A stretch of DNA of 44,464 bases from a virus. How positions within the stretch are numbered: the stretch's first letter is position 1; each line of letters starts with the position of its first letter. The notes under the pieces were generated by a model that saw nothing but the letters and a program-made list of their open reading frames with translations, ran no database searches and had not been told where the DNA came from. Shown one piece after another: positions 1 through 44,464 of the stretch. The position numbers were made by a program, and so were the translations under genes. The stretch is from UHGV virus genome UHGV-0192852; one strand, 5' to 3'.

Positions 1-111
1 ATACGCCAGGTTGCGTGAGTCCATCATGATTGATTTAGCTTCGGTCGCGATTTCGTGGTCGCGCAGTATGTTAGCCAGAATCTGGTTTTTAATGTCTTTT
101 GTCAGTCTCAT
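1..111 (-). CDS. hypothetical protein, N-terminal segment; the gene continues across the circular junction into 43794..44464
   Basis: ATG at 111..109 (MRLTKDIKNQ...) with AGGAC RBS upstream; frame is continuous with minus ORF 43794..44429 once the 17-bp terminal duplicate is collapsed. Confidence 0.6.
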   Translation of the reverse strand, partial: MRLTKDIKNQILANILRDHEIATEAKSIMMDSRNLAY

Positions 112-259
112 TTATGTGTCCTCGTGGTTGGTGTGCAACCAATATAATGCAACCAACATCCGCAATGCAAGCGAATTTTGCGATTATTTTTATCGCTGAT
201 AATATTAAGGCGTGAAGTCAAGCGGGTGGCCCGCTTTGCCACAATCCCAGGGGGATAGC
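112..259. promoter_or_regulatory. divergent promoter/operator region between the 254-aa minus gene and the scaffold gene
   Basis: TGCAACCAA motifs at 134..142 and 148..156; minus-strand reading gives TTGCAT-N18-TATATT (170..141) followed by GGTTGCACACCAAC and AGGAC RBS. Confidence 0.5.
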
Positions 260-961
260 ATGAAACTTACTAAAGCAGAATATGACGCGTTGCCGGAAGG
301 TATGAAGGCGCTTTTTGTTGCCGATGGTGACGGGTATAAATCAACGTTCATGACCGCCGAAGAAGTACAGGCGGAGATCAAGGGTCTGAAAGACAACAAC
401 GCGAAGCTGGTTAGCGAGAAGAAAGCAGAAGCCGAACGCCGCGCCGAAGCCGAGCGCCTTGCGAAAGAGAAAGAGGAAGCCGCCGCGCGCAAAAATGGCG
501 ACCTCGAAGCGATCGATAAGTCCTGGAAAGATAAGTTTGCGAAACACGAAGCAGACACGTCGGGAAAAATCGAAGCCTACCGCAAGCAGATCCACGATCT
601 AACCATCGGCAGCGCTGCCAAAGACCTGGCATCGAAGCTATTCGGTAAGAATGCGGGCATCATGCAACGCCACGTAATGGACCGCCTGGCGCTGGAAGAC
701 GGCGAAGACGGCAGCTTGAAAGTGCGTGTCTTGCAGGATGGCAAACCGTCCGCGCTGACTATGGAAGAGCTTGAAAAAGAGTTCCGTAATAACGCAGATT
801 TTGCATCCGTCCTGGCTGGCACGCCAGCGGGCGGCGCTCCTAGCAAACCGACGCAGGTTGTCGAAGATGTGAAGTCTAAAATTACGATGGGCCATAGCTT
901 CGGTATCACCGATCTCACCAAACAGGCCGGGGATATCATCGCTAAAATGGGCGACGAGTAA
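260..961 (+). CDS. putative capsid scaffolding protein
   Basis: Lys/Glu/Ala-rich coiled-coil-like protein directly upstream of major capsid gene; GGGGGA RBS before ATG 260 (track ORF starts at GTG 212). Confidence 0.55.
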   Translation: MKLTKAEYDALPEGMKALFVADGDGYKSTFMTAEEVQAEIKGLKDNNAKLVSEKKAEAERRAEAERLAKEKEEAAARKNGDLEAIDKSWKDKFAKHEADTSGKIEAYRKQIHDLTIGSAAKDLASKLFGKNAGIMQRHVMDRLALEDGEDGSLKVRVLQDGKPSALTMEELEKEFRNNADFASVLAGTPAGGAPSKPTQVVEDVKSKITMGHSFGITDLTKQAGDIIAKMGDE

Positions 962-966
962 GCAGA

Positions 967-990
967 TTGCCCGCAAAAGCGGGCAATTTT
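967..990 (+). terminator. intrinsic terminator/attenuator after scaffold gene
   Basis: TTGCCCGC-AAAA-GCGGGCAA stem-loop followed by TTTT. Confidence 0.5.
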
Positions 991-1058
991 GCGAGCGCGT
1001 AAAACTAAGGTAACATTAACGTCACTGGGCGAATGCTCACAACTCAAAGGATTTCGAT

Positions 1059-2159
1059 ATGTCTTTAACAGTGTTCCAGCGTAAACTCGTTACCGCGGTT
1101 ACGCAAATGATCCCCGACAACCTGAACGTTTTCAACGCTGCCGCCAATGGCGCTGTTGTTCTCGGTACTGGTGAAGTGCTGAAGGATGTTATTGAAAAAA
1201 TGTCCGTAGGCTTGATCGCCAACCTCGTTACCGACCGTAACGCCTACGCCCCTGTCGGCACTCCGGCAACCGCGAAAGTGCTGGCGCGTATGCTGACCAA
1301 CTCGGTTAACCTTTCCGCAAAAGTGGGTCCGGTAGCAATCACTAAGGCTATGATGGCTAAGATCGAAACCAACGTTAACAGCGTTGCGGCTGAGATTGCG
1401 GCACAGGCTACTCAAGCGATTATGCTGCACTACCTGAAGGCGGGCATCGGCGCAAGTAAAGCGGCGATCGAGAGCAACGCAGCGGCAAAATACACCCAAC
1501 CGGCGCGCGTTGACGGCGTTGGCGGTCGTACCTTCCCGACCCTGGCAGACTTCCCGCTGGCGGCTTCTAAGTTCGGCGATCAGGCGTCTTTGATTAAGTC
1601 CTGGTTTATGGACGGCGTTACTTGGGCAAACTTCATTGCCTACCAGGCGCTACCGTCTGCCGAGCAGGTATTCGCGATCGGCGATCTGCAGGTAATGGGT
1701 GATGGCCTGGGCCGTCGTTTCATTATCTCCGATGCCGCTGCCGATGCTATGGGTACGGGTAACATGCTGGGTCTGGTGCCTGGCGCTGTTGCGGTTACCA
1801 CCAACGGCCTTGATATGCTGGCGCAGGAGAAAGGCGGTAACGAGAACATCGAACGTTGGTGGCAGGGCGAGTTCGACTTCAACGTGGCTGTTAAAGGCTA
1901 CCGTCTGAAGGCGTCCGCTCGTACCCCGATCGAAGGTGTGCGCTCGTTCAAACTGAGCGATATCACCACCTCCGCGAACTGGGAACTGGACCAGGGCCAG
2001 GTAGACAACGCACCGGCAACCGTTCAGGACGTTGGCGCTGTGGGCGATGGTGATACTAAAGGCCGTCGTAAGACACAGGCTGCGCAGGAAGTGCCGACCC
2101 GTCACATCAAGGAAACCGCTGGCGTACTGGTTACGCTGACGGCGACTACCGCATCTTAA
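1059..2159 (+). CDS. major capsid protein
   Basis: 366-aa ORF following scaffold in head module, Ala/Gly/Val-rich composition typical of capsid proteins, followed by strong terminator. Confidence 0.7.
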   Translation: MSLTVFQRKLVTAVTQMIPDNLNVFNAAANGAVVLGTGEVLKDVIEKMSVGLIANLVTDRNAYAPVGTPATAKVLARMLTNSVNLSAKVGPVAITKAMMAKIETNVNSVAAEIAAQATQAIMLHYLKAGIGASKAAIESNAAAKYTQPARVDGVGGRTFPTLADFPLAASKFGDQASLIKSWFMDGVTWANFIAYQALPSAEQVFAIGDLQVMGDGLGRRFIISDAAADAMGTGNMLGLVPGAVAVTTNGLDMLAQEKGGNENIERWWQGEFDFNVAVKGYRLKASARTPIEGVRSFKLSDITTSANWELDQGQVDNAPATVQDVGAVGDGDTKGRRKTQAAQEVPTRHIKETAGVLVTLTATTAS

Positions 2160-2177
2160 CGGGCGCACATCCCAAAT

Positions 2178-2202
2178 GGGCGGGCTTATGCCCGCCTTTT
2201 TT
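2178..2202 (+). terminator. rho-independent terminator after capsid gene
   Basis: GGGCGGGC-TTAT-GCCCGCC hairpin followed by TTTTTT. Confidence 0.7.
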
Positions 2203-2217
2203 ATAGGAGTGAATGAA

Positions 2218-2718
2218 ATGTATGGCGACCCGCAAACATTTGTCGATTATGCCGCGGCGCGAGGCGTTGAAGTCACGCTGAGCGATGCAACTCGACACCT
2301 TACCGTAGTTAATGACTTCCTTAACGGCATCAACTGGATCGGAGAACCCGCAGACCAGACCGGAATCGACGCATGGCCCCGCATAAATTACCCATCGGAC
2401 GGTAAGCCGGTGCGAGACACGCTCACTGAAGTTGTGGCAGTAGTGCCTGCAGGGCAGATCGTAGATTTTGCATCAATCCCCATTGCCGTCGAGCAAGCCG
2501 TTTACAGGTTGGCGATGTTGGTGGCGGACGAGGTCGATATTTCCCCTGTTGGCAGTGGTAAGGAGACTATCCGCGAAACTGTTGGCCCGATCACGATGGA
2601 ATATGACCCTGCGACGATTGGTAGCGGTGTCTCGTTCCCGTGGTGGGATGGCTTGCTGGGCCACTGGATTGACTCCGACGGCAACGCAGCGGGTAATTTT
2701 GACGTATTCCGGGGGTGA
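2218..2718 (+). CDS. putative head-tail connector/adaptor protein
   Basis: AGGAG RBS 8 nt upstream of ATG 2218 (in frame within track ORF 2176..2718); position between capsid and tail genes. Confidence 0.4.
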   Translation: MYGDPQTFVDYAAARGVEVTLSDATRHLTVVNDFLNGINWIGEPADQTGIDAWPRINYPSDGKPVRDTLTEVVAVVPAGQIVDFASIPIAVEQAVYRLAMLVADEVDISPVGSGKETIRETVGPITMEYDPATIGSGVSFPWWDGLLGHWIDSDGNAAGNFDVFRG

Positions 2719-2719
2719 T

Positions 2720-2836
2720 ATGAATCCTGCATTACTGGCGGCTATTATCGCCGCAAATACTAAACGCCAACCAGAACCAGAACCGGAGCCAGCACCAGAA
2801 CCACCGGTACAGGAGGATGATAATGGCGGGCTTTAA
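2720..2836 (+). CDS. small Pro/Glu-rich hypothetical protein (38 aa)
   Basis: ATG 2720 directly after previous stop; MNPALLAAIIAANTKRQPEPEPEPAPEPPVQEDDNGGL; below track size cutoff, uncertain. Confidence 0.25.
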   Translation: MNPALLAAIIAANTKRQPEPEPEPAPEPPVQEDDNGGL

Positions 2837-3176
2837 TTACGCTGGATTAAAGCGGAAAGTGAATCCGCTGATTAAAAAATTCGGCATGACCGTTACGGTT
2901 ACGCGTCCGGGGTCGGTTGACCGCGTAGACGGCGACGAAGTGGTAATCCCGCCAACGTCGTTCGACGTCATAGGTCTTCGCGAGGAGTACAAGCCTAGCG
3001 AGATCGACGGAACGCGTATCGTTGCCGGTGATGTGAAGTTTTTATGTCGGGCGGTTGAGCAATTGCGGGTGGGCGACCTTGTTAACCTGAACGGCACTGA
3101 CTACCGGGTCGTTAACCCTAACCCACTGCAACCGGCGGGGACGACCATGCTGTTTCAACTACAGCTAAGGGGCTAA
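2817..3176 (+). CDS. putative head closure/head-tail joining protein
   Basis: 119-aa ORF in neck module between connector and tail genes. Confidence 0.4.
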   Translation: MIMAGFNYAGLKRKVNPLIKKFGMTVTVTRPGSVDRVDGDEVVIPPTSFDVIGLREEYKPSEIDGTRIVAGDVKFLCRAVEQLRVGDLVNLNGTDYRVVNPNPLQPAGTTMLFQLQLRG

Positions 3177-3177
3177 C

Positions 3178-3771
3178 GTGGCTGAAGTCTACTCATTCGC
3201 CGCCACTATTGCTACGTGGGTGGATAAGACGAAGGAGAACAACGATAAGGCGGTGCGGGCGTACGGGATGCAAATACTCGGACGCCTTATTGAGATCTCC
3301 CCGGTGGGCGACCCTCGCCGGTGGAAAATTAACAGGGCTTACGCGCTGGCCCGCCAGCACGCGAACAAGGTGAACGCCGCGCAGCGTCGCAAGAATGGTG
3401 GCAAACTGAAGCGCGGGCAGAAAAAGCACGCCAGCGTGCTGGTATCATTCAAGACTAAAAACGGCAACGTCACGTTCCGCCAGCGTGGCTGGGCTGCGAA
3501 GAATTACACCGGCGGACGCTTCCGGGGAAACTGGCAGGTTACGTTCGACCGACCGGCGGTTGGCGCTATCGACCGCGTGGACAAGGCCGGAACGGCAACA
3601 TTAGCCGCTGGGCGTGAAGTGCTGGCGCATTACGATTCCGGTGAATACGGGTCGATCTGGTTTACTAACAACGTGCCATACGCGCAGCGACTTGAGTATG
3701 GCTGGAGTAAACAAGCGCCCGCGGGGATTGTTCGCGTCGTAGCGGCAGAAATTAATTCGAAGGTGAAATAA
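3178..3771 (+). CDS. putative neck/tail completion protein
   Basis: 197-aa ORF, synteny; start abuts previous stop. Confidence 0.4.
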   Translation: MAEVYSFAATIATWVDKTKENNDKAVRAYGMQILGRLIEISPVGDPRRWKINRAYALARQHANKVNAAQRRKNGGKLKRGQKKHASVLVSFKTKNGNVTFRQRGWAAKNYTGGRFRGNWQVTFDRPAVGAIDRVDKAGTATLAAGREVLAHYDSGEYGSIWFTNNVPYAQRLEYGWSKQAPAGIVRVVAAEINSKVK

Positions 3772-4193
3772 TGAGCAATACCGCAATCCGCAAAGCGCTT
3801 AACAGCGTGGTTGAAGAGTTATCGGCAATCCTGAGCACAAGCCAGCGTCCGATTAGGGTTAACTGGGAGAACGTGAGCGGCGACCACGCAAACGGCAGCG
3901 GGATCTACCTGGAGCCGTACCTGCTACCAGCCCCTACCCAGTTTGTGGGCCTCCAGCAGAAGGGTCGGATCTATGCTGGCGTATATCAGGTTGCCGTGGT
4001 GTTTCCCGCAGGAACTGGAACACAGTACGCGAGCGAACTGGCGGACGCCATCGCTACGTCTGATAAGTGGCTGGCGGTGAAGATTTCCGGTGCGTCATTC
4101 CAGCTTCAGGATGCGCCCTATACCAGTTCAGTGGTTGAGGATGTTGATCGTGCCCGCATTGTGGTTACAGTCCCCTACACCTGTTGCGCCTGA
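3771..4193 (+). CDS. putative tail terminator protein
   Basis: 140-aa ORF immediately upstream of major tail protein gene; synteny. Confidence 0.4.
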   Translation: MSNTAIRKALNSVVEELSAILSTSQRPIRVNWENVSGDHANGSGIYLEPYLLPAPTQFVGLQQKGRIYAGVYQVAVVFPAGTGTQYASELADAIATSDKWLAVKISGASFQLQDAPYTSSVVEDVDRARIVVTVPYTCCA

Positions 4194-4254
4194 TTTGGCG
4201 CAATTCTGCGCGTGCTGTATCATTAAACCGTATATCTAAACAGGAGCGTTCATT

Positions 4255-4980
4255 ATGGGTTATCAACTTCCTAACGGGTCTAGCGTCCAGATTGGGTCCG
4301 TACTGGGCGACGGCATCGCTGTTACGGCAGCTACCAACGCCGCCGCGTCGATCTCTGATCTTACGAAAGGTTGCGTTATCACCTGCGCGGATTCTCATGG
4401 CCTGCAAGTTGGTGACGTGGTTATGTTCACTAAAACCCCGTGGGTCCGTGCGCTGAACCGCGCGTTCATCGTGGGTAAAGTGGCGACTAACGACGTTACA
4501 CTGGCGCGCTTCGATACTAAAGACGTAACCAAATACCCTACCGGCGCTTTCAGCACAGGAACACCGGGTGAGGTGGTGAAGGTATCGAGCTTTGTCGACT
4601 TCCCGTATATCACTAACGTTGCTGTGTCGGGTGGCGACCAGCAGACTACTACCTTCCAGCCGTTGCAGGTGAATACCGCGATCAGTCTGAACACCACGAA
4701 AAACCCGTTGGTCCAGACTTACACCTTCACCCACGACGAAGAAGACCCGATCCGCCCGATTCTTGAAGACCTGGACGACACACAGAAAACCACTGTGATT
4801 AAGTTCACTAACCCGGCAGCGGCAAGCGGCAAAGGTGAGATCCGCATTTACCCGGCTAAGGTGTCTTTCCGGAAGATCCCATCGTCTGAAGTAAACAACG
4901 TGGAGACGGTGGAGTCCACGCTGACCATGCAGTCAGATATGGTTATTTACCGTAAGGACTTGGTCGAGGCGCTGTCTTGA
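4255..4980 (+). CDS. major tail protein
   Basis: 241-aa ORF with AGGAG RBS, located directly upstream of G/G-T chaperone pair and tape measure gene. Confidence 0.65.
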   Translation: MGYQLPNGSSVQIGSVLGDGIAVTAATNAAASISDLTKGCVITCADSHGLQVGDVVMFTKTPWVRALNRAFIVGKVATNDVTLARFDTKDVTKYPTGAFSTGTPGEVVKVSSFVDFPYITNVAVSGGDQQTTTFQPLQVNTAISLNTTKNPLVQTYTFTHDEEDPIRPILEDLDDTQKTTVIKFTNPAAASGKGEIRIYPAKVSFRKIPSSEVNNVETVESTLTMQSDMVIYRKDLVEALS

Positions 4981-5010
4981 TTTGGTCGCTTAAATAGCGG
5001 GTGATAATAT

Positions 5011-5033
5011 GGGGCCAGCACGGCCCCTTTTTT
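5011..5033 (+). terminator. rho-independent terminator/attenuator after major tail gene
   Basis: GGGGCC-AGCAC-GGCCCC hairpin followed by TTTTTT. Confidence 0.7.
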
Positions 5034-5049
5034 ATTGGAGAATACTACA

Positions 5050-5412
5050 ATGGCTAAAGCACCACTCTTTACACTTGACCCTAAGCCTACCTTTAAGCTG
5101 CCGATTGAGATCCCGCGCCCTGGTGAGAACGAACCAGGCAAAATGACGTTTACCGTACGCCACCGCCCGATCGACGAATTTTCGCAGACCATGCAGGACA
5201 CTGAGCGCAAGCTGTCGGAATACGACGACAACGACCCGGAAGGCTTTAACGTTATGGTCGAGGCCATCATGCACGTCGCTGAAGGCTGGAATCTGCCAGA
5301 TGAATTTAACGCGGAGAACGTCCGCCGCCTGGTGGTTAACTACCCTCGCGCGTTCGGTGTGTTCCACACGTCGTACTATCTCGAACTGATGGGTCTGCGT
5401 GAAAAAAACTAA
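5050..5412 (+). CDS. tail assembly chaperone (lambda gpG-like)
   Basis: 120-aa acidic protein between major tail and tape measure genes; GGAG RBS before ATG 5050 (in frame within track ORF 5035..5412); ends REKN*. Confidence 0.7.
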   Translation: MAKAPLFTLDPKPTFKLPIEIPRPGENEPGKMTFTVRHRPIDEFSQTMQDTERKLSEYDDNDPEGFNVMVEAIMHVAEGWNLPDEFNAENVRRLVVNYPRAFGVFHTSYYLELMGLREKN

Positions 5413-5726
5413 TTGAGGCGGCGCGACGCTTTTATGGCCCGCCGCCACCCTCCGAAGATTTAGCCGCAAGTTTATGGGGTGCGGCCCCCGAAGATGTTTG
5501 TCCGCCTGTTGCGCTATGGCCCGACAACGCGAAGGTAGTCGCCGTCTTCACGGATTGCTCCACGCAATGGCGCACCGGATTCGGCGGCGCATACGGCATC
5601 GACTACGGCGTACTGGAATGGCTATTTAAGATGCATGGCATCGAAAACGCACAACGTGCGTTTAAAGATATCAAGCTAATGGAACGCGTTGCGCTGGATG
5701 AAATGGCGCGGCAGAACCCCGCATAA
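5050..5726 (+). CDS. tail assembly chaperone G-T fusion made by programmed -1 ribosomal frameshift
   Basis: slippery heptamer A_AAA_AAC at 5403..5409 just before the G stop; the -1 frame is open with no ATG for 105 codons (LIEAARRFYGPPPPSEDL...DEMARQNPA) to TAA at 5724..5726. Confidence 0.6.
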
Positions 5727-5730
5727 CGAA

Positions 5731-5990
5731 GCGGGACAGGCGGGACGTCCCGTTTTGTCCCGCACCTCTAAAAACTGCATATTTACCCACCAACATTGCA
5801 TAAATTAAAAACGGGACAGGGGTGCTGTCCCGATCTGTCCCACCCCCAAATTGTGAATATCTATTCTGTTTTCGTGCATAAAACAAACGGGACAAAAAGC
5901 GGGACAGACAAGGGGCGGGACAAAGCGGGACAGCACCCTGTCCCTGCCAGTGCTGCCGCGGGGTTTAGCCGATCGGGACAGCGGGACAGC
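5731..5990. repeat. array of GCGGGACA(G) octamers in both orientations (copy A)
   Basis: about 14 copies of CGGGACA / TGTCCCG incl. palindromes CGGGACGTCCCG and GGGACAGGGGTGCTGTCCC; 5887..5945 nearly identical to 33738..33795. Confidence 0.8.
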
Positions 5991-5994
5991 ACCC

Positions 5995-6042
5995 CAGTCT
6001 TTCAGACTAGACGGGGGTCAATGGCCCCCTCGTCTGAGACTG
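5995..6042 (+). other. conserved 48-nt imperfect palindrome/hairpin (copy A)
   Basis: CAGTCTTTCAGACTAGACGGGGGTCAATGGCCCCCTCGTCTGAGACTG; outer CAGTCT/AGACTG, AGACG/CGTCT and GGGGG/CCCCC pairings; near-identical copy at 33846..33894. Confidence 0.75.
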
Positions 6043-6110
6043 AATAAGGTTTGTTTTAAATTCGCTGATACAATAACCGACGGCAACTGCATAAAAAGGG
6101 GGACTGCATA

Positions 6111-8753
6111 ATGGCAGATCAGGCAGCGGGCATCACGCTAAAGGCGGACGTCGCGCAAATTAAAACGGCTAATACTGTGCTGGACACATTTGCGCAGAAA
6201 TCCGAGAACACAGAACAGAAAGTAAAAAAATTAAACGACACCCTCGGCAAGTCGAAAAAGGTTACTGGCGACGCCGCGGGCGGAATGGAAAAGTTAGCGA
6301 CTGAATCGCAGCGCGCCGCCGACGGCATGACGAAACAGGAGCGACTCGCCAGCCGATTAGGCATGTCGACCAAAAACCTGGGATTCGCATCGCGGAACGC
6401 CGCATTCCAGTTACAGGATATCGCGGTTACGCTAGAGATGGGTATGCCGGTGCACCGCGTCATGCTTCAGCAGCTACCACAGCTAACCGGCGCATTTGGC
6501 GGACTGGGTAACACGCTGCGATATGTTGCAGGCTTCCTCGGCCCAGTAGGGATCGGACTTGCTGCCGTAACGGCGACGTTAGGCGTGGGCGTGGCAATTA
6601 CGTCACGGGCAGAGAACCAAGTGGCGGCGCTTAATAAGACGCTGGCGCTGTCCGGTAATATCTCCGGCCTCACAGCTAACCAGATCCTTGTGCTGTCCGA
6701 GAACGCCGAGCGCATGGGCGGGTCATTTCGCAAGACGCGTGACACAATCCAGGCGCTGGCGGCGGCGGGTGTGAAAGCGGGTGGTGACTTCGGCGCATTG
6801 GCTAAGGTAGTTAATGACTTTGCGAAGGTGTCCAGCCAGCCGATCGAGGATGTGGTAGCGGCGGTGGCGAAGCTGTCAACCGACCCCGTTGGCGGACTGC
6901 GTGCGCTGGCGGATAAGTATCACGTCGTAAACGAAGCGCAGATCCAGCAGGTACAGTCGCTCGTTGATGCGGGTCGTGAGACAGACGCAGTTGCGTTGGC
7001 TAACAAAACAGCCGCGGCGTCGTTCACCAGCATGACCAATGAAATCAAGTCCAACATGGGTACGCTTGAGCGGTCGATGAACGTCGTCACATCGGCAGCC
7101 AAATCGATGTGGGACGCTATCCTGGATGTGGGTCGCGCGCAGTCCTCCAATGAATCCGAGATGAAAGCGCGCGAATCACTGCAGCGGCTGACCACGGCTT
7201 ACTATGCCGAGATGAAAGCGGTAAACGCTGCCGGTGGGGTAATGACTGAAGCGCAGAAAGCACGTATTAACATGCTTTACAGCGAACTGGTCGCCCAGGA
7301 AAAAGTGGTGGCGTCGCTCACCCTGCGTAACCGTGCTGAGCGAGACAACGCCCGCGCCGCAGACGAATCCGCAAAGGCGAACGAGGAGGCCAACCGCACT
7401 GCCCGTGACCGCGCCGCGTTCGAGAAGGAATACGCCACCAACGCTAAGAAGCGCGCCGACGAGATCGCCCGCCTCAATTTGCTGAATAAGCGCGGCGTTA
7501 TTGATGAGAAAGAACTAGCCGAGGCGGTTAAGCAGGTCAACGAGCGCTACAAAGACCCCGCCCCGAAGAAGGCCGCGGCTGTTCGTGTGGATGCCGGTAT
7601 GAAAATGCTGGAAGTCGCACGGAGCGAACTGGCCCAGCTTCGAGAATCAGGCAAGCAGATCGAAGCCAACGCGTCTACGCAGACCCGCACGCAACGCGCT
7701 CAAGCGGCCTTAAATAAGCTGATCGCCGACAATGAGCAGCTAATTGCCGCGAGCAAAGAAAGAGCACTAACGGCAGCAGAAAAGCAGCAGATGGTCGAAT
7801 TCGGACGCGTGAAGGAAGTGCGCGAGCAGATCGTCGAAGAAGCCAAATTGCTGGACGCGAAAGAGAAGCAGGTTAAGGCGCACGCGCAGATCGATGCCTT
7901 CGTTAAGAACCAGAACGCCGAACTAAAAGCCACCGCCGCGGGGTATGCGCTTTCCACTCGCGAAGCGGCAAACCTGCGTGAAGAATTGCAGCTAATTGAC
8001 CGCCTGAAGCGGGTTGGCGCTAACGATACCGATATAGACAAGGCGGTGTCTAAGCTGCGCGAAGTGCAGGAAGCACAGACCGGTGCTAACGCCTCGCTAT
8101 GGGATGGCTTCAGCCGCGGGCTTAAGGATAGTGTGGATGATATGGGTAACGGATATACGCAGATGACGACGCTCACAAAATTCACGTTCAGCGCTATGCA
8201 AGACACGATGAACGAGTTTTTCGAGACGGGCAAGCTGAACGCAAAGGATATGGTTAAGTCCATCCTTAGCGAATTAATCAAGCTGGCTACCTCACAGGCT
8301 TTCAAGTCGATCGTTAGCGCTTTTGGTGGCGACGGCGGCAAAAACGGATTGTTCGGCGCTATCTTCTCAGGCCTCACCAAGAATGCGGACGGCGGAGCGT
8401 ACGCAGGAGGCAATCTCGCGGCCTATTCGGGGAAAGTGGTAAGCCAGCCTACCTTTTTCAGTTATGGCGTCCAGGCGTTCGCTAAGGGCGCAGGATTGAT
8501 GGGCGAGGCTGGCCCCGAGGCCATCATGCCACTGAAGCGCGGGCCGGACGGGAAACTGGGCGTTGCCGCGTCTGGCGCAGGCGGGGGTATGGTCGTGACG
8601 ACTAACGTTTACACGGGTACCGGTAAAACGGATACCAGTGTCAGCGGGCCGGACACCCGTACCGCGCAGGCGTTCGGCAAGCAGATCACCGAGGCGGTGA
8701 AGTCCGAGATCGTGAAGGCAACGAAACCGGGTGGTGTACTTTATAAACGATGA
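6111..8753 (+). CDS. tail tape measure protein
   Basis: 880-aa ORF, coiled-coil-rich with Gly-rich C-terminal part, located after G/G-T chaperones and before the M-L-K-I-J module. Confidence 0.85.
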   Translation: MADQAAGITLKADVAQIKTANTVLDTFAQKSENTEQKVKKLNDTLGKSKKVTGDAAGGMEKLATESQRAADGMTKQERLASRLGMSTKNLGFASRNAAFQLQDIAVTLEMGMPVHRVMLQQLPQLTGAFGGLGNTLRYVAGFLGPVGIGLAAVTATLGVGVAITSRAENQVAALNKTLALSGNISGLTANQILVLSENAERMGGSFRKTRDTIQALAAAGVKAGGDFGALAKVVNDFAKVSSQPIEDVVAAVAKLSTDPVGGLRALADKYHVVNEAQIQQVQSLVDAGRETDAVALANKTAAASFTSMTNEIKSNMGTLERSMNVVTSAAKSMWDAILDVGRAQSSNESEMKARESLQRLTTAYYAEMKAVNAAGGVMTEAQKARINMLYSELVAQEKVVASLTLRNRAERDNARAADESAKANEEANRTARDRAAFEKEYATNAKKRADEIARLNLLNKRGVIDEKELAEAVKQVNERYKDPAPKKAAAVRVDAGMKMLEVARSELAQLRESGKQIEANASTQTRTQRAQAALNKLIADNEQLIAASKERALTAAEKQQMVEFGRVKEVREQIVEEAKLLDAKEKQVKAHAQIDAFVKNQNAELKATAAGYALSTREAANLREELQLIDRLKRVGANDTDIDKAVSKLREVQEAQTGANASLWDGFSRGLKDSVDDMGNGYTQMTTLTKFTFSAMQDTMNEFFETGKLNAKDMVKSILSELIKLATSQAFKSIVSAFGGDGGKNGLFGAIFSGLTKNADGGAYAGGNLAAYSGKVVSQPTFFSYGVQAFAKGAGLMGEAGPEAIMPLKRGPDGKLGVAASGAGGGMVVTTNVYTGTGKTDTSVSGPDTRTAQAFGKQITEAVKSEIVKATKPGGVLYKR

Positions 8754-8760
8754 TAAAATG

Positions 8761-8793
8761 GCCCTCACATCCATCGTGGGGGCTTTTTTTTTT
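8761..8793 (+). terminator. rho-independent terminator/attenuator after tape measure gene
   Basis: 8-bp stem GCCCTCAC/GTGGGGGC (one G-U pair), 7-nt loop, then T10 run. Confidence 0.6.
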
Positions 8794-9393
8794 ATGTCAC
8801 AAGGTACAATCACACTAACGAAAGGAAGTAAGACCGTCACGGGCGCGGGAACGGCGTTCTTGAGCGAGGTCGGGAAGGTACGCGTATTCGCCCGCATCGA
8901 CGGCAACGACTATACCGGCAAAATTGCGGCGTTCAACTCGAACACGGTCATTACCCTGGAAGATAACTGGGCAGGTCCGACAAAAGCCGGTGCGGCTTAT
9001 GAGTTAATCGAAGCGCACGACCCGAGGTCAAACGAATGGCCCTATTACTGGCACATGCAATTGCAGGGCGGTGGCGACGTGCAGTTAGCTTTCCGGTCGG
9101 AGGAATTGCAATTCGGTAATGGCTACGGACAGAACATCGCGGACGGCCCGAACGCCGAAACGAAACAGTTCCCCGTGCAATTCGTCGGGCTGACTACGGA
9201 CAAGTGGTGCAACCCTAAACTGGTTTACAACTTCCTTCGCGGGCACTTCGTCAAGCCGTTTGTCGTCACCGCGCCAGATGGCGAAACAGGTTTATTCGTG
9301 GTCGAGCGTTCGAGCTTGTCGTACACGGACAACGGACACCTCACGGCAACCGTATCCGCCACCCTTAAGACTGCTATTGGATTCGTAAGATGA
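8794..9393 (+). CDS. minor tail protein (lambda gpM-like position)
   Basis: ORF following tape measure; ATG 8794 chosen after the T-run (track start 8731 and ATG 8758 are alternatives); synteny. Confidence 0.55.
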   Translation: MSQGTITLTKGSKTVTGAGTAFLSEVGKVRVFARIDGNDYTGKIAAFNSNTVITLEDNWAGPTKAGAAYELIEAHDPRSNEWPYYWHMQLQGGGDVQLAFRSEELQFGNGYGQNIADGPNAETKQFPVQFVGLTTDKWCNPKLVYNFLRGHFVKPFVVTAPDGETGLFVVERSSLSYTDNGHLTATVSATLKTAIGFVR

Positions 9394-10178
9394 ATAAACT
9401 TTATCGCGAGGCGACGCGCTTTGACCCATCGGGTCGCGTTCGCCTGATTCACATTGACGCGCAGGACGTGGAACCAGGCGACGGTGCGATCGGCGCGGGC
9501 CATCACTATTTCCACTACTGCTTTATTCCGCACACTGCCGAGGATATTGCTGCCGCCGGTGGTGACGAGGATAAGCTAAAACCTAAATCAATCTTCTTCG
9601 GCGGGCAGGAGTTCGAATTTTGGCCCTTCGATTTGTCCGGCCTTAACTTCTCCACATCGACGGCGGCAGAACCGCAACTAACAATCGTCGATATTGGCGG
9701 CATAATAACCCGGCTGTCGCTGAACCACGACCAGCTACTTGGCGCGAAGGTTGAGATCATCGACACGTTCGCGAAGTTCCTTGATAACGGGTCGGATCCA
9801 GACCCGACGCAAAAACGTGTCCAGGAGTATTACATTGACTCACAGGTCGGGCGCAATCCAGGTAAGCAAATAACCTTCGCATTATCCTCACCCGCGGATA
9901 TGGAGGGGCAAGTAGTTCCACGCCGCCAGATCATGAACATGTGCGAATGGGCGTTAAATGGGAAGTACGCCAGCGGGGACGGCTGCACATGGAACCTTGC
10001 GAAGCCGGGCATCAAATACTACGACGAGCGCGGTAATGAAGTCATCGCGATGAACATGGACCGATGCGGCGGCTGTTTGTCCGACTGTTATCTCCGTTTT
10101 GGTCAAGGTCTTGCGGACCCCAAAGCCGCAGTGTTGGACTTCGGCGGCTTTCCGGGGTCCAGATTAATTAAGGGGTAG
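9390..10178 (+). CDS. minor tail protein L
   Basis: 262-aa protein with C-terminal Cys cluster (CEW...DGC...CGGC..C) as in lambda gpL; synteny M-L-K-I-J. Confidence 0.8.
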   Translation: MNKLYREATRFDPSGRVRLIHIDAQDVEPGDGAIGAGHHYFHYCFIPHTAEDIAAAGGDEDKLKPKSIFFGGQEFEFWPFDLSGLNFSTSTAAEPQLTIVDIGGIITRLSLNHDQLLGAKVEIIDTFAKFLDNGSDPDPTQKRVQEYYIDSQVGRNPGKQITFALSSPADMEGQVVPRRQIMNMCEWALNGKYASGDGCTWNLAKPGIKYYDERGNEVIAMNMDRCGGCLSDCYLRFGQGLADPKAAVLDFGGFPGSRLIKG

Positions 10179-10180
10179 TC

Positions 10181-10921
10181 ATGTTAACGAAGAAGGTTAA
10201 ACGCGATATCGCCGCACACGTTGCGGCATGTCTGCCGGAAGAAGCCTGCGGCCTGGTTGTCATGGTGGGTCGCAAGCAAGTATTTGTCCCGTGCATGAAC
10301 GTATTCGAAGACCCGACCGGCGTGCGCTCGCGCAAAGACGCGTTTACCATTAGGGATACGGCCTGGATGGATGCCGAGGATATGGGCGACGTCGTGCGCG
10401 TAGTCCACTCGCACCCAGGGCAGCGCGAGCTAACCCCGTCATTGGGCGACGTTAACGGATGCAACGGCAGCGGCGTCGTCTGGACCATCACTAACGAATA
10501 TGGCGACTTTATCGAGATAGACCCGGAAGACCCGCCGCTGGTAGGCCGCCGATTTGTTCTCGGAATTACGGATTGTTACGGCCTCGTCATGGACTGGCAC
10601 AAAAAGCAGGGAGTAAATTTGCCAGACTTCCGCGTGCCGTATAACTGGTGGGAGACAGGCGAAAATCTGTATATGGATAACTGGTACGGCGCTGGATTCA
10701 GGGAATGCGAGGAGAATACGCCGGGGGCGATGGTCATCATGCAGATTAGCGCGCCAGTGCCTAACCACGCCGGGATATTCCTTCCGGGCAACCAACTCCT
10801 ACACCATATCTACGGCAGTCTGTCGAGCGTGATACCCTTCCGGTCAGGATTTTTCCGGGACAATGTGGTTAAATGGGTACGTCATAAAGACCTACCGGGG
10901 AATATAACAGAATGGCAATGA
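10181..10921 (+). CDS. tail assembly protein K (MPN/JAMM + NlpC/P60 domains)
   Basis: EACG...HSHP JAMM-like motif N-terminally and DCYGLV...H NlpC/P60-like Cys/His C-terminally; lambda gpK architecture. Confidence 0.85.
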   Translation: MLTKKVKRDIAAHVAACLPEEACGLVVMVGRKQVFVPCMNVFEDPTGVRSRKDAFTIRDTAWMDAEDMGDVVRVVHSHPGQRELTPSLGDVNGCNGSGVVWTITNEYGDFIEIDPEDPPLVGRRFVLGITDCYGLVMDWHKKQGVNLPDFRVPYNWWETGENLYMDNWYGAGFRECEENTPGAMVIMQISAPVPNHAGIFLPGNQLLHHIYGSLSSVIPFRSGFFRDNVVKWVRHKDLPGNITEWQ

Positions 10922-11529
10922 CCACATTTAAATTATACGGCGTTTTAGGACGTCGATTCGGTAAAGTGCATAAGCTGGACTGCTTCACTCCAGGCGAGGG
11001 TATCACCGGCCTGTGCGTGAAGTTACCCGGCTTACAGGACTTTCTAATGTCGGCCCACCTGGACAATATGATGTTCAAGGTGCGCAAAGGCGACCACACG
11101 ATGACCGGCTATGATGAGCTGGGCGAGTTCCACGGCAACCGCGTAGTTACCATCGCGCCGGTTATGACGGGCGCAAAAAGAGGGTTTGGACAATTGCTGG
11201 CGGGTGTCGCGATCGTAGTGGCGTCGTTCTATACGGGCGGACTTGCTACTGCCGCTTTCGGGGCTTCGGCTGCAACCGCTGCCGCTATCGGGACGGCGAC
11301 GTTTTCGTTCGGGATGTCGATGGCGCTGGGTGGCGTTATGCAATTGCTGTCGCCACAACCGAAAGGATTGCAGACAAGGCAGGACGTGGATAACAAAGCG
11401 TCGTACGCGTTCGGCGGGCCAGTGAATACAACAGCGCAAGGCACGGCGCTTGGTGTATTATGGGGCGAGCGTGAGATCGGCGGCGCTATTATTTCAGCCG
11501 GAATAGTAACCGAGGACTTGAACGAATGA
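10912..11529 (+). CDS. tail assembly protein I
   Basis: 205-aa protein with Gly/Ala-rich hydrophobic C-terminal half, between K and J homologues. Confidence 0.75.
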   Translation: MAMTTFKLYGVLGRRFGKVHKLDCFTPGEGITGLCVKLPGLQDFLMSAHLDNMMFKVRKGDHTMTGYDELGEFHGNRVVTIAPVMTGAKRGFGQLLAGVAIVVASFYTGGLATAAFGASAATAAAIGTATFSFGMSMALGGVMQLLSPQPKGLQTRQDVDNKASYAFGGPVNTTAQGTALGVLWGEREIGGAIISAGIVTEDLNE

Positions 11530-14500
11530 CGATTATCTACGACGTCACAGGGCATAAAGGCGGCGGCGGCAAACAGCACACCCCGCAGGAGACGCCCGAT
11601 AGCCTGCATTCGCTGGCTAAAATCCGCATCTTGCTTGCGCTGGGGGAAGGGGAATTCGAAAGTATTACCAGCGCCAGCGAATTGCGGCAGCGTGTTTACT
11701 TGGATGGAACGCCGATCCAGAACGCTGACCTGTCCGAAAACTTCCCTGGCGCGCGTGTGGAGTTCCGCCCCGGCACACAGCACCAGGATGTGATCCACGG
11801 ATTTTCGGCGGTGGAAAGTGAGCAATCTGTCGGCGTAAAACTGGAAAACGGCACGCCGTGGGTGCGCCAGATTAACGATACCAGTCTGGACGCTGTTCGC
11901 ATTCGCATCGGCATTCCAGCCCTGTACACTAACGAAGATAATGGCGACCTGGTGGGCGGGCGCATCGACTATAAGATAGTTGTGTATACGGATAACGCCG
12001 ACCCGCGTGAGTTCAGATTCGCCGCCGTTGGTAAAACAATGTCGCTATATGAGCGCGACCACCGCATCGAATTACCTCCGAACGTTAACACCGGCTGGCG
12101 CGTGGAGGTGCACCGCATAACGGCAGACTCCACATCGGCGAAAGTGGTTAATGATATCCGGGTGCAGTCCATCACTGAGATTATTGACGCCCGCCTGCGT
12201 TACCCGCTAACCGCGCTGTTGTTTGTGGAGTTCGACGCCAAAGCGTTCCAGAACATCCCGCGCGTGTCCATCAAGTGCAAAGGCCGCAAAGTTCTAATAC
12301 CTAACAACTACGACCCGATTAATCATACCTATTCCGGGGACTGGGACGGCACGTTTAAACGAGCATGGACGGATAACCCTGCGTGGCACTGGTACGACAT
12401 TTGTATTACTGAGCGCTTCGGCCTAGGTCGCCGGATCAAACCACAAATGCTAAACCGATACGCGCTTTACCAGATTGCGCAGCGCTGCGATCAGCTGGTA
12501 AGTGACGGCAACGGCGGACGGGAAATCCGATTTAAGAATGATATGTACATCCAGTCGCAGACCGATGCCTGGACCGTGCTTAAGGATTTAGCCGCTATCT
12601 TTGCCGGAATGACCTGGTGGGGTAATCAGATGTTGAATATCGTCTGCGACCAGCCGGTCGCAGCGGTATCTCACACTATCACCAACGCCTCGGTTATTGA
12701 TGGTCGATTCGACTACGCGTCCGGTAGCCAGAAAACTAGGTATTCCACGTTCGCGGTAGCGTACGGCAACCCGAAGAACCACTATGAAGATGCCATCGCA
12801 ACGGGGCAGCGCGTCGAACTGGTGCGCCGTCATAAGATTAACCGTCTTGATATTACGGCGATCGGCTGTACGCGTGAATCAGACGCGCAACGCCGCGGGC
12901 ACTGGGCGCTAATCTCCAACCAGCTTGACCAGCAAGTTAGCTTTAAAGTTGGCATGGAAGGGCTGTTTTTTATCCCCGGAAGCGTAGTGGCGATCGCGGA
13001 TACTAACATTTCTGGCGGCTTCGAGACACGCGGCGGTCGCCTGTTGTCAGATCCGGGGACACGTACCGTGCTGAACACAGACAGCGAAATCACGTTCCGC
13101 CCTGGTGACAAATTCCTGGTGCGCACCGATAGTGGAAATGTGGAGACTCGCGAGATCTCCAGCGTCAACGGCAACAAGGTTACGCTAAAAACCGCACTGG
13201 ATGCCGACCCGATTCCTGAGCAGCCGTTTTGCGTCGATGGCAACGATATCCAGTTGCAGAAGTTCCGCATCACCGACCTGGAATATGACGACTCTACCAG
13301 CACTTTCTCGGTGCGCGGGATCGAGTACAACGATAGTAAATACGATGCCGTTGATAATGGCGCTCGCCTTGATCCGGGCATCTTTACGCAAGTTCCTGAC
13401 GGCGTAATGAAGGGGCCGGAGTCCGTCACCATTACCCCGTCGCAGATTTCATCACAAGGCCAGCTAATCACCAACGTGGATATTGTTTTCCCGCCGGTGA
13501 AAGATGCCGTTGTATATGAAATCCAGTGGCGACGTACCAGCCTGCAGAATATGGAAATCCAGTGGGGTAACGACTGGGTGAACATCCCCCGCACGGCATC
13601 GAACGGCGCGCACATCCCTAACGTGTTTTCCGGTAACTACCAGGCACGCGTCCGCGCGATCGGTATGGGCGAGATTTCATCACCGTGGGTGTCGTCCGCC
13701 ATCACGCCGATCGAAGGTCGTCTCGGTGGGCTTAACGCACCAATCATCACCAACGCGATTTCAGGCCTCCACCAAATTTTGTGGAAGTGGAACCATAACA
13801 ACGCCGCGACTGATATTTCATACACTGAGCTTGAAGTGCGCAAGACCGGTGAAACGGAATGGAAATTTCTTACCAATGTCCCATACCCGGGGTCAGACTA
13901 TGCGCAAACGTCGCTGGAGTTCGGGGTCTATCAGCAGTTGCGCGCCCGTGTAGCAGATAAAATAGGCAACCTGTCGGATTGGTCGGCCCCGTTTGAAGGG
14001 CAGGTAAGTGCTGAAGTTGACGAGTACATGAAGGGGCTTGATAACGAGTTCTTGACTTCCGAAGACGGCAAACACTTCCAGGAAGCAATAGACACGATCC
14101 CGCAGGGAATTTACGAGGCGATGCTCACCGACGCGCAGCAATTGTTCAACGCCCGCGCCGAGTACAAGGGTATTTATGCGGAAATCTCGGTGGCATATAA
14201 CGTGGCGGCGGACGCCCACAAGGCGGTCGCTCAACTGGAGACGTTGATCGGCACACGCCTTGACGATGCGGAAGCGGCGATCCACACGTTGCAGACGGCG
14301 CAGAGTACACAAGAGCAGGCCTTCGCCCAGTACCAGCAAACTGTTGCCGCTAAGTTCGCGGATCAGGAATCCGCCATCCAGCAGGTACAAACGGCAACGG
14401 CAGACGTAGCTGGCGCGCTGGCGGAGTACAAAACCCAGGTCGCGGCACAGTTCGGTCAGCAGTCCGCCGCTATTGAGCAGAAGATGACGTCTTCGTTTAA

Positions 14501-14945
14501 CCATGCTGGTGGTAATGCCACGTACAGCCTTAAGGCGGGCGTGACATATAACGGGACTTACTATGATGCTGGTATGCAGCTTTCCGTCGTGGCGGAAGGC
14601 GGCGCGGTTAAATCCCGCATCGCGTTCAAGGCGGACCAGTTCTATATCATGCACCCGTCAAATGGGTCGCTTTCATCCGCGTTTATTGTAGACGGAGGGG
14701 CGGTGTACATCGACACGGCACGCATCAAGGACGCGACTATCAACTTCGCGCAGATCACGGACACGCTGCAATCTAATAACTACGACGGCAGCACGCGAGG
14801 CTGGCGCTTAGGGAAAGACGGAACGTTTATCAACCTGGGCACCGGTAACGGAGGCGGGATGAAGCAGACGAATACGCAAATCAGCGTAAGGGACGGGAAC
14901 GGAGTTCTGCGCGTGCAGATTGGCGAAATCACTGGCAGTTGGTAA
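11526..14945 (+). CDS. tail tip / host specificity protein J
   Basis: 1139-aa ORF following I; size and position of lambda gpJ-type central tail fibre. Confidence 0.85.
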   Translation: MTIIYDVTGHKGGGGKQHTPQETPDSLHSLAKIRILLALGEGEFESITSASELRQRVYLDGTPIQNADLSENFPGARVEFRPGTQHQDVIHGFSAVESEQSVGVKLENGTPWVRQINDTSLDAVRIRIGIPALYTNEDNGDLVGGRIDYKIVVYTDNADPREFRFAAVGKTMSLYERDHRIELPPNVNTGWRVEVHRITADSTSAKVVNDIRVQSITEIIDARLRYPLTALLFVEFDAKAFQNIPRVSIKCKGRKVLIPNNYDPINHTYSGDWDGTFKRAWTDNPAWHWYDICITERFGLGRRIKPQMLNRYALYQIAQRCDQLVSDGNGGREIRFKNDMYIQSQTDAWTVLKDLAAIFAGMTWWGNQMLNIVCDQPVAAVSHTITNASVIDGRFDYASGSQKTRYSTFAVAYGNPKNHYEDAIATGQRVELVRRHKINRLDITAIGCTRESDAQRRGHWALISNQLDQQVSFKVGMEGLFFIPGSVVAIADTNISGGFETRGGRLLSDPGTRTVLNTDSEITFRPGDKFLVRTDSGNVETREISSVNGNKVTLKTALDADPIPEQPFCVDGNDIQLQKFRITDLEYDDSTSTFSVRGIEYNDSKYDAVDNGARLDPGIFTQVPDGVMKGPESVTITPSQISSQGQLITNVDIVFPPVKDAVVYEIQWRRTSLQNMEIQWGNDWVNIPRTASNGAHIPNVFSGNYQARVRAIGMGEISSPWVSSAITPIEGRLGGLNAPIITNAISGLHQILWKWNHNNAATDISYTELEVRKTGETEWKFLTNVPYPGSDYAQTSLEFGVYQQLRARVADKIGNLSDWSAPFEGQVSAEVDEYMKGLDNEFLTSEDGKHFQEAIDTIPQGIYEAMLTDAQQLFNARAEYKGIYAEISVAYNVAADAHKAVAQLETLIGTRLDDAEAAIHTLQTAQSTQEQAFAQYQQTVAAKFADQESAIQQVQTATADVAGALAEYKTQVAAQFGQQSAAIEQKMTSSFNHAGGNATYSLKAGVTYNGTYYDAGMQLSVVAEGGAVKSRIAFKADQFYIMHPSNGSLSSAFIVDGGAVYIDTARIKDATINFAQITDTLQSNNYDGSTRGWRLGKDGTFINLGTGNGGGMKQTNTQISVRDGNGVLRVQIGEITGSW

Positions 14946-14950
14946 CATAC

Positions 14951-14972
14951 GGGGCTTTGGCCCCTTTCTTTT
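14951..14972 (+). terminator. rho-independent terminator after J
   Basis: GGGGC-TTTG-GCCCC hairpin followed by TTTCTTTT. Confidence 0.65.
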
Positions 14973-14983
14973 GGAGGTAATGT

Positions 14984-15286
14984 ATGTCTTTCGGAGTCGA
15001 AACATGGGACGCGCAAGGGCGACCGAACAACTACGGGATCAAGCCGGTATCGGTTGCAGGAATCATTAAATTAGCAACTGGGCAAACATCGGGATCGTGG
15101 TCGTTCACTATTCCGTCTGGGATGAAAGTAGGATTCGCGGTTACGCTGGACGAGGGTGGGACAACGGTAGGCAGGGCCATCCGCGCGAGCGGAAATACAA
15201 TAACTGTGTCGGCAGCAAACAGTGTGGGTATCGGCAACTATCCCGCGTCCGCGTGCGAGGTAGTAGTTTTTGTGGAGAAAGCATAA
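14984..15286 (+). CDS. hypothetical protein (possible tail fibre-associated)
   Basis: 100-aa ORF with GGAGG RBS between J and tail fibre genes. Confidence 0.5.
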   Translation: MSFGVETWDAQGRPNNYGIKPVSVAGIIKLATGQTSGSWSFTIPSGMKVGFAVTLDEGGTTVGRAIRASGNTITVSAANSVGIGNYPASACEVVVFVEKA

Positions 15287-15288
15287 AA

Positions 15289-15960
15289 ATGGCAAACTTT
15301 GGCGCATTAATTGATAACAACAATGGCAACCCATTCGTCACGCCAAACTCAACGCCGTTCGTGCTGTACGCAAAGGCATCTGCAAATTCAGTTGACGCGG
15401 GCGCGGACTATAAAACCGCGAACGGGAGCGTGGATATCCCCGCGAACTACCCGGCGATGGTGTTCATGCGGTCAAACAACCGTTGCGTCCTGGCAGCGTC
15501 ACGATCTGGAAACAGGATAGTATTCAGCGGAAGCATCCAGGGGCGGAACAACCCGCATTTCACGGTAACAGCGTACATATTCGCAAGATTCCCTCAACCG
15601 CTGCCACGATGGGGCTTTGCAATTTGGGACGCCAGCGGGACTTGCATACTGACCAACGAGAGCAAAGTTCTCACGGATTTAGTCACAGTCGGCAGCTTCG
15701 GTAATAACGGCGGGATCAACATAGACCAGACGCTGCCGGGTAAGTACGCCGTATCGCCGATGTTAATGGGTGCTACTCTTATTCAGATATTTGTGCAAGG
15801 CCAGCCGCAGATTATTCAGATCTCTGCGGGGGCCGGCGCTTACGACAACGGGAGCGGCACGCGTATTAACGCCGTGGCGACACAGGCGGGGTCGGGTAAC
15901 GTTGCTGGGTATCAAAACACGGGGGTCGCTCTGACGGCAATTAACGTGGATGGGATATGA
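15289..15960 (+). CDS. hypothetical protein (possible tail fibre-associated)
   Basis: ATG 15289 in frame within track ORF 15097..15960, immediately after previous stop; Gly/Asn/Ala-rich. Confidence 0.5.
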   Translation: MANFGALIDNNNGNPFVTPNSTPFVLYAKASANSVDAGADYKTANGSVDIPANYPAMVFMRSNNRCVLAASRSGNRIVFSGSIQGRNNPHFTVTAYIFARFPQPLPRWGFAIWDASGTCILTNESKVLTDLVTVGSFGNNGGINIDQTLPGKYAVSPMLMGATLIQIFVQGQPQIIQISAGAGAYDNGSGTRINAVATQAGSGNVAGYQNTGVALTAINVDGI

Positions 15961-15978
15961 AAAAGCCACTTTCGTGGC

Positions 15979-16197
15979 TTATTTGCAGGTCGTCCTTTTG
16001 AAGTGGTCAACCGATACATACTGGAAGTTGAACGGGTATCCCGCCCTTAGCATTTTATGACCGCCGAAGTCGGCTACCCCAAAAACAGGGACAGAATACT
16101 CCATGCCGCTATTCACATATGTCGCGTCGCAGACCTTAGACGGCATAGTGGCACACCCTGATAGAAGGACCGCACAAATCATAATTAAAGTTTTCAT
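15979..16197 (-). CDS. small lipoprotein, candidate superinfection-exclusion protein (Cor/Llp-like)
   Basis: MKTLIMICAVLLSGC signal peptide with lipobox; CAGGAGAT RBS; divergent from and adjacent to tail fibre gene. Confidence 0.55.
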   Translation of the reverse strand: MKTLIMICAVLLSGCATMPSKVCDATYVNSGMEYSVPVFGVADFGGHKMLRAGYPFNFQYVSVDHFKRTTCK

Positions 16198-16277
16198 GGT
16201 ATCATCTCCTGTATTGGGTTGTGTTTTAGTATTACACCGCTCAATCAAGAATGCAACCAATTTAAGAGGATTTAGCT

Positions 16278-18659
16278 ATGGCAGCGGGTACTCTATCCGT
16301 AACGAATAACAGCACCGCGGTAGTCGGGACCGGCACAACGTTTACCGCGTTAAAGGCTGGCGACTTCTTATCGCTGGTAGTAGGGCAAGTCCCTTACACT
16401 GTGGCGATCGCGTCCATCGAGAGCGACACCGCGCTTACGCTGGTGCTGCCGTTCGACGGCCCCACGGCAACCGACCTCGCGTGGGACGGCGTTAAACGCG
16501 ATACCATGTCGCTGGCAACGATGGGCGTAACAGTACAGGCCCAGAAAGCGTTGCGCTTGATGATTGCAGATGAAAACAACTGGCGTGCAATCTTCGGCGA
16601 CGCTGAAGAAATCACAGTGACGTTACCTAACGGGCAGGTTATGCAGGGCATGTCATGGGGCTATCTGTCGCAGTTGATGAATCAGATCGATCCTGTAGAG
16701 ATGCGCAACCTGCAACAACAAGCCGCTGCGTCGGAGGCTGCCGCACAGGGATTTCGTAATGAAGCCGAAGGCATCAAGAATACGACAGCTGGCATTCGCG
16801 ATGCCACCGACCTGATCAAGACTGAAACACAGGCTATCCACGACGCAACCAATACCATCAAGGGCCAGACGAACCAGATCAAGACTGAAACACAGGCCAT
16901 CAAGGACCAGACGAACCAGATCAAGACTGACACTGGCGTTATGAGGGACGAGGCTAACACCGCGAAGAGTGACGCGCAAGCCGCCAGCACTGCCGCGCAG
17001 GGATTTCGCGATCAGGCCCAAGAATGGGCGCAAAGCATCAATGCGGATAACCTGCTAACCAAATCAGGCAACCTGGCAGGGCTGACCGACAAAACGCAGG
17101 CATGGCTTAATGTTCGCCCAGACGGGGCCACGCCATTGGCGGGCGACCCTGTAGGTGACTACGACGCTGCGACAAAGCGCTGGGTGCAGAACCTTATCAA
17201 CTCCGGCACGATCGGCCCAACAATGAATGGCGTGATGAACTACGGCGTCGGCGATTTCCACCTTCGCGATAGCCGCGCATACATTCAGCCGTATGAAGTA
17301 GTGTCAGACGGGCAATTGCTTAATCGCGCTGACTGGCCCGAACTATGGGCTTATGCTCAAATGCTTTCACCTATTGAAGATGCAGACTGGCTTGCGGACC
17401 CCGCAAATCGCGGTAAATATTCTCTGGGTGACGGTACAACTACGTTCCGCGTGCCAGACCGTAACGGTGTGCAATCTGGATCTATTGCTGGGCTATATGG
17501 AAGAGGCGACGGGGTAGGAAATGGAACGGCAAATTCTTTGATAAACGGGGAAGTGTTCGATTCGGGTGCTCCCAACATCATTGGTGATATTGGCGCTGTT
17601 CTGTCTTACGGAGCCAGTGGCGCATTTGCCTATGTGCGTCAAGCAGCTGACGTTTCCGGTGTGCCAGTCGGCACAGGTCTTGGGACACAGATAGTTGCGT
17701 TTGATGCCGCAAAAAGCAGTGAAGTATACGGAAGGTATGATAACGAAATCATGGGCCGTAACTTCGTCGGCGTGTGGGTGATTCGTGCATCCGGCGGCTT
17801 CGTGGCAGCAAACACGTCGTGGTCAGTAATCAACGGCGACGCCACAAAACCGCCAGCGGGCACTACGGCAGACGGCGGTCAGCTAAAATCAGAGTATAAA
17901 GTAAACGGCACGGTAGAAGGTGAGTTGTTCTGGCGTATCCGAGCGGCAATCGGGGCCGAATATTACGCACGTTTGAACGTTTATAATGCCACCGCCAACC
18001 GCACCGCCGTTTATGACTTTGATGATCTAGGCACTTTCTCGGCGAAAAACCTGCGTTCTTTGGGTCGAATTGACTCCTATGGTGGTATTACTCTCCAGAA
18101 ACAGGGATTCCCTAGCGTATACTTTAACTCGAGTAGGTATGCCTCGCCGAATACGCAGGTTGGCGCGATAACATTGATTCAGGTGACTGGGGCGGACGGA
18201 GCAGTATCTAGCGTAAACCTTATCAGGAGACGCGACGATGGTACCCAAACTGGCCAGATCGTTGTTACATTCCCAACCAGCAGCGGAATTCTCGCGCTGC
18301 AAGGTACGTCGGGCCGCGAGTATAAGAAAGATATTGCCGATGCAGACGCAAGCGAGGCTATGGACCGCATTAGCCGCCAGCGTCTTGTTAACTTCGTGTA
18401 CAAGGATGACGAGAAGGGCCGCCGGCGCTTCGGTATTATCGCCGAAGAAGCGGAGTTGATCGCGCCGCAATACGTCAAGCACATCGAGGTTCCCGTCGAG
18501 GATATCTTAGACGAAGACGGCAACAAAATCGGCGAGAAAACACGGGATAGACCGTCCGTCGACGTTAACCCGATCGTAATGGACTTAATGGGGTGTGTTC
18601 AATATCTCAATAAGCAGGTTGAGGAGTTGAAGGCCGAGATCGCGGCGCTGAAGAAATAG
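16278..18659 (+). CDS. tail fibre protein with C-terminal intramolecular chaperone (peptidase S74-like) domain
   Basis: 793-aa ORF; coiled repeats (IKTETQAI...); C-terminal SGREYKKDIADADA...RRFGIIAEEAELIAPQYV resembles self-cleaving chaperone domains of tail fibres/endosialidases. Confidence 0.75.
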   Translation: MAAGTLSVTNNSTAVVGTGTTFTALKAGDFLSLVVGQVPYTVAIASIESDTALTLVLPFDGPTATDLAWDGVKRDTMSLATMGVTVQAQKALRLMIADENNWRAIFGDAEEITVTLPNGQVMQGMSWGYLSQLMNQIDPVEMRNLQQQAAASEAAAQGFRNEAEGIKNTTAGIRDATDLIKTETQAIHDATNTIKGQTNQIKTETQAIKDQTNQIKTDTGVMRDEANTAKSDAQAASTAAQGFRDQAQEWAQSINADNLLTKSGNLAGLTDKTQAWLNVRPDGATPLAGDPVGDYDAATKRWVQNLINSGTIGPTMNGVMNYGVGDFHLRDSRAYIQPYEVVSDGQLLNRADWPELWAYAQMLSPIEDADWLADPANRGKYSLGDGTTTFRVPDRNGVQSGSIAGLYGRGDGVGNGTANSLINGEVFDSGAPNIIGDIGAVLSYGASGAFAYVRQAADVSGVPVGTGLGTQIVAFDAAKSSEVYGRYDNEIMGRNFVGVWVIRASGGFVAANTSWSVINGDATKPPAGTTADGGQLKSEYKVNGTVEGELFWRIRAAIGAEYYARLNVYNATANRTAVYDFDDLGTFSAKNLRSLGRIDSYGGITLQKQGFPSVYFNSSRYASPNTQVGAITLIQVTGADGAVSSVNLIRRRDDGTQTGQIVVTFPTSSGILALQGTSGREYKKDIADADASEAMDRISRQRLVNFVYKDDEKGRRRFGIIAEEAELIAPQYVKHIEVPVEDILDEDGNKIGEKTRDRPSVDVNPIVMDLMGCVQYLNKQVEELKAEIAALKK
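16812..16933 (+). repeat. intragenic tandem DNA repeats within tail fibre gene
   Basis: ATCAAGACTGAAACACAGGC at 16815 and 16877; CAGACGAACCAGATCAAGACTGA at 16866 and 16908. Confidence 0.7.
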
Positions 18660-18665
18660 GAATAA

Positions 18666-18688
18666 GGGGCCATACGGCCCTTTTTTTT
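18666..18688 (+). terminator. rho-independent terminator after tail fibre (convergent with minus-strand block)
   Basis: GGGGCC-ATAC-GGCCC hairpin followed by T8. Confidence 0.75.
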
Positions 18689-19262
18689 AGTTTGAGTTTT
18701 CCCAGTCCATTTTGCGCCGCACTAGCGGACTTTCGTAGTATTCCTTGCCTTCTACTTCCACCAGGGGCCAGTCGTTCACGATGACGTATGGCTCTGCGAT
18801 ATCCTCAATCACGCCGTGCGCGCTATGTTGCCCGAACGACACACCCACCAGAATAACACCGGCAACACGACGGGTGAGATACTCCCGAGCGCAACGCGCC
18901 TCTACCAGTCCGCGACGGATGCCGCTGGTGGCTTTCACCTCGTATGTCCAAACAGCATCGATCATGTGCTCGCGGTAGTCTGGGCCGGACTTAACCTTGC
19001 GCTTACCGACCATGATAATATCGCCGCGGTCGATGGTATTGGCGCTGAACAGGCCGGTACGCATCAGTAAGCCTTGCGGTATGCAACTGCGCCCACCTGC
19101 CTGCCCCTCAAGGTACATGCCCGCAAACATCTCGCCCAGCACACCGACGAGACGGCTTTGTTTACACGCGTCAGACTTTAAACGCCACTGGTCAAACTCG
19201 ATGCTTGCTAACATTGCCGCCAGGTGGAATTGTTTACCGGTTATTTCAAATTCGCCGAACAT
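18687..19262 (-). CDS. hypothetical protein
   Basis: 191-aa ORF, last gene of minus-strand block; possible D-x5-EVK motif but no confident family assignment. Confidence 0.5.
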   Translation of the reverse strand: MFGEFEITGKQFHLAAMLASIEFDQWRLKSDACKQSRLVGVLGEMFAGMYLEGQAGGRSCIPQGLLMRTGLFSANTIDRGDIIMVGKRKVKSGPDYREHMIDAVWTYEVKATSGIRRGLVEARCAREYLTRRVAGVILVGVSFGQHSAHGVIEDIAEPYVIVNDWPLVEVEGKEYYESPLVRRKMDWENSN

Positions 19263-19304
19263 TGTGAATCCCTCATTGCTGCGGGCCGAAGCCCGCGATT
19301 AGAA

Positions 19305-19898
19305 TTATTTAAGTGCGCTAGTCACCAGTGTTTTTTCCATGTTGCGGAAGTCTTCCGGCGTCATGAGAATTTGGGACCCGTCTTCGCCAGTGTGCACGAC
19401 CATAGGCTGGACGTCCAGGGCTACAGCACCGAAATTAGCGGCTTTAACAGTCTTTCCGAACGAGGCAACCGTATCCTCGGCAACGCGCATTGCACTGTTA
19501 TATGCATTGATCCCGCCATCCAGGCGCACGGACAGGTCCGAAGGCTTGAACGCGCCGCCGGTCTTGATAGGCCAACCCTTGAGGCTGTCGAATTGCGCTG
19601 CCGTTGTATCGATCTGAATCTCGTCATGCACGGTCATGTAAGACTCGCCCAGCAGTGCGGCATACGCAACCAGGTCCACGATGTTATCTTCCTTATGCTT
19701 GCGGTGCTGGCGCACCAGCTTCAGGCAGATCAGGAAGGTCCATGCTTCTTGCTCGGTCAGATCGCGACCGGTAAGCGCGTTAAACACGGCAGCTACTTGA
19801 CCTGCGACGCGTTCCTCTTTTGCGCCGTCATAGCCGTTTTCTTTCCCGCGCTGTTCCATAGTGGTGGCGGCGTTCTGGCAATATTCGTATGCTTTCAT
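19305..19898 (-). CDS. hypothetical protein
   Basis: ATG at 19898 (MKAYEY...) with AAAGGAAAAC upstream; track ORF extends to 19988 but overlaps the upstream gene. Confidence 0.5.
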   Translation of the reverse strand: MKAYEYCQNAATTMEQRGKENGYDGAKEERVAGQVAAVFNALTGRDLTEQEAWTFLICLKLVRQHRKHKEDNIVDLVAYAALLGESYMTVHDEIQIDTTAAQFDSLKGWPIKTGGAFKPSDLSVRLDGGINAYNSAMRVAEDTVASFGKTVKAANFGAVALDVQPMVVHTGEDGSQILMTPEDFRNMEKTLVTSALK

Positions 19899-19952
19899 GA
19901 TGTTTTCCTTTTTAGTGGGAGGCAATACCGCCTCCCGACGAGTTAAATATAG

Positions 19953-19974
19953 TGCAACCAACCTATTGGTTGCA
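19953..19974. promoter_or_regulatory. perfect 22-bp palindromic operator-like site
   Basis: TGCAACCAA-CCTA-TTGGTTGCA; on minus strand followed by CTATATT (-10-like) upstream of gene 19305..19898. Confidence 0.6.
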
Positions 19975-20433
19975 AGTGAATTTTGCAACGTTTATCGCGT
20001 AAATTTTCGGGACCAAATCTCCGCACGCCCGACGAATTGCCGCGATGTTCTTCTCGCAATCTTCAATGATGACCAGTTCCGACACGTCCGCATAGCAGAC
20101 CATTTTGAACACGGCGCACGCCTTAAACTCTGGCGGCGGGGTATCGTCCAGCATGTGGCGCATAAACAACCGGCCTGTCGGGAATACTTCCAGTTGTTCG
20201 GCGGTGGTGTCCCAACATTCTCGCTGCCGGTTGGTCAGATACGCGATCTCGAAGCCTTGCTCTTTATACATGCGCAACAACGGCAGCATATCCATGTTCA
20301 GTTCTTCGCGGACGTGCGCTTTGTGCCACTTCGCCCAAAAGGTGGATTTAGTTTTTATCCCAGGCACCAGGTCGGCACGGGCATCGCTTGAACCGTTAAT
20401 AACGCCATCCAAATCGCAAATCAGTAATTTCAT
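19963..20433 (-). CDS. HAD-superfamily phosphatase (putative nucleotidase / polynucleotide 3'-phosphatase-like)
   Basis: N-terminal LICDLDGVI matches HAD motif I (DxDG). Confidence 0.55.
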   Translation of the reverse strand: MKLLICDLDGVINGSSDARADLVPGIKTKSTFWAKWHKAHVREELNMDMLPLLRMYKEQGFEIAYLTNRQRECWDTTAEQLEVFPTGRLFMRHMLDDTPPPEFKACAVFKMVCYADVSELVIIEDCEKNIAAIRRACGDLVPKIYAINVAKFTCNQ

Positions 20434-20654
20434 TTCAATTCCTCAATCAAATTTGCACGAACAGTACGGGCGGAAAACGTGTCACACACAAGATGACAGC
20501 GGGCAGTCATTACAAGCCAGCCAGTAAGGTCCATGCCCAGGATGTGTTCAGGCCGTGACACGCGACGCACTTTGTTCTCCCTCGGGTTGATTTGGTAGCG
20601 TTTAACAATTTCGTCCACGACGCGCATACTGCGATCAACGATTAAGATATTCAC
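20430..20654 (-). CDS. hypothetical protein
   Basis: 74-aa ORF, GTG start with AAGGAGAA RBS; overlaps 3' end of Dam gene. Confidence 0.45.
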   Translation of the reverse strand: MNILIVDRSMRVVDEIVKRYQINPRENKVRRVSRPEHILGMDLTGWLVMTARCHLVCDTFSARTVRANLIEELK

Positions 20655-21120
20655 GTAGTTCTCCTTCGCTCATTATTTCAATTTGTGCGCTGCCGGTGGG
20701 TGGCGCCTCGTCAAAGATTATCAATTGCTGGCACTTGTTATTGCTCGGCCCGACTTCACCGGTCACAGCATGGATGAATCGTATCCGCCAGTCCAGAAGA
20801 ATTATCAGGTTTGCAGTCTTCCGGGCCAGCTTCGCCCACTTAGTCGACGTGTCCTGATTCAGTAGCATGACAGTCTGGCGACCGTGCGCTGCGCATTCCA
20901 CCCACGGCAGCGGATCGGAGTATGGCGGATTGCACCACTTCCACCCCTTCAACTCTGACCAGTCCACATCAAGCGCGCTGCGATCTGCCGTGAAGTAACG
21001 CGGTAGCAGATGATTGGCATCGCTCGCCGCCATGTCATAACGGAATCGGTACTTCCGGCGCAGCGGTTTAAATAAAGCTGGTGGCGTGCGCCAGCTATCC
21101 TTTTGTTCATTCTCAGTCAT
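20635..21120 (-). CDS. dam: DNA N6-adenine methyltransferase (phage Dam family)
   Basis: WRTPP...F...DMAASDANH...WCNPPY motifs typical of phage Dam MTases; ATG 21120 overlaps upstream stop (ATGA). Confidence 0.75.
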   Translation of the reverse strand: MTENEQKDSWRTPPALFKPLRRKYRFRYDMAASDANHLLPRYFTADRSALDVDWSELKGWKWCNPPYSDPLPWVECAAHGRQTVMLLNQDTSTKWAKLARKTANLIILLDWRIRFIHAVTGEVGPSNNKCQQLIIFDEAPPTGSAQIEIMSEGELREYLNR

Positions 21121-21413
21121 ACGGACAACACGGGCGGAAATCGCACGTACTCCTCGGCGCGCTTGCAATGTTCACGTAGGCCTTCTGCTGTGATGCGGTT
21201 TAACGCAACGCTGGTTGTGTATCCTGTGCGCTGCATAATCCCCATCAATTCGAAAAGTAGTTCGAAGCGCTCCTCTAACTCCTTGCGTACCTTCTTCTCG
21301 CCTTCGTAGCTCGCAAGGTGGGCGTCTGCCAGCGCGTTAGCGCGTTCGGCCTGTTCGCGGGCTTCGAGGCATTGCGCGGCCCAGTAATTTTTCTCTTCTT
21401 GTAAGATTTTCAT
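21117..21413 (-). CDS. hypothetical protein
   Basis: 98-aa ORF with GGAGACAA RBS downstream of promoter 21461..21489. Confidence 0.5.
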   Translation of the reverse strand: MKILQEEKNYWAAQCLEAREQAERANALADAHLASYEGEKKVRKELEERFELLFELMGIMQRTGYTTSVALNRITAEGLREHCKRAEEYVRFPPVLSV

Positions 21414-21430
21414 CGTGTTGTCTCCAGGTA

Positions 21431-21458
21431 TTAAAAAGGGCGTCCAAACCGGACACCC
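21431..21458 (-). terminator. putative terminator overlapping promoter (minus strand)
   Basis: minus-strand GGGTGTCC-GGTTT-GGACGCCC hairpin followed by TTTTTAAT. Confidence 0.45.
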
Positions 21459-21460
21459 TC

Positions 21461-21494
21461 AATATAATGCAACCAATATGGTTATGCAACCAAT
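21461..21494 (-). promoter_or_regulatory. sigma70-like promoter with two TTGGTTGCAT motifs
   Basis: minus strand TTGGTTGCAT-AACCATA-TTGGTTGCAT-TATATTG, i.e. TTGCAT-N17-TATATT; 17-mer CAATATAATGCAACCAA shared with 140..156. Confidence 0.55.
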
Positions 21495-21812
21495 TTACGA
21501 ATAAAAATTTGGGTCGCGCGCAACGTCTACCAGATACAGGTTACTAATGCGGTTGCCGTAATGACCTGGTGTGCGTTGACGGCACACTACGGCATAGCCT
21601 GGAGGGATTGTATTGCCAGTCTCAATAATCCACGCCACGCGTGCGCCGGATAGCGTCTTGCCGTTGTATTCGATACGAGTACCGCCATCGGCAGTGTTAA
21701 GGTTGCCGATCTTGCAGCCTGTGGACTTCAGGCGAATGACGCCGGTCTTGCTGTCGTAGGAAAAAAGCTGATTGGTCATTGCCACTGAAAAGTCGATGGC
21801 TTCGAATGTCAT
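21495..21812 (-). CDS. HNH-family-like protein (NUMOD4/HNH_3-like, apparently degenerate)
   Basis: YDSKTGVIRLK...GARVAWIIETG...NRISNLYLV resembles HNH_3 homing endonucleases, but the expected catalytic His (HIDG) is replaced by RTPGHYG; ATGA overlap with upstream gene. Confidence 0.4.
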   Translation of the reverse strand: MTFEAIDFSVAMTNQLFSYDSKTGVIRLKSTGCKIGNLNTADGGTRIEYNGKTLSGARVAWIIETGNTIPPGYAVVCRQRTPGHYGNRISNLYLVDVARDPNFYS

Positions 21813-22504
21813 TTTAAATTTTCCTCATTTACCGCTATTGCAAAGCCGCGCGGAGTGAGCGACCGGATTAATTTGGTGCGGGCAGATTTGCCTCCGAGGC
21901 GACTATACTGCTTCGAGTACCCATTTTCAACGAAAACAGGTTTCTTCTCTGGCATACGGAAGCCGTTGCCGGTCCATAAGCAGGTCAGCTTCGGATATGA
22001 ATCGCGGGCGTTGATGTATTCCGGGAATAACGGGTGCACGTCATCCTCCGGCAGATATCCACCATACTCCCACGGGTCAAACGAGTGGTCCGGCTTGCGC
22101 CATTGGGTCGATAGCACGCTGCGCGGATTCTCAATCATATATGGCACTTCGAAGAAGTCACCCAGAAAAGCGGCAATCTTCGCGGTGCGCACCGCCTTAA
22201 GCTGAAAGGCCGGGTCTTTGGCCCGCTTGCGCGGGAAAGCTGGCGCACCGCTAACTGCCAGATCCGTACACGGCGGGAACGCATATATGATATCCGGCGT
22301 ACCGAAATCGCCATTCATCGCGCGGTCTACAAAGTCCAGATCAATAAACGCATTGCGATATCGGATCCCGCGACCATAAATCCGGTAGTCCTGGTAAGAC
22401 CCATGATCGGCTTCGGAGTAGTTGAAACAGTAGCATTTGTGCCCCATTTCGGCAGCACGCTCTACCATCAAGCCGCTGCCGTCGAACAATGACCAAAGTA
22501 TCAT
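21809..22504 (-). CDS. putative SAM-dependent DNA methyltransferase with C5-cytosine-MTase-like motifs (short form)
   Basis: motif I-like LFDGSG, motif IV-like FPPCTD (Pro-Cys), motif VI-like IENP; only 231 aa; ATGA overlap with helicase stop. Confidence 0.45.
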   Translation of the reverse strand: MILWSLFDGSGLMVERAAEMGHKCYCFNYSEADHGSYQDYRIYGRGIRYRNAFIDLDFVDRAMNGDFGTPDIIYAFPPCTDLAVSGAPAFPRKRAKDPAFQLKAVRTAKIAAFLGDFFEVPYMIENPRSVLSTQWRKPDHSFDPWEYGGYLPEDDVHPLFPEYINARDSYPKLTCLWTGNGFRMPEKKPVFVENGYSKQYSRLGGKSARTKLIRSLTPRGFAIAVNEENLK

Positions 22505-23925
22505 TTGCGCCCCTTCTTAGCTTTCATGTATTCCATCAAGTCGTCCTGAATATTGCGCTTACTGTCGCGACGTTTGGCGACAAGTTCGTCCAGTGTCCCG
22601 CGCGCCTGGATAATGTAGACGAACACCGGACGAGGGTGCCCGGCTTGCATCTGTCGAACTGGCCCGATACGCTCCACAATCTGCGCAAAGTGCTCATAGT
22701 TCCACGTATCCGAGAAGATTGCCAGATGATGACCTCCGTCCTGCAGGTTAAGGCCGTGACCGGCAGATGCCGGGTGTGCGAACATGATGGGAATCTCACC
22801 CCTGTTCCACGCCTCCATATCCTTGATACCCTGCTTACCTTTGCCCAGCGCTACGCCGTGCGGGAATTTCTTCTTGAGACGTGCCAGGTCATGCTTGTAC
22901 TGGTACGCAACGAGCAACGGGGCGCCGTTCAACTCCTCTACGATACTCTCCAGCGCGTCCAGCTTGGCGTCGTGAATCTTCTCCCACTCGTCGGTCCGTT
23001 CGCCGTCTTCGTCCACCTTATACACGGCACCGGATGCGAGCTGGAGGCACTTGACGGTCTTCGCCGCAGCGTTTGCCGCTTCTACCGTTCCGCTTTCCAG
23101 TTCGGCGAATAGTTCAGCCTCAAACTGGTCGTAAATCTTGCGGGCTTTCTTCGGCAGGTCCACAACAACCGGCGTATAGATTGGCTTGTCGCATCCGAAG
23201 TATTCAGCCGCGTCAACGGTAAGGGAAACGTCGGACAGACGTTGTTGTATTTCTTTCTCGGAGTTCTTTAGCGGAGCGTGCTGCATAGTGAAGCTGCCAG
23301 GCTTAACAGGCTTGCTAATGAACCAGCGGTCGGTAAATGCCTTATAGCTACTGCCTAGGCGTTCGCCACCGTCGACAAACCACGTCTGACCCCATAAGTC
23401 TTTCAGCCCGTTTGGCGCTGGTGTGCCGGTAAGGTTAATCCAGCGCTTGACGTGCTTATGAGCAATCGCTGCCAGTGCTCGGGCGCGCTTACTTCCCTGC
23501 TTGCTACGATAGCCTTTCAGCTTAGTCGATTCATCGGCAACAACGACCGTAAAGGGCCACGCATCGCCGTAATAGTCTACCAGCCACTCAACCACATCGT
23601 AGTTAACACAAACCACGTTAGCGTCGCTCTCAAGCGCTGCGATACGGTCCTTCTCCGGCCCAGTGCCGTCTACGACCAGCAGGGATGAGAACCGCCATTT
23701 CTCCTGCTCCGGGGGCCATGTACCCGACGCAACACGCAGCGGGGCCAGCACCAGTACGCGGTCCTCATGATGGGACAGGACGCCAGTCTGGAACATTTTA
23801 TTCAGCGCCCACATTGTCGCGCCGGTTTTACCGGATCCCATTGTCGCCCAGATATTACATCGCTTATGCTTGAGGATGAACGCGGTTATCAACTTCTGAT
23901 ATTCGCGGCGTCGGAATCGTGCCAT
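22501..23925 (-). CDS. SF2 ATP-dependent helicase (SNF2/DEAD-like)
   Basis: Walker A MGSGKTGAT, DEAD-like VVADESTKL, conserved C-terminal helicase motifs; ATG 23925 (MARFRRRE) chosen to avoid overlap with upstream ORF. Confidence 0.8.
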   Translation of the reverse strand: MARFRRREYQKLITAFILKHKRCNIWATMGSGKTGATMWALNKMFQTGVLSHHEDRVLVLAPLRVASGTWPPEQEKWRFSSLLVVDGTGPEKDRIAALESDANVVCVNYDVVEWLVDYYGDAWPFTVVVADESTKLKGYRSKQGSKRARALAAIAHKHVKRWINLTGTPAPNGLKDLWGQTWFVDGGERLGSSYKAFTDRWFISKPVKPGSFTMQHAPLKNSEKEIQQRLSDVSLTVDAAEYFGCDKPIYTPVVVDLPKKARKIYDQFEAELFAELESGTVEAANAAAKTVKCLQLASGAVYKVDEDGERTDEWEKIHDAKLDALESIVEELNGAPLLVAYQYKHDLARLKKKFPHGVALGKGKQGIKDMEAWNRGEIPIMFAHPASAGHGLNLQDGGHHLAIFSDTWNYEHFAQIVERIGPVRQMQAGHPRPVFVYIIQARGTLDELVAKRRDSKRNIQDDLMEYMKAKKGRK

Positions 23926-23929
23926 GTCG

Positions 23930-24154
23930 TTATTCCGCCTTTTTCCAGACTTCGGTTTCACTGTTCCAGTTCCTTTTTGTGGCGTCGTAGTTGGTGGCGT
24001 GTCCGATGTGCACACCGGTAGCCCGGAAGCTCTTAAATTTTTGCCAGCACACCGTCAACGGCAGCGGATCATTCATGCCCGCAATAAACCATACGCGATC
24101 GCCCGGTTTACATTCGCCCAGCTTGGTGAGTCGGTAATGTTCTTTCATCGTCAT
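23930..24154 (-). CDS. hypothetical protein
   Basis: 74-aa ORF between terminator 24163..24185 and helicase. Confidence 0.45.
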   Translation of the reverse strand: MTMKEHYRLTKLGECKPGDRVWFIAGMNDPLPLTVCWQKFKSFRATGVHIGHATNYDATKRNWNSETEVWKKAE

Positions 24155-24162
24155 GTCTCTCT

Positions 24163-24185
24163 AAAAATGGCGGGACAAGCCCGCC
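24163..24185 (-). terminator. putative intrinsic terminator (minus strand)
   Basis: minus strand GGCGGGC-TTGT-CCCGCC hairpin followed by ATTTTT. Confidence 0.45.
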
Positions 24186-24192
24186 GTATTGA

Positions 24193-24366
24193 TTATTCTT
24201 GTTCTGCACGATAGCGGCGCTGCCGTTCGCGCTCTTTCTTATTGCGGCAAGACTTGCACTCGGCACGATGACCGTCTGGACTTCGCGCAGTCTTACCGGT
24301 GTATTTGTGGAACTGGGACAGCGGCTTGATGCAGCCGCAATTACTACAACGTTTTTCTTCAACCAT
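24193..24366 (-). CDS. small zinc-ribbon protein (57 aa)
   Basis: AGGAGG RBS 8 nt upstream of ATG; CSNCGC...ECKSCRNK Cys pairs; below track size cutoff. Confidence 0.5.
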   Translation of the reverse strand: MVEEKRCSNCGCIKPLSQFHKYTGKTARSPDGHRAECKSCRNKKERERQRRYRAEQE

Positions 24367-24398
24367 TTCTAAGTCCTCCTAACCGGCACACTATACCG

Positions 24399-24677
24399 CT
24401 ATGCGACCAATTCGGCAACCAATAAATCACAGTCGGCTATGTTGTCAATGACGCGAACATCAGCACCGCGGCGTACCATTCGATCATGTTCACGTACCTG
24501 GTGCGGCCTCGGTTTGCCGCCAGGGCGCTTCACTTCTACGAATACCACTTTGCCGTTTATGATTATAATCAGGTCGGGCGCGCCTGAGCGCCCCTCCCAT
24601 ATCACCTTACGGCAGAATCCGCCAACCGCTTTCACCAGCTTCATCAGGTGACTTTGTACCTTGCCTTCTGGTGTCAT
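24399..24677 (-). CDS. VRR-NUC domain nuclease
   Basis: GAPDLIIIINGKVVFVEVKRPGGKPRPHQ matches PD-(D/E)xK VRR-NUC core (D...E.K...Q). Confidence 0.7.
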   Translation of the reverse strand: MTPEGKVQSHLMKLVKAVGGFCRKVIWEGRSGAPDLIIIINGKVVFVEVKRPGGKPRPHQVREHDRMVRRGADVRVIDNIADCDLLVAELVA

Positions 24678-26968
24678 TATTTTCTATACCTGTACATGAT
24701 GTCGCCTTCTGCGGCAAGTGGGAAGCCTTTCGCCCAAATAGGCAGGTCGCACATCAGTGCGCAAAGCTCCTCGGTCGTGTAGTCGTCGGTGTCCGGCACT
24801 TCTGTGATCAATTCGTCGTGTACTGACAGGACTATTTCATAGCCCGCAGCTTCAACGCCAGGCATGGACCACGCGAGGATATCGCGACACAGCGCCTGTA
24901 CGATGTTTTCCGTCAGTTTGCCGCCGTAGGTATACTGGAAGCCCCACTGGCGCGTCGTCTGATTCTCGCCCTGGTATTTGATGCGGGTGCTGGTGCGCTT
25001 CTTGCCGGTGTCTTCGTCGATCTCGGTAGTGACAGACAGCGCGATGCCGGGGTAGCTCATGATGCGCCCCGACGGCAACTCAATTTTCAACCACCAACCG
25101 GCGGCGTTCGGGTCGTCGCGCTCCTCGTCGAAGGTTGGGTCGTGCTTCGCCTTCGTGCGCACAATCTTAAGCGCTTTCCTACCGTCCGGGCGAACGTTCG
25201 CGCCAGCCCAGTATGCTTTGCCCGGATTGCGGATTGCACACAACACCGCGTCCTCAAGCTCGGCCCAAAAGGCTACCGTCTTCGGGTGGGCCTCACGCCA
25301 CATACGTTTGATCGCGTCGCAGGTCAGCCAAACGTTTTTAGGCAGTATGTATGTTGGGCGCTCGTCTTTCTTGCCAGGCTTCGGAGGGCGTTTTGCTTCG
25401 TTAATGCGGGCGTACTCATATCCTCGTTTCGCCGCCGCCCAAATGTGATCCGGGAACGTGCCTTTCATCACGTCAGCCATAGTGTAAAGGTCGAGGCCCA
25501 GGTTTTTAGCGAACTGCAAGAACGCCGCGACGCCGCCACCATAGCCCAGTCCCAATTCACACGCCTTACCGATCTGGCGCAAGTCTTTGCGGTTGGCTTT
25601 AATGTAGTCCGGGTCCAGGCCGAACATCTTACCGGCAGTCTCACAATAGATATCGCGACCGGCCCTAAACACCATTAGCGCGGTTTTCTCGCCCGCGATC
25701 CAGGCAAGTCCACGCCCTTCCACGTTGGAGTAGTCCGCTACGACAAACTTCTTGCCCTTAGCCGGGATAATGCACCCGCGAACGGTCGAGGCTGTTAGCT
25801 TCGATATGTCATACGCCCAGTGCGCTGTCCCGCGTAACAGGGAGTTGATGCCGTTGGTGAGCATGTGCGACCGGACCCAAAAAGCGACGTCGCTCTCGCC
25901 TTCGCGGCGCTTAATCTTCCCTTCGTGATCGTCGCTATACTCGCCGCGTGCCAGGTTTTGGGGCTGGAAGCCTTTACCCGCCCAGCGTAGCGTGCGCTTT
26001 GCCCCTCCATACTGAAGACAACCACGGCGGCGACCATCGGCAGACAGGCCATTGACGAGCGGATTGTATTTAGTCGATGCCGTTGATGACGCCCCGAGGC
26101 GCATCTCAATCAGCGCTTTGCCCTCGTCCGGGAAGTCCGGGTCTTCAAGCAGGTCGTTAAGTGTGGATTTCTGCGCGTTGTGAATCGTGAACGCCGGGGC
26201 AATATCACGCAGAATCGGCAGGAAGTCGTTGCCGGTTAGCTTACCGCCGAACCGTTCCCATGCCTCTTCCTTCAATTCGTCCTTATGCGCCTGCACCGCC
26301 TTGATCGCGGCGTTCGCCAGGTCAACGTCTACGTTGAATCCGCGGTCATTAATCAACTGGTCGATGAGCAGGATTTCATCTTCCTTCGGCGTGTTGCCCC
26401 AGTCCGGTATGCGCCAGTAGACTTCACGCATGGCAACAATATCCAGCGCGGCATAGCGCAGGAATTTTGCCCATTCTTCAGGGTGCGTCTCGCGCGTGTA
26501 GCGGCGGATTTTGTAGGTCTTAGGGGTGGGCTTACAGAATCGTTTAATCAGCGCCTTGCCTGCCTTATCCTTCGCGTGCTCTGCGTCAACGCCCAGCACC
26601 TGGCACTGCATATCGAGGCTACCGGGCAGCGCGTGGCGAAAGGCCATAATCATGGTGTCTTCGATCTGGCTTACCGGCAGGTCAATGCCCCACTTCTCGC
26701 GAATGACCAAGCGGTCAAACAGAAGGCCGTTAGCCATCACGATTTTTGCTTTCTTGCGGGATACCTGGCGGAGCGCCTTGCGCAGTTCACGCGGCATTGT
26801 GGGGGATTCAGTGCAATCCCATGTCTGCACGCGGCCCTCGTCGATGGCGTAGGTGCAAATCATAATCTCGGTTGATGGGTGTTCTGCGTAGGCGTAAGCG
26901 CCGACTTTCTTCAGGTCCACATCGCTGAACGTCTCGGTGTCGAGAAACAGGCGTTCGAAGTCTTTCAT
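24677..26968 (-). CDS. family A DNA polymerase with 3'-5' exonuclease domain
   Basis: N-terminal LDTETFS Exo I motif; R-x-GK...GLGYGGG (motif B-like) and VHDELITEV (motif C); 763 aa. Confidence 0.85.
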   Translation of the reverse strand: MKDFERLFLDTETFSDVDLKKVGAYAYAEHPSTEIMICTYAIDEGRVQTWDCTESPTMPRELRKALRQVSRKKAKIVMANGLLFDRLVIREKWGIDLPVSQIEDTMIMAFRHALPGSLDMQCQVLGVDAEHAKDKAGKALIKRFCKPTPKTYKIRRYTRETHPEEWAKFLRYAALDIVAMREVYWRIPDWGNTPKEDEILLIDQLINDRGFNVDVDLANAAIKAVQAHKDELKEEAWERFGGKLTGNDFLPILRDIAPAFTIHNAQKSTLNDLLEDPDFPDEGKALIEMRLGASSTASTKYNPLVNGLSADGRRRGCLQYGGAKRTLRWAGKGFQPQNLARGEYSDDHEGKIKRREGESDVAFWVRSHMLTNGINSLLRGTAHWAYDISKLTASTVRGCIIPAKGKKFVVADYSNVEGRGLAWIAGEKTALMVFRAGRDIYCETAGKMFGLDPDYIKANRKDLRQIGKACELGLGYGGGVAAFLQFAKNLGLDLYTMADVMKGTFPDHIWAAAKRGYEYARINEAKRPPKPGKKDERPTYILPKNVWLTCDAIKRMWREAHPKTVAFWAELEDAVLCAIRNPGKAYWAGANVRPDGRKALKIVRTKAKHDPTFDEERDDPNAAGWWLKIELPSGRIMSYPGIALSVTTEIDEDTGKKRTSTRIKYQGENQTTRQWGFQYTYGGKLTENIVQALCRDILAWSMPGVEAAGYEIVLSVHDELITEVPDTDDYTTEELCALMCDLPIWAKGFPLAAEGDIMYRYRK

Positions 26969-27135
26969 TGCTTTATCCTCACTACGGCGTCAGCGCTGCC
27001 GATCATGGAGAAGATGCCGTCGGACAGGGTGATTTCTTCGCCGTTGTTGCGAACCTCGGCAACTGTGAAATATTCCCCCAGTAGCTTAGACCATACTTTC
27101 ATTCCGACTTTTACTTCGCTGGCTTTAATCCGCAT
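26965..27135 (-). CDS. small hypothetical protein (56 aa) translationally coupled to DNA polymerase
   Basis: MRIKASEVKVGMKVW...; stop TGA overlaps polymerase ATG (ATGA); below track cutoff. Confidence 0.4.
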   Translation of the reverse strand: MRIKASEVKVGMKVWSKLLGEYFTVAEVRNNGEEITLSDGIFSMIGSADAVVRIKQ

Positions 27136-27152
27136 TTTTCATTGTCCTATTA

Positions 27153-27176
27153 AAAAGCCCGCATTAAGCGGGCTTG
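27153..27176 (-). terminator. rho-independent terminator after SSB gene (minus strand)
   Basis: minus strand GCCCGC-TTAAT-GCGGGC hairpin followed by TTTTT. Confidence 0.65.
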
Positions 27177-27193
27177 AATAGTGGGCTTTGCCC

Positions 27194-27946
27194 TTAACGG
27201 CGGCGACGTTTACGTGGTGCTTCGTCATCGCGTGGCTTACGACGTTTACGTGGTGCTTCGTCTTCGTCGTCGTCATCGCGGCGCTTGGATTTCTTGGACT
27301 TGCGCGGTTTTTCATCTCCATCATCGTCATCACGACGTTTTAACTTTTTGGATTTACGCGGTGCTTCGTCTTCGTCATCATCCAGGTCGTCGTCAGAGCA
27401 AGATGCACCGCCGCCACCACCGAAGGAATCACCATCGTCACGGAAGCGCATACCAAGCAGACCACAGCCTAAGCCTTTGCCGTTGGTATTGTTCCAGGCC
27501 CAAATATCTAATGAAACGTTGCAATAGCAACCGGAATATATTTCCTTCCCTTCGATTTCGTCGCCGTCGATGGTCAGACCCTGCTCCGTCTGCTTCTCGC
27601 CTTCGGAAGTCTGGATGATAGGCTGTTTGAATGATTTGGCATTGATGTACAGCTTTCCTTCAAACTCTTCCGTCACTTCTTCACGCTCGTCACCATCACG
27701 AACTGCACATTCTTTCGAATCCTGTGCGTAGTGGCGGTCCATCCACTTATCGGCGTTCTTTTCAGACTTCAGCTTTTCGGTGAGCACTGCGCGTGCCGCC
27801 GCTTCCACTTTGTCCACCTGCGGATCTTCTTTATCAAGAATAATCACCGCACGATATGCCGGTTTTTGTCCATCCTTTTTTGGGGTATCACGCTCCCAAA
27901 TGTTAAGGAAACATACGCGCACATTTTTCAGGTTGACCTTAGCCAT
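27194..27946 (-). CDS. single-strand DNA-binding protein-like (phage gp2.5/DUF2815-like) with repetitive acidic/basic C-terminal tail
   Basis: GAGGA RBS before ATG 27946 (MAKVNLKNVRVCFLNIWE); C-terminus has three [PRK(S/R)KK-KRR][DDDD-DE] blocks encoded by tandem DNA repeats; family assignment is from memory. Confidence 0.5.
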   Translation of the reverse strand: MAKVNLKNVRVCFLNIWERDTPKKDGQKPAYRAVIILDKEDPQVDKVEAAARAVLTEKLKSEKNADKWMDRHYAQDSKECAVRDGDEREEVTEEFEGKLYINAKSFKQPIIQTSEGEKQTEQGLTIDGDEIEGKEIYSGCYCNVSLDIWAWNNTNGKGLGCGLLGMRFRDDGDSFGGGGGASCSDDDLDDDEDEAPRKSKKLKRRDDDDGDEKPRKSKKSKRRDDDDEDEAPRKRRKPRDDEAPRKRRRR

Positions 27947-28003
27947 TTTCCAATTCCTCATTTTCACATGTATCGGGGTTATTGTGAGCCACCCCGTTCG
28001 GCT

Positions 28004-28026
28004 TGGTTGCTAATTTACTTGGTTGC
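28004..28026. promoter_or_regulatory. paired TTGGTTGC motifs upstream of SSB gene
   Basis: TTGGTTGC at 28004..28011 and 28019..28026 in intergenic region 27947..28036. Confidence 0.45.
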
Positions 28027-28036
28027 GCCTAAGCGG

Positions 28037-28279
28037 TCAAGCACTTTCATTAAAAAGATTTCTGGTAACGTAGTTGGTGGCGTTCTCGATCCAGCTTAAC
28101 GGCGGTCGGTCGCCATGTCTCGCGATCCACTCCACGGCGATGGTGCTGTAACCATCATCCAGCCAGCGGGTCGGATGGCGAATCATCCAGGCCACCATTA
28201 ACACGCCTTGCACGCAATGCAGGATAAAACCCAGCGCGCCGAGCAAAAACATCAATAAGATTGCAAATACTTTATTCAT
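28037..28279 (-). CDS. small membrane protein
   Basis: 80-aa ORF with N-terminal hydrophobic segments (VFAILLMFLLGALGFIL). Confidence 0.5.
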   Translation of the reverse strand: MNKVFAILLMFLLGALGFILHCVQGVLMVAWMIRHPTRWLDDGYSTIAVEWIARHGDRPPLSWIENATNYVTRNLFNESA

Positions 28280-29702
28280 TGCTTAAGTCCTCGTCAGTAG
28301 CTTCGGACCACGCAGGGCGCTGGTCGTCGATTGGGGCTAATACCGGTTTAGCCGGTGCGCGTGTGATTTTATCACACAACTTCGCCCATACTTTCGGCTT
28401 CTCGTCCTTCAATACCTTCTCGGCGTCGGTAGGACTGAGTAATGTTTCTTTGTACATCACATCGCGCTTGATCCGGGCCTTCGTGAAGATTTCAATCACT
28501 TCGCTCTCGTCGGCCCATTTGCGAACACCAGCTTTACCGGCAACCATCTTGAGGCCCAGCGATTCACCATCTCCCGCCATTACGGCCTTGAACACTGCGG
28601 ACTCGATAGCCTTGATGTGCTGGCGCATTGCGTCTAGACCTTCGTATGCCTTACGCAGTTCTTCCGTGGTCATCGCCCCTGGCGCTTCTTCCTTCTTGCC
28701 CCGCTTCGCACGTCGTGCCGCTTTCCGGGCTTCGCTGGCCATATTGCGGTCGTGGTTGGCGCATTCTTCCTCTGTCGCCACGCTCACGTCGTCGCCCAGG
28801 TCTTCGTCTGTTGCCGTTGGTGGGGTCATCGTGTCAATTGCGGCCTTAGCGCGGGCACTACACTGACCCGCAAATCGGCACCACTGGCACGCGTCAACGC
28901 TCGGGCGGAAGTCGGCACGGGTAAGCCCCTTCTTTCCTCGGGTGTACGCTTCCAGGGCGGCAATAGCGCGCTTGGATGCAAACTTCGAGAATATTTCCAG
29001 CGCTTCCACTGAAATATCCCACTCTGACGCCCCGCCGCAATACGGTTGGAAGATAACCAGGCGAACGGTCGTAATGTCGTACATAGTTTGCAGCTTGCGA
29101 AGCAGGCCCAGCGCATACAACATAAGCTGTTTGTTTTCTTTCGCCTCGACCTTATGTCGCCCGGTCTTCAGGTCGCCAACGATAAGCATGTATGTACCGT
29201 CGGTCTTCTTCATGACCATGACCATATCGGCAGTACCGAACGTCTTCACCTTGTTGCCGTCCATCTCAAAGCCAGGATGCAAGACTCGGGTCAGATCGGC
29301 GCGCATCTCAAGCTGGACAAACTCCGCCACTTCGAGGAGCGGTCGCCAGTGGTCGATGTACGCGTCGCACTGTTTCACCATGTCGTCATTGACCAGTACG
29401 CCGCCTTTCGGCGCTTTCGGGTGTGCCTTTACTGGCCCCTTTCCTTCGTTCTCGACGTAGCACCCTTTATACGTCTTCGCGGTTATTTTCTTCTCACCGG
29501 CGATAATGCGGTTTAGCACCACTTCAGATACGGTGTGCATACTCGTACCGTTAATCGCGGCTTGCCCGGATTCGTTCGGGATATCTTTTTCGACCACCAG
29601 GGCGGCGGGGCACCCCATCCATTTTTTAGATCCCGATGGCCCGAGTAATGAGTGTTCTGTATTGCTACCTGATTGTGTTTTGCGCTTTGGTTTAATAGCC
29701 AT
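28272..29702 (-). CDS. PD-(D/E)xK nuclease with Cas4-like Cys cluster (DUF2800-like recombination exonuclease)
   Basis: GDLKTGRHKVEAKENKQLMLYALG nuclease core and C-terminal CQWCRFAGQC Cys cluster; 476 aa. Confidence 0.6.
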   Translation of the reverse strand: MAIKPKRKTQSGSNTEHSLLGPSGSKKWMGCPAALVVEKDIPNESGQAAINGTSMHTVSEVVLNRIIAGEKKITAKTYKGCYVENEGKGPVKAHPKAPKGGVLVNDDMVKQCDAYIDHWRPLLEVAEFVQLEMRADLTRVLHPGFEMDGNKVKTFGTADMVMVMKKTDGTYMLIVGDLKTGRHKVEAKENKQLMLYALGLLRKLQTMYDITTVRLVIFQPYCGGASEWDISVEALEIFSKFASKRAIAALEAYTRGKKGLTRADFRPSVDACQWCRFAGQCSARAKAAIDTMTPPTATDEDLGDDVSVATEEECANHDRNMASEARKAARRAKRGKKEEAPGAMTTEELRKAYEGLDAMRQHIKAIESAVFKAVMAGDGESLGLKMVAGKAGVRKWADESEVIEIFTKARIKRDVMYKETLLSPTDAEKVLKDEKPKVWAKLCDKITRAPAKPVLAPIDDQRPAWSEATDEDLSNE

Positions 29703-29890
29703 TATTCAACCCTTGTAAACTGAGCAATGTAATAATCGTGTTCAACATTGGCCCGCTTCGCGGCGTCGTTCATGGTTGATGCTAGTCCGCGGGCTTGCGT
29801 CCAGCAGCAATTCCAGTTTTGATTCATAATAATTTCTGGTTGCTCGTTGCCGGTAATACGGCAACGAAATAAAACAAAGAATATAGCCAT
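29702..29890 (-). CDS. hypothetical protein
   Basis: 62-aa ORF in early operon. Confidence 0.35.
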   Translation of the reverse strand: MAIFFVLFRCRITGNEQPEIIMNQNWNCCWTQARGLASTMNDAAKRANVEHDYYIAQFTRVE

Positions 29891-30141
29891 TATTTCGTCT
29901 CCCAGCGGTCAATCGTTCTTGCTTCGGATGCAACTGCAAAGCGAACATATTCCAGATTGGAATCCGCCCAAATATAAAAGTCGGGATTAGTAAAGGTGGT
30001 GCACTTAATTTGCGCGGGGGTATTGCGGCGTTTGTCTATTACGGCAACGCGTGACTGAAAATAGCCGATGCGTTCGAATAGCCAATAATACGGGCGTTGG
30101 TCGCGGGAGTCCACCGCCTCGATTAGCGTGAAGCGTGCCAT
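29890..30141 (-). CDS. hypothetical protein
   Basis: 83-aa ORF in early operon. Confidence 0.4.
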   Translation of the reverse strand: MARFTLIEAVDSRDQRPYYWLFERIGYFQSRVAVIDKRRNTPAQIKCTTFTNPDFYIWADSNLEYVRFAVASEARTIDRWETK

Positions 30142-30154
30142 TGTCTCGTCCTCT

Positions 30155-30181
30155 AAAAAGAGGCCCGCTAATCTGCGGGCC
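30155..30181 (-). terminator. putative attenuator/terminator within early operon (minus strand)
   Basis: minus strand GGCCCGC-AGATTA-GCGGGCC hairpin followed by TCTTTTTA. Confidence 0.45.
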
Positions 30182-30189
30182 GGATAATA

Positions 30190-30592
30190 TTAATCTTCCA
30201 GTTCGAAATAAGTTTCGACGATTTCTTTAAGATCTTTGTGGAAGTCTTCGACGTCGTCATCTTCCAGCTTGGCGATTGATTTGATCTCGAACGATTCCAG
30301 CAGGTCGTCGAATTCGTCGTTCGCGTCATCATCATCACCGCCTGCAATAATAGCGGCATACTGCTTGATTTCGTCGCGCATTTCTGCCAGCGGATCAGCT
30401 TCTTTCTTACCTTTGCCTTTCGCTTTCTTAGTCTTCGCCGGAGCTTCTTCTTCGACTACTTCTTTTTTGGCCTTAGACGGCTTCTTGTCTTCCTGCTTAC
30501 CCACGGCAGCGCCAACGGTTTCATAATGCTTTGCAATGGTTTCCAGTGCTACTACGCCGCGAGTGATCAGGTTTACGATTTGTTCAAACATG
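30190..30592 (-). CDS. hypothetical Lys-rich/acidic protein
   Basis: ATG 30592 (MFEQIVNL...) with GGAGAT RBS; first gene after the leftward early promoter; acidic C-terminus. Confidence 0.5.
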
Positions 30593-30787
30593 GTATATCT
30601 CCGATTGGTTAAGTTTAGGTGTCGGCAGTTAACTTCGTCGGTGGCCTTAACATATTGCCCGGTTGCGCGTTCTCCCGTTCGGGTAGTGGACCGGGTTATA
30701 TAATCACGGTTGGGAATCCTGACACTTCGATCCGGCCCCTGCGTTGCCCCTCTCCAGTTTGCGTCCTGCATCCTGTCGACGGGGTGA

Positions 30788-30817
30788 ATAATAGATTGGT
30801 TGCAGGATGGGTGTCAA
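30788..30817 (-). promoter_or_regulatory. leftward early promoter (sigma70-like)
   Basis: minus strand TTGACA-N18-TATTAT with a TGCAACCAAT motif in the spacer. Confidence 0.6.
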
Positions 30818-30828
30818 CAACTAATTTC

Positions 30829-30862
30829 AAAAAAAAAGCGCCGAGGCAAAATGCGACGGCGC
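30829..30862 (-). terminator. minus-strand terminator immediately upstream of the leftward early promoter
   Basis: minus strand GCGCCG-13 nt loop-CGGCGC followed by T9. Confidence 0.5.
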
Positions 30863-30994
30863 TAACCAATAAGAGACAATGAGACGGAAAGTATTATTAC
30901 ACGCGTGCGCGCCCGTTTCAATATTCCAGAGGAGTTGACACCCTGCGGTTTTAGGTGTAGTTTCATTGGTCATTAACCAACTGGGGGCAGAACA

Positions 30995-31324
30995 ATGAAT
31001 GTAAACGACGCAATCGAAATGTTAACTAAGACTGTTTGCAGTGAGACTAGCCGGTCCTGGGCGTATACCGATGCCGTGGGTGCGGTGCTATTTGAAATCG
31101 AACGACTGCGCAGTGTCGAAAAAGAATTACGCGCCAGGCTGGAATTGCTCAATGGCACGGCAGCAAGCAAGCTGCAAAAGCACAATGAAGAAATGGAAGA
31201 ATACAAAAAGCAGGTTATCCGTTTGCGCGCCGAGGGTAAATCCTGGGCGATGATTGCCGAGTTGACCGGAATTAATCAGAGCACAGTGCGCTCCTGGGTA
31301 CGCAATAATAAAACTTCTAAGTAA
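30995..31324 (+). CDS. HTH DNA-binding regulator
   Basis: C-terminal GKSWAMIAELTGINQSTVRSWVRN helix-turn-helix; first rightward gene of the control region, upstream of primase. Confidence 0.6.
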   Translation: MNVNDAIEMLTKTVCSETSRSWAYTDAVGAVLFEIERLRSVEKELRARLELLNGTAASKLQKHNEEMEEYKKQVIRLRAEGKSWAMIAELTGINQSTVRSWVRNNKTSK

Positions 31325-31334
31325 GGCCGCGGCA

Positions 31335-33599
31335 ATGAGCTTAATTAAATTCGCTGTAACACGACCCGCTAAAAAAGGCGAAAAAGCCAGGGCGGAAAAC
31401 TTCCAGATGACCACTGATGAATTTTTCGAATTTATCAAAGATGCGAAAGAGATATCGTCGGTGCATATCAATAAGACGGAAGATAAAGCCGAGTATGCAC
31501 GCCGCAAGCGTAAGGCCGATGGCATTGTGGCGTATACCAGTGACGGCTTACGTCGCAAGACCAGTGCGGTGGACCGCTCGATCCTGTTCTTCGATATTGA
31601 CCGTACTGACACCCGCACCCTACGCCGCTGCCGTAAGGCGTTCATCGACGCGGGACTGGAGCACGTCTTCCACACCACAACCGGCGACCGCCACCCGCTG
31701 AAAGGAGGCACGCGTTGCGCCCGTTTCCTGGTGTTAACTGACAAGCCTGTACCGGCGGAAGACCTGGGCCGCGCCCAGTATGCCTTGTTAGCCCAACTTG
31801 GTCTGTCCGATGTGGACTTCGATGATTGCACGAAAGACACAAACCGCCTTATGTACCTGCCCCACCAGCAATCGGTTATTAAGTGCCACTACGGCAAACG
31901 TGCCCGCATCCGTCGTCTGCTTCGCCTGGCTGATAAGCTGGGAGTGGAAAAAGAGGAAGTACGCCGCGAACTAACCCAGGGCGATGACGGCGTGGCGGAC
32001 GGCATTCTGGATTGGTGCTTCCAGGCAGGATTCGAACCGCTGTCGTCCGGTCGTGGTTATGAAGTGCCATGCCCGAACGAACATCTGCATAGTGGAGAAG
32101 GGTCCACCGCAATCATGGTTAAGGATGGCGAGATCCGTTTCAAGTGTATGCACACCGGCAACGAGTGTTGCTCGGAACTGAATAGACACCAGCACCTAGC
32201 GCTACGTCTTATCGGTATCCCTGACCACCTGAACGTCGAACCGCACAACATGTCACGTAAGCAGATCGCCGCCATCCTTCCGGGGCTTGACGACGAGGAG
32301 GTGGAATCGTGCTACGAACATATTGTTGATGCGGTTGGTGACGGCTACGAGTACGGCGAATGTACGGATGCAGACCTGGACAACGAGCCGGTCGCACTGT
32401 TCAGTAAGCACGACCCGATCATCGAAGGCCTGGTTAACTTTAAATCGACATGGTATCTCGCCGGTGAGTCGAACATCGGTAAGTCATTCTACGTGCTGGG
32501 CCAGATGGGCGCTGTTGCCGCGGGTATTCCTTTTGGCGGTGCGAAGGTCGTACAGTCTCATTGCTTCTATTTCGACGCGGAAGGTGGCGAAGCCTCCAAC
32601 CAGCGTAAGGAAGCATTGCAGATCAAATATGAGCACGACCTGGACAAGCTGCACATTATAGACCTGCAATCTCGCGGCTGGGATATCACCAGCAAATCAG
32701 GACTGCGTGAAGTTATCAGCTTCATCAACCGCACCGCTAACGGAGAACCGGTTGGCCTGGTGGCGTTCGACTCACTCAACCAGACTGTTGCGTTGCGGTC
32801 CGCCGATGCTAAACCGTTCGACGAGAACAACGCCAGCGATATGGGCGAAGTGGTCAAAGCGCTGAAGGCCATCGCGGAAAATACAGGCGGCAGCGCTGGC
32901 GTCATCCACCACCCGGCGAAAGGTGCAAACGGCAGCAGAACGCCACGCGGATCCGGCGCGCTTCATGGTGCTGTCGATTCCGCGTTCTTCCTGGAACAGC
33001 CGGACGACAACCAGCCAGGCCAACTCAACCTGTACCATGAGAAGTCACGTAACGGCATCAAGCAAGCGCCGCGTGGCTTCGTTCTGCTCAAGTGCAAAGT
33101 GAAGGTGGATCTACGCAAGTCCGAGGCGTTCGAAGCCCACCAGTCCACCAGCACCGGGCCAGACTTCGGTGATGTGGTTGCCGGTTGGGACGTCAAGCCG
33201 ATTGCATCCACGCCACGCGACGAGACTCTCTACCTCGTACCGGTCGCCCTGGCACCGTTCGCTATCGAACAGGCGAAGGCCGCGGGCAAAGCGGCAGTTA
33301 AGGAAGAGAACACCGCCGGACCGCGCACAGAAAAAGAGAAGGTGCTTTATGCGGCACTGGAAAAACTGATGGAAGATAACCCGGACCATACCGGATTCAG
33401 TAAGTCGGCAATTGTCCGCCAGGCCGGACTCGCGAAAGGTGGCACATCTACGAAGGCGATTGACGATATGGTTGAGCGCGGAGTGTTAGGTTTCTACACC
33501 GACCCGCACACCGGGGCCATCTATGGGTCGTCAAATATCGTCATCAAAACGAATATACCCATCACGCTTTCGGCGACCGACGACGACTTAAGAGATTAA
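31335..33599 (+). CDS. putative DNA primase / replicative helicase-ATPase fusion
   Basis: C-terminal RecA-like P-loop (AGESNIGKSF Walker A, VAFDSL Walker B-like); central Cys/His cluster (CPNEHLH...CMHTGNECC); 754 aa. Confidence 0.55.
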   Translation: MSLIKFAVTRPAKKGEKARAENFQMTTDEFFEFIKDAKEISSVHINKTEDKAEYARRKRKADGIVAYTSDGLRRKTSAVDRSILFFDIDRTDTRTLRRCRKAFIDAGLEHVFHTTTGDRHPLKGGTRCARFLVLTDKPVPAEDLGRAQYALLAQLGLSDVDFDDCTKDTNRLMYLPHQQSVIKCHYGKRARIRRLLRLADKLGVEKEEVRRELTQGDDGVADGILDWCFQAGFEPLSSGRGYEVPCPNEHLHSGEGSTAIMVKDGEIRFKCMHTGNECCSELNRHQHLALRLIGIPDHLNVEPHNMSRKQIAAILPGLDDEEVESCYEHIVDAVGDGYEYGECTDADLDNEPVALFSKHDPIIEGLVNFKSTWYLAGESNIGKSFYVLGQMGAVAAGIPFGGAKVVQSHCFYFDAEGGEASNQRKEALQIKYEHDLDKLHIIDLQSRGWDITSKSGLREVISFINRTANGEPVGLVAFDSLNQTVALRSADAKPFDENNASDMGEVVKALKAIAENTGGSAGVIHHPAKGANGSRTPRGSGALHGAVDSAFFLEQPDDNQPGQLNLYHEKSRNGIKQAPRGFVLLKCKVKVDLRKSEAFEAHQSTSTGPDFGDVVAGWDVKPIASTPRDETLYLVPVALAPFAIEQAKAAGKAAVKEENTAGPRTEKEKVLYAALEKLMEDNPDHTGFSKSAIVRQAGLAKGGTSTKAIDDMVERGVLGFYTDPHTGAIYGSSNIVIKTNIPITLSATDDDLRD

Positions 33600-33603
33600 A
33601 ATT

Positions 33604-33687
33604 TGCGCGCATTGGTTGCCATGTTGGTTAATTTCTGCGCGCATTGGTTGCCAAATTGCGTGTTTTTAGCTGGTAGTATTGGTTGCC
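33604..33687 (+). promoter_or_regulatory. direct repeats carrying three TTGGTTGCC motifs
   Basis: TGCGCGCATTGGTTGCCA at 33604..33621 repeated at 33636..33653; third TTGGTTGCC at 33679..33687. Confidence 0.6.
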
Positions 33688-33737
33688 GTTCGGTGTGATT
33701 ACTATGAATAGTTATGCAATAAAACTGCATAAACTAA

Positions 33738-33840
33738 GCGGGACAAAAAGCGGGACAGACCAGGGGCGGGACAAAGCGGGACAGCACCCCCGTCCCGCCC
33801 CGGATGACGCGGCCTGGCGGGGAGCGGGACAGGCGGGACA
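33738..33840. repeat. array of GCGGGACA(G) octamers (copy B)
   Basis: GCGGGACAAAAAGCGGGACAGACCAGGGGCGGGACAAAGCGGGACAGCACCC almost identical to 5887..5945; further copies to 33840. Confidence 0.8.
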
Positions 33841-33845
33841 ACTCC

Positions 33846-33894
33846 CAGTCTTTCAGACTAGACGGGGGTCAGTGGCCCCCCTCGTCTGAGACTG
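33846..33894 (+). other. conserved imperfect palindrome/hairpin (copy B)
   Basis: CAGTCTTTCAGACTAGACGGGGGTCAGTGGCCCCCCTCGTCTGAGACTG; two differences from copy A. Confidence 0.75.
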
Positions 33895-34054
33895 CATAAA
33901 ATCCGGGGATTGCAAAATACACGGCAGCATGTTGCGGATTGCGGTCGTCGACGAACCCGGCAACCAATGCGAGTTGCAGAATGGAGAGTGAAAAATGCAG
34001 TTTGCAGTTACAGCAGATAGCGATCAACTTTTTCATGCGCGTGATTAATATTGG

Positions 34055-34097
34055 TTGCATTCGTGCCAGCACCCTGCTAGATTGGTTGCACACCAAC
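34055..34097 (+). promoter_or_regulatory. sigma70-like promoter with conserved leader element
   Basis: TTGCAT-N17-TAGATT followed by GGTTGCACACCAAC and AGGAC RBS; same architecture as the minus-strand promoter at 170..141. Confidence 0.55.
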
Positions 34098-34111
34098 ATG
34101 AGGACCGAACA

Positions 34112-34402
34112 ATGAAAAAACTAATCTGGAATTACACAATGGCCCTGGCGAAGCCGGTCGAAGTGAAACACACAAACGGCAGCGCACCAGAGGCGTTCAT
34201 GACCGCTCCGGCCTGGCATGCGATCATTAACGCGACCGCGGGCATGGAAGACCCCAAGCCGTTGCGCGCGGCTATCAGGGCTTACGCGCTGGCATTTGCC
34301 CGCGAGCGCCTGGCATATCGCTTCGGTGTTGGCGATAAGGCAGTGACAAACATCGCCCGGATTAAAGCCCAGCGTGAGCTATTCGCCCAGCTTGAGAAAT
34401 AA
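34112..34402 (+). CDS. hypothetical protein
   Basis: ATG 34112 (MKKLIWNY...) with GAGGA RBS, in frame within track ORF 34055..34402. Confidence 0.5.
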   Translation: MKKLIWNYTMALAKPVEVKHTNGSAPEAFMTAPAWHAIINATAGMEDPKPLRAAIRAYALAFARERLAYRFGVGDKAVTNIARIKAQRELFAQLEK

Positions 34403-34411
34403 GGGGCCAAA

Positions 34412-34681
34412 ATGAGCCGTAGGCGAGCAAAACAGCTTTCGTGGCATATTCCACTGCATTGCATACGAATATGGGCTAAGAATGCGGTTGAGGGCGAATC
34501 TATATTCTGGAGCTATCGCGACGACGTGAAGCCGTTGACGCAGACTCGCTACTTGCACCAGTTCGCTGCACAACACGATTTCAGGGTGCGGACTTCCTTG
34601 CAACCAATGGGGATTCGTATTACATTACGCCGGAAGCCCGCCGTTGAGCGGGTGGGCAAACACTGGAGACTGAGCAAATGA
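34412..34681 (+). CDS. hypothetical basic protein
   Basis: 89-aa ORF, Arg-rich. Confidence 0.4.
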   Translation: MSRRRAKQLSWHIPLHCIRIWAKNAVEGESIFWSYRDDVKPLTQTRYLHQFAAQHDFRVRTSLQPMGIRITLRRKPAVERVGKHWRLSK

Positions 34682-34878
34682 CCCCAGCACTATTCGCAGG
34701 ATGTTCGCAGGAGTTTATCGACCTCGTATCCTGCTATGATGACTACACCCATTACGGCATCGCTACGGTATGTGACGGCGACAACCTTACCGCCGACGAG
34801 ATCGACGAAAGCGGGTGTGACCATAACCAGCAAGATGAAATTATCGTGTGCGACAAGTGCGGCACGGTTAAACTTTAA
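34678..34878 (+). CDS. small Cys-rich (putative zinc-binding) protein
   Basis: 66 aa with eight Cys including C-terminal CDKC. Confidence 0.45.
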   Translation: MTPALFAGCSQEFIDLVSCYDDYTHYGIATVCDGDNLTADEIDESGCDHNQQDEIIVCDKCGTVKL

Positions 34879-34890
34879 GGAGACAGAACA

Positions 34891-35448
34891 ATGAAATTAC
34901 TATTCCGCCGTAAGCGCGATGGCTACATCATGAAGCCGATCCAGACCATGGCCAAATACGTGCTATTGCGCCACGTTCACAGCGGCCTTGAGTGTATGAC
35001 GACTAAGGCAAATCTGCCGGAGGGGTACGACGTACTCACACATGATATTGAGCGCGGCGATGTGCTGCGTGATATTCGCCACGGCAGTATGTGGATCGTC
35101 GAGTATGTCGGGCTTCACGGCCTGCGTATGCAAAACCGCAAGGATGGCGTCGTCGGTATGACTTACTTCGGCCTTGTCAACTACGAGCGAGTGGGTCGCA
35201 AATCCGGCCTTCTGGACCGCCAGCCGCGTGAGCGCGTTGAGTTCCGCAAGTCGCAGCCCGCCTACGCCACCTACGACGCAAGCCAGGTGCAGGCGAAGAT
35301 GAAACGCGCCGCACACGAAATCGTCAATCGCTTTGATGCCGTGACGAATGCACAGCGCCAGGCACGGGAATACGGCGTCGGATTCATCCGGGTAGAACGT
35401 GACGGCAGCATGGAGGCCATCGACCCGCGCTCGGTGATTCTGAAATGA
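34891..35448 (+). CDS. hypothetical protein
   Basis: 185-aa ORF; start ambiguous (alternative internal Met residues). Confidence 0.45.
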   Translation: MKLLFRRKRDGYIMKPIQTMAKYVLLRHVHSGLECMTTKANLPEGYDVLTHDIERGDVLRDIRHGSMWIVEYVGLHGLRMQNRKDGVVGMTYFGLVNYERVGRKSGLLDRQPRERVEFRKSQPAYATYDASQVQAKMKRAAHEIVNRFDAVTNAQRQAREYGVGFIRVERDGSMEAIDPRSVILK

Positions 35449-35569
35449 GTGCGACTATCCGGGATATGCTCATGCACAACCGCTTTGAGATAGGCGGTCG
35501 GGTATTTCGCAATTACTTCGTGGCGCGTGCATGGGCGCGCCATATTGGCAAACCGGAAGGGGCAATTCG

Positions 35570-35857
35570 ATGTTACACGATGTGATTTATTGGTTTGGTT
35601 TGATCTGCGGGCTGTGCCTGCTTACCGCGGTGCTGTTGGGCCTCCTGATGTTCCTGATTTGGCCCGCGGTTGAAGCTGCCAGCATTACCCGCATGACGTT
35701 CCAGATATACAAGCGCCGTGGAATCACGGAGCACCCGACCAGGCTGCGCATGTGGTGGCTGTGGTATCGCGATATGATTGGGGGTCGGATGTTCGAGGCC
35801 GTCCGATCGAACGGATGGGAATGGAAAGGCGTCGGCAAGTGGTCCATTTTCGATTAA
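35570..35857 (+). CDS. small membrane protein
   Basis: ATG 35570 (MLHDVIYWFGLICGLCLLTAVLLGLLMFLIW) hydrophobic N-terminus; followed by terminator. Confidence 0.45.
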   Translation: MLHDVIYWFGLICGLCLLTAVLLGLLMFLIWPAVEAASITRMTFQIYKRRGITEHPTRLRMWWLWYRDMIGGRMFEAVRSNGWEWKGVGKWSIFD

Positions 35858-35874
35858 TTATGCAAGCGTGATAT

Positions 35875-35909
35875 AGTCCCAGTGAGATAAAACTTACTGG
35901 GACTTTTTT
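35875..35909 (+). terminator. rho-independent terminator
   Basis: perfect 9-bp stem AGTCCCAGT/ACTGGGACT, 12-nt loop, T6 run. Confidence 0.7.
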
Positions 35910-36200
35910 ATGGATAAGCTAAACGAGTGGTTATTCGCCCTTGCGTGTCTTGCTGGTGGCTTCGTAGGCGCACGCATTCATGGCGAGGCAACGAAAGGGC
36001 CGTTGAACTTCGTTTTATATGTCGTAGTTGGCTTCCTGTGCGCCGTTTTTGGCGCTCCAGCGATTGCCGAGTGGTCTGGTTTGTCTGGCGAGCGCACTGT
36101 CGCCGGTTTGGGCTTCGTAACTGCCATCTTCTGGATGCCAATAGCGGACCGGATCAGGGAGACTATTGAGTCGTTCCGACTTCCGGGGGGCGCAAAATGA
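35910..36200 (+). CDS. putative holin/antiholin
   Basis: 96-aa protein with about three hydrophobic segments, two genes upstream of endolysin. Confidence 0.5.
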   Translation: MDKLNEWLFALACLAGGFVGARIHGEATKGPLNFVLYVVVGFLCAVFGAPAIAEWSGLSGERTVAGLGFVTAIFWMPIADRIRETIESFRLPGGAK

Positions 36201-36442
36201 TTATCTCCGTCCTGTTGTTTGTTATCATCGGGGCTTCGTCCCTGTTTAACGTGTATGCGCCGTCCGTCCAGGATGGCATTTTCGGTCGGGTGTTATATCT
36301 ACTAACGGCGATGGTCTGTGTTATCGGACTGTTGCAAACAGGAGACGTATCGAACACCACCTGGACCGCGTTAATCTGGCTGTTTGCATTGCGCACCCTG
36401 CGTAATGCTGTTTTGAATGGGGTAAAACATGCGATTCAGTGA
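36197..36442 (+). CDS. putative holin
   Basis: 81-aa protein with 2-3 hydrophobic segments, directly upstream of and overlapping endolysin start. Confidence 0.5.
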   Translation: MIISVLLFVIIGASSLFNVYAPSVQDGIFGRVLYLLTAMVCVIGLLQTGDVSNTTWTALIWLFALRTLRNAVLNGVKHAIQ

Positions 36443-36920
36443 CAACGGTCTAAGATTTACGGCAGCATGGGAGCAATTCAGCCCAGTGCCGTATTTCGCG
36501 ACTAAGAAAGAGCAGGCCCGCGGCCTGTACACCTGGGGCTATGGGCACACCGGCACAAATCCGCCACGAAGCATTACCCGCGCGGAAGCGCTGGAGCTAC
36601 TCAAGCGAGATGTGGCATATGCAGAAAACTGGGTGAACAAGTACGCACACCATAGCATCAACCAGGCGCAATTCGACGCGCTGGTGGACCTGGTTATCAA
36701 CGCCGGTCCTGGTCCGATCATGCCGGACGACATCGCCGGAGACTTCGACGATGCGATCCGCCTGGGTGACTGGGTAAAGGTCCGCGCTACGCTGCCACAA
36801 TTCCGCAAGCAAGGCGGGGTAGTGCTCAAGGGGCTTGTCCGTCGTGCGATCGGCAGACAGGCGCTATTCGATGGTAAGCAGTGGGACGTTGCCGAGAAAA
36901 TCGGGCGAAACGCCGCATAA
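36429..36920 (+). CDS. endolysin (GH24 phage lysozyme, P22 gp19-like)
   Basis: SDNGLRFTAAWE...GYGH...QFDALVDLVINAG...GLVRRA matches conserved lysozyme blocks. Confidence 0.85.
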   Translation: MRFSDNGLRFTAAWEQFSPVPYFATKKEQARGLYTWGYGHTGTNPPRSITRAEALELLKRDVAYAENWVNKYAHHSINQAQFDALVDLVINAGPGPIMPDDIAGDFDDAIRLGDWVKVRATLPQFRKQGGVVLKGLVRRAIGRQALFDGKQWDVAEKIGRNAA

Positions 36921-36936
36921 TACGAGGGGACACAGT

Positions 36937-37104
36937 ATGTTAAAAAGTATTCTTGATCATAACGCCGACGCGCTCGCCGCGCTGGCTAAAACCGAAGACC
37001 CAGGCGCACGTGCCATTATCGCGGACACTATCAGTCATGCTGGCGTCTTTGATGCGAAGCTGCCAAGCCCGCCACCGCCGGAAGAAACCGGCCCAGCGGC
37101 CTAA
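36937..37104 (+). CDS. small hypothetical protein
   Basis: ATG 36937 (MLKSILDH...) in frame within track ORF 36835..37104; Pro-rich C-terminus; followed by terminator. Confidence 0.4.
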   Translation: MLKSILDHNADALAALAKTEDPGARAIIADTISHAGVFDAKLPSPPPPEETGPAA

Positions 37105-37112
37105 CCTAGCAA

Positions 37113-37135
37113 GCCCGGAACTATCCGGGCTTTTT
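37113..37135 (+). terminator. rho-independent terminator after lysis cassette
   Basis: GCCCGGA-ACTA-TCCGGGC hairpin followed by TTTTT. Confidence 0.7.
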
Positions 37136-37140
37136 ATCGC

Positions 37141-37179
37141 TTGACTTGCAACCAATTATCAGACCATACTGCGACCAAT
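37141..37179 (+). promoter_or_regulatory. promoter/operator region with TGCAACCAAT and TGCGACCAAT motifs
   Basis: TTGACT at 37141..37146, motifs at 37147..37156 and 37170..37179, upstream of AGAGGA RBS and small ORFs. Confidence 0.45.
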
Positions 37180-37279
37180 CAACAAGAGGAGTATTACACT
37201 ATGGCACGTAATGATATTTGGGTATTGGCAATCTTGTCCGCCGCAGCATTTATAGGCATGGTTATTTGTGAGGTGATGT

Positions 37280-37453
37280 ATGGCTTTTAAACCGCAGCGT
37301 GATTCCCACCCTATGGCGGACAGACCGAAGGATATCCAGATGGAGGCGTCATTCTTCCAGGGGTTATCATTCCTCACTAAAAAAGAGCAGGGGAAAGTAA
37401 TGGGTGAGTTCCGCCGCGTATTGGCGGAATTCAAGCAGCAAGACGCAGAATAG
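37280..37453 (+). CDS. small hypothetical protein (57 aa)
   Basis: MAFKPQRDSHPMADRPKDIQ...; below track cutoff; a 28-aa hydrophobic peptide ORF (37201..37290) precedes it. Confidence 0.3.
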   Translation: MAFKPQRDSHPMADRPKDIQMEASFFQGLSFLTKKEQGKVMGEFRRVLAEFKQQDAE

Positions 37454-37517
37454 TGCCTAGCCGCAATAGGGGCCGTGGTATATTGTCCTCGGACCCATAA
37501 CCAGGAAGTTAATTAAT

Positions 37518-38660
37518 ATGCACCCGCAAACTAAAATCACCGACGAGCAATTGATCGCCGAGCTGCAATCTGGCACTACCTCGAAAGATATTGCGAAGAA
37601 GTACGGTCTTTCCTTACGAAATGTCTACATGCGCAAAGCCCGCCTGTCGAAGAAAGGTATTGGTCACGGAAACGATGCCGTAATCCGTAAGCGCGTTGCC
37701 GATGGCTTCGGTGTTAAGCGTGTCTCCGCCCTGGTGCGCGGAAATGGCGAAGAGGTCATGTCGTGGGTTATCACTGAGCAGGACAAGGAGCGCCAGCTTG
37801 AAGCCATGCGCGCCGCTGTCGAGGGAATGAACAGCGAAATCACACCGGCAGCACCAGTTAGCGCCCCGCCAGTCCCGATCCAGGCGCTTGACCTGCTCAA
37901 TCTGTACACCGTGTCTGACTTCCACCTGGGCATGTTGGCATGGGGCGAGGAGACTGGCGAGGATTGGGATATGGCAATCGCCGAAGATCTGTTTTACCGC
38001 TGGTTTGTCGAAGCCTTCGCGCGCGCACCGGACGCAGGCACTGCCGTAATCAATATCCTCGGTGATATGGCGCACTTTGATAGCCTCGATGCCGTCACTC
38101 CAGCCAGTGGTCACATCCTGGACGCAGATACCCGATACCAGAAGTTGGTCCGCTACATGATTCGCATGGTGCGCAACGTGGTAGACCTGGCGCTGCAAAA
38201 ACACCACAAAGTCAAACTTCTAATCGTCCAGGGGAATCATGACGAGTCGGGTATGATCTGGCTTGCGGAGATGTTCAATACCCTGTATGAGAACGAGCCG
38301 CGCGTCGATGTGGATACGTCCCCGGACGTGTACAAAATGGTGCAACACGGCAAGACCACGCTGTTTTTCCACCACGGGCATAAGGCGCGTTTTGACGCTA
38401 TTGAAACCGTCATGATTTCCAAATTCAGGAAAGCATTTGGCGAAAGCGAGTACAGCTACGCGCATGTAGGCCATTTGCACCACCAGAAGATTGTTGAATC
38501 CCGCAACATGATTGTTGAGCAGCACCGGACACTCGCGGCGAAAGACGCATACGCCAGCCGCGGTGGTTGGATGTCCGGTCGTAGTGCCAACGTCATCACC
38601 TACAGCGCCAACTACGGCGAAGTGGCGCGCTTAACCATTAGCCCGGAGATGTTGAAGTAA
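37518..38660 (+). CDS. HTH domain + calcineurin-like metallophosphoesterase protein
   Basis: N-terminal TSKDIAKKYGLSLRNVYMRK HTH; C-terminal ILGDMAHFD, GNHDE, GHLHH metallophosphoesterase motifs. Confidence 0.6.
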   Translation: MHPQTKITDEQLIAELQSGTTSKDIAKKYGLSLRNVYMRKARLSKKGIGHGNDAVIRKRVADGFGVKRVSALVRGNGEEVMSWVITEQDKERQLEAMRAAVEGMNSEITPAAPVSAPPVPIQALDLLNLYTVSDFHLGMLAWGEETGEDWDMAIAEDLFYRWFVEAFARAPDAGTAVINILGDMAHFDSLDAVTPASGHILDADTRYQKLVRYMIRMVRNVVDLALQKHHKVKLLIVQGNHDESGMIWLAEMFNTLYENEPRVDVDTSPDVYKMVQHGKTTLFFHHGHKARFDAIETVMISKFRKAFGESEYSYAHVGHLHHQKIVESRNMIVEQHRTLAAKDAYASRGGWMSGRSANVITYSANYGEVARLTISPEMLK

Positions 38661-38681
38661 CGGCAACCCGTAAGCCTCTCA

Positions 38682-38705
38682 GCCTGCCGATTTGGTGGGC
38701 TTTTT
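38682..38705 (+). terminator. putative terminator
   Basis: GCCTGCC-GATTT-GGTGGGC stem (two G-U pairs) followed by TTTTT. Confidence 0.35.
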
Positions 38706-38719
38706 TGTGCCTGTTATAA
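38692..38719 (+). promoter_or_regulatory. promoter with extended -10 upstream of terminase operon
   Basis: TTGGTG-N16-TGTTATAAT (TGn extended -10 at 38711..38719). Confidence 0.45.
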
Positions 38720-38790
38720 TCCACCTTAGATGGCAGGGCCGTCTCCTATGTTGCCGATGGTCGGCGCATATGAACAAAAGGGCTTATATC

Positions 38791-39342
38791 ATGGCAGAAA
38801 TCAAAGTTAAGGGCCGACGCGCCAAACTGGACGGACGAGTAGCAGTAACCCCGCGCCGTAAACCAGGCGAGCAAACAGAGCACACCAATCTCGGACCTGA
38901 AATCGAGTACGGAAAGCGCCGTAAAGGCGGAAAATGTGGACGCCCTACTGACTACCGATCCGTTTACTGCGACCAGCTTCGCCGCTATTTTGCCGACGCC
39001 GACGCCTGGCAGGTAAACTACTCCGATAAAGGCGCTGCGCAAGTAATCCCCCGCAACAAAATGCCGACCTTCGGTCGTTTTGCCGCAGAAATTGGTGTGG
39101 GCGTAGCTTGCCTGTATCGCTGGGCGCGTGCGCATGAGGAGTTCGCCGAGGCGATGGCGGACGCTATGGAGTTGCAGAAAACTTTCCTGATGGAAGCTGG
39201 CGGCGTGACCATCGCGGCAGGCTTCGCTACGTTCCTGCTTAAAGCAAACCACGGCATCCGGGACGATGTACCGCTGGATGACGACGAAGATGATAACGGC
39301 GACGTCGTTGTCGAACCCACCGGCAAAGGTCAGGGTGAGTAA
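38791..39342 (+). CDS. terminase small subunit
   Basis: 183-aa protein immediately upstream of and overlapping terminase large subunit; AAAGGG RBS; HTH-like FGRFAAEIGVGVACLYRWARAHEEF. Confidence 0.6.
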   Translation: MAEIKVKGRRAKLDGRVAVTPRRKPGEQTEHTNLGPEIEYGKRRKGGKCGRPTDYRSVYCDQLRRYFADADAWQVNYSDKGAAQVIPRNKMPTFGRFAAEIGVGVACLYRWARAHEEFAEAMADAMELQKTFLMEAGGVTIAAGFATFLLKANHGIRDDVPLDDDEDDNGDVVVEPTGKGQGE

Positions 39343-40727
39343 TGCGCAACTATGCGGCAGAACACCGCGCACTCGAACGCGCGATTGCAAAGCGCAACCG
39401 ACCGCCGCGCCCTACGCGTGTTGCGCAGGCCGTCCGCCTGTATCAGCCTGATTGCCTTCCGCACCAGGTGGAACTACTGCGCGACACTAAGACTAAAATC
39501 CTCGGTCTGTGTTCCGGCTTCGGCGGCGGAAAGTCCTGGGTAGCGGCACGTAAGGTTATCCAGCTTCTGACACTGAATCCCGGTCACGACGGAATTGTGA
39601 CAGAACCGACTATCCCACTCCTGGTTAAAATCATGTATCCGGAGCTGGAGAAGGCTTTCGATGAGGCTGGCTTCCGGTGGAAGTTCAACAAGCAGGACAA
39701 GATCTATAGCGTGCTGGTGAAAGGCAAATGGACGCGCGTTATTTGTGAGTCAATGGAGAACTATACCCGCCTTATCGGTGTTAACGCCGCGTGGATTGTT
39801 GCCGATGAGTTCGACACCACGAAGCAAGACGTTGCAATGGCGGCGTATCACAAATTGCTAGGTCGTCTGCGTGCGGGCCTGGTGCGCCAGTTTGTCATCG
39901 TGTCTACGCCTGAAGGCTACCGGGCGATGTACCAGATTTTCGAAGTGGAGAAGGATAGCCAAAAACGTTTGATCCGGGCGAAGACTACCGACAACCACCA
40001 TTTACCGGCGGACTTTATCGACACGCTGCGCAGCCAGTATCCGGCAAACCTGATTGACGCGTACCTTAAAGGCCTGTTTGTCAACCTCACATCCGGCGCG
40101 GTATACAAAATGTTTAACCGCGAGGAGAACGCCAGCACCGAGGAAGTGCTACCGAATGATACGTTGATTATCGGTATGGACTTTAACGTCACTAAAATGG
40201 CGGCGGTCGTGTACGTCAGACGGCAGCGCATCACGGAGAACAAGGAGTTCCGCGACGAGATTCACGCCGTGGATGAATTTGTGGACCTGTTTGACACCCC
40301 GGCTATGATTGAGGCGATCGAGGAGCGCTACCCCGATCATTGTGCTGCCGGTCGTGTTGTCGTTTACCCGGATAGCAGTGGCAAGTCTCGTAAGACGGTT
40401 AACGCATCGTCATCCGATATCGCGCAACTGGAAGATGCGGGCTTCGAGGTGGAATATGACAGCGTTAATCCACCCGTGAAAGACCGATTGATCGCGATGA
40501 ATACGATGATGTGCAACTCGAAGGGCGTGCGCCAGTATTTTGTCAACCTGGATAAATGCCCTACACTAGCGAAATGTCTGGAACAGCAGGTTTACGACCT
40601 GAAGAAAGGCGAGCCGGATAAAACCGCCGGTGTGGATCACATGAACGATGCTGCGGGCTATCCAATTGCGCACCTGTTCCCAGTGATTCGTCCAATCGCC
40701 GTTGTTCCAACTGTAGACTTCTACTAA
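39342..40727 (+). CDS. terminase large subunit
   Basis: 461 aa with Walker A-like GLCSGFGGGKS and ATPase/nuclease layout; precedes portal. Confidence 0.85.
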   Translation: MRNYAAEHRALERAIAKRNRPPRPTRVAQAVRLYQPDCLPHQVELLRDTKTKILGLCSGFGGGKSWVAARKVIQLLTLNPGHDGIVTEPTIPLLVKIMYPELEKAFDEAGFRWKFNKQDKIYSVLVKGKWTRVICESMENYTRLIGVNAAWIVADEFDTTKQDVAMAAYHKLLGRLRAGLVRQFVIVSTPEGYRAMYQIFEVEKDSQKRLIRAKTTDNHHLPADFIDTLRSQYPANLIDAYLKGLFVNLTSGAVYKMFNREENASTEEVLPNDTLIIGMDFNVTKMAAVVYVRRQRITENKEFRDEIHAVDEFVDLFDTPAMIEAIEERYPDHCAAGRVVVYPDSSGKSRKTVNASSSDIAQLEDAGFEVEYDSVNPPVKDRLIAMNTMMCNSKGVRQYFVNLDKCPTLAKCLEQQVYDLKKGEPDKTAGVDHMNDAAGYPIAHLFPVIRPIAVVPTVDFY

Positions 40728-40737
40728 GGAAACGACC

Positions 40738-42258
40738 ATGACCGTTAACGTTGACAACCAGCACCCACTTTATGCGCGCATCGCGCCAGAGTGGAAAATG
40801 ATCCGTGATTGTGTAGCAGGGGAGCGCGCAGTGAAGGCGTGCGGCCCCTTGTACCTGCCTCATCCCGCCAGCGGCGACAATACTGACCCGAAAGCACGGG
40901 CGCGGTATAAGGCGTACAAGCAACGCGCTGTATTCCTGAACGCCACCGCCCGCACACTTAACGCGCTGTTAGGCGTTGCCTTTGCTAAACCGGTAAGTCT
41001 GGACCTTTCCGGGGCTATGGCTGACCTGATTGACGACGTAGACGGCAGCGGTATGCCTCTGCCGCAACTCCTGCGCGGTGCTATGTCGGAAGTGCTGCAA
41101 TCAGGACGTGCGGGCTTTATGGTCGACTACGACCGCCAGGCGCATTTTGATGAACTGGGTAACGTAGTGCCGCAGACCGCCGCCGAGATGGCGTCACACC
41201 GCCCGCTTATCCGCCTGTACACGGCAGAACAGATCATCAACTGGCGGCAGACCCACGGCGTCGATACGCTAATTGTGCTGAAGGAAACGGACGAAATCAG
41301 CACCGAAGACCCGGACGATTTCGCAAACCACGAAGTCACAATCTGGACTGAATTGCGCATGATTAACGGTGTGGCACACGCCCGCCGCTGGTTTTACAAC
41401 GCTGACACGTCCGAGGTGCAGATGGACTTGCCGCGAGGCTTCACCCGCACCGACCTTGTACCATTGGTGGATGCCTCCGGTAATGCGCTAACTCAACTGC
41501 CATTTTGCTGGTGTGGCGCGGTGGACAACAACGCGACACCGGACGCCGCACCGCTGGCGGATATTGCGTCCATCAACATTAAGCACTACAACGCCGAAGC
41601 GGACGTCGCCGAGATTGCGCACATCGTGGGGCAACCTACCCTCATTGCGACTGGTCTTACCCAATCATGGGCGGACAAGAACCTGAAAGGCGGCATCGCG
41701 CTCGGGGCAACTAAGGGCGTTATCCTGGGCCAGAACATGGACGCCAAACTGCTTCAGGCGGAGGAGCGCAACTTGTCTGTTGCACTATGTGAGCGCCGCG
41801 AATTGCAAATGGCTAAACTTGGCGCGGCCCTGGTAGAGAAGGGGACCGCACCTAAGACGGCAACCGAGGCGGCCTATGATGCGCAGACTGATAACAGTAT
41901 CCTGTCACTGATTGCCGGTAACGTCGAGAAGGCGTTCAACCGTGCTCTGCAAATCGTTAAGCTGTTCACTGGCGACACCGCAGACCAACGCGTAACGCTG
42001 AATAAGTTCTACACCGAAATCACGGTTGACGCGCAGCTTATGTCCGCAATGATGGCTGGTGTGCAGACCGGTACGGTCCGTCTGGCGGACTTTATCAAGT
42101 GGATGATGGCCCAGGGCGTTATTGACGACTCGCAGACCGTCGAACAGGTGGAAGACGAACTGCGAAATCAGAATCCATTGCCTCAAATGTCCCCGGATGC
42201 GGTAGACTCTACCGAAGAAGACCCGGACAAGGTAGTGGACAATGGCGAAGACAATTAA
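40738..42258 (+). CDS. portal protein
   Basis: 506-aa ORF between terminase and head morphogenesis genes; acidic C-terminus. Confidence 0.8.
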   Translation: MTVNVDNQHPLYARIAPEWKMIRDCVAGERAVKACGPLYLPHPASGDNTDPKARARYKAYKQRAVFLNATARTLNALLGVAFAKPVSLDLSGAMADLIDDVDGSGMPLPQLLRGAMSEVLQSGRAGFMVDYDRQAHFDELGNVVPQTAAEMASHRPLIRLYTAEQIINWRQTHGVDTLIVLKETDEISTEDPDDFANHEVTIWTELRMINGVAHARRWFYNADTSEVQMDLPRGFTRTDLVPLVDASGNALTQLPFCWCGAVDNNATPDAAPLADIASINIKHYNAEADVAEIAHIVGQPTLIATGLTQSWADKNLKGGIALGATKGVILGQNMDAKLLQAEERNLSVALCERRELQMAKLGAALVEKGTAPKTATEAAYDAQTDNSILSLIAGNVEKAFNRALQIVKLFTGDTADQRVTLNKFYTEITVDAQLMSAMMAGVQTGTVRLADFIKWMMAQGVIDDSQTVEQVEDELRNQNPLPQMSPDAVDSTEEDPDKVVDNGEDN

Positions 42259-43345
42259 TCAATATATGGCGGATCGAATGATTCGCCGTCACATCTTCAC
42301 CCAGCGCCTGAGTAATGACCAGGCGCGGAGGGTGTTGGCTATGTGGGAGAAGTTCCGGCCCACGTTACTGGGTAAGCTGACCGAGTTGCTTGATGGTAAA
42401 AAGTCCATGAGCAACAAGGCGCTTACCACCCTGTTAACGCAACTCGACAAGACCGTCAAAACGGAACTGCGCACCGAGTTTAAGGTGCTGGCTGAAAGCC
42501 TTCAGGAGTTCGCCGACACCGAGGCCGATTATCTCGCCGACACATTAACGGCAGCGATCCAGCCGGTGGTCGCCGTACCAGCGGTCGAGGTGGTTGGCGT
42601 AGTGACCGGTGCGCAGATCGCAGCGACGGCAATGAAAAACCCGTTCCAGGGTAATACGATGATGCAATGGCCGGACTCACTTTCTGAGTGGACCAGGACG
42701 CAGATCGGCAATCAGGTGCGCGCCGGATTCATCCAGGGCAAGCCAACGATGGAAATTATCGCGGACGTGAGGCGCGCGCTAGGCGGTCGTAGTGCGCAAG
42801 CCATCTCAAGCGTTGTTAAGTCCGCAGTCAACCACTATGCGGCGACCGCCCGCGAACTAATGGTAAAAGCAAATGACGATATTCTCGAAGGTCGCCAATG
42901 GTTATCTACATTGGACACGCATACTTCTCCCATGTGCCAGCTACGCGATCGCCTGTTTTATCCGGTTGATGTTACTCCCGATACGAAAGGGAAGCGAGGC
43001 GGAAAAGTGGTGGCGGGATCACAATATGGCGCTGGTCCGGGCAAGCTACATTATTGCTGCCGCTCGACGGAGACGTGGAAAGTCAAAGGTATGGAAGATT
43101 GGCCCAGTGGTAAGCGTCCGGCATTGAAGGCCGACGCAGGCAGATTGCTGAGTGAGCAGGTCGACGCGCAGACGGATTTCTTCTCATGGGTACAGCGCCA
43201 GCCGCGCCATATCCTGGAGGAATTATATGGAGTGCAACGCGCCGACCAGATTATGCGCGGCGTGAAAGTGCCGAAGATGTTTACCGATTCTGGCGAACTG
43301 ATGACTATCGCACAGCTTAAAAACCGGGGGTTATGGCGTGATTAA
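42242..43345 (+). CDS. head morphogenesis / minor capsid protein (SPP1 gp7 / Mu F-like)
   Basis: 367-aa ORF after portal; conserved-looking LSTLDTHTSPMCQ region. Confidence 0.75.
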   Translation: MAKTINQYMADRMIRRHIFTQRLSNDQARRVLAMWEKFRPTLLGKLTELLDGKKSMSNKALTTLLTQLDKTVKTELRTEFKVLAESLQEFADTEADYLADTLTAAIQPVVAVPAVEVVGVVTGAQIAATAMKNPFQGNTMMQWPDSLSEWTRTQIGNQVRAGFIQGKPTMEIIADVRRALGGRSAQAISSVVKSAVNHYAATARELMVKANDDILEGRQWLSTLDTHTSPMCQLRDRLFYPVDVTPDTKGKRGGKVVAGSQYGAGPGKLHYCCRSTETWKVKGMEDWPSGKRPALKADAGRLLSEQVDAQTDFFSWVQRQPRHILEELYGVQRADQIMRGVKVPKMFTDSGELMTIAQLKNRGLWRD

Positions 43346-43667
43346 ATATGCAGCTATTGGACTAGTTATCGGTCTGGCGGTAGGATTCTGGCTAGGTGAC
43401 TCCTATCGTGCTGGCGTAGTGGCAGAGGCGGCGCAAGAAGCGCAAGCCCAAGCCCAACGGCAGCAAACTAAAGTTGTCGAGCGCTCCGTGCAGGCCGAAC
43501 AAGCCCGCGACGTAGAATACCGGACTATCACGAAAGAGGTTGTTAAATATGTTACGCGCCCTAACCGCCCTGATTGTAGTTTTGATGCTGAGCGCGTGCG
43601 GATCAAGCAACGCGCCGTTGATGCCGCTAACGGAGTCGGCACTGCGACCGCCGTGCAAGTTCGATAA
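43338..43667 (+). CDS. i-spanin (Rz-like)
   Basis: GTG start; N-terminal TM segment (AAIGLVIGLAVGFWL) then Ala/Gln-rich coiled region; an overlapping +1-frame lipoprotein gene follows. Confidence 0.55.
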   Translation: MIKYAAIGLVIGLAVGFWLGDSYRAGVVAEAAQEAQAQAQRQQTKVVERSVQAEQARDVEYRTITKEVVKYVTRPNRPDCSFDAERVRIKQRAVDAANGVGTATAVQVR

Positions 43668-43779
43668 CCCGTCTGCGGACCCCGACGAAGATTTGATGAT
43701 TGACGTGAAAAATATGGAATGCGGGGCGAAGCTGAGGGCGCAGGTGTTGGAGTTGCAGCAGATAATTAAGGGGCCGTAA
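43549..43779 (+). CDS. o-spanin (Rz1-like outer-membrane lipoprotein)
   Basis: LIVVLMLSAC lipobox signal peptide, Pro-rich mature region; starts inside the i-spanin gene in another frame and extends beyond it (overlapped architecture); alternative ATG at 43540. Confidence 0.55.
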   Translation: MLRALTALIVVLMLSACGSSNAPLMPLTESALRPPCKFDNPSADPDEDLMIDVKNMECGAKLRAQVLELQQIIKGP

Positions 43780-43790
43780 TGGCCCCTTTT
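43770..43790 (+). terminator. terminator between convergent genes
   Basis: GGGGCC-GTAAT-GGCCCC hairpin followed by TTTT. Confidence 0.65.
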
Positions 43791-43793
43791 CCG

Positions 43794-44464
43794 TTAGCGA
43801 GGAATGCCGCAAATCTCGTTGAGTGTTTTCACATCCAGCGCCACCGCCGTGGATTTTGGCTTGTCCGGGTAAGGGATGAATTGCTCAACTTCAGGCCATG
43901 CCTTGATCAGCTTCTTATCGGTATTGTGCATATCCAGCACGCCGGTCACAGTTAGCTTGAATGCGTCATACTTCGCACGCAACTCGCGGCGGGCCTTGTC
44001 GTTACGGTCCAGGCGCTTGCAGAAATCATGGTCCGCCGGATAGTCTATACGACCGCGTGGCTTATATATCGGCAGCGCTTTCCCGTCATCGTCTAATTCG
44101 CACACTGACGCTAACATAATTTCCTCATACCCTGGCACAATATCGCCGAGATCGGGAGACAGCTTATTCATGTATTTATACTCCCAGTATCCGCGATGTA
44201 CTCGGTATTGGAGTCCGTCGCCGCTCAATGACAAGGTGCGAACGTTACCGCCTGCGTTGATTTCGAAAGTGGCATCGTAAACGCCGCCAATACCTTTTGG
44301 GCGGTCGGTGTTATAACTATACGTCGCCTTGTTGGTGTATACGCAGACGCCGTACATCTGCGACGGGTCATCGCTGATTGCTTCAATGTGCGCACGTAGC
44401 TCGGCGAACGTATGAATGCCCACCGGCATACAGTGTAACGTAATGTCATACGCCAGGTTGCGTG
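43794..44464 (-). CDS. hypothetical protein, C-terminal segment of the 254-aa gene spanning the circular junction
   Basis: minus ORF open to the window end; joins in frame with 111..1 after removing the 17-bp duplicate. Confidence 0.6.
   Translation of the reverse strand, partial: RNLAYDITLHCMPVGIHTFAELRAHIEAISDDPSQMYGVCVYTNKATYSYNTDRPKGIGGVYDATFEINAGGNVRTLSLSGDGLQYRVHRGYWEYKYMNKLSPDLGDIVPGYEEIMLASVCELDDDGKALPIYKPRGRIDYPADHDFCKRLDRNDKARRELRAKYDAFKLTVTGVLDMHNTDKKLIKAWPEVEQFIPYPDKPKSTAVALDVKTLNEICGIPR
44448..44464 (+). repeat. terminal duplicate of positions 1..17 (circular assembly overlap)
   Basis: ATACGCCAGGTTGCGTG present at both window ends. Confidence 0.9.

Follow-up and report, generated by a model that had tools for sequence, protein, structure and literature searches.

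A palindrome that occurs twice in the genome of a Dhillonvirus was found to be the last, 3′ part of a module of ~190 nt that is itself duplicated, in which an AT-rich box is followed by a CGGGACA array and then by the hairpin itself; the earlier note had treated the hairpin as an element standing alone, which it is not. The genome, called here the window (UHGV virus genome UHGV-0192852; 44,464 nt), is essentially complete and is that of an HK578/SO-1/SSL-2009a-like virulent siphophage of E. coli. The architecture of the module is conserved, its iterons co-vary with the C-terminal domain of the phage helicase-primase, and the hairpin fold is kept with different sequences in other lineages. The module is best explained as an origin module of a known general kind, newly described for Dhillonvirus-type phages, and on balance we favour the view that a lytic replication-origin module is present in two copies, each ending in the hairpin as its structured element, with the hairpin role proposed below.

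Architecture of the duplicated module

Hairpin copy 1 lies at 5995..6042 (+; 48 nt; CAGTCTTTCAGACTAGACGGGGGTCAATGGCCCCCTCGTCTGAGACTG) in what we call region A, and copy 2 at 33846..33894 (+; 49 nt) in region B, exactly where the earlier note had placed them. As that note also said, the copies differ at two positions: copy 2 has an A-to-G substitution in the loop and one extra C. In copy 2 a small palindrome, AGTCT-TTC-AGACT, is followed by a GC-rich stem-loop and by a distal AGACTG that closes the long hairpin.

Region B begins ~100 nt past the stop codon of the helicase-primase gene (33599). Its AT-rich box (33704..33734 (+); ATGAATAGTTATGCAATAAAACTGCATAAAC), in which two direct (G/C)TG(A/C)ATA repeats lie 21 nt from each other, is a candidate for a DNA-unwinding element. 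The iteron array that follows (33739..33840 (+)) has CGGGACA at 33739, 33751, 33767, 33777, 33825 and 33834 (all +; spacing 12/16/10/48/9), and an inverted copy at 33792 pairs with the one at 33777 to give a small hairpin. The 3′-edge motif ACGGCAGCA (33921..33929 (+)), which is kept in all lineages, stands 27 nt past the long hairpin.

Region A fills an unusual gap, in which ~385 nt of non-coding sequence separate the tail-assembly chaperone (G/GT) from the tape-measure gene (6111). Its left-hand iteron clusters (5731..5846, unstranded) have CGGGAC(A) at 5732+, 5741+, 5747−, 5757−, 5812+ and 5827−, with a degenerate inverted copy at ~5838, and form terminator-like hairpins; in the GenBank record of HK578 the first of these clusters is annotated as a rho-independent terminator. 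The AT-rich box (5852..5884 (+); TGTGAATATCTATTCTGTTTTCGTGCATAAAAC) is followed by a right-hand array (5888..5988 (+)) with CGGGACA at 5888, 5900, 5916, 5926, 5974 and 5982 (all +) and an inverted GGGACAG at 5937–5943. An extended −10 promoter-like sequence, TGATACAAT, can be read at 6066..6074 (+), with the hairpin 24 nt upstream of it and the tape-measure start codon 37 nt downstream. Every region A copy that we compared has it unchanged; the consensus promoter scan, which needs a −35 element as well, makes no call there.

The window contains 21 copies of CGGGACA, as compared with an expected 6.5; of these, 16 fall inside the two regions (5732–5988 and 33739–33840). Each array is made of six direct copies and one inverted copy, with a spacing of 12/16/10/48/8–9 nt in both modules, and a repeat (5854–5981 vs 33705–33832) running through the two is 75% identical. 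By AT content the boxes stand at the 99.5th (region A) and 99.96th (region B) percentiles, that of region B being the third most AT-rich 35-mer in the genome. In region A, as in the Guernseyvirinae relatives described below, the AT box has iterons on either side; in Dhillonvirus region B it has them on the 3′ side only. The modules share one orientation, each with a single palindrome, and both are co-oriented with, and at the head of, late gene blocks. The earlier note was right that plus-strand genes lie downstream of both copies: the tape-measure gene starts at 6111, after copy 1, and a conserved 39-aa ORF at 33996, after copy 2.

All 159 phage records that matched the region (159/159) belong to or cluster with Dhillonvirus, at 80–95% identity. 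The comparison within the genus took in an alignment of 23 A and B copies and, overall, ~35 distinct copies; no change was seen in the iterons, in their spacing or in either hairpin arm. The apical loop had ~10 variants among the ~35 copies (TCAATGG, TCAGTGG, TCAGCGG, TCATCGG, TCTGGCA, GTCTGTCA and TATTGT among them), and drift and 1-nt indels mark the spacer from iteron 4 to iteron 5. Because of these indels, the small ORFs annotated across the module in some records are doubtful, and the small ‘hypothetical proteins’ called across the regions are probably spurious. Of 16 Dhillonvirus contigs in IMG/VR, 13 had two exact copies of the 5′ half of the hairpin; the three exceptions include at least one contig that ends inside the repeat. 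In a lineage with an 83% identical helicase-primase, region A is orthologous to region A of the window and was not copied from that lineage's own region B; the duplication therefore predates the radiation of the genus, and both copies have been kept. Pattern scans of metagenomes and IMG/VR returned a CGGGACA array with such spacing only in ~42–45 kb Dhillonvirus-like contigs and in one 2.5-kb metagenome fragment, and a search for the module in plasmids and E. coli genomes gave no match. Some database assemblies start or end within the module, and assemblies tend to break at the repeat.

The same two loci are labelled ‘region A’ and ‘region B’ in the GenBank record of Sodalis phage SO-1 (GQ502199). 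Its annotation describes mutually similar direct, inverted and palindromic repeats in the gap between the chaperone and tape-measure genes and after the helicase/primase gene; this is an annotation note only, without the link to the C-terminal domain of the helicase-primase or the cross-lineage comparison. A literature search on origins or repeats in Dhillonvirus, HK578, SO-1 and SSL-2009a found no published analysis.

Iterons and the helicase-primase C-terminal domain

The helicase-primase gene (31335..33599 (+)) encodes a protein of 754 aa with a primase-like N-terminal part, an AAA_25 core (residues 357–531) and a putative C-terminal winged helix (~666–737). Pfam assigns the core to AAA_25 (RepA-like), a RepA/RSF1010-like helicase of RecA fold, and returned no domain in the first 350 aa or the last 100 aa; PDB sequence and profile searches with the protein gave only a marginal RepA match. 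With the full-length AF2 model, the best Foldseek hit by TM-score was RSF1010 RepA (1g8y, TM 0.64). The N-terminal ~200 residues are confidently folded and match phage primase PHROGs, with D87 and D89 invariant, and the last ~100 residues are predicted to form a winged helix.

Relatives reached through the box GTGAATAGTTATGCA and through helicase-primase homologues were 40–45 kb siphophages, namely Cornellvirus VSiP, other Guernseyvirinae and further contigs. The box is kept across lineages whose iterons differ, and the same layout past the helicase-primase stop codon was found in at least seven other lineages, each with its own iteron. By lineage, these iterons are CGGACAA, GGGGGAGA (the VSiP-type iteron), CCGACA, GGGATAA, GGGGATG and TTGCGAGT (that of Klebsiella phage VLCpiS11a). 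The order in the relatives is one or two iterons, then the AT box, whose two GTGAATA sequences are 21 nt apart, then three or four more iterons, an inverted pair among them, and, beyond a spacer, two further iterons, the long GC-rich hairpin and the conserved ACGGCAGCA; in Guernseyvirinae a good sigma-70 promoter, TTGCAA-17-TAATAT, lies ~110 nt past the hairpin. Klebsiella phage VLCpiS11a also carries a second module in its late region, with a different iteron and at a different location, so the two-site design is recurrent; both modules of this phage stand directly upstream of late-gene blocks and are co-oriented with them.

In these comparisons, the iteron of a lineage goes with the sequence of the last ~100 residues of its helicase-primase. 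The proteins of lineages L127 and L129 are 98% identical over residues 1–664 and 47% identical in the C-terminal domain, and those of L116 and L122 are 95% identical elsewhere as against 44% in that domain; in both pairs the iterons differ. At the DNA level, L073 and VSiP are 85–95% identical along the gene and 40–60% identical over the stretch that codes for the C-terminal domain and continues through the iterons and hairpin. The drop begins ~370 nt before the AT box, the box itself is ~80% identical, and identity returns to 83% just past the hairpin. Across eight classes, the predicted recognition-helix segment and the iteron correspond one to one. We infer that the helicase-primase is the iteron-binding initiator. 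A small HTH gene just upstream (30995–31324; 109-aa protein, HTH_23/Sigma70_r4_2) was considered as the source of the iteron binder and rejected, its product being 93% identical in L127 and L134 despite their different iterons and hairpin stems. Nicking of the IS200/IS605-type/HUH kind, brought to mind by the ‘putative transposase’ label in SO-1, was likewise set aside, as the upstream protein is this 109-aa HTH protein and not a Y1/HUH enzyme.

Hairpin folding and rival explanations

Folded as plus-strand RNA, copies 1 and 2 reached −27.9 and −27.6 kcal/mol (z = −5.0 and −3.4 against dinucleotide shuffles, with 0 of 200 shuffles as stable); folded as DNA, they reached −13.2 and −13.3 kcal/mol (z = −4.0 and −3.2). 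The best fold pairs CAGTC with GACTG, then, after a 2-nt bulge, TCAGAC with GTCTGA and, beyond an internal loop, GGGGGTC with GGCCCCC. The long imperfect hairpin described in the earlier note is thus present, with stems close to those it named and in a slightly different register.

The structure is conserved in related genomes: seven lineages have the same design in different sequences, with compensatory changes. The common design is a small palindrome X-loop-X′, a GC-rich stem-loop and then X′ again, often with an X-like segment ahead, and such a tripartite palindrome can fold into a single long hairpin or into short ones, three at most. We counted pairing across lineages by position, in place of RNAalifold on a MAFFT alignment of the hairpins; that alignment is not structural, and the small hairpin emerged from it only in part. 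At one and the same position, 7/7 lineages have a small hairpin with a perfect stem of 5 bp or more, and five different stems are used (AGTCT, CTCCT, TCATC, TCCTC and TCTCC), and in six of the seven X has a perfect distal partner of 5–8 nt that closes the long hairpin. The Klebsiella-phage hairpins show compensatory changes (ATGCTCAC/GTGAGCAT vs GATCAC/GTGATC), and folding z-scores across the lineage versions ran from −1.9 to −6.0. The apical loop contains an inverted iteron in most lineages (TTGTCC, TGTCCG, TGTCGG or ATCCCC, and TTGTCCCC in one Dhillonvirus-like lineage), unlike both copies in the window, from which it is absent. With RNA parameters, the minus-strand version was as stable as the plus strand or more so in 8/10 lineages, and with DNA parameters the bias is small, so that nothing singles out the mRNA-sense strand.

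These properties bear differently on the explanations that could be offered. The hairpin might act in plus-strand RNA, as an RNase III-type processing site, as a 3′-end stabiliser of the upstream helicase-primase or tail-chaperone mRNA, or as a weak terminator or attenuator between operons. Its strong fold (~20 bp with internal loops) would suit such a role, as would the position of both copies between genes and co-oriented with transcription; with no terminator between the helicase-primase stop codon and module B, that module is probably transcribed, and TTATTCATT follows the hairpin in the Guernseyvirinae relatives. This U-rich tail, however, is not kept where the hairpin is kept. In Dhillonvirus no T-run follows either copy (the next letters are AATAAGG and CATAAAA) and the terminator consensus scan made no call at either, in agreement with the earlier note that this is not a canonical intrinsic terminator, and an Rfam 15 covariance-model scan of the whole window at the gathering threshold gave 0 matches. 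The stability of the minus strand, too, speaks against an RNA role, as do the exchange of the hairpin between lineages together with the C-terminal-domain/iteron cassette and the sequence invariance of the stems in ~35 copies, beside spacers that drift, which exceeds what base pairing needs. We therefore consider a function in RNA distinctly unlikely. Of the candidate functions in the earlier note, a protein-recognition or DNA-structure element fits best, and its lean towards RNA processing or stability found no specific support.

A second view would make the modules controls of late transcription, in which a protein bound to the array, possibly the helicase-primase, couples replication to late expression by activating or de-repressing the late blocks, with the hairpin as an attenuator. 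The placement of both Dhillonvirus and both VLCpiS11a copies directly upstream of late blocks, co-oriented with them, agrees with this, and so do the extended −10 TGATACAAT after hairpin A and the Guernseyvirinae promoter past the hairpin. Yet the arrays lie downstream of any promoter-like sequence in the box and at variable distances upstream of the real promoter candidates; the sigma-70 consensus scan called no promoter at either hairpin, and there is no promoter candidate after hairpin B. Moreover, the sole protein that co-varies with the repeats is the replicative helicase-primase, and iterons, AT box and adjacency to a helicase gene match origins (PMC9371898), so that late control in this form seems improbable to us. 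An equally low probability attaches to the idea that the palindrome never extrudes and serves as duplex DNA, either by offering extra palindromic sites to the winged helix or to a host protein, or as a GC-rich clamp that confines origin melting. In its favour, the small palindromes AGTCT-N3-AGACT resemble dimer-binding sites, the middle of the GC palindrome contains an inverted iteron in most lineages, and RSF1010 oriV likewise has a GC-rich block beside its iterons (PMC4234260). The central palindrome, with arms of 5–7 bp and loops of 3–7 nt, is also too short, interrupted and imperfect for ready cruciform extrusion from duplex DNA. But the loops of the window itself are without an iteron, and from one lineage to another the half-sites differ in a fully compensatory way, with pairing preserved, which is the signature of a folded strand. 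That the modules are packaging (pac) or recombination sites is very improbable: motifs repeated in two places and assemblies that start or end in the module could be read that way, but ~5 kb separate the modules from the terminase genes, co-variation links the repeats to the helicase-primase and not to terminase, and the 190-bp repeat itself explains the assembly breaks.

A DnaA-box reading of the AT box has no statistical support, as sites with one mismatch are not enriched (32 vs 27 expected); an 8/9 match to the DnaA box TGTGNATAA is present in region A (5852, 5873) and none in region B. Inspection of ACGGCAGCA...TTGC as a sigma-54 promoter showed a GG-to-GC spacing that is inconsistent between lineages, and a CsrA-sponge reading of the GGA-containing repeats was dropped as the repeats are also inverted and co-vary with a DNA-binding domain. 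GC skew in the window mirrors gene orientation and transcription and locates no origin.

Known origins, a proposed mechanism and its meaning

Since the hairpin–iteron–AT-box module co-varies with the C-terminal domain, a role in DNA, at an origin, is indicated, and through this co-variation and its layout the module resembles the iteron origins of self-loading helicases. In SaPIs, the C-terminal WH domain of Rep reads 5–6-nt iterons, of which 6–12 lie directly downstream of rep with an AT-rich centre. Judged from sequence, the Dhillonvirus arrangement is like SaPI Rep/ori in its putative C-terminal winged helix, its short (5–8 nt) iterons right after the gene of the protein itself, its AT-rich region and its lineage-matched specificity (PMC9371898). 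It is unlike it in that SaPI Reps are MCM-like 3′→5′ helicases, whereas here a RepA/SF4-like RecA-fold helicase is fused to a primase; in that neither a hairpin at the end nor a second copy elsewhere in the genome has been described for SaPI ori; and in that Dhillonvirus region B has its iterons only to one side of the AT box.

In RSF1010, iterons and an AT-rich segment occur together with ssi hairpins, which serve in priming once RepA opens the DNA (PMC4234260). The likeness to this IncQ oriV includes iterons beside an AT-rich segment, conserved hairpins of ~40 nt and a helicase core of the RepA family, and, as with ssi, the stems here are invariant in ~35 copies with ~10 loop variants. RSF1010, however, uses three proteins (RepC, RepA and RepB′) where one fused protein is found here, and two priming hairpins on opposite strands (ssiA/ssiB) where each module here has one tripartite palindrome. 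Replication of pRN1 requires a stem-loop downstream of the primase-helicase gene, itself preceded by a small repressor gene (PMC4234260). The gene order of pRN1 (orf56/orf904) is likewise a small HTH gene, a primase-helicase with a C-terminal winged helix and a stem-loop just downstream, but pRN1 is without iterons, has an SF3 helicase and has a stem-loop of ~100 nt as against 48 nt here. A similar stem-loop past a replication gene is seen in Bordetella phages BIP-1/BPP-1.

P4 alpha binds its origin repeats through a winged helix (PMC4234260). Like alpha, the Dhillonvirus protein combines primase, helicase and, by prediction, a C-terminal winged-helix origin-binding domain in one polypeptide, and like P4 the phage has two separated clusters of one short repeat in one genome. 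Two-site arrangements are also known as ori/crr in P4 and as oriL/oriR in SPP1.

We think it probable that regions A and B are origins or origin-like binding arrays for the helicase-primase. On the other side stand a GC skew that marks no origin, the one-sided iterons of region B, a placement at the head of late blocks that would equally suit transcription, the inverted iteron missing from both loops of the window and, for the hairpin, its imperfect arms and the small strand bias under DNA parameters. In the mechanism that we propose, the C-terminal winged helix of the helicase-primase would bind the CGGGACA iterons, and the protein would oligomerise beside the AT box, the likely unwinding element. 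On opening of the duplex, the palindrome would fold back on the single strand and could then mark where a ring helicase is loaded or the first primer starts, in the manner of RSF1010 ssi or the pRN1 stem-loop; alternatively, the folded palindrome would limit the extent of unwinding. That the hairpin is a DNA structure which aids helicase loading or first priming, or which bounds the bubble, is a proposal we make tentatively, its probability falling a little short of even. Region B, after the helicase-primase gene, would be the ancestral position, and region A, before the tape-measure gene, an old second copy serving as a second origin or as a cis-acting enhancer.

A more far-reaching version would have the palindrome as a structure-specific loading or priming signal for the fused primase/RepA-like helicase/winged-helix protein, with the two modules cooperating over 16–28 kb, either as an ori and an enhancer that meet by looping or as two origins whose firing switches on late transcription. 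We regard this as unlikely; if true, it would be a replication-coupled late switch worked by a single protein in a sigma-70-dependent siphophage.

Dhillonviruses and the related Guernseyvirinae, a group of Jersey-like and Cornell-like phages, are isolated widely for therapy and biocontrol, and we found no published work on how their replication starts. The analysis gives Dhillonvirus a candidate origin with coordinates and a candidate initiator domain, together with a table that pairs recognition-helix sequences with iterons and a set of natural domain-swap pairs. The origin reading would also account for the odd non-coding gap of ~385 bp between the chaperone and tape-measure genes. For annotators it carries a caution, in that ORFs across the modules are probably spurious and the repeat is a likely point for assemblies to break. 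The C-terminal domain and the origin cassette together appear to form an exchangeable specificity module, which may be of use in engineering these phages.

Putative transcription and translation signals around module A

Module A, the copy of the candidate replication origin (AT-rich box, CGGGACA iterons and hairpin) that lies upstream of the tape-measure gene, is bordered by putative signals for gene expression. Inverted iteron pairs form two terminator-like hairpins, each followed by a T-run: one on the plus strand reads rightward just 3′ of the tail-assembly chaperone gene (5732–5752) and is a terminator in the HK578 annotation, while the other reads leftward on the minus strand (5832–5812). 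An extended −10 promoter-like sequence, TGATACAAT (6066–6074), follows hairpin A, ahead of the tape-measure start codon. It did not vary among the region A copies seen and suggests an internal promoter that serves the distal tail genes. Together, the two terminator-like iteron hairpins and this post-hairpin promoter may shield module A from transcription.

In the segment 5402–5412, a run of seven A residues (A AAA AAC) directly precedes the chaperone stop codon (5410–5412), and the −1 frame at the end of the gene (5409–5726) is open as far as 5726. This looks like a classic G/GT programmed frameshift; in the HK578 record, the second, −1-frame part of the chaperone is annotated as a gene of its own.

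Some public assemblies start or stop inside module A, with one record terminating within the hairpin (the records concerned are NC_073077.1, Maverick, and IMG/VR contig 3300045988_009799), probably because the ~190-bp repeat shared by modules A and B breaks short-read assemblies. Small ‘hypothetical proteins’ are annotated across the module in several records, and these are unlikely to be genuine genes.

Short motifs near the hairpins and in intergenic regions

The sequence ACGGCAGCA was found ~25–45 nt 3′ of the hairpin in every lineage, irrespective of the iteron: at 33921–33929 in region B, at equivalent positions in L026 (Klebsiella phage VLCpiS11a) and the related lineages L027, L073, L121 and L134, and in the form ACGGCAAC in region A (6080–6087). 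Possible roles are as a primer start site, as a 5′-UTR element or within a promoter. A box motif, (C/G)TG(A/C)ATAA, is repeated around both modules (5797, 5875, 6088, 6105 and 33726), and each hairpin has one copy directly against its 3′ end (6039–6046 and 33891–33898); in Guernseyvirinae the copy after the hairpin is inverted (TTATTCAT). TGCATAA occurs 13 times compared with 6 expected, and 7 of the 13 copies are beside the arrays.

Another motif, TTGGTTGC/GCAACCAA, is also over-represented, with 21 copies in the window against 1.9 expected. These are mainly paired and intergenic (135–156, 19954–19973, 21469–21493, 28003–28026, 30796, 33612–33686, 33960, 34051–34089, 34600 and 37148), and CGCGCATTGGTTGCCA occurs three times in direct orientation between the helicase-primase stop codon and module B. 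A similar sequence, AATGTTGGCTG, adjoins both the AT box and the downstream promoter in Guernseyvirinae relatives. The motif is probably the operator of a further regulator, possibly the small helix-turn-helix (HTH) protein encoded just upstream of the helicase-primase gene.

Helicase-primase tail and modules in other lineages

At its C terminus the helicase-primase carries an acidic tail, D-D/E-D-L-x-D (residues 748–754; 33576–33596), that is conserved: D751 is invariant and L752 nearly invariant among 39 homologues. By analogy, it recalls the acidic C-terminal tails of T7 gp4 or SSB, which are tethers to partner proteins.

L026 also carries two paralogous iteron-plus-hairpin modules, with TTGCGAGT repeats: one at 35684–35908 and the other at 5036–5280. 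One lies 3′ of the helicase-primase gene and the other between the head-morphogenesis and spanin genes. No module follows the helicase-primase gene in the ~40-kb contigs L117–L120, L124 and L125 (helicase-primase 43–44% identical), where a terminator and then opposite-strand genes are found; their origin, if of the same kind, must be elsewhere.

Natural mosaics were seen in L073/L122 versus L027/L116 and in L127 versus L129. Their helicase-primase genes are 95–98% identical outside one exchanged cassette, which spans the C-terminal domain, iterons and hairpin. This pattern indicates that the specificity of the candidate origin is swapped by recombination as one unit.

Follow-up and report, generated by a model that had tools for sequence, protein, structure and literature searches.

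The question raised by this locus is what a short gene on the minus strand does in the middle of the tail genes of a small siphovirus. The DNA analysed, called the window below, is the whole 44,464-nucleotide stretch of the virus genome UHGV-0192852. It is very nearly a whole Dhillonvirus genome, and 93-94% of the length of its first 25 kb aligns with the phages ZCEC10, ZCEC11 and YD-2008.s at about 91-92% identity. Scanning all of it for Rfam families and tRNAs gave no matches. The gene, cor, occupies positions 15979 to 16197 (minus strand, stop codon included), and the original prediction had taken its product, from position and a lipobox alone, for a superinfection-exclusion lipoprotein of the Cor/Llp type. 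The analysis described here supports that reading and narrows it: the product is very probably a superinfection-exclusion lipoprotein of the Cor family, made by a virulent Dhillonvirus that depends on FhuA.

The open reading frame starts with an ATG and has 72 codons, and its product is MKTLIMICAVLLSGCATMPSKVCDATYVNSGMEYSVPVFGVADFGGHKMLRAGYPFNFQYVSVDHFKRTTCK. The first 14 codons and the codon of the lipobox Cys15 (16153..16197, minus strand, read directly from the sequence) specify the leader, MKTLIMICAVLLSG followed by the Cys, in which the one basic residue of the N-terminus, Lys2, precedes a hydrophobic stretch and the lipobox L-S-G-C15; this arrangement agrees with the PROSITE PS51257 rule. 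The predicted 72-residue protein with a lipobox signal peptide, on the strand opposite to the tail genes, was thereby confirmed, and Cys15 is invariant in an alignment of 77 homologs. Lipoprotein sorting is governed by the residue at +2 (the Asp+2 retention rule), and since this residue is Ala in Cor, sorting to the outer membrane is predicted, with a predicted mature form of 58 amino acids (Cys15-Lys72). A Shine-Dalgarno sequence, AGGAGA, lies at 16210-16205 on the minus strand, 7 nt upstream of the ATG, and the relatives carry either AGGAGA or AGGGGA as the ribosome-binding site. A longer candidate of 93 amino acids, starting from a TTG at 16260, was rejected, i.e., its signal peptide would be buried, it is without a ribosome-binding site, and the relatives are all annotated from, and keep, the ATG at 16197.

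Membership of the Cor family was established by several homology searches. The NCBIfam equivalog NF047972, “phage exclusion lipoprotein Cor”, matched with 58.9 bits against a cut-off of 31, aligning residues 2-71 with profile positions 2-76 of 78, and PHROG 1119, “Cor superinfection exclusion protein”, matched with an E value of 7.2e-28 (residues 1-72 on positions 1-75 of 78). In Pfam, neither Cor nor the 100- and 223-residue proteins encoded beside it found a family, with sub-threshold noise as the only return. By tblastn, Cor was found in 247 phage records. The Dhillonvirus orthologs, many of which carry the annotation “Cor” or “super-infection exclusion protein” already, are 82-93% identical to it (90% for Bas15, 87.5% for Bas17 and 86% for JLBYU37). 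Identity to the Cor of T1 is 51%, with about 45-56% among the T1-like phages by tblastn, and identity to that of phi80 is 42-43%, with 31-42% by tblastn for phi80, HK022-like phages, ES18 and other temperate phages. A profile search gave 97 database homologs, many of them named “phage exclusion lipoprotein Cor” at the source, where a single-sequence search with a word index gave 7. In the 77-sequence alignment Cys23, A52, G53, P55 and F56 are as invariant as the lipobox Cys, and Cys71 and Y54 are nearly so; the lipobox Cys, C23, the RAGYPF motif and C71 are common to the Cor proteins of the window, JLBYU37, T1 and phi80. These homology tests identify the 72-residue protein as a clear Cor ortholog. 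Cor is a familiar phage lipoprotein that closes FhuA, the ferrichrome transporter of the outer membrane, so that an infected cell offers later phages no point of attachment. The gene is thus an ordinary and already known one, annotated in many related phages, and contributes little that is new, since curated databases and recent papers already cover the family, where its genes lie and how it is linked to FhuA.

The neighbourhood of cor is equally characteristic. In window order, a J-like tail tip gene (11526-14945, plus strand) is followed by a gene for 100 amino acids (14984..15286, plus strand; PHROG 557, E 1e-32), homologous to gp22 of N15 and of phi80 and encoding a putative accessory protein of the FhuA-type module, then by a gene for 223 amino acids (15289..15960, plus strand; PHROG 425, E 6e-67), homologous to gp23 of N15 and of phi80, and then by cor. 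The 223-residue protein is 47% identical to its T1 homolog, 48% to that of phi80 and 44-76% across the T1-like phages. The cor gene converges on the 223-residue gene, which ends at 15960, and diverges from a gene starting at 16278 for a 793-residue tail fibre protein with a C-terminal Peptidase_S74 chaperone domain; these two gene ends confirm the placement, claimed earlier, between the tail tip genes and the tail fibre gene. Between 212 and 18659 the plus strand is filled by open reading frames of at least 90 amino acids, and the minus-strand frames in that region, cor apart, overlap them and look spurious. In PaulFeyerabend, too, the cor homolog is the sole annotated minus-strand gene between J and the fibre gene. 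The gene thus looks like a lone inverted unit within a plus-strand structural block.

The same order of J, 100-residue gene, 223-residue gene and cor is found in T1, phi80 and JLBYU37. The 1.5 kb around cor matched 131 phage records, the best being PaulFeyerabend (Bas15) with 87% identity. A survey of 83 cor-bearing loci showed that a 223-residue-type gene adjoins cor in 59 of them, always accompanied by the 100-residue gene. The cassette is present with cor inverted in 29 loci (Dhillonvirus, T1-like phages and five contigs of 52-57 kb), and in 30 loci, of the phi80/lambdoid type, cor comes after the cassette in the same orientation; the other 24 have cor without the cassette within 3 kb.

A promoter, TTGCAT-N16-TAATAC, had been proposed for cor. 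The letters are present (TTGCAT at 16256-16251, 16 nt, TAATAC at 16234-16229), but with three of six consensus matches per hexamer they are not the best parse of the site, and a consensus promoter scanner made no call there; it made two weak calls inside the coding region (16205-16178 on the minus strand and 16158-16185 on the plus strand). The promoter is better read as TTGCAT-N17-TGnAATACT, with a TG-extended -10 element, i.e., as a promoter-like site at 16228..16256 on the minus strand with the -35 TTGCAT at 16256-16251, a 17-nt spacer, the TG at 16236-16235 and the -10 AATACT at 16233-16228, which the phage presumably uses. This TG-extended parse is a weak consensus match as well, 7 of 12 positions plus the TG. 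TTGCA, TG and AATACT do not vary across about 20 Dhillonvirus loci, in contrast to the spacer, and the first -10 base of the TAATAC parse is either T or C. The composite motif occurs in 9 copies in the window, counting both strands, against 2.6 +/- 1.6 in shuffles, an enrichment that is supportive and not decisive, the pattern having been defined after the site was seen; one copy falls exactly within the 80-bp gap between cor and the tail fibre gene. Upstream of the T1 cor a promoter-like TTGCAA-N17-TACAAT was read by eye. In the Dhillonviruses of the LptD and BtuB types this promoter stands ahead of the receptor-binding gene or genes as well, so that early-only expression, as in T5 llp, cannot be assumed.

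At the other end of the gene, a terminator scan and folding revealed a hairpin that resembles an intrinsic terminator, AAGCCAC GAAA GTGGCTT followed by a T-run (15953..15980, minus strand). The hairpin proper, at 15980-15963, shares nucleotides with the cor stop codon and is placed where cor and the 223-residue gene converge. It folds on the minus strand with -12.6 kcal/mol (z -3.1) and more weakly on the plus strand (z -1.95), and the terminator call and the T-run are on the minus strand only.

Which receptor the lipoprotein would block can be approached through the relatives. In the BASEL S5 table PaulFeyerabend (Bas15), GeorgBuechner (Bas16) and KarlBarth (Bas17) are FhuA-dependent, and Bas14 and Bas18 are LptD-dependent; JLBYU37 is FhuA-dependent as well (PMC10373560). 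A three-gene “cor cassette” has been described in T1, HK022, N15, ES18, phi80 and ten BASEL Drexlerviridae/Dhillonvirus phages, all of them FhuA users (PMC13164509), and the protein of the 223-residue type has been proposed to be the FhuA-binding receptor-binding protein (PMC12309495, PMC13164509, bioRxiv 10.64898/2026.04.02.716166). With 44-76% identity, the 223-residue protein of the window exceeds the 30% threshold for that family (bioRxiv 10.64898/2026.04.02.716166). Because the cor cassette, the FhuA dependence of the nearest relatives and the Cor identities all point the same way, FhuA is a well-supported predicted target of Cor. The predictive value of the locus lies here, since cor together with the two genes upstream would mark the phage as FhuA-dependent.

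From these elements a mechanism can be proposed. The host RNA polymerase would transcribe cor as a short unit of its own, from the strand opposite to the tail genes, starting at the TG-extended sigma-70 promoter in the 80-bp gap and stopping at the hairpin over the stop codon. The 72-residue precursor would be exported, probably lipidated, and cleaved before Cys15. [quoted passage not shown] Incoming FhuA-dependent phages would then no longer adsorb irreversibly, and progeny would not be wasted on FhuA in debris. The open reading frame, ribosome-binding site, lipobox, Cys pair, hairpin and synteny in this scheme are read from the sequence; promoter use, lipidation, the disulfide, FhuA as the target and the allosteric mechanism are what we infer. 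If the scheme holds, infected cells are predicted to resist T1, T5, phi80 and other FhuA-dependent phages, which is relevant to the design of phage cocktails. The Cor of mEp167, in work by Arguijo-Hernandez from 2018, reportedly needs other outer-membrane proteins, and a one-to-one model in which Cor jams the FhuA plug may therefore be incomplete. The late steps of the scheme derive from the structure of Llp with FhuA (PMC9586334) and from the genetics of temperate-phage Cor cited in bioRxiv 10.64898/2026.03.26.714494.

The benefit of a FhuA blockade could also lie elsewhere. In “lytic conversion” the same blockade would mainly keep fresh progeny virions from inactivation by the FhuA of lysed-cell debris and vesicles. 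The phage looks strictly lytic, as a Dhillonvirus, and such a role has been discussed for T5 Llp and T1 Cor (PMC13164509). The orientation of the gene is in keeping with it, cor being an inverted stand-alone unit in the loci of virulent Dhillonvirus and Drexlerviridae phages and part of the tail operon in temperate phi80-like loci. Lytic conversion is, however, compatible with exclusion, the molecular act being identical, and as the main benefit of the gene it is regarded as possible but rather unlikely.

That the lipoprotein blocks a receptor other than FhuA, e.g., BtuB or another TonB-dependent transporter, is improbable. Lipoproteins resembling Cor and Llp do accompany BtuB-specific phages (PMC13164509), and PTXU06, a Dhillonvirus of the BtuB type, encodes in this position a lipoprotein that has the leader of Cor. 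The mature domain of the Cor studied here, however, is unrelated to the mature domains of PTXU06 and Oekolampad and is 82-93% identical to that of Dhillonviruses found by experiment to depend on FhuA, and the adjacent 223-residue protein falls, as given above, with the FhuA-type homologs of T1-like phages. More improbable still is a decaying or silent remnant that has lost its function. The promoter is indeed only a moderate consensus match, but cor shows a dN/dS of 0.02-0.10 at a dS of 0.7-1.2 when compared with eight Dhillonvirus orthologs, which indicates that it is a real gene under strong purifying selection, and cor, like every relative examined, has kept its start codon, ribosome-binding site, lipobox, Cys pair and promoter elements intact; on these two grounds the pseudogene reading was rejected. 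Finally, a lysis or other housekeeping lipoprotein that lies near the tail genes by chance is the least probable of these readings: small size and a lipobox are also typical of outer-membrane spanin subunits, themselves small lipoproteins, but the Cor match is full-length, no spanin family is among the Pfam, PHROG and NCBIfam matches, the neighbours are tail-tip and tail-fibre genes with no gene for an inner-membrane spanin partner among them, the model described below shows a compact beta-barrel containing a Cys pair where a spanin would be extended and proline-rich, and the synteny with J/gp22/gp23 homologs extends across three phage groups, so that the spanin (Rz1-like) reading was rejected as well.

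T5 Llp provides the mechanistic model for Cor. Llp binds the FhuA plug from the periplasm, the loops EL7 and EL8 fold inward, and the protein carries a Cys11-Cys58 disulfide (PMC9586334). Cor proteins were stated to be likely to act in the same manner (PMC9586334), and how Cor itself works at the molecular level is described as still to be elucidated (bioRxiv 10.64898/2026.03.26.714494). The Cor of KanT1 reportedly binds the FhuA plug from the periplasmic side. Llp and Cor have been placed in one family, with about 20% identity that includes the disulfide (PMC9586334; bioRxiv 10.64898/2026.03.26.714494; PMC13164509).

An AlphaFold2 model built from the 77-sequence alignment (mean pLDDT 83.7, above 90 for residues 21-70) is a small beta structure of five strands. 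Comparison with the PDB using Foldseek gave the best TM-scores to 8a60_B, which is T5 Llp with FhuA (TMq 0.53, TMt 0.61; rmsd 3.1 A over 59 columns, 24% identity), at an E value of 0.044 that is not significant and with Tudor-like barrels ranking beside it. In BFVD the top match was a Dhillonvirus ortholog (E 1.6e-11), followed by lipoproteins of T5-like phages (E 8e-4 and 1.5e-3). Llp is also the top PDB sequence match for the single Cor sequence, where phmmer found no significant similarity (E 0.19), and for the Cor profile (E 0.017, profile positions 1-45); what aligns is for the most part the signal peptide together with the first strand. The original prediction had proposed comparison with both families, and its Cor half held up where its Llp half did not at the level of sequence. 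Llp is thus at best a distant relative and a mechanistic model, and Cor does not belong to the Llp subfamily.

The comparison with phages that use other receptors led to a separate set of observations. When the window was aligned by blastn with the LptD-specific Oekolampad, the similarity ended at 14821, about codon 1099 of the 1139 codons of J, and resumed at 16150, which is cor codon 16, directly after the lipobox Cys. The left-hand end of the differing stretch comprises the last ~41 J codons (14822..14945, plus strand). The last ~40 residues of J occur in two types, one that accompanies FhuA or BtuB modules and is also present in T1 and phi80, and another that goes with the LptD modules. 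The gene in the cor slot of Oekolampad encodes MKTLIMICAVLLSGC and then a mature domain unrelated to Cor; it is the counterpart of Rtp45, a lipoprotein shown to block LptD (PMC12685063). In PTXU06, of the BtuB type, this leader is joined to yet another mature domain, distinct from both. Across the FhuA, LptD and BtuB types, DNA identity over the promoter, 5′ UTR and leader is 88-95%, and the 141-nt promoter-leader stretch is found in 156 phage records, against about 76 for Cor at 80% identity or more.

Because of these breaks in similarity, the shared leader and the unrelated mature domains, the receptor module appears to be exchanged between the J body and the lipobox of the exclusion lipoprotein. 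The cor gene might accordingly be composed of a chassis that is constant throughout the genus (promoter, 5′ UTR, signal peptide and lipobox; 16150-16277) and an exchangeable mature domain, with the chassis and the J body (to 14821) serving as homology arms for the joint swapping of the receptor-binding protein and its matching lipoprotein among Dhillonviruses of the FhuA, LptD and BtuB types, a proposal for which and against which we would lean about equally. If so, the promoter and signal peptide would be a fixed junction for matched receptor-binding and receptor-blocking modules, and this could help to retarget small siphoviruses. The variable receptor locus itself was already known (PMC8594841). 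A description of the lipobox junction was found neither in the BASEL papers, the LptDE paper and the 2026 receptor-prediction preprint nor by a targeted literature search, which is no proof of novelty, and the precise position of the junction is the only element here that is mildly new.

The locus can be compared with four known systems. T5 Llp is likewise a small outer-membrane lipoprotein of a virulent siphovirus, its gene lies beside the receptor-binding gene, its small beta-barrel may be similar to the one modelled for Cor, its receptor is FhuA (predicted here), and its Cys pair is similarly spaced, mature Cys9-Cys57 in Cor versus Cys11-Cys58 in Llp. It differs in that the two share only about 24% identity, at the edge of what sequence similarity can detect, and T5 uses a different receptor-binding protein, pb5.

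The Cor proteins of T1, phi80, N15, HK022 and mEp167 share full-length homology with that of the window, together with the lipobox, the Cys pair, the RAGYPF motif, the J-like tip, gp22-like and gp23-like neighbours and the predicted receptor FhuA. In the temperate phi80-like and lambdoid loci cor is codirectional with the tail genes, whereas the gene of the window, like that of T1 and other virulent small siphoviruses, runs against them and has a promoter-like site and a terminator to itself. The phi80 Cor is also 5-6 residues longer, with a “QEP” insert after the lipobox that is absent here. The Dhillonvirus proteins (UAE_MI-01, SECphi18, YD-2008.s, SSL-2009a, JLBYU37 and PaulFeyerabend bas15_0027) are orthologs, 82-93% identical, whose genes sit where cor does with respect to J and the lateral tail fibre and share its promoter, ribosome-binding site and terminator; they show point differences only, and the dS of 0.7-1.2 is high although the genomes are about 91% identical.

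The LptD-directed lipoprotein of the Rtp45 type (Rtp; Oekolampad bas18_0026) occupies exactly the same slot in LptD-type Dhillonviruses, and the promoter, 5′ UTR and signal peptide MKTLIMICAVLLSGC of bas18_0026 are identical or nearly so to those of the window. The logic would also be the same, a periplasmic lipoprotein that disables the phage’s own receptor. In contrast to Cor, however, its mature domain is unrelated and its target is LptD, and in the LptD-type Dhillonviruses the receptor-binding gene lies downstream of the lipoprotein gene, on the same strand.

The stretch in which the FhuA-, LptD- and BtuB-type Dhillonviruses differ from one another corresponds to positions 14822-16149 of the window, with junctions at 14821 and 16150, and in the gene for the exclusion lipoprotein its right end comes precisely after the codon for the lipobox Cys. 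The promoter, the 5′ UTR and the signal peptide MKTLIMICAVLLSGC of this gene are common to phages of all three receptor types, and the mature lipoprotein domains are unrelated between types: the 16 sequences compared, from the window and 15 loci, sort into three classes. The loci named for the junction comparison were L085, L086, L088, L089, L091, L094, L095 and L097. In TheodorHerzl, the promoter and the residues MKTLI are kept, and the hydrophobic region differs.

Within the variable stretch, the genes for the 100-aa and 223-aa proteins (14984-15286 and 15289-15960, both on the plus strand) occur as two divergent alleles among the FhuA-type Dhillonviruses; the comparison covered the window (14984-15960) and the loci L001, L004-L009 and L028. 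The window carries the YD-2008.s/SSL-2009a type, with identities of 90-91% for the 100-aa and 95-96% for the 223-aa protein, versus only 69% and 53%, respectively, to the JLBYU37 allele; despite these two alleles, Cor identity is still 86-94% in the same comparison. The 223-aa homolog of L028, a T1-like contig, is 76% identical to that of the window and therefore nearer to it than the other Dhillonvirus allele, a sequence relationship which suggests exchange between phage families. The existing names of both proteins look misleading, since inspection by eye showed neither a signal peptide nor a hydrophobic membrane segment in either sequence, and since recent papers have proposed the two proteins as receptor-binding components of the virion.

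Where the 223-aa gene and cor converge, a hairpin (within 15961-15985) separates them, with a clear T-run in the cor direction only; plus-strand transcripts that extend into the tail fibre gene could do so only by reading past this hairpin and crossing cor in antisense. A weak plus-strand promoter-like site was called by the scanner within cor, at 16158-16185. Sigma-70-like TG-extended promoter motifs (TTG at −35, a spacer of 16-18 nt, TGn, and a −10 element matching at four or more of six positions), a pattern set after the promoter-like site of cor had been seen, were enriched over both strands of the window, with 9 observed versus 2.6 ± 1.6 in shuffled sequences. The pattern scan placed them at 178, 4982, 14920, 27047, 34055 and 38692 on the plus strand, and at 30921, 29040 and 16256 on the minus strand. 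The motif at 14920 is within the 3′ end of J, directly upstream of the 100-aa gene, and that at 30921 precedes the minus-strand ORF 30190-30771, with which the group of large minus-strand ORFs reaching down to ~18687 begins.

Coliphage-type cor loci (42-86% identity) were also present in records labelled with non-enterobacterial hosts, i.e., Campylobacter phage A144 (MG065648), Acinetobacter phage NJ01 (OQ221563) and Pseudomonas phage Motto (ON843697); these hosts may have been assigned in error, or coliphage contamination may account for the sequences. Five viral contigs with larger genomes (L010-L014, 52-57 kb) encode Cor homologs at 62-68% identity, with cor inverted as in the window and adjoining J and the gp22-like and gp23-like genes; their Cor N-terminus differs, the match beginning at residue 5 or 12.

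The window (1-44464) appears to be all, or almost all, of a Dhillonvirus genome, in which no tRNA genes or Rfam families were found. Over the first 25 kb, its identity to the nearest phages in GenBank (ZCEC10/11, YD-2008.s and NHEP3) is ~91-92%; as the usual species line is 95% identity, the phage possibly represents an undescribed species.

Follow-up and report, generated by a model that had tools for sequence, protein, structure and literature searches.

A small Dcm-like methyltransferase of a Dhillonvirus coliphage belongs to a large phage family of DNA C5-methyltransferase fold that lacks a separate target-recognition domain

The window, by which we mean the whole stretch of 44,464 nucleotides analyzed (UHGV virus genome UHGV-0192852), carries on its minus strand a replication module consisting of a family-A DNA polymerase, a VRR-NUC nuclease, a helicase, a small methyltransferase, an HNH-like protein, a Dam methyltransferase and a polynucleotide kinase/phosphatase-like protein. 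A 3.5-kb region was 91-92% identical in DNA sequence to 142 Dhillonvirus genomes, including Sodalis phage SO-1, SECphi18 and StarDew, and the window is that of a Dhillonvirus coliphage. The VRR-NUC and kinase/phosphatase-like genes are ordinary parts of the Dhillonvirus replication module. The genes and motifs considered here are the following.

24399 to 24677, minus strand: VRR-NUC nuclease (Pfam PF08774, 4.6e-06)
22501 to 24015, minus strand: SNF2-family DNA helicase, directly upstream of the methyltransferase (Pfam PF00176 SNF2-rel_dom, 2.4e-10; PHROG 62, 1.1e-157)
21809 to 22504, minus strand: methyltransferase open reading frame of 231 aa with an ATG start (motifs and PHROG 757 match)
Methyltransferase residues L6-F-D-G-S-G11: motif I
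Methyltransferase residues F76-P-P-C79-T-D: motif IV
Methyltransferase residues I124-E125-N-P127: motif VI
Methyltransferase residues Y170-x-K172-x-T174-x-x-W177: motif VIII-like stretch
Methyltransferase residues 180 to 213: loop of about 35 residues resembling a target-recognition domain (TRD), standing where a normal TRD would be
Methyltransferase residues R214-S-L-T-P-R-G-F-A-x-A-V225: motif IX/X-like stretch
21495 to 21812, minus strand: HNH-like protein of 105 aa, directly downstream of the methyltransferase (PHROG 99 'HNH endonuclease', 1.5e-16)
20635 to 21120 or 21168, minus strand: Dam-type N6-adenine DNA methyltransferase, the second orphan methyltransferase of the block (Pfam PF05869, 1.4e-35; PHROG 111, 3.1e-55; TIGR01712, 2.9e-24, below cutoff)
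19963 to 20433, minus strand: polynucleotide kinase/HAD-phosphatase-like protein (PHROG 415, 1.1e-35)

An initial annotation of this DNA had described an unusually short C5-cytosine-methyltransferase-like protein with LFDGSG, FPPCTD and IENP motifs, joined by ATGA overlaps to the helicase and HNH-like genes and lying near a Dam gene. Its factual particulars were all confirmed. We located the three motifs at residues 6-11, 76-81 (with the nucleophile at Cys79) and 124-127 of the 231-aa protein. The overlap of the helicase stop codon with the methyltransferase start codon reads TCAT on the plus strand at 22501-22504, and that of the methyltransferase stop codon with the HNH-like start codon reads TCAT at 21809-21812. 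The Dam gene at 20635-21120 is real, as its Pfam match attests. Read directly from the sequence, a Shine-Dalgarno-like AAGGGG lies a few bases 5' of the methyltransferase ATG. The helicase start annotated in relatives would give a protein of 474 aa, versus 504 aa for the maximal reading frame in the window.

The methyltransferase reading frame is not a product of chance, since it matched PHROG 757 ('DNA methyltransferase') from end to end (residues 1-229, 3.4e-81) and had 2884 homologous proteins in a word-indexed search, while an exhaustive search gave 815 representative clusters (50% identity; E≤1e-3), of which 369 reached E≤1e-10. By tblastn, 1533 of 50,697 phage records contained a match, mainly phages of Escherichia, Klebsiella, Salmonella and Shigella, and the unrelated lineages Dhillonvirus, Drexlerviridae, Vequintavirinae and Krischvirus were all represented. 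Full-length family members had a median length of 238 aa and ranged from 208 to 279 aa (59 diverse members). The description of the protein as unusually short is thus accurate relative to classical C5-methyltransferases, which have about 320-470 aa, but not within its own family, where such a length is the norm and no peculiarity of this gene. The window protein is a clear member of this small phage "Dcm-like" family (PHROG 757) of about 210-280 aa.

Searches of Pfam and NCBIfam with the 231-aa protein returned no match, PF00145 included. PF00145 was the sole Pfam family to recur among the relatives, in 11 of 59, and all of these matches were weak (best 3e-4). Because both libraries miss the family, many of its records are still named "hypothetical protein". 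A phmmer search of PDB sequences gave only a spurious kinase match (E 0.58), and the family profile reached M.HaeIII in the PDB at a non-significant E of 0.35, so that no solved relative was found there. We also scanned the longer family members (292-453 aa) for fused domains and obtained no Pfam match; they include P0214, P0230 and P0255 (401-453 aa), and several members are extended at the N terminus by about 180 residues that likewise match nothing in Pfam. Two very long uncultured-phage proteins in BFVD, A0A6J5SE15 (1397 aa) and A0A6J5NPY6 (1126 aa), contain the small methyltransferase fold as one segment, and one very long BFVD protein bearing the fold is named "Helicase/UvrB, N-terminal".

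We examined conservation in a sample of 59 homologues that were 32-65% identical to the query. Ten positions were invariant in all 59 (Cys79, Gly86, Glu125, Pro127, Pro144, Tyr170, Lys172, Thr174, Trp177 and Pro185), and Thr80, Asn126, Arg214, Ser215, Pro218 and Gly220 were conserved in at least 90%. The family signatures FPPC-T-D, E-N-P, Y-x-K-x-T-x-x-W and R-S-x-T-P-R-G-F are all present in the window protein, and each is either invariant or kept in at least 90% of the 59 members. Its motif IV had been noted as having Thr where Gln is usual, which is correct, and Thr80 proved to be a signature of the family (57 of 59). The Pro-Cys of motif IV and the Glu-Asn-Pro of motif VI occur in the right order and spacing and align with the PC and ENV of E. 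coli Dcm. Motif I reads LFDGSG here and LFDxS/TG in the family, versus the canonical FxGxG, with only the last Gly kept (50 of 59) and Gly9 variable. The acidic residue of motif II is Asp in 50 of 59 homologues and is replaced by Asn28 in the window protein.

To examine the fold, we built an AlphaFold2 model on an alignment of 59 diverse full-length homologues. The model had a mean pLDDT of 93.3 and a pTM of 0.91, with no disordered segment. All 50 matches listed by Foldseek against the PDB were C5-methyltransferases, with E values from near 1e-6, and the nearest neighbors in a viral structure library were family members named "DNA-cytosine methylase". The methyltransferase fold, whose absence had been set out beforehand as what would refute the annotation, was therefore found, and the predicted fold is that of a DNA C5-methyltransferase. 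In the predicted model a seven-stranded Rossmann-like core, closer to C5-methyltransferases than to other SAM or NAD enzymes, runs in the order β1-αA-β2-β3-αC-β4, PC loop, two helices, β5 with ENP, β6, β7 and a C-terminal helix. An insert of some 30 conserved residues (143-173) separates β6 from β7. The catalytic core accounts for 189 of the 231 residues.

The model shows no distinct target-recognition domain in the stretch from motif VIII to motif IX, where only about 35 residues (180-213) separate β7 (strand 174-179) from R214-S-L-T-P-R-G-F, a stretch that resembles motif IX running directly into motif X. The proposal that the protein is too short to hold a normal TRD was borne out, since the core and the 35-residue loop leave no room for one. 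The best solved structural match was the catalytic domain of DNMT3A/DNMT3B, which is TRD-poor like the window protein, at only about 15% identity. DNMT3 itself recognizes CpG, acts in DNMT3L/DNMT3 tetramers and has large regulatory domains.

E. coli Dcm, in contrast, has 472 aa and a full TRD that the window protein lacks. Aligning the family profile with E. coli Dcm by hhalign gave a non-significant E of 0.13 over query residues 5-134, which span motifs I-VI, with motifs I, IV and VI in register. The alignment stops at motif VI, and no homology to the TRD of Dcm/M.EcoRII was detected in it. Because this alignment was not significant, we relied on fold evidence for placement in the superfamily. 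By its fold and catalytic motifs the window protein belongs to the DNA C5-methyltransferase superfamily, despite missing the Pfam threshold and a separate TRD. With enzymes of the E. coli Dcm/M.EcoRII type (PF00145) it probably shares its chemistry and possibly its target site.

Near-identical genes are already annotated. The KarlBarth (BASEL Bas17) protein bas17_0036 is 97.8% identical in amino acid sequence, is annotated "Dcm-like C5 cytosine methyltransferase" and sits in the same helicase, methyltransferase, homing endonuclease arrangement, with essentially no difference from the window. Other Dhillonvirus records (SO-1, SECphi18, StarDew and others) and papers call the product "cytosine specific methyltransferase" or "DNA methyltransferase", and some call it "hypothetical protein". 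A more distant orthologue has been characterized functionally. This is bas06_0055 of the Drexlerviridae phage KarlJaspers (Bas06), the strain used as K42 in a preprint on retron Ec86 (bioRxiv 10.1101/2023.08.16.553469). K42 Dcm, a 236-aa protein from a 711-bp gene, is 54% identical to the window protein over its full length (E 2e-87). The two share the PCT, ENP, YxKxT and RSLTPRGF motifs, and C82, E128 and K175 of K42 Dcm align exactly with C79, E125 and K172. They differ at the second substrate-binding lysine, where K176 of K42 Dcm corresponds to Leu173. Given these annotations and the characterized orthologue, the window gene is of a kind already known, and it is an ordinary one.

In that preprint, four of four K42 mutants that escaped retron Ec86 had lesions in the 711-bp dcm gene, and expression of K42 Dcm was toxic only when the retron was present (bioRxiv 10.1101/2023.08.16.553469). 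LC-MS against a 5mC standard detected high 5mC in msDNA with wild-type K42 Dcm and not with a C82A/E128A/K175A/K176A mutant, while little 5mC was present in the msDNA when dcm+ MG1655 lacked the phage enzyme (bioRxiv 10.1101/2023.08.16.553469). Altering CCTGG in the msDNA stem-loop abolished K42-dependent defence (bioRxiv 10.1101/2023.08.16.553469). Later papers cite K42 Dcm as an established trigger of retron Ec86/Eco1. A second Drexlerviridae relative, the 235-aa gp52 of Pantoea phage AAS23, aligns with residues 2-225 of the 231 at 51% identity (E 8e-80). BLASTP found no conserved domain in gp52, while HHpred matched it to a C5-methyltransferase structure with 99.7% probability, and on that ground it was described as a DNA cytosine methyltransferase (PMC8004638). 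Restriction digests of AAS23 virion DNA indicated Dam- and Dcm-type methylation, in an assay that does not separate phage from host methylation (PMC8004638). Our literature search found no direct methylome data on BASEL/Dhillonvirus phages and no direct tests of retron Eco1 on Dhillonvirus.

The covalent mechanism of C5-methyltransferases is established for the superfamily and would extend to the window protein as follows. An orphan, SAM-dependent enzyme with no partner restriction enzyme would be made from the minus-strand replication operon, and the motif I loop of its Rossmann-type core would bind SAM. The target cytosine would be flipped out, Cys79 of the Pro-Cys motif would attack C6, Glu125 of ENP would protonate N3, and the methyl group would pass from SAM to C5. 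Reading of the DNA would be left to loop 180-213 and insert 143-173, as in the TRD-poor catalytic domain of DNMT3. The expected benefit would be the shielding of phage DNA from EcoRII-type enzymes that cut CCWGG, alongside Dam protection of GATC. The cost would be methylation of the msDNA of retron Eco1 (Ec86), setting off that abortive-infection system, as documented for the K42 enzyme. For this enzyme we infer both the anti-restriction role and the triggering of the retron.

We consider it very probable that the window gene encodes an active DNA C5-methyltransferase. The initial annotation had left three options: a minimal anti-restriction methyltransferase, a base-modifying enzyme with a different specificity, or a homologue without activity. 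The methyltransferase option gained support from the C5-methyltransferase fold, the invariant catalytic residues and the 54%- and 51%-identical homologues with published evidence of C5 methylation, from which we infer the activity of this protein. That the protein might instead be catalytically dead and serve in DNA binding or regulation, or be a DNMT2-like m5C methyltransferase of RNA, would fit with the empty Pfam and NCBIfam searches, with Asn28 in place of the motif II acidic residue and with the single conserved Gly of motif I where two are expected. The active K42 orthologue has the same motif I loop and the same motif II Asn. The strong constraint on the catalytic nucleophile and the motif VI Glu argues against an inactive homologue. 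Taken with the published DNA C5 methylation by homologues, this left the inactive option unsupported, and we judge a dead or RNA-directed enzyme to be highly improbable. Chemistry other than methylation is also unlikely. We gave very little credence to an enzyme of C5-methyltransferase fold that transfers a non-methyl group, such as carboxymethyl from carboxy-SAM, and so produces a hypermodified cytosine: the score of 8yf3 did not exceed those of ordinary methyltransferases, LC-MS gave a 5mC signal for the K42 enzyme (54% identical), and the neighboring genes examined included no accessory genes for biosynthesis of an alternative cofactor.

With regard to the site that such an active methyltransferase would recognize, we favor the inner cytosine of CCWGG with moderate confidence. 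For K42 Dcm the CCWGG assignment itself was drawn by analogy from the host Dcm, with the msDNA mutagenesis as its support. It is rather unlikely, in our estimation, that the window protein is an active C5-methyltransferase with a specificity unlike that of host Dcm, which methylates the inner C of CCWGG; such an enzyme might act on the outer C, accept a site that is shorter or degenerate, or prefer DNA in hairpin or single-stranded form, of which msDNA is an example. A different specificity would agree with the short loops that replace a classical TRD and with a detectable resemblance to E. coli Dcm that is confined to the catalytic motifs. It would also agree with the low 5mC of msDNA in dcm+ MG1655, which means that host and phage enzymes do not act alike on this substrate, and with the divergence between the window protein and K42 Dcm at the center of the TRD-like loop (about residues 186-203). 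On the other hand, the mutated CCTGG of msDNA abolished K42-dependent defence, the digests of AAS23 DNA were as for Dcm-methylated DNA, members from enterobacterial phages keep the flanks of the loop (LGGKSxRTKxIRSxTPRGF), and overexpression by itself might account for how the phage enzyme differs from host Dcm.

We regard as speculative, and quite unlikely, the broader proposition that the family represents the most reduced natural architecture of a DNA C5-methyltransferase, in which two short conserved loops in place of a TRD read a 5-bp site, a different or looser one, or hairpin or single-stranded DNA (e.g. retron msDNA), with a specificity then unlike that of the host Dcm. If true, a specificity unlike Dcm would explain why retron Eco1 is triggered in dcm+ cells by the phage enzyme and not by the host Dcm.

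We also counted CCWGG in the window. The site occurred 144 times, against 158 expected under a maximal-order Markov model; the frequency is neutral under this model and says nothing about specificity. An apparent two-fold excess under a first-order model (144 against 70) was rejected as an effect of the tetranucleotides CCAG/CTGG. In KarlJaspers (positions 1-50000), CCWGG occurred 125 times against 121 expected under the maximal-order model. CCCGG occurred twice there and CCGGG was absent, against about 6 and 5 expected under the same model, and although these numbers are small, the scarcity of CCSGG may reflect avoidance, by this Drexlerviridae phage, of a restriction site of the CCSGG or CCNGG type.

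The family has two published roles, as a DNA C5-methyltransferase and as a trigger of retron Eco1. It is large, with about 800 clusters at 50% identity and more than 1500 phage genomes, yet it is missed by Pfam and NCBIfam. Its members appear to be among the smallest natural DNA C5-methyltransferases. Presence of the methyltransferase predicts that this phage will be resistant to restriction enzymes that cut CCWGG and sensitive to retron Eco1, which would be useful for the choice of phage and host.

We compared the genomic context of the gene across phage groups. The helicase, methyltransferase, HNH order with its 4-nt overlaps is kept in other dhillonviruses (KarlBarth, bov22_1). In Vequintavirus, the family gene overlaps the 5' end of an unrelated primase/helicase, and in Krischvirus it sits amid small early genes. 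In Drexlerviridae it stands alone or two genes from a DUF3987 helicase; the dcm gene of K42/KarlJaspers stands alone among small genes with no helicase overlap, unlike the window gene. Functional coupling of helicase and methyltransferase as a general feature was rejected on account of these differing contexts. The earlier picture of an unusual, specially coupled gene was thus not upheld, as its tie to the helicase reflects the packing of an operon and is kept in Dhillonvirus but not across other phage groups. The ATGA overlaps are best read as the compact operon layout of a replication module, and not as a functional helicase-methyltransferase-nuclease system.

The HNH-like protein was 97% identical to its KarlBarth and bov22_1 copies. 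Its match to PHROG 99 was partial (profile positions 108-198 of 383), and its match to Pfam HNH_3 (0.046) fell below threshold and was confined to profile positions 5-21 of 46. On visual inspection, V-V-C-R-Q-R occupies the place expected for the catalytic His of the D-H motif, while the later N-x-x-x-N-L is kept. From these residues, the protein may be a degenerate, non-cutting HNH remnant without the first catalytic His.

The labels attached to two further genes of the block also merit comment. A 98-aa reading frame at 21117-21413 (minus strand) matched PHROG 10530 "DNA ligase" (6.7e-58) over profile positions 1-91 of 154 only. Its homologue has 459 bp in bov22_1 and 465 bp in KarlBarth, and some 160 bp of the 3' half seem to have been lost from the copy in the window. 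The annotator of bov22_1 remarked "possible DNA ligase but no evidence". We consider the name ligase questionable. The 227-aa protein encoded at 19305-19988 (minus strand) contains a DUF6378 domain (2.4e-08) and has phrog_474 relatives labelled "phosphofructokinase" (3.7e-18); such a name seems improbable for a phage protein of this small size.

Follow-up and report, generated by a model that had tools for sequence, protein, structure and literature searches.

The intron-encoded HNH nicking homing endonuclease I-HmuI of Bacillus phage SPO1 (PDB 1U3E) uses D74, H75 and N96 as its catalytic residues, and the N-terminal domain of I-HmuI-type enzymes sits in the major groove of the DNA (PMC12724721). 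I-TevI of phage T4 acts as an autorepressor, in which the DNA-binding surface of the enzyme occupies an operator that overlaps a phage promoter and no cleavage takes place (PMC2988022). Canonical HNH_3 proteins, usually with an AP2 domain, are found in proteobacterial phages and prophages and form a group with at least 6,587 relatives at E<=1e-5. Terminase-associated HNH proteins of cos/HK97-like phages, such as HK97 gp74 and GVE2 HNHE, are also small members of the HNH superfamily but fall into another family of it (Pfam HNH, PF01844-type); they keep the catalytic His and are encoded beside the terminase.

The window analysed here, a stretch of 44,464 nucleotides, is a Dhillonvirus genome (an HK578/SO-1-like E. 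coli siphophage). It carries a gene for a 105-aa protein, the orthologue of which most of the listed records label “HNH endonuclease” or “homing endonuclease”. On balance we judge it probable, though with no great certainty, that this protein is a pseudo-nuclease from an HNH_3/I-HmuI-type ancestor, fixed as a core gene and now a DNA binder that does not cut.

The gene and its product

The protein product of the reading frame is MTFEAIDFSVAMTNQLFSYDSKTGVIRLKSTGCKIGNLNTADGGTRIEYNGKTLSGARVAWIIETGNTIPPGYAVVCRQRTPGHYGNRISNLYLVDVARDPNFYS (ORF listing). An earlier note, made from the sequence, had singled it out for its length of 105 aa and for the blocks YDSKTG...LK and NRISNLYLV, and these features are indeed all there: YDSKTGVIRLK spans residues 19-29 and NRISNLYLV residues 87-95, with RTPGHYG (residues 80-86) directly before the latter. 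The ATGA overlap with the stop codon of the upstream methyltransferase-like gene (Table 1), which recurs as an identical 4-bp overlap in phage StarDew and in the metagenomic contigs L020/L021 and L026, suggests that the HNH-like gene may be translationally coupled to its upstream neighbour.

Table 1. Features of the HNH-like gene and its surroundings in the window
Feature	Position	Strand	Basis or remark
CDS, degenerate HNH_3/I-HmuI-like protein	21495..21812 (stop codon included)	minus	105 aa, ATG start
Shine-Dalgarno GAGGA	21822..21826	minus	9 nt 5' of the ATG; sequence reading
ATGA overlap, stop of upstream 231-aa C5-methyltransferase-like gene and start of HNH-like gene	21809..21812	minus	ORF coordinates and sequence
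Residues 7-64, N-terminal helix, beta-sheet domain and helix alpha1	21621..21794	minus	putative equivalent of the I-HmuI N-terminal DNA-binding domain
Residues 73-96, beta-hairpin remnant of the beta-beta-alpha-metal finger	21525..21596	minus	AF2 strands
Val76-Cys77 codons, at the catalytic Asp-His positions (I-HmuI D74-H75)	21582..21587	minus	hhalign and MAFFT columns
His84 codon, subfamily-invariant, in the beta1-beta2 loop beside the 2-residue insertion	21561..21563	minus	invariant columns, alignment A4
Asp100 codon, at the metal-binding Asn position (I-HmuI N96)	21513..21515	minus	hhalign, I-HmuI alignment, AF2
Promoter-like element right 3' of the gene, two direct TTGGTTGCA copies	21461..21493	minus	motif listing
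Intrinsic-terminator-like element, GC-rich 10-bp hairpin and U-run	21432..21459	minus	RNA fold; conserved in L026
57-aa Zn-ribbon gene	24193..24366		
Promoter-like site with TTGGTTGCC/TTGGTCGCA motif pair	24390..24422	minus	promoter scan and motif listing

Homology and predicted fold

Pfam on its own did not identify the protein as HNH_3. The match to Pfam HNH_3 (PF13392) was below threshold (13.8 bits against a gathering threshold of 24.8, E 0.046, residues 58-75 only), Pfam NUMOD4 gave no match at E<=1, and the NCBIfam and PADLOC searches of the protein and a PDB search with the single sequence returned no matches; with the profile, the PDB search returned I-HmuI alone, at a marginal E of 0.079. 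An exhaustive phmmer search against 1.84 billion representatives found just 18 matches, canonical HNH_3 proteins among them, and tied the 105-aa protein to P0020, P0015 and P0019; the divergent relative P0016 clears the Pfam HNH_3 threshold at 32.7 bits. The HNH_3 homology reached significance only with PHROG phrog_99 (“HNH endonuclease”, residues 7-97, E 1.5e-16) and with profile-profile comparison, in which hhalign matched the subfamily alignment (A4) to canonical HNH_3-type proteins (A5) with a probability of 99.4% and an E of 6e-22 over 91 columns at 33% identity. At the profile level, common ancestry with members of the HNH_3 family is secure. Of the earlier label “HNH_3/NUMOD4-like”, the first half stands on phrog_99 and hhalign; the second draws its support only from the fold match to the I-HmuI N-terminal domain, the region that NUMOD4 covers, as the Pfam NUMOD4 model itself is unmatched.

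The AF2 model, built from 16 sequences, has a pLDDT of 89.2 and a pTM of 0.82, and dozens of phage HNH or homing endonucleases in the BFVD viral structure library match it with TMq values of 0.6-0.74. Residues conserved within the N-terminal domain (7-64) are DFS, Y19, T23-G24, R27, G36, G43-G44, N50, K52, R58 and W61. The hairpin that follows is composed of beta1 YAVVC, the loop RQRTPGHYGNRIS and beta2 LYLVD, with the strands at 72-76 and 91-95 in model numbering (protein numbering minus 1). In the model of the canonical protein P0020, beta1 (69-73) and beta2 (86-90) are followed by a helix (91-96) and then by an AP2 domain. The window protein keeps this order of secondary structure up to beta2, after which AF2 places a tail of nine residues, Pro101 included, at low confidence and with no helix. 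As the chain ends nine residues past beta2, the beta-beta-alpha-metal finger is reduced to a beta-hairpin. Sequence profiles and fold together support the 105-aa protein as a homologue of the HNH_3/I-HmuI type.

Mapping of the active site

Residues were mapped to the canonical HNH positions with hhalign profile-profile and MAFFT alignments, and the I-HmuI numbering, with N87 as the structural Asn, agrees with the segment in the profile PDB alignment. The canonical stretch i-D-H-i-N corresponds to V75-V76-C77-R78-Q79, after which comes a two-residue insertion, T81-P82. The metal-binding Asp (I-HmuI D74) is accordingly V76 and the general-base His (H75) is C77, so that the pair of a general-base His and a preceding metal-binding Asp that characterizes HNH/His-Me finger nucleases is lacking. 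The “DNR” segment (N83-L84 in I-HmuI) aligns with G86-N87-R88, and the structural Asn-Leu (N87-L88) is kept as an invariant N91-L92, N91 being the hairpin Asn that gives HNH its N. At the position of the metal-binding Asn (N96) stands D100, which in the AF2 secondary structure sits in a Pro-containing coil and not in a helix; an alpha-helix after beta2 with the second metal ligand is missing from the window protein. The earlier note had located the catalytic His position in RTPGHYG. Both alignments correct this: the position is Cys77, and RTPGHYG is the beta1-beta2 loop that follows it.

The column of the catalytic His holds C, L or P, and never His, in 16/16 aligned subfamily sequences: Cys in Dhillonvirus, the Edwardsiella eiAU phages, P0006 and P0016, Leu in P0022-P0026 (a clade 54-63% identical to the window protein), and Pro in P0009. 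The column before it, Asp in the canonical proteins, is V, T or R across the subfamily. DH...N..NL occurs in 118/118 of the canonical relatives retrieved as best matches; their median length is 169 aa. Set against the near-invariant columns of an alignment of 36 canonical sequences, the window protein keeps the scaffold residues (Y19, T23, G24, G36, R58, W61, G66, P70, N87, R88, N91 and L92) and has exchanged polar HNH-core residues (H53, D72, H73, N75, D80, N94 and N97 in P0020 numbering). These observations support a degenerate canonical active site, in which D-H has become V-C, the helix of the metal-binding Asn is absent and further polar residues are replaced. The suspicion of degeneracy voiced in the earlier note is therefore borne out, as profile alignment and active-site mapping recovered significant similarity to HNH families and no intact HNH catalytic motif.

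Two readings of single residues were discarded along the way. Cys77 as part of a new Zn-binding or catalytic site does not agree with the Leu of the 54-63% identical clade and the Pro of P0009, and the first His of an “HR” motif (A57 here) is uninformative as a lost catalytic residue, for P0027, P0028 and P0014, which bear DH, are also without it. His84 is another matter. It is invariant in alignment A4, with Gly83, Tyr85 and Asp96 nearly so, and we regard it as a candidate for a non-canonical role; at the position equivalent to N96, moreover, acidic residues are frequent.

Conservation and gene order

By tblastn, the protein is present at 80% identity or more in 158 phage records, a number equal to the 158 records with the Dhillonvirus-type SNF2 helicase (at least 90% identity), and the gene holds the same locus wherever examined among the records. 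The 2.2 kb around it share 90-92% identity with Sodalis phage SO-1, Henu5_1, StarDew and many more phages, and the sporadic, insertion-like distribution that is the hallmark of homing endonuclease genes was not seen. Pairwise Nei-Gojobori (NG86) comparison of 15 orthologues gave a median dN/dS of ~0.03 at a mean dS of ~0.66. Given this ratio and the orthologues in 158 records, the reading frame is far beyond a chance one. One old record, that of SSL-2009a, shows a frameshift after residue 75. In the literature on the Dhillonvirus HNH gene, the TTGGTTGCA motif and Dhillonvirus promoters we found nothing on the gene or the motif. A Dhillonvirus escape gene for Retron-Eco7 is described in the literature as “of unknown function”.

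Homologues at 36-63% identity occur in the Edwardsiella eiAU phages and in metagenomic siphophage contigs (L019, L020/L021 and L026), always 0-1 genes downstream of the SNF2 helicase. Dhillonvirus-like clades have the order helicase, 231-aa C5 methyltransferase-like gene and HNH-like gene with the 4-bp overlap; in eiAU the order is helicase, HNH-like gene, methyltransferase and Dam; and in L019 it is helicase, DUF7167 and HNH-like gene, with the methyltransferase absent. L026 additionally has a true HNH_3 gene (116 aa, with DH) between its SSB and polymerase genes, at a site where the window lacks it, which illustrates the sporadic occurrence of a homing endonuclease gene within the same phage group. 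Distribution, selection and synteny support a gene that behaves as fixed and selected, not as a mobile or decaying homing endonuclease gene.

In the Jerseyvirus VSe103, helicase and short methyltransferase are 67% and 62% identical, respectively, to those of the window, a Toprim-like gene follows the helicase, and a homologue of the HNH-like gene is absent. As this module manages without it, the HNH-like gene would be an accessory to the replication machinery and not an essential part. Two specific functions could be set aside. An obligate partnership with the short C5 methyltransferase is at odds with the methyltransferase of VSe103, which lacks the gene, and with L019, which has the gene without a methyltransferase. 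Nor does the gene stand in for the VRR-NUC nuclease usual after such helicases, since a VRR-NUC gene is present at 24399..24677.

Putative transcription signals and a repeated motif

Just past the HNH-like gene, TTGGTTGCA stands at 21485-21493 and again at 21468-21476. A -35-like hexamer, TTGCAT, comes from the first copy, and 17 nt separate it from a -10-like hexamer, TATATT, at 21461-21466. This element appears to mark the end of the operon that holds the HNH-like gene, and the same arrangement of a motif pair 1-3 nt past the stop codon recurs in L020, L026 and L019. The putative operon behind the promoter-like site at the other end comprises the Zn-ribbon gene, a 74-aa gene, the SNF2 helicase, the C5 methyltransferase-like gene and the HNH-like gene.

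Of all 9-mers in the window, TTGGTTGCA is the most strongly over-represented, with 14 exact copies where ~0.3 are expected and, with one mismatch allowed, 26 copies where 12+-3 are expected, and it is also the top over-represented 9-mer in eiAU. The copies are mostly paired, intergenic and at promoter-like sites, and in the window and eiAU they are densest just after the primase-helicase gene. L019 carries the motif as (A/C/T)TGGTTGCA pairs; in VSe103 it is absent. The non-structural genes common to the window, eiAU and L019 yet missing in VSe103 are the HNH-like gene and the 57-aa Zn-ribbon gene only. A scan of viral contigs for paired motifs returned many unrelated tandem repeats, and only L106 and L044 were informative. 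L106 belongs to a 65%-GC phage whose PolA, primase, VRR-NUC and helicase are just 28-33% identical, and no homologue of the HNH-like gene is detectable in 13.4 of its 17.3 kb.

Proposed role and its alternatives

We propose that the protein descends from HNH_3/I-HmuI-type homing endonucleases and has kept their N-terminal beta-sheet DNA-recognition domain and beta-hairpin, while the catalytic Asp-His pair, the helix of the metal-binding Asn and the C-terminal AP2/HTH modules have been lost. The gene is no longer mobile or selfish; it is fixed in the core of Dhillonvirus and related siphophages, where it closes the SNF2-helicase operon and is under strong purifying selection. Its basic 105-aa product may use the retained I-HmuI-like surface to attach, without cutting, to a sequence in the phage DNA or to a DNA structure, and may act as an accessory or regulatory factor for the replication and DNA-metabolism module. 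The domestication of an inactivated homing endonuclease, which the earlier note had raised as one possibility, is supported by the homology, by the loss of the canonical site and by the spread and dN/dS of the gene.

Homology, fold, loss of the canonical catalytic residues, core-gene status, selection and synteny come directly from the data described above. The DNA-binding role is an inference that draws on fold, charge and relatives, as are the lack of cleavage and the target. Every member of the subfamily is basic, with a pI of 8-10, and conserved basic positions include R27, K52, R58 and R88. Among divergent members of the degenerate lineage, P0009 has an HTH tail (a weak, sub-threshold Pfam match), eiAU gp31 an I-HmuI NUMOD-like motif (also sub-threshold in Pfam) and P0016 an AP2-like tail, seen by eye alone in the alignment. 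A non-cleaving DNA binder is favoured because of the basic pI, the conserved basic positions, the retained I-HmuI-like domain and these modules of the relatives, and the I-TevI autorepressor is a precedent for a homing endonuclease that binds DNA without cleaving it. The window protein itself stops at residue 105, right after the hairpin, with no C-terminal NUMOD3, HTH or AP2 module. A specific DNA target is therefore not guaranteed, as I-HmuI-type enzymes owe most of their sequence specificity to the C-terminal modules.

A short protein that has lost its catalytic residues and its C-terminal domains, with a frameshift in SSL-2009a, might also be taken for a functionless, decaying remnant of a homing endonuclease. 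We consider such a pseudogene extremely improbable, and the selection and distribution data appear effectively to have refuted it already: dN/dS is ~0.03 with saturating synonymous divergence, 158 helicase records stand against 158 records of the HNH-like gene, length and synteny are the same across genera at 36-63% identity, and a compact fold is predicted with high confidence, for a gene with its own Shine-Dalgarno and apparent translational coupling. Another reading is that the protein has kept nuclease or nickase activity through a rearranged site, where the loop His84 would serve as general base and Asp96 and/or Asp100 would hold the metal. His84, the nearly invariant Asp96 and Asp100/Asn could in principle form a non-canonical metal site: H84 is invariant and G83, Y85 and D96 nearly so among members just 36-60% identical, and D100, which is D/N in the closer clade, falls in the column of the metal-binding Asn of the canonical proteins and I-HmuI, where eiAU and P0006 show acidic residues (ED). 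The C/L/P of the general-base column, the V/T/R of the preceding Asp column, the absence of the helix that presents the second metal ligand from a low-confidence tail with a Pro, and P0009, which has THA for GHY and no D96, nevertheless make this unlikely in our view, and we know of no beta-beta-alpha-metal nuclease described with its general base shifted into the hairpin loop. The “divergent nuclease” that the earlier note had offered as its alternative thus loses ground, but it is only made less likely, because His84 is invariant in the subfamily. Alternatively, the protein might not bind DNA at all and serve as an adaptor or decoy that modulates the SNF2 helicase or the C5 methyltransferase, or that masks the phage from an HNH-sensing defence. 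The data that fit DNA binding would be just as compatible with a role in protein binding alone, and the conserved place 0-1 genes downstream of the helicase in four lineages, the likely coupling to the 231-aa methyltransferase-like gene in Dhillonvirus-like clades and the loss of the C-terminal DNA-binding modules would all accord with it. We nonetheless consider the adaptor or decoy reading rather unlikely: VSe103 has the methyltransferase without the gene and L019 the gene without the methyltransferase, VSe103 and L106 have the helicase without it, PADLOC gave no match, and the conserved R27, K52, R58 and R88 with the retained I-HmuI-like N-terminal domain point to contact with nucleic acid.

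If the protein is a non-cleaving DNA binder, as we favour, one target suggests itself, and we speculated that a homing-endonuclease-derived protein might be a sequence-specific reader of TTGGTTGCA promoters or iterons and so a regulator of phage transcription or replication. The HNH-like protein is a candidate binder of the motif because its gene is common to the motif-bearing lineages and missing in VSe103, which has neither; among non-structural genes only this one and the Zn-ribbon gene track the motif lineages. The over-representation of the 9-mer and its pairing at promoter-like sites in the window and eiAU, the motif pair 1-3 nt past the stop codon of the gene in four lineages, and the precedent, by analogy, of the I-TevI autorepressor all lend themselves to this idea. 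The link between motif and gene is weakened, however, because L106 bears a motif cluster, eight tandem CTTGGTTGCA copies beside its primase gene, with no HNH-like gene detected in 13.4 of its 17.3 kb; L044 shows a similar iteron-like cluster, and the dense clusters just after the primase-helicase gene in the window and eiAU are likewise iteron-style. The Zn-ribbon protein, an HTH protein (30995..31324) and the primase-helicase are other candidate binders, and the correlation draws on one negative genome and on positives that are related and not independent. We accordingly regard a TTGGTTGCA reader as quite unlikely.

Implications

The widespread annotation of this Dhillonvirus gene as an “HNH endonuclease” is probably wrong as to function, since the gene is not mobile and its product lacks the canonical catalytic residues. 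The gene offers a natural example of a selfish nuclease gene turned into a fixed, strongly selected phage gene, here as a truncated pseudo-HNH_3 protein that has become part of the phage core. At 105 aa, with a confident model and with E. coli phages of the BASEL collection at hand, it also makes a small and tractable system in which to ask what an I-HmuI-type N-terminal domain does alone. Were TTGGTTGCA truly the target, the protein would represent a new class of phage regulator, with an I-HmuI-type recognition domain instead of an HTH; were it not, a modest correction of annotation would remain. If the reading of His84 were true, a nuclease with its general base moved into the hairpin loop would be novel.

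Comparison with known systems

Against I-HmuI, the exchange of D74/H75 for V76/C77 is accompanied by the absence of the N96-bearing helix, the NUMOD3-like helices and the C-terminal HTH, leaving 105 aa where I-HmuI has 174, and the gene is neither intron-encoded, as that of I-HmuI is, nor sporadic. With the canonical HNH_3(+AP2) proteins, such as P0020 (163 aa), the whole N-terminal domain and the hairpin align, and the motifs F-x-Y-D-x-x-T-G, R-x-A-W, G-x-x-x-P, N-R and N-L are held in common. The canonical proteins have DH...DNR..NL...N..N (118/118), the helix of the metal finger and usually AP2, all of which the window protein is without, whereas the two-residue loop insertion with the subfamily GHY and the N-terminal DFS motif conserved in the subfamily are features of the window protein and not of the canonical group. 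I-TevI provides a functional analogy only, being a GIY-YIG enzyme that has kept its catalytic domain and its mobility; in the window protein, unlike I-TevI, catalysis appears to have been lost permanently. The terminase-associated proteins HK97 gp74 and GVE2 HNHE are likewise products of small phage core genes of the HNH superfamily that are not mobile, but the gene described here belongs to the replication module and is well removed from the terminase genes of its genome (38692..40727).

A repeated 9-mer in the window and in distant phages

The most over-represented 9-mer is the same sequence, TTGGTTGCA, in both the window and Edwardsiella phage eiAU, and in the window a 9-mer count returned 14 exact copies of it as compared to the approximately 0.3 expected. 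These copies are mostly intergenic and mostly paired, with the densest cluster lying directly 3' of the primase-helicase gene; a frequent form is TTGGTTGCA(T/C)TATATT, with a -35-like hexamer, TTGCAT, located 17-18 nt upstream. In this phage group the repeat has the look of an operator or iteron.

The window also presents a recurring order in which the motif pair is followed by a -10-like hexamer and then, within about 8 nt, by a GC-rich hairpin (see table). Transcription, as predicted, would start within the 5' arm of the hairpin, and this leads us to speculate that the hairpin could stop transcripts arriving from upstream while those begun at its own promoter escape.

Tandem CTTGGTTGCA repeats are found between the primase and VRR-NUC genes of two distant phage contigs of 65% GC, L106 (IMGVR_UViG_3300005460_000764; 6313-6640) and L044 (2750-3160), whose replication proteins are 28-33% identical to those of the window. 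The repeats at this location tie the 9-mer to the replication module across very divergent lineages.

Coordinates of the repeat, of the motif pair/hairpin sites and of the genes discussed (in the window unless a contig is named)
Feature	Coordinates	Strand	Remarks
TTGGTTGCA sites	134-156, 16252, 19953-19974, 21468-21493, 24402-24422, 28003-28027, 30796, 33612-33687, 33959, 34051-34090, 34599, 37147-37178
Motif pair/-10/hairpin	19920-19975	-
Motif pair/-10/hairpin	21432-21493	-	U-run after hairpin
Motif pair/-10/hairpin	37100-37155	-
98-aa protein	21117-21413	-	PHROG phrog_10530, labelled 'DNA ligase'
C5-cytosine methyltransferase-like protein, 231 aa	21809-22504	-	Motifs FDGSG, PPC, ENP
Zinc-ribbon protein, 57 aa	24193-24366	-	CxxC...CxxC, basic tail
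VRR-NUC nuclease gene	24399-24677	-	Between DNA polymerase and helicase genes
109-aa protein, sigma-70 region-4-like HTH	30995-31324	+	Precedes primase gene
Genuine HNH_3 gene, 116 aa	L026:3362-3712		DH motif present; between SSB and DNA polymerase genes

Neighbouring genes

The putative operon that contains the HNH-like gene is opened by the zinc-ribbon gene, and the two have an almost identical distribution among phages, the zinc-ribbon gene being present in Dhillonvirus, in eiAU and in L019 (a contig carrying the HNH-like gene) and absent from Jerseyvirus VSe103. Public labels for its product vary from 'Lar-like restriction alleviation' to 'HNH endonuclease' and 'kilA anti-repressor'. The C5 methyltransferase-like protein, unusually short for an enzyme of this type, has PHROG phrog_757 as its sole match, with none returned by searches of Pfam and NCBIfam; its gene lies downstream of the helicase in the window as compared to upstream for the homologue in Jerseyvirus.

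For the 98-aa protein the ligase label is implausible given its small size and lack of a ligase domain. It is missing the C-terminal third of its 154-aa orthologue in the close relative Henu5_1, and some relatives carry an extra small gene at this locus (StarDew gp33). For the 109-aa HTH protein, tblastn found no homologue in eiAU, L019 or VSe103.

HNH-type genes in related phages

In Escherichia phage SSL-2009a (L018, match 3001-3308) the HNH-like orthologue is frameshifted after residue 75, which would remove its degenerate hairpin. The record is an old one, and the shift is either a sequencing error or a naturally occurring knockout. The eiAU homologue, gp31, is annotated with an N-terminal extension (L003:2860-2990; P0008 residues 38-57) that matches the NUMOD-like motif of I-HmuI with an E-value of 3e-4, under Pfam's threshold. 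This motif is normally C-terminal in homing endonucleases. The extension may have come from another endonuclease gene, left here as a fused fragment, or it may reflect a mis-called start.

The Dhillonvirus-like metagenomic phage L026 encodes a genuine HNH_3 protein, and the gene is absent from the matching site in the window, a pattern that fits what is expected of a sporadic homing endonuclease gene.

Follow-up and report, generated by a model that had tools for sequence, protein, structure and literature searches.

A Gp2.5-type SSB of a Dhillonvirus-like phage with a charge-alternating, unit-variable C-terminal tail

The SSB gene and its replication module

The window, meaning the whole stretch of DNA that was analyzed, is 44,464 nt long and is the genome of a Dhillonvirus-like coliphage. 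An SSB/annealing-protein gene occupies positions 27194..27946 on the minus strand, with 250 codons from an ATG at 27946 and a TAA stop at 27194-27196, as read from the open reading frame list and the sequence. This confirms the reading frame, of 250 aa, that a preliminary description of the DNA placed at these positions as SSB-like. A Shine-Dalgarno sequence (GAGGA; 27955..27959, minus strand, read from the sequence) lies 8 nt upstream and favors the ATG at 27946 over an upstream GTG at 27967. Directly 3' of the stop codon is a terminator-like hairpin, AAGCCCGC-TTAAT-GCGGGCTT, with a T-run (27151..27175, minus strand). A consensus terminator scan did not list it; direct folding of 27130-27200 (minus strand) recovered it at -26.2 kcal/mol (z -3.4), and none of 200 shuffles was equally stable. 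WF5505 has an annotated terminator at the matching position 3' of its SSB gene.

Other replication genes surround the SSB gene. Adjoining it is a gene encoding a DUF2800/PDDEXK_1 nuclease of the PD-(D/E)XK type (28272..29702, minus strand), and a family-A DNA polymerase gene (DNA_pol_A) is located at 24677..26968; both were identified by Pfam matches. A replicative helicase-primase (AAA_25) is encoded at 31335..33599 on the plus strand. The order DUF2800 nuclease, SSB, and family-A DNA polymerase is the same in relatives L017-L019, L021-L026, L028, and L029, and a neighborhood of DUF2800 nuclease, PolA, helicase-primase, and SNF2 helicase is kept in every relative inspected.

The protein matches PF10991 with a score of 111.2 bits (cut-off 26; E 6e-32), with residues 3-193 aligned to profile positions 2-173 of 176, and PF10991 is present in all 120 listed homologues. 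It also matches PHROG 112 as a Gp2.5-like SSB/annealing protein, and Bas83 orthologues are annotated likewise. The OB-fold core (residues 1-175; 27422..27946, minus strand) was delimited by an AF2 model, Foldseek, and profile comparison with the PDB. In the model, pLDDT is 88-97 across residues 1-170, and strands at 2-20 and 30-38 are followed by helices at 43-59 and 62-72 (pLDDT >90), with the long helix placed after beta2. Extra N-terminal strands and a long barrel-capping helix after beta2 are the hallmark of the T7-type fold (PMC5686142), and both accompany the OB barrel in the model. Foldseek matched the model to 4KLK (4.9e-12), 5ODL (4.3e-11), 4JG2 (8e-10), and 1JE5 (1.2e-6), and also to 5ODJ, which profile comparison with the PDB found at E 6e-18. 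Pfam, PHROG, AF2, and Foldseek results all bear out the SSB fold proposed earlier for the N-terminal part, in that ~175 aa form an OB fold of the Enc34/T7 gp2.5 type. From the sequence matches and the model, the protein is almost certainly an SSB. Its likely identity is a phage replication/recombination SSB of the T7-gp2.5/Enc34 type, with putative annealing activity; the gene is not surprising in itself and is a correctly annotatable SSB.

Enc34 ORF6 (PDB 5ODJ, 5ODK, 5ODL) belongs to the same Pfam family (PF10991/DUF2815) and has the same fold as the window SSB, at 18-20% identity in structural alignments. In both proteins the chain leaves the last strand through a Gly-containing stretch, and the proximal part of the tail is acidic. 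Enc34 ORF6 prefers ssDNA over dsDNA in gel shifts, with selectivity conferred by its acidic tail, and its Trp150, Tyr156, and Tyr37 stack on ssDNA bases. Family membership predicts ssDNA binding by the window SSB as well. In the HMM alignment, W149 of the window SSB lies opposite the Trp of the Enc34 'RPW', which its distance from 'NKY' identifies as Trp150. At the Tyr156 position the window SSB has Asn, though W151 lies two residues from W149, and the counterpart of the loop residue Tyr37 is not reliably alignable. Enc34 ORF6 has a short, wholly acidic tail, in which 16 of the final 29 residues are D/E and the end, according to the cloning primer, is ...WDEDEV; unlike the window tail, it has neither basic blocks nor repeats.

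The charge-alternating tail and its variation

Past the core lies a glycine hinge, GGGGGASC (residues 176-183; 27398..27421, minus strand), recognized by conservation and low pLDDT: G177 and G178 are nearly invariant in 77 homologues, and AF2 pLDDT is <50 at residues 178-182. An acidic motif, SDDDLDDDEDE (residues 184-194; 27365..27397, minus strand), follows and is marked by its conservation and by copies in partner proteins. Residues 195-250 (27197..27364, minus strand) form a charge-alternating extension, defined by predicted disorder and repeat finding, with units U1 (27308-27361), U2 (27254-27307), U3 (27218-27253), and U4 (27197-27217), all on the minus strand. Written as blocks, motif and extension read SDDDLDDDEDE / APRKSKKLKRR / DDDDGDE / KPRKSKKSKRR / DDDDEDE / APRKRRKPR / DDE / APRKRRRR. 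The alternating acidic/basic tail of the preliminary description is therefore real, but its dimensions differ: the charged tail spans residues 185-250 (66 aa, or 75 aa with the Gly hinge) and not 90 residues, and four acidic/basic pairs are present instead of three alternating blocks.

Charged residues make up 79% of the tail (27 K/R and 25 D/E, net +2). Opposite charges are segregated (kappa ~0.5), and none of 5000 composition-preserving shuffles matched the observed blockiness. Residues 175-250 have pLDDT of 48-65 and no secondary structure in the AF2 model, a prediction of disorder. The tail is a blocky polyampholyte: predicted to be disordered, highly charged, and near-neutral, with its opposite charges segregated. 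The only hydrophobic residues of the charged tail are L188, in the proximal motif, and L201, and the protein ends in ...APRKRRRR without the hydrophobic or aromatic terminal residue of canonical SSB tails. The canonical short, all-acidic, net-negative tail is absent; only the first 11 residues (SDDDLDDDEDE) fit it.

SSBs normally carry a short acidic tail, and the family agrees with this expectation, since ~90% of 150 diverse representatives have a short, purely acidic tail with a hydrophobic end. When the tails of these 150 were read by eye, ~15 had alternation. A scripted count of plain to extended tails gave 89:9, a rough ratio because the pattern used to locate where the core ends did not work in 51 of 149 representatives. 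Plain tails of the family have a median of 1 K/R and 8 D/E (net -7), and most of the 89 plain-tail representatives end in A, F, L, V, or I.

The alternating tail is, judging from sequence comparison, a conserved trait of a large clade and not a peculiarity of the window genome. Extended tails are carried by Dhillonvirus, eiAU, Scapp, Jerseyvirus (one block), and many metagenomic relatives, and 115 homologues, down to 31% identity, have from 1 to 9 basic blocks. Proline initiates 217 of the 274 basic blocks in these homologues, and a terminal PR(K/R)RRR is kept in 57 of the 115. The basic blocks of Scapp are built of K/R, as in the window SSB, while the tail of a Loktanella phage alternates with RG-rich basic blocks; other lineages have S/R-rich blocks. 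A hydrophobic tip (...DDDLV, ...DDDIA) lies beyond the repeats in homologues P0118-P0120, P0218, and P0231 and in the Loktanella protein. Most homologues have a net negative tail, with a median charge of -9 (IQR -10 to -7) and a slope of charge on length of -0.04 per residue. The window tail is an outlier among them, at net +2 and short of ~10 codons in its last acidic block, so charge evidently need not be strictly balanced.

Near-tandem DNA repeats had been placed at 27200..27360. The repeats exist, but their limits differ: TRF reported a period of 54 with 2.5 copies and 71% matches at 27245-27379, and a repeat search found four in-register 30-nt copies at 27209-27382. U1 and U2 agree at 15 of 18 amino acids, yet just 5 of 18 codons are identical, with 10 synonymous differences. 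Copies diverged in this way at synonymous sites are old, and are neither a fresh slippage product nor an assembly artifact. The chance that the repeats are an assembly or sequencing artifact of the window is negligible; only the general risk attached to repeats favors it, and it is effectively refuted by the synonymous divergence of the units, the intact reading frame, and a like tail architecture in >150 independently sequenced phage genomes.

Comparison of tail length among homologues identified the tail as the most length-variable part of the SSB. Within the genus there are 2, 3, or 4 basic blocks with clean, unit-sized gaps, and MZ234008.1 has an exact 54-nt tandem duplication in the tail. 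At aligned tail positions dN/dS was 0.09, compared to 0.05 in the core, with dS of ~0.5 (133 pairs), although dN/dS from a low-complexity alignment is biased downward. The idea of a repeat-expansion hotspot survives as gain and loss of whole units, shown by the 2-4 blocks and the 54-nt duplication, but not as free drift. Sequence comparison points to purifying selection on aligned tail positions, while whole 18-aa units come and go. We consider it very probable that the tail is a functional polyampholyte, under constraint but variable in its number of units.

The GenBank records of Ioannina (OQ589852.1, in the Gly hinge) and vB_EcoS-22664B1 (MZ234008.1, after DDDLGD) contain frameshifts that would remove the entire normal tail. 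Both retain an intact normal frame farther downstream, and sequencing error or very recent mutation fit equally well; if the frameshifts are real, plaques can form without the tail. An alternative frame is open through the tail (ORF 27139..27333) because codons rich in GAY/AAR/CGN contain no stops when read in that register; P0006, P0010, and the annotation of Ioannina follow this frame. Programmed frameshifting in the tail was considered and rejected, since the small indels differ between 22664B1 and Ioannina and the normal-frame tail is intact downstream; this DNA-level comparison covered those two GenBank genomes.

A motif common to three replication proteins

The first acidic block is, by its sequence conservation, a separate motif and not merely one of the repeats. 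D187, L188, and D190 are nearly invariant, and DDDL occurs in 80 of 115 homologues. The window has four matches to the motif compared to 0.06 expected, all within three replication proteins. The DUF2800 nuclease has one copy at its C-terminus (EATDEDLSNE; 28275..28304, minus strand) and one internally (TATDEDLGDD; 28788..28817, minus strand; also in Bas83), and the helicase-primase has a copy at its C-terminus (SATDDDLRD; 33570..33596, plus strand). The peptides carrying the shared motif are GASCSDDDLDDDEDE, ...ITLSATDDDLRD, and ...AWSEATDEDLSNE. The C-terminal copy of the nuclease is kept in L017, L018, L021, LSPA1, eiAU, Scapp, StauST398-2, and PS6, and that of the helicase-primase in L017, L018, L019, L021, LSPA1, eiAU, Scapp, and PS6. 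Acidic blocks of the extension were considered as extra copies and rejected because they lack the hydrophobic residue (L/F) of the motif.

The motif co-varies within each phage, being of the TD[DE]DL type or, in Scapp, of the [DE]F[DE]xL type, and in StauST398-2 the sequence AEDDFDEL is identical in SSB and nuclease. Co-variation of the nuclease C-terminal motif with the SSB proximal motif in 10 phage lineages fits a putative shared contact. Because the motif also stands at the extreme C-termini of helicase-primase and exonuclease, all three are probably competitors, through SDDDL, for a single receptor surface. The receptor may be the concave sheet of a neighboring SSB, or the polymerase as in T7.

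T7 gp2.5 has the T7-type OB fold with a long capping helix and a disordered C-terminal tail, as predicted for the window SSB, to which it is 12-14% identical; it is also an annealing protein. The T7 helicase-primase has an acidic C-terminal tail too, and both tails dock on T7 polymerase, as found by the Richardson laboratory. The gp2.5 tail (...DEESWDEDDEESEEADEDGDF) is acidic throughout and has an essential C-terminal Phe, whereas the window tail is about half basic and ends in RRRR. Dimerization and partner contacts are mediated by the gp2.5 tail (PMC10359462), and the proximal tail lies in the neighbor's concave sheet in crystals of Enc34 ORF6, both other DUF2815 proteins, and gp2.5 (PMC5686142).

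Possible functions of the extension

Our best overall explanation, with a probability of roughly 0.45, is an SSB whose hinge, motif, and extension make up a tail with a multivalent electrostatic module. The disordered tail would have three parts, namely the Gly hinge, the acidic-hydrophobic motif (SDDDL), and a clade-specific extension whose ~18-aa units each consist of an acidic block and, after it, a basic block that starts with Pro. Tandem duplication or deletion of units would change tail length and valency, and because the units are near charge-neutral, net negative charge would stay at about the level of an ordinary acidic tail. Basic blocks may contact DNA and the acidic blocks of neighboring SSB molecules. 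The bridged SSB-ssDNA complexes would favor cooperative coating, strand annealing, and possibly local condensation, and acidic blocks would preserve ssDNA selectivity and autoinhibition. We infer only tentatively that the extension itself is a multivalent electrostatic bridging module between SSB molecules and between SSB and DNA. As homologue tails are mostly net negative, basic blocks may be neutralized in-chain and make no contact with DNA. Some 90% of the family functions without an extension, an observation that counts against bridging.

T4 gp32 is a precedent for basic and acidic flexible modules that tune cooperativity. It has a basic disordered N-terminal B-domain for cooperativity and an acidic disordered C-terminal A-domain for partner binding. 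These modules, unlike the blocks of the window SSB, are at opposite ends, single-copy, and not interleaved, and the fold class is unrelated (PMC5686142). E. coli SSB has an OB core, a disordered linker, and an acidic/hydrophobic interaction motif, as does the window SSB, but is of a different SSB family (Foldseek E >1); its linker influences cooperativity, according to work cited in PMC10359462 (reference 29). Unlike in the window SSB, this linker is Gly/Gln/Pro-rich and uncharged, and the DDDIPF motif is at the very C-terminus. E. coli SSB forms condensates. In the C-terminal domain of Caulobacter RNase E, alternating charge blocks drive the assembly of condensates (BR-bodies). This disordered bacterial region resembles the window tail in its alternating positive and negative blocks and comparable charge segregation (kappa ~0.5), but the protein is of another class without homology to the window SSB, and the likeness is in charge pattern only.

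An extended form of the bridging explanation, which we regard as unlikely, is that the clade has turned the acidic tail into a length-tunable polyampholyte acting as a DNA-gated switch, with three proteins alternating on one receptor site. In the free protein, the acidic motif would be masked by basic blocks, which on ssDNA would shift to the backbone and to neighboring tails, driving cooperative or condensate-like assemblies and faster annealing. The freed motif would be exposed, and SSB, helicase-primase, and DUF2800 exonuclease would take turns on the receptor.

Alternatively, the extension may be a protein-recruitment platform, in which the unit or the terminal PRKRRRR serves as a multi-copy linear motif for a phage or host partner (candidates are the polymerase, the SNF2 helicase, or a host factor) and does not act on DNA or other SSBs. 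SSB tails are partner-binding elements in T7 and E. coli, and the boundary [DE]-x-P-R-[KR] is conserved in sequence and not in charge alone, as the Pro-initiated blocks (217/274), the terminal PR(K/R)RRR (57/115), and the low tail dN/dS also suggest. However, basic-block composition differs so widely between lineages (K/R-, RG-, or S/R-rich) that a charge requirement fits better than a specific motif, and the acidic blocks of the extension are without the hydrophobic residue by which the shared motif is defined. Copy number varies from 2 to 4 in one genus with no accompanying change seen, and no partner with a complementary feature was identified. Recruitment is unlikely on this evidence.

A self-neutralized leash, charge-compensated, setting the reach or entropic volume of the tail, free to drift in length, and without binding of its own, would explain why net charge is nearly independent of length and equal to that of plain tails, and why unit number is polymorphic among close relatives. 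The proteins with repeats between the proximal motif and a hydrophobic tip (P0118-P0120, P0218, P0231, and Loktanella) also look like cases of an expanded linker. In Dhillonvirus, though, the extension is terminal, and nothing beyond it needs a leash. Strongly segregated blocks and conserved Pro-Arg starts are unneeded in a spacer, and aligned positions are almost as constrained as the folded core, making this role distinctly unlikely.

Neutral low-complexity expansion of slippage-prone GAY/GAR and AAR/CGN codons, functionless and tolerated, is more improbable again. It accords with copy-number polymorphism, a recent exact duplication, the frameshifted records of cultured isolates, and the lack of an extension in most of the family. 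It does not accord with a pattern kept down to 31% core identity, with tail dN/dS of 0.09 while dS is ~0.5, with net charge confined to a narrow band, or with U1 and U2 retaining 15 of 18 residues despite near-saturated synonymous change.

The SSBs of SECphi4, SECphi6, and SECphi18 are orthologues of the window SSB, from the same genus-level phage group and with the same core and tail type. Expression of these Gp2.5-family proteins triggers Retron-Eco8 (Stokar-Avihail et al., bioRxiv 10.1101/2022.08.27.505566). There are 3 basic blocks in the SECphi4 SSB and 4 in that of SECphi18 (Table S2, bioRxiv 10.1101/2022.08.27.505566), and published modeling covered residues 1-186 only, leaving out the flexible tail (bioRxiv 10.1101/2022.08.27.505566). 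The window SSB differs in its shortened last acidic block and net charge of +2. Binding of msDNA by the SECphi4 SSB is reported only second-hand (PMC13402713). As the same SSB triggers Retron-Eco8, tail function bears on phage sensing by defense systems. Several systems sense phage SSBs, and gain or loss of units in the most length-variable part of an abundant SSB could serve to evade host defense sensors. Such an arms race is very improbable as the source of tail variation, given that the escape mutations published for SECphi4/18 comprise the core substitution T56P and changes upstream of the gene, with none in the tail, and that aligned tail sites are under purifying and not diversifying selection.

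A search of full-text literature found no description of alternating acidic/basic SSB tails, and absence there is not proof of novelty. The role of the orthologous SECphi4/6/18 SSB as Retron-Eco8 trigger is already known, and we found no account of the tails of these proteins. New here are a clade-wide alternating tail that is constrained yet unit-variable, with charge held, and a motif common to three proteins.

SSB tails are a control element of the replisome, and current ideas about them were built on the purely acidic tails of T7, T4, and E. coli. The clade described here includes model coliphages in use (BASEL Bas83 and Bas85, SECphi4/6/18) as well as Salmonella Jerseyviruses. Its members join a common core to tails of 1-9 near-neutral units, a natural series suited to study of charge patterning and valency and of their effects on cooperativity, annealing, and partner hand-off. 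The co-varying motif is a testable handle on the cohesion of the widespread DUF2800-DUF2815-PolA module, and may help pair exonucleases with annealases for recombineering. If the DNA-gated switch is true, the three-protein motif would organize this whole module in phages of Gram-negative and Gram-positive bacteria.

The SSB gene and its relatives

The 250-codon ORF at 27194..27946 (-) is intact in the ORF list and in the sequence. It starts at an ATG at 27946 with GAGGA 8 bases upstream, and a stable hairpin with a T-run at 27151-27175 (-26.2 kcal/mol, z = -3.4) lies 3' of its TAA stop. Residues 3-193 score 111 bits on Pfam PF10991 (Enc34_ssDNA-bd, formerly DUF2815), where the cut-off is 26; the protein is assigned to PHROG 112 ("Gp2.5-like ssDNA binding and annealing protein"), and its sequence finds the solved structures 4KLK, 4JG2, and 5ODJ. 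In an AlphaFold2 model from an alignment of 77 homologues, residues 1-170 (pLDDT 88-97) include the long helix after beta2 characteristic of T7-type SSBs, and residues 175-250 (pLDDT 48-65) are without secondary structure. Foldseek matched the model to PDB entries 4KLK, 5ODL (Enc34 SSB with ssDNA), 4JG2, and 1JE5 (T7 gp2.5) at E 5e-12 to 1e-6, with no further PDB match at E < 0.3. The N-terminal SSB fold proposed in the preliminary description is borne out by these analyses. By sequence and predicted fold, the protein is an SSB of PF10991 and the T7-type class; it has the HMM, fold, and gene-context features of both, and the aromatic stacking residues of the class can be aligned to it only in part.

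The gene has as neighbors a DUF2800 PD-(D/E)XK nuclease (28272..29702) and a family-A polymerase (24677..26968), and a replicative helicase-primase (31335..33599) and an SNF2-type helicase are encoded nearby. Directly downstream, a 56-aa ORF at 26965-27135 (-) has no Pfam match and adjoins the SSB gene in relatives too. In the SECphi18/SECphi6 orthologue, a +C frameshift (E21fs) recurs among defense-escape mutants, which are interleaved with Borvo polymerase escapers (Stokar-Avihail et al., Table S2).

In GenBank, 155 phage records align to the SSB region at 80-95% nucleotide identity, and nearly all are Escherichia Dhillonvirus-type siphophages. Although the SSB core is 98.8% identical in protein sequence to that of phage Ioannina, the best nucleotide matches to 27100-28100 among GenBank phages (Envy, Sloth, Gluttony) reach only about 89-90%. 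The window appears to represent a new Dhillonvirus-type genome and not a resequenced isolate.

Architecture and distribution of the charged tail

Translation of the SSB tail gives a glycine hinge (GGGGGASC) and a first acidic segment (SDDDLDDDEDE), followed by APRKSKKLKRR, DDDDGDE, KPRKSKKSKRR, DDDDEDE, APRKRRKPR, DDE, and APRKRRRR. The alternating acidic/basic tail described earlier is correct in substance, because the translated tail reads as such blocks and repeat searches agree; the charged part spans 66 residues (185-250) rather than 90, and the blocks form four acidic/basic pairs rather than three. The near-tandem DNA repeats are also present, with their coordinates corrected to 27209-27382; TRF reports 27245-27379 (period 54, 2.5 copies, 71% matches), and a separate repeat search finds four copies in register. 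The charged tail has 27 K/R and 25 D/E (net +2; 79% of residues charged), and its charge segregation (kappa about 0.5) was reached by none of 5000 shuffles. Other registers also contain two long open frames that overlap the tail, at 27139-27333 (-) and 27181-27618 (+). They are not supported as genes, since the GAY/AAR/CGN codon make-up leaves that register free of stops.

When the core alone was used as the query, an exhaustive search returned 2220 cluster representatives at E <= 1e-3. The best 150 of these are mostly 170-205 aa long; their tails span about 24 residues (median 1 K/R and 8 D/E, net -7), and the last residue is usually A, F, L, V, or I. Such a tail, acidic and tipped with a hydrophobic residue, is the textbook form, and the expectation that SSBs end in a short, purely acidic tail holds for most of these 150. 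The window tail, in contrast, is not acidic throughout and lacks the hydrophobic C-terminal residue.

Alternation occurs in roughly one-tenth of the best 150 representatives, and it is the norm in the query's own subfamily, where 115 homologues with identities as low as 31% carry 1-9 basic blocks. Most of these proteins have three basic blocks (56) or two (36), and the remainder have one (10), four (9), five (2), six (1), or nine (1); proline immediately precedes the first K/R in 217 of 274 blocks. The tails end in a basic stretch (...PRRRRR) in 57, a Y-acidic stretch (...RRNYEDDEE) in 28, an acidic stretch in 16, and otherwise in 14. The same design is found in cultured phages of other genera, including eiAU, Scapp, Jerseyvirus LSPA1 (one block), and Loktanella phage pCB2051-A, whose 342-aa family member (9128-10156) has about ten RG-rich/acidic units (...DEDEPRGRGRGRGRDEE...). 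The pattern of blocks persists while basic-block composition changes between lineages, which points to selection on charge pattern, possibly arisen more than once.

The Loktanella phage tail keeps a hydrophobic tip (...GRDDDIA), and the metagenomic relatives P0118-P0120, P0218, and P0231 resemble this protein; in these proteins the repeats appear to have been inserted, with the proximal motif on one side and the canonical tip on the other. The family member of Marinobacter phage PS6 (8971-9651) has a long, purely acidic tail of several hydrophobic-containing motif copies (DEFDDL, DDDDL, DELDDL, DELDD), a different route to multivalency.

Constraint, unit turnover, and possible role of the extension

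Among 17 codon-aligned Dhillonvirus SSBs (133 pairs), median dN/dS was 0.05 for the core and 0.09 for aligned tail positions (tail dS about 0.5); alignment of low-complexity sequence biases the tail value downward, but it is still far from neutral. Units 1 (27308-27361) and 2 (27254-27307) of the window tail share 15 of 18 residues and only 5 identical codons, with 10 synonymous differences, so the duplication is old and its amino acid sequence has been kept. At the junction of units 3 (27218-27253) and 4 (27197-27217), 23 nt are identical, suggesting a recent event. Gaps in the alignment are clean and unit-sized: compared loci L002, L004, and L014 are without unit 2, L005 is without units 2 and 3, and in L010 units 2 and 3 are fused by deletion. 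In vB_EcoS-22664B1 (MZ234008.1, about 1195-1302), one unit is duplicated exactly, 54 nt in tandem (DDEDEAPRKAKKSKRR twice), which is direct evidence of recent unit gain. Given the low dN/dS, the unit-sized gaps, and this duplication, the tail appears constrained in sequence and dynamic in unit number. The tail feature is real and statistically solid, in a known protein family already annotated in relatives; it comprises a hinge, a shared motif, and a constrained, unit-variable polyampholyte that is predicted to be disordered.

Synonymous divergence jumps from core to tail in some pairs (0.15 to 0.65 for the query and L012; 0.42 to 0.7-0.9 for L004 and L005). This sharp difference suggests recombination breakpoints near the hinge, with cores and tails having partly separate histories.

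Net tail charge in the 115 homologues has a median of -9 (IQR -10 to -7) and is nearly independent of length (slope -0.04 per residue, -0.5 per block). Units come and go as nearly neutral modules, and the whole tail resembles a plain acidic tail in charge. The window tail is at +2 because about ten codons of its last acidic block are missing.

The extension may act as a multivalent electrostatic module, a mechanism to which we assign a probability of about 0.3-0.35. Oppositely charged blocks of about 8-11 residues would attract one another within and between chains, and the basic blocks would also compete for the DNA backbone. On an SSB-covered ssDNA lattice, the extension could link neighbors and bring two coated strands together, which would fit the protein's annotation as an annealase and its pairing with an exonuclease. 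The plain acidic tail of Enc34 ORF6 has 16 D/E in its last 29 residues, and without it the protein loses ssDNA selectivity and autoinhibition; the conserved net negative charge would retain both in extended tails.

Against bridging, most family members do without the extension, the net charge of the window's own tail is unusual, and two GenBank records carry frameshifts that would eliminate the normal tail. In Ioannina (OQ589852.1, about 1230-1240) 1 nt is deleted in the GGTGGCGGC Gly hinge, and in vB_EcoS-22664B1 (about 1180-1190) 2 nt are inserted after DDDLGD, so that the annotated SSBs (285-aa and 269-aa products) continue in an alternative frame (MTKMKHR...). The normal-frame acidic/basic tail is fully intact downstream of both indels, and sequencing error is therefore no less likely than a real, very recent mutation. 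At the protein level, a sequence from a Logan assembly (P0010) shows the same alternative-frame tail.

Other explanations appear weaker. The units could be repeats of a partner-binding motif, which is doubtful. A charge-compensated spacer, in keeping with the length-independent charge, seems rather unlikely, and neutral expansion, which unit turnover would accommodate and the tail dN/dS would not, a little more so. Variation driven by defense is improbable. The "predicted SSB (Gp2.5 family)" of SECphi4, SECphi6, and SECphi18 triggers Retron-Eco8 when expressed, and escape mutants have either the core substitution T56P or a mutation upstream of the gene (Stokar-Avihail et al.). These orthologues of the window SSB end in the same tail in the Table S2 sequences (three basic blocks in SECphi4, four in SECphi18). 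There is hardly any chance that the repeats are an artefact. The published SECphi model covers residues 1-186 and leaves out the "flexible C-terminal residues" (Stokar-Avihail et al.); our literature search found no published description of an alternating SSB tail, and the architecture appears undescribed so far.

An acidic motif common to three replication proteins

The first acidic segment of the tail differs from the later ones in holding the only hydrophobic residue that is conserved; L188 and its neighbors D187 and D190 hardly vary, and DDDL is present in 80 of the 115 homologues. Across the window's 51 proteins (13,443 residues), shuffling predicts 0.06 occurrences of [ST]D[DE]DL; four are observed, every one in a replication protein. 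Besides the SSB copy, SATDDDLRD forms the last nine residues of the helicase-primase (33570-33596, +), EATDEDLSNE the last ten of the DUF2800 nuclease (28275-28304, -), and one copy is internal to that nuclease (28788-28817, -).

The C-terminal copies are kept in distant relatives and change along with the SSB copy (L017-L019, L021-L026, L028, L029), as [ST]D[DE]DL in the window and [DE]F[DE]xL in other lineages, across phages of Gram-negative and Gram-positive hosts. In the order SSB proximal tail, nuclease C-terminus, and helicase-primase C-terminus, the motifs are NDDDL, SDEDLS, and SDEDLNS in locus L018; VDDLE, EEDLE, and EGDLE in LSPA1; DDFDELDE, SDFENLE, and EEFEELE in Scapp; and DEFDDLD, DEFDDLD, and ...FTDDDDL in Marinobacter PS6. 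APSE-1 has EEFDDL and NDFDDV, its helicase-primase lying outside the stretch examined. Staphylococcus StauST398-2 has AEDDFDEL in both SSB and nuclease, and its VirE-type helicase ends in ...ESLEDLI, a weaker match.

This looks like one docking motif used by several proteins for a common receptor. A plausible candidate is the concave beta-sheet of a neighboring SSB, which holds the proximal tail in crystals of Enc34 ORF6, both other DUF2815 proteins, and gp2.5 (PMC5686142). The polymerase is a second plausible candidate, by analogy with T7, whose gp5 is the docking partner for the acidic tail of gp2.5 as well as that of the gp4 helicase-primase. A partner-binding role of the gp2.5 tail has been described (PMC10359462). 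The core probably works like gp2.5 and Enc34, and the proximal motif likewise. Comparison of these sequences hints at a docking site that the whole DUF2800-DUF2815-PolA module has in common, and the co-varying shared motif, together with the natural series of unit numbers, offers the best leads.

Follow-up and report, generated by a model that had tools for sequence, protein, structure and literature searches.

The analysed sequence (the window) is a 44,464-nt stretch of viral DNA, UHGV virus genome UHGV-0192852. The source genome is that of a Dhillonvirus, an HK578-like virulent siphophage of E. coli, and positions 30593-30994 form its sole divergent intergenic region. According to the annotation of the relative Pubbukkers, DNA-metabolism genes run leftward from this junction, and the rightward genes are, in order, the HTH gene, primase/helicase, lysis genes and structural genes. 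The first leftward gene occupies 30591..30190 on the minus strand, with its ATG at 30591 and not at 30592, and a strong terminator lies beyond it at 30181..30162. In our reading, this virulent phage has its early divergent promoters in the region 30593-30994. A preliminary description had reported no integrase, and neither an integrase nor a CI/Cro-type repressor is present among the 62 annotated genes of the close relative Pubbukkers. No tRNA or tmRNA genes were detected in the window by ARAGORN, and no Dhillonvirus transcriptome was found in the literature. The known Dhillonvirus protein Ksap1 was also considered; its gene lies in another part of the genome and has no relation to this region. 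The following features were located around the promoters:

30788..30817, minus strand: promoter P_L, TTGACA-18-TATTAT, 11/12, the best promoter-like match of the whole window
30829..30863, minus strand: intrinsic terminator for leftward transcription, 7-bp G+C stem, small inner stem, U9
30829..30886, minus strand: candidate small RNA of ~58 nt, proposed from promoter P2, the terminator and the fold
30893..30921, minus strand: promoter P2, TTGAAA-17-AATAAT with TG (extended -10), 10/12 plus TG, back to back with P_R
30935..30963, plus strand: promoter P_R, TTGACA-17-TAGTTT, 9/12, under the scan threshold, hexamers invariant in 19 relatives
30966..30980, no strand assigned: dyad TTGGT-CATTA-ACCAA (TTGGTCATTAACCAA) over the predicted P_R start, candidate operator
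30995..31324, plus strand: gene of a basic 109-aa HTH protein (pI 9.2, C-terminal HTH), intact ORF, Pfam match, PHROG 9366

Only three sites scoring at least 10/12 were found in the 44-kb window, two of which (P_L and promoter P2) fall within these 400 bp; the count of promoter-like matches per region was no higher than in shuffles. In an alignment of 19 relatives, the hexamers of P_L, promoter P2 and P_R were invariant and their spacers drifted, with one exception, the spacer of promoter P2 being 2 nt shorter in relative L016. The RefSeq record of HK578 has three consensus promoters annotated at the places homologous to P_L, promoter P2 and P_R. The P_L start is predicted at ~30780-81, which gives a leader of ~190 nt to the ATG, and the P_L spacer holds GCAACCAA, the reverse of the TTGGTTGC motif. 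For P_R, the -35 box is located at 30935-40, and the best -10 box is a weak TAGTTT (30958-63) behind a 17-nt spacer, in which T1, A2 and T6 are retained; at least six spacer positions vary across the 19 relatives. The leftward promoter at 30817..30788 and the rightward TTGACA at 30935..30940 had both been pointed out in the preliminary description and are present at these coordinates.

The minus-strand terminator that the same description placed ahead of P_L is present as well. Its stem is formed by GCGCCG (30838-43) and CGGCGC (30857-62), followed by nine U (30837..29) in the minus sense, and its folding energy is unusually low (z = -4.1). The U-tract occurs in the minus sense only, the plus-strand side being without a T-run. 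In L016, the stem carries two double changes (G-C to U-A and G-C to C-G), and the inner stem has an A-U to G.U change that pairs in the minus sense only. The automated terminator scan missed 30863..30829 because its loop is 13 nt long. Since promoter P2 precedes this terminator, the latter may end a small RNA and not merely insulate P_L. Judged from its sequence, promoter P2 could yield an RNA of ~58 nt ending at the 30863..30829 terminator, with a 24-nt unstructured 5' part (CCGUCUCAUUGUCUCUUAUUGGUU) that is near-invariant in the 19 relatives, followed by the terminator itself. The sequence hallmarks of a terminator-ended small RNA are present in this unit, namely its own promoter, an unstructured 5' part and a long U-tail. 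Weak Rfam matches to ncS54 and STnc480 merely reflect the terminator.

The HTH gene at 30995..31324, also listed previously, is an intact ORF whose product has Pfam domains above their cut-offs: HTH_23 (E=2e-7; 30.9 bits, cut-off 24.6) and Sigma70_r4_2 (E=2e-6; 27.7 bits, cut-off 25.7) at residues 65-106, as well as HTH_28. GenBank records name this gene transposase, resolvase or 'Gam'. Several TTGGT-N5-ACCAA dyads had been said to precede it; one full dyad was found in the region (30966-80), the others being ATTGGTT half-sites at 30604, 30795 and 30864 on the minus strand. Three such dyads occur in the window, where 1.08 are expected; as many were reached in 5 of 100 shuffles. The other two, at 128-142 and 34082-96, lie just upstream of genes. 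ATTGGTT occurs 19 times genome-wide against 5.7 expected, a number reached by none of 100 shuffles. The TTGGTTGCA / TTGGT-N5-ACCAA sites lie within the spacers of promoters or overlap predicted start sites, and the candidate operator motif recurs in ~10 further intergenic regions. This enrichment and placement make a regulon plausible. As an RNA hairpin, the P_R dyad is of ordinary stability (z = -0.6) and is better read as a DNA operator.

The junction resembles lambda-type PL/PR regions in its back-to-back promoters, in the dyad over the predicted start of the regulator promoter and in a short promoter-to-terminator unit comparable to oop or the PR' 6S RNA. It differs in belonging to a virulent phage with no integrase or CI/Cro pair annotated; the regulator, of 109 aa, has an HTH resembling sigma-70 region 4, and the candidate operator motif is spread over ~10 other intergenic regions. 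The earlier view of the region as the central early regulatory switch is borne out in part, by the single divergent junction, the strongest sigma-70 sites of the genome, the conserved terminator, the HTH gene and the enriched motif. The promoters, the terminator and the regulator gene do exist but are rather ordinary; what is new is the leader RNA. Neither this RNA nor promoter P2 was listed in the preliminary description. The ~190-nt length given there for the leader agrees with the predicted start at ~30780, whereas ~160 nt of it are a structured RNA and not a plain untranslated stretch. Its parts are as follows:

30592..30620, minus strand: A/C-rich unstructured linker, SD GGAG (30602..30599) and spacer to the ATG of the first leftward gene, by sequence reading
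30621..30780, minus strand: structured non-coding RNA domain, ~160 nt, closed, six helices, by covariance model and covariation
30773..30780, minus strand: 5' strand of helix P0, GUCGACAG, pairing with 30621-30628 (CUGCCGAC) and closing the domain
30760..30770, minus strand: P1 hairpin UGC-AGGAC-GCA, conserved apical (A)GGA loop, variable stem
30746..30750, minus strand: 5' strand of helix P2, GGGGC of GGAGAGGGGC, pairing with GCC(A)CC at 30640-30645
30718..30735, minus strand: P3 hairpin CCGGAUC-GAA-G(U)GUCAGG, double changes and a conserved U.G
30658..30695, minus strand: bipartite hairpin P4, outer stem CCCGGU/ACCGGG, conserved internal loop CCACUA / AGAACGCGCA, inner CCC-GAAC-GGG

The domain is an undescribed, real RNA family present in one copy per genome. 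A covariance model built from 19 non-Dhillonvirus sequences matched 30620..30792 on the minus strand with 123.8 bits (E=1e-32), its sole match in the window; the covariance-model search covered the fetched loci. Among 36 distinct sequences, 93.2% of the pair cells were paired, compared with 29-40% when the partners were slid. Double (compensatory) changes were observed in 20 of the 32 pairs, and the observed values were reached by none of 500 shuffles. RNAalifold on the raw MAFFT alignment mis-paired the variable stems, and a hand-defined structure with covariance-model realignment was used instead. Alignments fitted in this way are biased towards the model; in a structure-blind MAFFT alignment, 94.1% of the cells were paired against 23-49% in the controls. 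The length of the RNA is strictly conserved (172-174 nt including fixed flanks), and ~50 positions of the domain are invariant. With only ~8-10 lineages among the subtypes, several of the 'double changes' each go back to one evolutionary event. Folded as a single sequence, the RNA has an ordinary energy (z = -0.10) and an MFE structure unlike the covariation model.

Helix P0 starts ~0-4 nt from the predicted 5' end and shows changes on both sides in six of its eight pairs across subtypes; duplexes of cognate 5' and 3' strands averaged -13.5 kcal/mol versus -9.0 for non-cognate ones. The P1 stem is replaced by GCAA/UUGC in swan01 and by UAUA/UAUA in L069, with the AGGA loop retained. Helix P2 (GGRGC:GCY(A)CC) is paired in 100% of cells and includes a single covarying pair, A-U in 20 sequences and G-C in 16, which probably reflects one evolutionary event. 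In P3, double changes were found from G-C to A-U (KMI8), from C-G to U-A (L069) and from U-A to G-U (L067), together with a wobble change from U.G to U-A in MQ-4 and IME279. The P3 U.G pair is kept in 34 of the 36 sequences, and conserved U.G pairs of this kind fix the strand of the RNA. The outer stem of P4 is wholly different between subtypes (CAUGAU/AUCAUG, CGCAC/GUGCG, CAUUGG/CCAAUG, CUAUC/GAUAG and CAUAAC/GUUAUG) and varies within Dhillonvirus as well (CCCGG/CCGGG, CCAGG/CCUGG and CCUGG/CCAGG), double changes affecting five of the six outer and all three inner pairs. The P4 region bears a superficial likeness to the type I-E repeat, which would suggest a CRISPR-repeat mimic (Racr); its covarying stem and that of the repeat are unrelated. 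A tRNA-like interpretation of P0 with a 3' 'ACC(A)' was discarded, since no T-arm lies beside P0 and the ACC is not universal.

The RNA was found in ~134 of 176 Dhillonvirus records and is missing from about a quarter of them, including four of the 19 aligned relatives. With a core ~92% identical, it also occurs in several Drexlerviridae, in Jilinvirus, in Sortsnevirus and in unclassified siphophages, among them phages of Klebsiella, Enterobacter and Serratia. Phage T1 has no copy. A metagenome scan added 14 loci and a GTDB scan one, all on phage-sized contigs, and two further IMG/VR pattern scans contributed only L067 and L069, while L065 and L068 were chance matches. No match to the element was found in Rfam 15, either with the whole window at the gathering score or with the region and five other subtypes at E<=10. 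The 5,426 E. coli genomes and the PLSDB plasmids gave no blastn match to the RNA, and no description of it was found in the literature. The RNA family is an optional element, laterally shared among virulent siphophages of Enterobacteriaceae.

Frame analysis revealed no reading frame open in all subtypes. This result bears on the possibility that nothing special is encoded here, the stretch either extending the first gene at its N-terminus (ORF 30771..30190, 193 aa) or being a neutral leader kept by recent common descent. The frame from the ATG at 30771 is indeed open into the first gene in most Dhillonviruses, and a 'hypothetical protein' is annotated there in several GenBank records. However, it is broken in L008, L014, L015 and every non-Dhillonvirus subtype. 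A neutral leader is at odds with the compensatory nature of the stem substitutions and with the presence of the element in unrelated genomes with different flanks. This explanation is the least credible of those considered.

In every subtype, the domain begins at a predicted sigma-70 promoter, ahead of non-homologous ORFs, and the -10 box ends ~7 nt before it although the promoters themselves differ. The first ORFs downstream of 15 elements had no detectable mutual similarity. An A/C-rich linker connects P0 to the SD in all subtypes, mostly of ~10-30 nt and of ~45 nt in Bas97 and MQ-4. At the position of the RNA, element-less Dhillonviruses carry a short 5'-terminal hairpin, GGGCAUACCGCCC. Warwickvirus tinuso has P0 alone, in the form GGGCGGC-ACG-GCGUCGCCC, behind the same promoter. 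BUCT618-like phages carry a cassette composed of terminator, promoter, RNA, variable genes and terminator, of which the RNA is the constant component.

A ligand-binding aptamer controlling the downstream ORF would account for some of this architecture, as riboswitch aptamers likewise have a closing helix of 5' and 3' strands, multi-helix junctions with invariant unpaired nucleotides and a fixed length. Such a riboswitch is very improbable: the linkers are unrelated, terminator-free and without consistent anti-SD pairing, so that no conserved expression platform is seen; the downstream genes are functionally unrelated and form no coherent set; and neither a known ligand class nor an Rfam riboswitch match corresponds to the RNA. 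The specific case of an SD-sequestering riboswitch was dismissed on manual inspection, the 3' strand of P0 being complementary to the SDs over just 3-4 nt, and inconsistently so.

Our best guess, held with a little less than even confidence, is that the domain is a portable cis-acting 5' leader module. At the junction, P_R would read rightward to the HTH gene, the primase/helicase and later genes, with the dyad over its predicted start, and promoter P2 would read leftward into the strong terminator ~58 nt away. In the P_L transcript, the P0-closed domain would start a few nucleotides at most from the 5' end and be followed by the A/C linker, the SD and the first gene. The domain would thereby fill the loop of the short 5'-terminal hairpin seen in element-less relatives. 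Helix P0 may keep the 5' end of the mRNA base-paired and so protect it from 5'-end-dependent decay, and the invariant loops and junctions (the apical AGGA, GGAGAGG and AGGAUUCCYAACCGUGA) may be offered to a host component. In this way, the domain could set the expression of whatever ORF comes next. The start sites, the cis action, the protective or enhancing effect and any binding partner are what we infer from these arrangements.

The ompA-type stabiliser hairpins at the 5' ends of bacterial and phage mRNAs, in which a hairpin alone is sufficient, are one parallel to such a leader module. The similarity includes the position of P0 near the predicted 5' end, the single-stranded A/C-rich stretch with the SD that follows, and the plain hairpin in the same position in element-less relatives. 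Unlike these leaders, the RNA adds ~140 nt with invariant junctions. For 5' protection a simple hairpin would do, and the presence of six helices and ~50 invariant nucleotides points to a more specialised role. The compactness of phage genomes could by itself account for the closeness of the next SD, which is therefore no proof of cis action.

The PeSL 'mobile regulatory cassettes' of T4-type phages, reportedly described by Arbiol et al. in 2010, consist of an early promoter and a stem-loop flanking variable ORFs. They are said to be simple stem-loops of tens of nucleotides that act at the level of DNA recombination. As in PeSLs, a unit of promoter and structured leader precedes unrelated small early ORFs, is shared between phages and may be a site of modular exchange. 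In contrast to PeSLs, a large RNA fold is under selection here, as indicated by the compensatory changes, and one copy is found per genome instead of many.

The cassette arrangement also fits an accessory RNA acting in trans, for which the downstream ORF would be incidental: the RNA, made abundantly from a strong early promoter, would bind and sequester or redirect a conserved enterobacterial factor, such as RNAP, an RNA-binding regulator or a defence protein. The sporadic, optional occurrence resembles that of anti-defence cargo, and the ~92% identical core is maintained across unrelated phage groups having the host range alone in common. The single copy per genome, the constancy of the RNA in BUCT618-like cassettes and a P0-closed domain that could persist as a stable fragment agree with this as well. 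On the other hand, its own terminator follows the RNA in none of the distinct contexts examined, all of which lead into an SD, and no similarity to any host RNA was found. The P1 loop resembles a CsrA site, yet GGA motifs are not enriched (6 vs 4.3 expected, p = 0.23), and a CsrA sponge was rejected. A trans-acting role is considered unlikely, though a serious contender beside the cis-acting module.

Processive antitermination of the put type is a further mechanism, in which the nascent RNA would bind its own RNAP and allow read-through of the 30181..30162 terminator to the nuclease/replication genes. This terminator is located 539 nt downstream and ~20 nt from the ATG of the next gene, with no space for a promoter between, so read-through would be needed. 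Like HK022 putL/putR, the RNA lies just downstream of an early sigma-70 promoter, is indifferent to the downstream gene, is portable among phages dependent on host RNAP, and has conserved nucleotides presumably read by host machinery; the conserved junctions resemble an RNA docking on a conserved host surface. The put RNA itself acts through the zinc-binding domain of the RNAP beta' subunit. However, element-less Dhillonviruses, which are natural variants without the RNA, retain both the downstream terminator and the gene order, and read-through would therefore be independent of it. The put RNA of HK022 is ~70 nt long with two stem-loops and occurs once per early operon (PMC9378689), whereas the present RNA has ~160 nt, six helices and one copy per genome. 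The put RNA also has a triplex, belongs to temperate lambdoid phages and not to virulent siphophages, and shows no sequence resemblance to the RNA as judged by eye. In BUCT618-like cassettes, moreover, a put-like RNA would defeat the cassette's own terminator. This mechanism is regarded as improbable, though it too stays in contention.

The cumulative GC-skew minimum at 30-31 kb could point to a replication element, with the P_L transcript priming or opening an origin in the manner of ColE1 RNA II or T4 oriF. The RNA adjoins primase or helicase genes in Dhillonvirus, Arya, Bas97, MQ-4 and PHB17, and the single copy per genome would suit such a function. However, the skew minimum is confounded with the switch in gene orientation, the element is optional within one genus, and its neighbours in swan01, KMI8 and BUCT618 are not replication genes. 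An iteron-like triple repeat at ~33606-33687 is a better origin candidate, and a role of the RNA in replication is scarcely to be expected.

A bolder proposal, which we put forward tentatively and with some doubt, is that the domain represents a new mobile, promoter-coupled class of phage RNA with a direct action on a conserved enterobacterial machine. Traded among virulent siphophages as a self-contained 'promoter + RNA' cassette, it would either reprogram RNAP as a non-put antiterminator or neutralise a defence or regulatory protein.

To our knowledge, very little has been charted of the structured RNAs in virulent coliphages. In the present case, a large fold well supported by covariation opens the predicted early transcript with the strongest consensus promoter in Dhillonvirus, a common and tractable genus. 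Several members of the BASEL collection carry the RNA. The relatives that are natural 'knock-outs', together with other phages having the same RNA, make the role of this early leader RNA testable with existing isolates. Should the RNA stabilise its transcript or boost expression, it would be a portable 5' UTR part for immediate use; an action on RNAP or on a defence system would be a new mechanism. Many GenBank records annotate a spurious 'hypothetical protein' across the RNA, and this spurious ORF, like the mislabelled HTH gene, is of relevance to annotation practice.

A total of 176 phage records matched a 1.3-kb query around region 30593-30994 at 80-99% identity, and nearly all of them came from Dhillonvirus (HK578-like) phages of Escherichia or Shigella. 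In the annotated genome of the close relative Pubbukkers, structural genes occupy one strand and a DNA-metabolism block of ~13 kb the other, followed by a single divergent junction and the rightward HTH gene, primase/helicase, small genes, lysis genes, and terminase. Region 30593-30994 is the window's counterpart of that junction. The DNA polymerase of Pubbukkers (29983-33171) is annotated as intein-containing, with an HNH endonuclease nearby; the homologous window region lies at ~23.8-27 kb. The following features were located in and around the region.

Features of the divergent junction
30190-30591, minus strand: gene 1, the first leftward gene after the leader, encoding an acidic protein (133 aa, pI 4.6, PHROG 3127)
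30817..30788, minus strand: predicted promoter P_L, TTGACA-18-TATTAT, scoring 11/12
30838-30843/30857-30862, minus strand: terminator hairpin GCGCCG/CGGCGC, then U9 (30837..30829)
30921..30893, minus strand: predicted promoter P2, TTGAAA-17-AATAAT with extended -10 TG
30935-30940, plus strand: TTGACA of predicted promoter P_R, best -10 TAGTTT (30958-30963)
30966-30980: complete dyad TTGGTCATTAACCAA
30995-31324, plus strand: HTH gene (109 aa)

The control region of the preliminary description is confirmed and is largely ordinary; the notable content of the region is a leader RNA. P_L, the terminator, and the rightward TTGACA were found where they had been placed, as was the leader, whose downstream ATG had to be corrected to 30591; promoter P2 had been overlooked. 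The counts of promoter-like sites did not exceed those of shuffles in any stretch, and just three sites across the window reached 10/12, two of them here (P_L and promoter P2). Terminator folding gave z = -4.1 against shuffles. In an alignment of 19 relatives, promoter hexamers were invariant and spacers variable, and in the most divergent relative the terminator stem carried two compensatory changes and an inner A-U to G.U replacement, which pairs in the minus sense only. Three consensus promoters at homologous positions are annotated in the HK578 RefSeq record; the promoter findings are real but, as annotation, not new. The proposal of a central early regulatory switch is plausible but unproven; neither an integrase nor a CI-like repressor is present among the annotated genes of Pubbukkers.

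The P2/terminator/P_R segment was found in Dhillonvirus only (155 records). Judging from the sequence, with a promoter P2 start near 30886 and the terminator end at 30829, the supposed insulating terminator may be the 3' end of a small RNA. The predicted 58-nt transcript comprises a 24-nt unstructured, nearly invariant 5' part (CCGUCUCAUUGUCUCUUAUUGGUU) and the terminator hairpin with its long U-tail. Its segment 30864-30886 (minus strand) contains AUUGGUUA, complementary to UAACCAAU just 5' of the gene 1 SD (30603-30612, minus strand), and also (7 nt) to UAACCAA within the P_R mRNA 5' end (30972-30981, plus strand); these words are half-sites of the DNA motif described below, so that RNA pairing and protein binding are indistinguishable here. 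The candidate RNA also includes GUCUCUUA, resembling boxA (CGCUCUUA). Between the back-to-back promoters, the promoter P2 spacer is a 15-nt alternating pyrimidine-purine G+C tract, CACGCGTGCGCGC(CC) (30900-30914, plus strand), which is 2 nt shorter in the most divergent relative and could form Z-DNA or be supercoil-sensitive.

Four of the 19 aligned relatives were devoid of ~150 nt of the leader and had a 13-nt hairpin in its place. Within the extra segment, CCCGG/CCGGG is exchanged for CCAGG/CCUGG and CCUGG/CCAGG. The blastn search with this segment alone retrieved Dhillonviruses (element present in ~134 of the 176 records); it also hit siphophages unrelated to them, over a core of ~52-65 nt (86-92% identity).

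Carriers of the leader element
Drexlerviridae: PHB17, swan01 and other Warwickviruses, KMI8, Motto
Other phages: Jilinvirus Arya; unclassified Bas97 HeidiAbel; Sortsnevirus IME279; Serratia phage MQ-4; BUCT618

Six helices were defined by eye (P0, P1, P2, P3, P4 outer, and P4 inner) in the ~160-nt domain (30780..30621, minus strand).

Helices of the leader element
P0: pairs the first and last 7-8 nt of the element
P1: hairpin with an apical (A)GGA loop
P2 (distinct from promoter P2): GGRGC:GCY(A)CC
P4 inner: stem capped by a GNRA loop in most cases

The covariance model, seeded with 19 non-Dhillonvirus sequences only, matched the window element at 30620..30792 (minus strand; 123.8 bits, E = 1e-32), found exactly one copy each in the window and in the complete Pubbukkers genome, and had no match in element-less relatives or phage T1. 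In the alignment of 36 distinct sequences fitted to this model, and thus biased towards it, 93.2% of cells were paired versus 29-40% in slid controls, 20 of 32 pairs had changes on both sides, and every helix had at least one such pair (helix P2 exactly one); none of 500 shuffles reached the observed values. The structure-blind MAFFT alignment of 26 sequences gave 94.1% versus 23-49%, with both-side changes in 9 of the 19 pairs that were in register there. These data represent only ~8-10 independent lineages, and the compensatory changes for P1 and P3 came from two IMG/VR sequences. P0 occurs in three covarying sequence families, and its pairing energy averages -13.5 kcal/mol between cognate 5'/3' ends against -9.0 kcal/mol between non-cognate ones. 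The RNA strand was fixed by U.G pairs in 34 and 22 of the 36 sequences. The single-sequence folding energy was unremarkable (z = -0.10). On this comparative evidence, the leader RNA is a real, covariation-supported, laterally shared family.

That the segment is coding or neutral sequence is extremely unlikely, given compensatory substitutions and the absence of any reading frame open across all subtypes of the element. ATG 30771 opens a 193-aa frame (30771..30190, minus strand) running through the RNA into gene 1, and a 'hypothetical protein' has been called across the RNA in several GenBank records (30592-30771, minus strand); as this frame is not conserved, these annotations are probably spurious. 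Six subtypes had no Rfam 15 match even at E<=10, and the element had no match in 5,426 complete E. coli genomes and 72,556 plasmids. The metagenome scan yielded 14 loci and the GTDB species-representative scan one, all on phage-sized contigs. No published description was found in the literature, and the family appears to be undescribed.

In every locus compared, the element occupies an intergenic gap of 240-260 bp and has the sense of the flanking genes, and its first conserved nucleotides come ~7 nt after the end of a -10 box, so that the domain starts at the predicted transcript 5' end whichever promoter is used. An intrinsic terminator just upstream of that promoter was observed in several non-Dhillonvirus phages, and in BUCT618-like phages the element heads a terminator-promoter-RNA-variable genes-terminator cassette. 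After the domain, an A/C-rich linker leads to the SD; most subtypes have ~10-30 nt of it, and Bas97 and MQ-4 have ~45 nt. Element-less short Dhillonviruses have the plain 5' hairpin GGGCAUACCGCCC at this place, and in Warwickvirus tinuso the same promoter leads into GGGCGGC-ACG-GCGUCGCCC, a bare P0. This suggests that the domain was inserted into the loop of an otherwise generic hairpin at the leader 5' end. In tinuso (MN850634.1, 5864-7581), there are two copies of the promoter block AAATAGCACTTTTTGTTAAAAC...GGCATAATA, ~500 bp apart, around two small genes, one copy heading the bare P0-type hairpin leader, which suggests that promoter-leader blocks are recombination joints for gene shuffling.

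The element is tentatively viewed as a portable cis-acting 5' leader module, a reading to which we give somewhat below an even chance. P0 would keep the transcript 5' end paired, the conserved loops would contact a host component, and both would jointly set the output of whichever ORF comes next. Against this, protection of the 5' end would need no more than a hairpin, and the size and invariance of the domain imply a more specific partner. A trans-acting accessory RNA binding a host factor is rather doubtful, because no terminator of its own follows the element in any context compared. The riboswitch explanation is very unlikely: there is no expression platform, and the downstream genes are incoherent, the first ORFs after 15 elements having no detectable similarity to one another. 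A replication primer or origin element is extremely unlikely, since the element is optional and the GC-skew minimum is confounded with gene orientation. The function of the leader RNA is directly testable with existing phage isolates.

In the window, the unit is ordered P_L, RNA, gene 1, and a strong terminator (30181..30162), gene 1 thus being flanked by the best promoter of the genome and a strong terminator. Its product has a central K/E/D-rich repeat of variable length (167-173 aa in total in relatives), annotated as repeat_region in phages bob and welsh; a function early in infection as an anti-restriction protein or DNA mimic is purely conjectural. The next ATG (30141) is ~20 nt past the terminator, leaving no room for a promoter, so two small genes and a PD-(D/E)XK nuclease (30141-28272, minus strand) appear to depend on read-through of this 7-G+C-pair terminator. 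A put-like processive antiterminator could supply it and is nevertheless improbable: element-less relatives keep this terminator with unchanged spacing, the element is single-copy, and it differs from put in size and fold.

The HTH assignment of 30995-31324 was borne out by HTH_23, HTH_28, and Sigma70_r4_2 above Pfam cut-offs (residues 65-106). Public records and PHROG 9366 label this gene transposase, resolvase, or 'DNA recombination nuclease inhibitor gamma', which looks like annotation drift, as only an HTH (sigma-70 region-4-like) is supported. Of the TTGGT-N5-ACCAA dyads described upstream, one is complete and the other regional copies are half-sites. ATTGGTT occurs 19 times in the window (5.7 expected; 0 of 100 shuffles reach 19), and TTGGTTGCA with <=1 mismatch 26 times (12 expected). 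The copies are concentrated in about ten intergenic regions, often as pairs inside the spacer of a promoter-like site or across its -35, and three genes, including the HTH gene, have the palindromic form just upstream. This pattern is consistent with a phage protein recognising the motif as an operator or promoter element, and with autoregulation of P_R.

Sites of the TTGGTTGCA/C motif
134-156, 16252, 19953-74, 21468-93, 24402-22, 28003-27
33612-87, 33959, 34051-90, 34599, 37147-78

These sites are mostly intergenic pairs, often lying across the -35 or within the spacer of a promoter-like site such as TTGCAT-17-TATATT at 21493.., and probably mark the regulon of one phage DNA-binding protein. 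Just past the primase/helicase stop (33599), three direct repeats built on ATTGGTTGCC are spaced 32-35 bp apart at 33606-33687 (plus strand); repeats 1 and 2 are GCGCGCATTGGTTGCC and repeat 3 is GGTAGTATTGGTTGCC, with a TTGGTTAA half-site between 1 and 2. This iteron-like group is a candidate replication origin or regulatory array.
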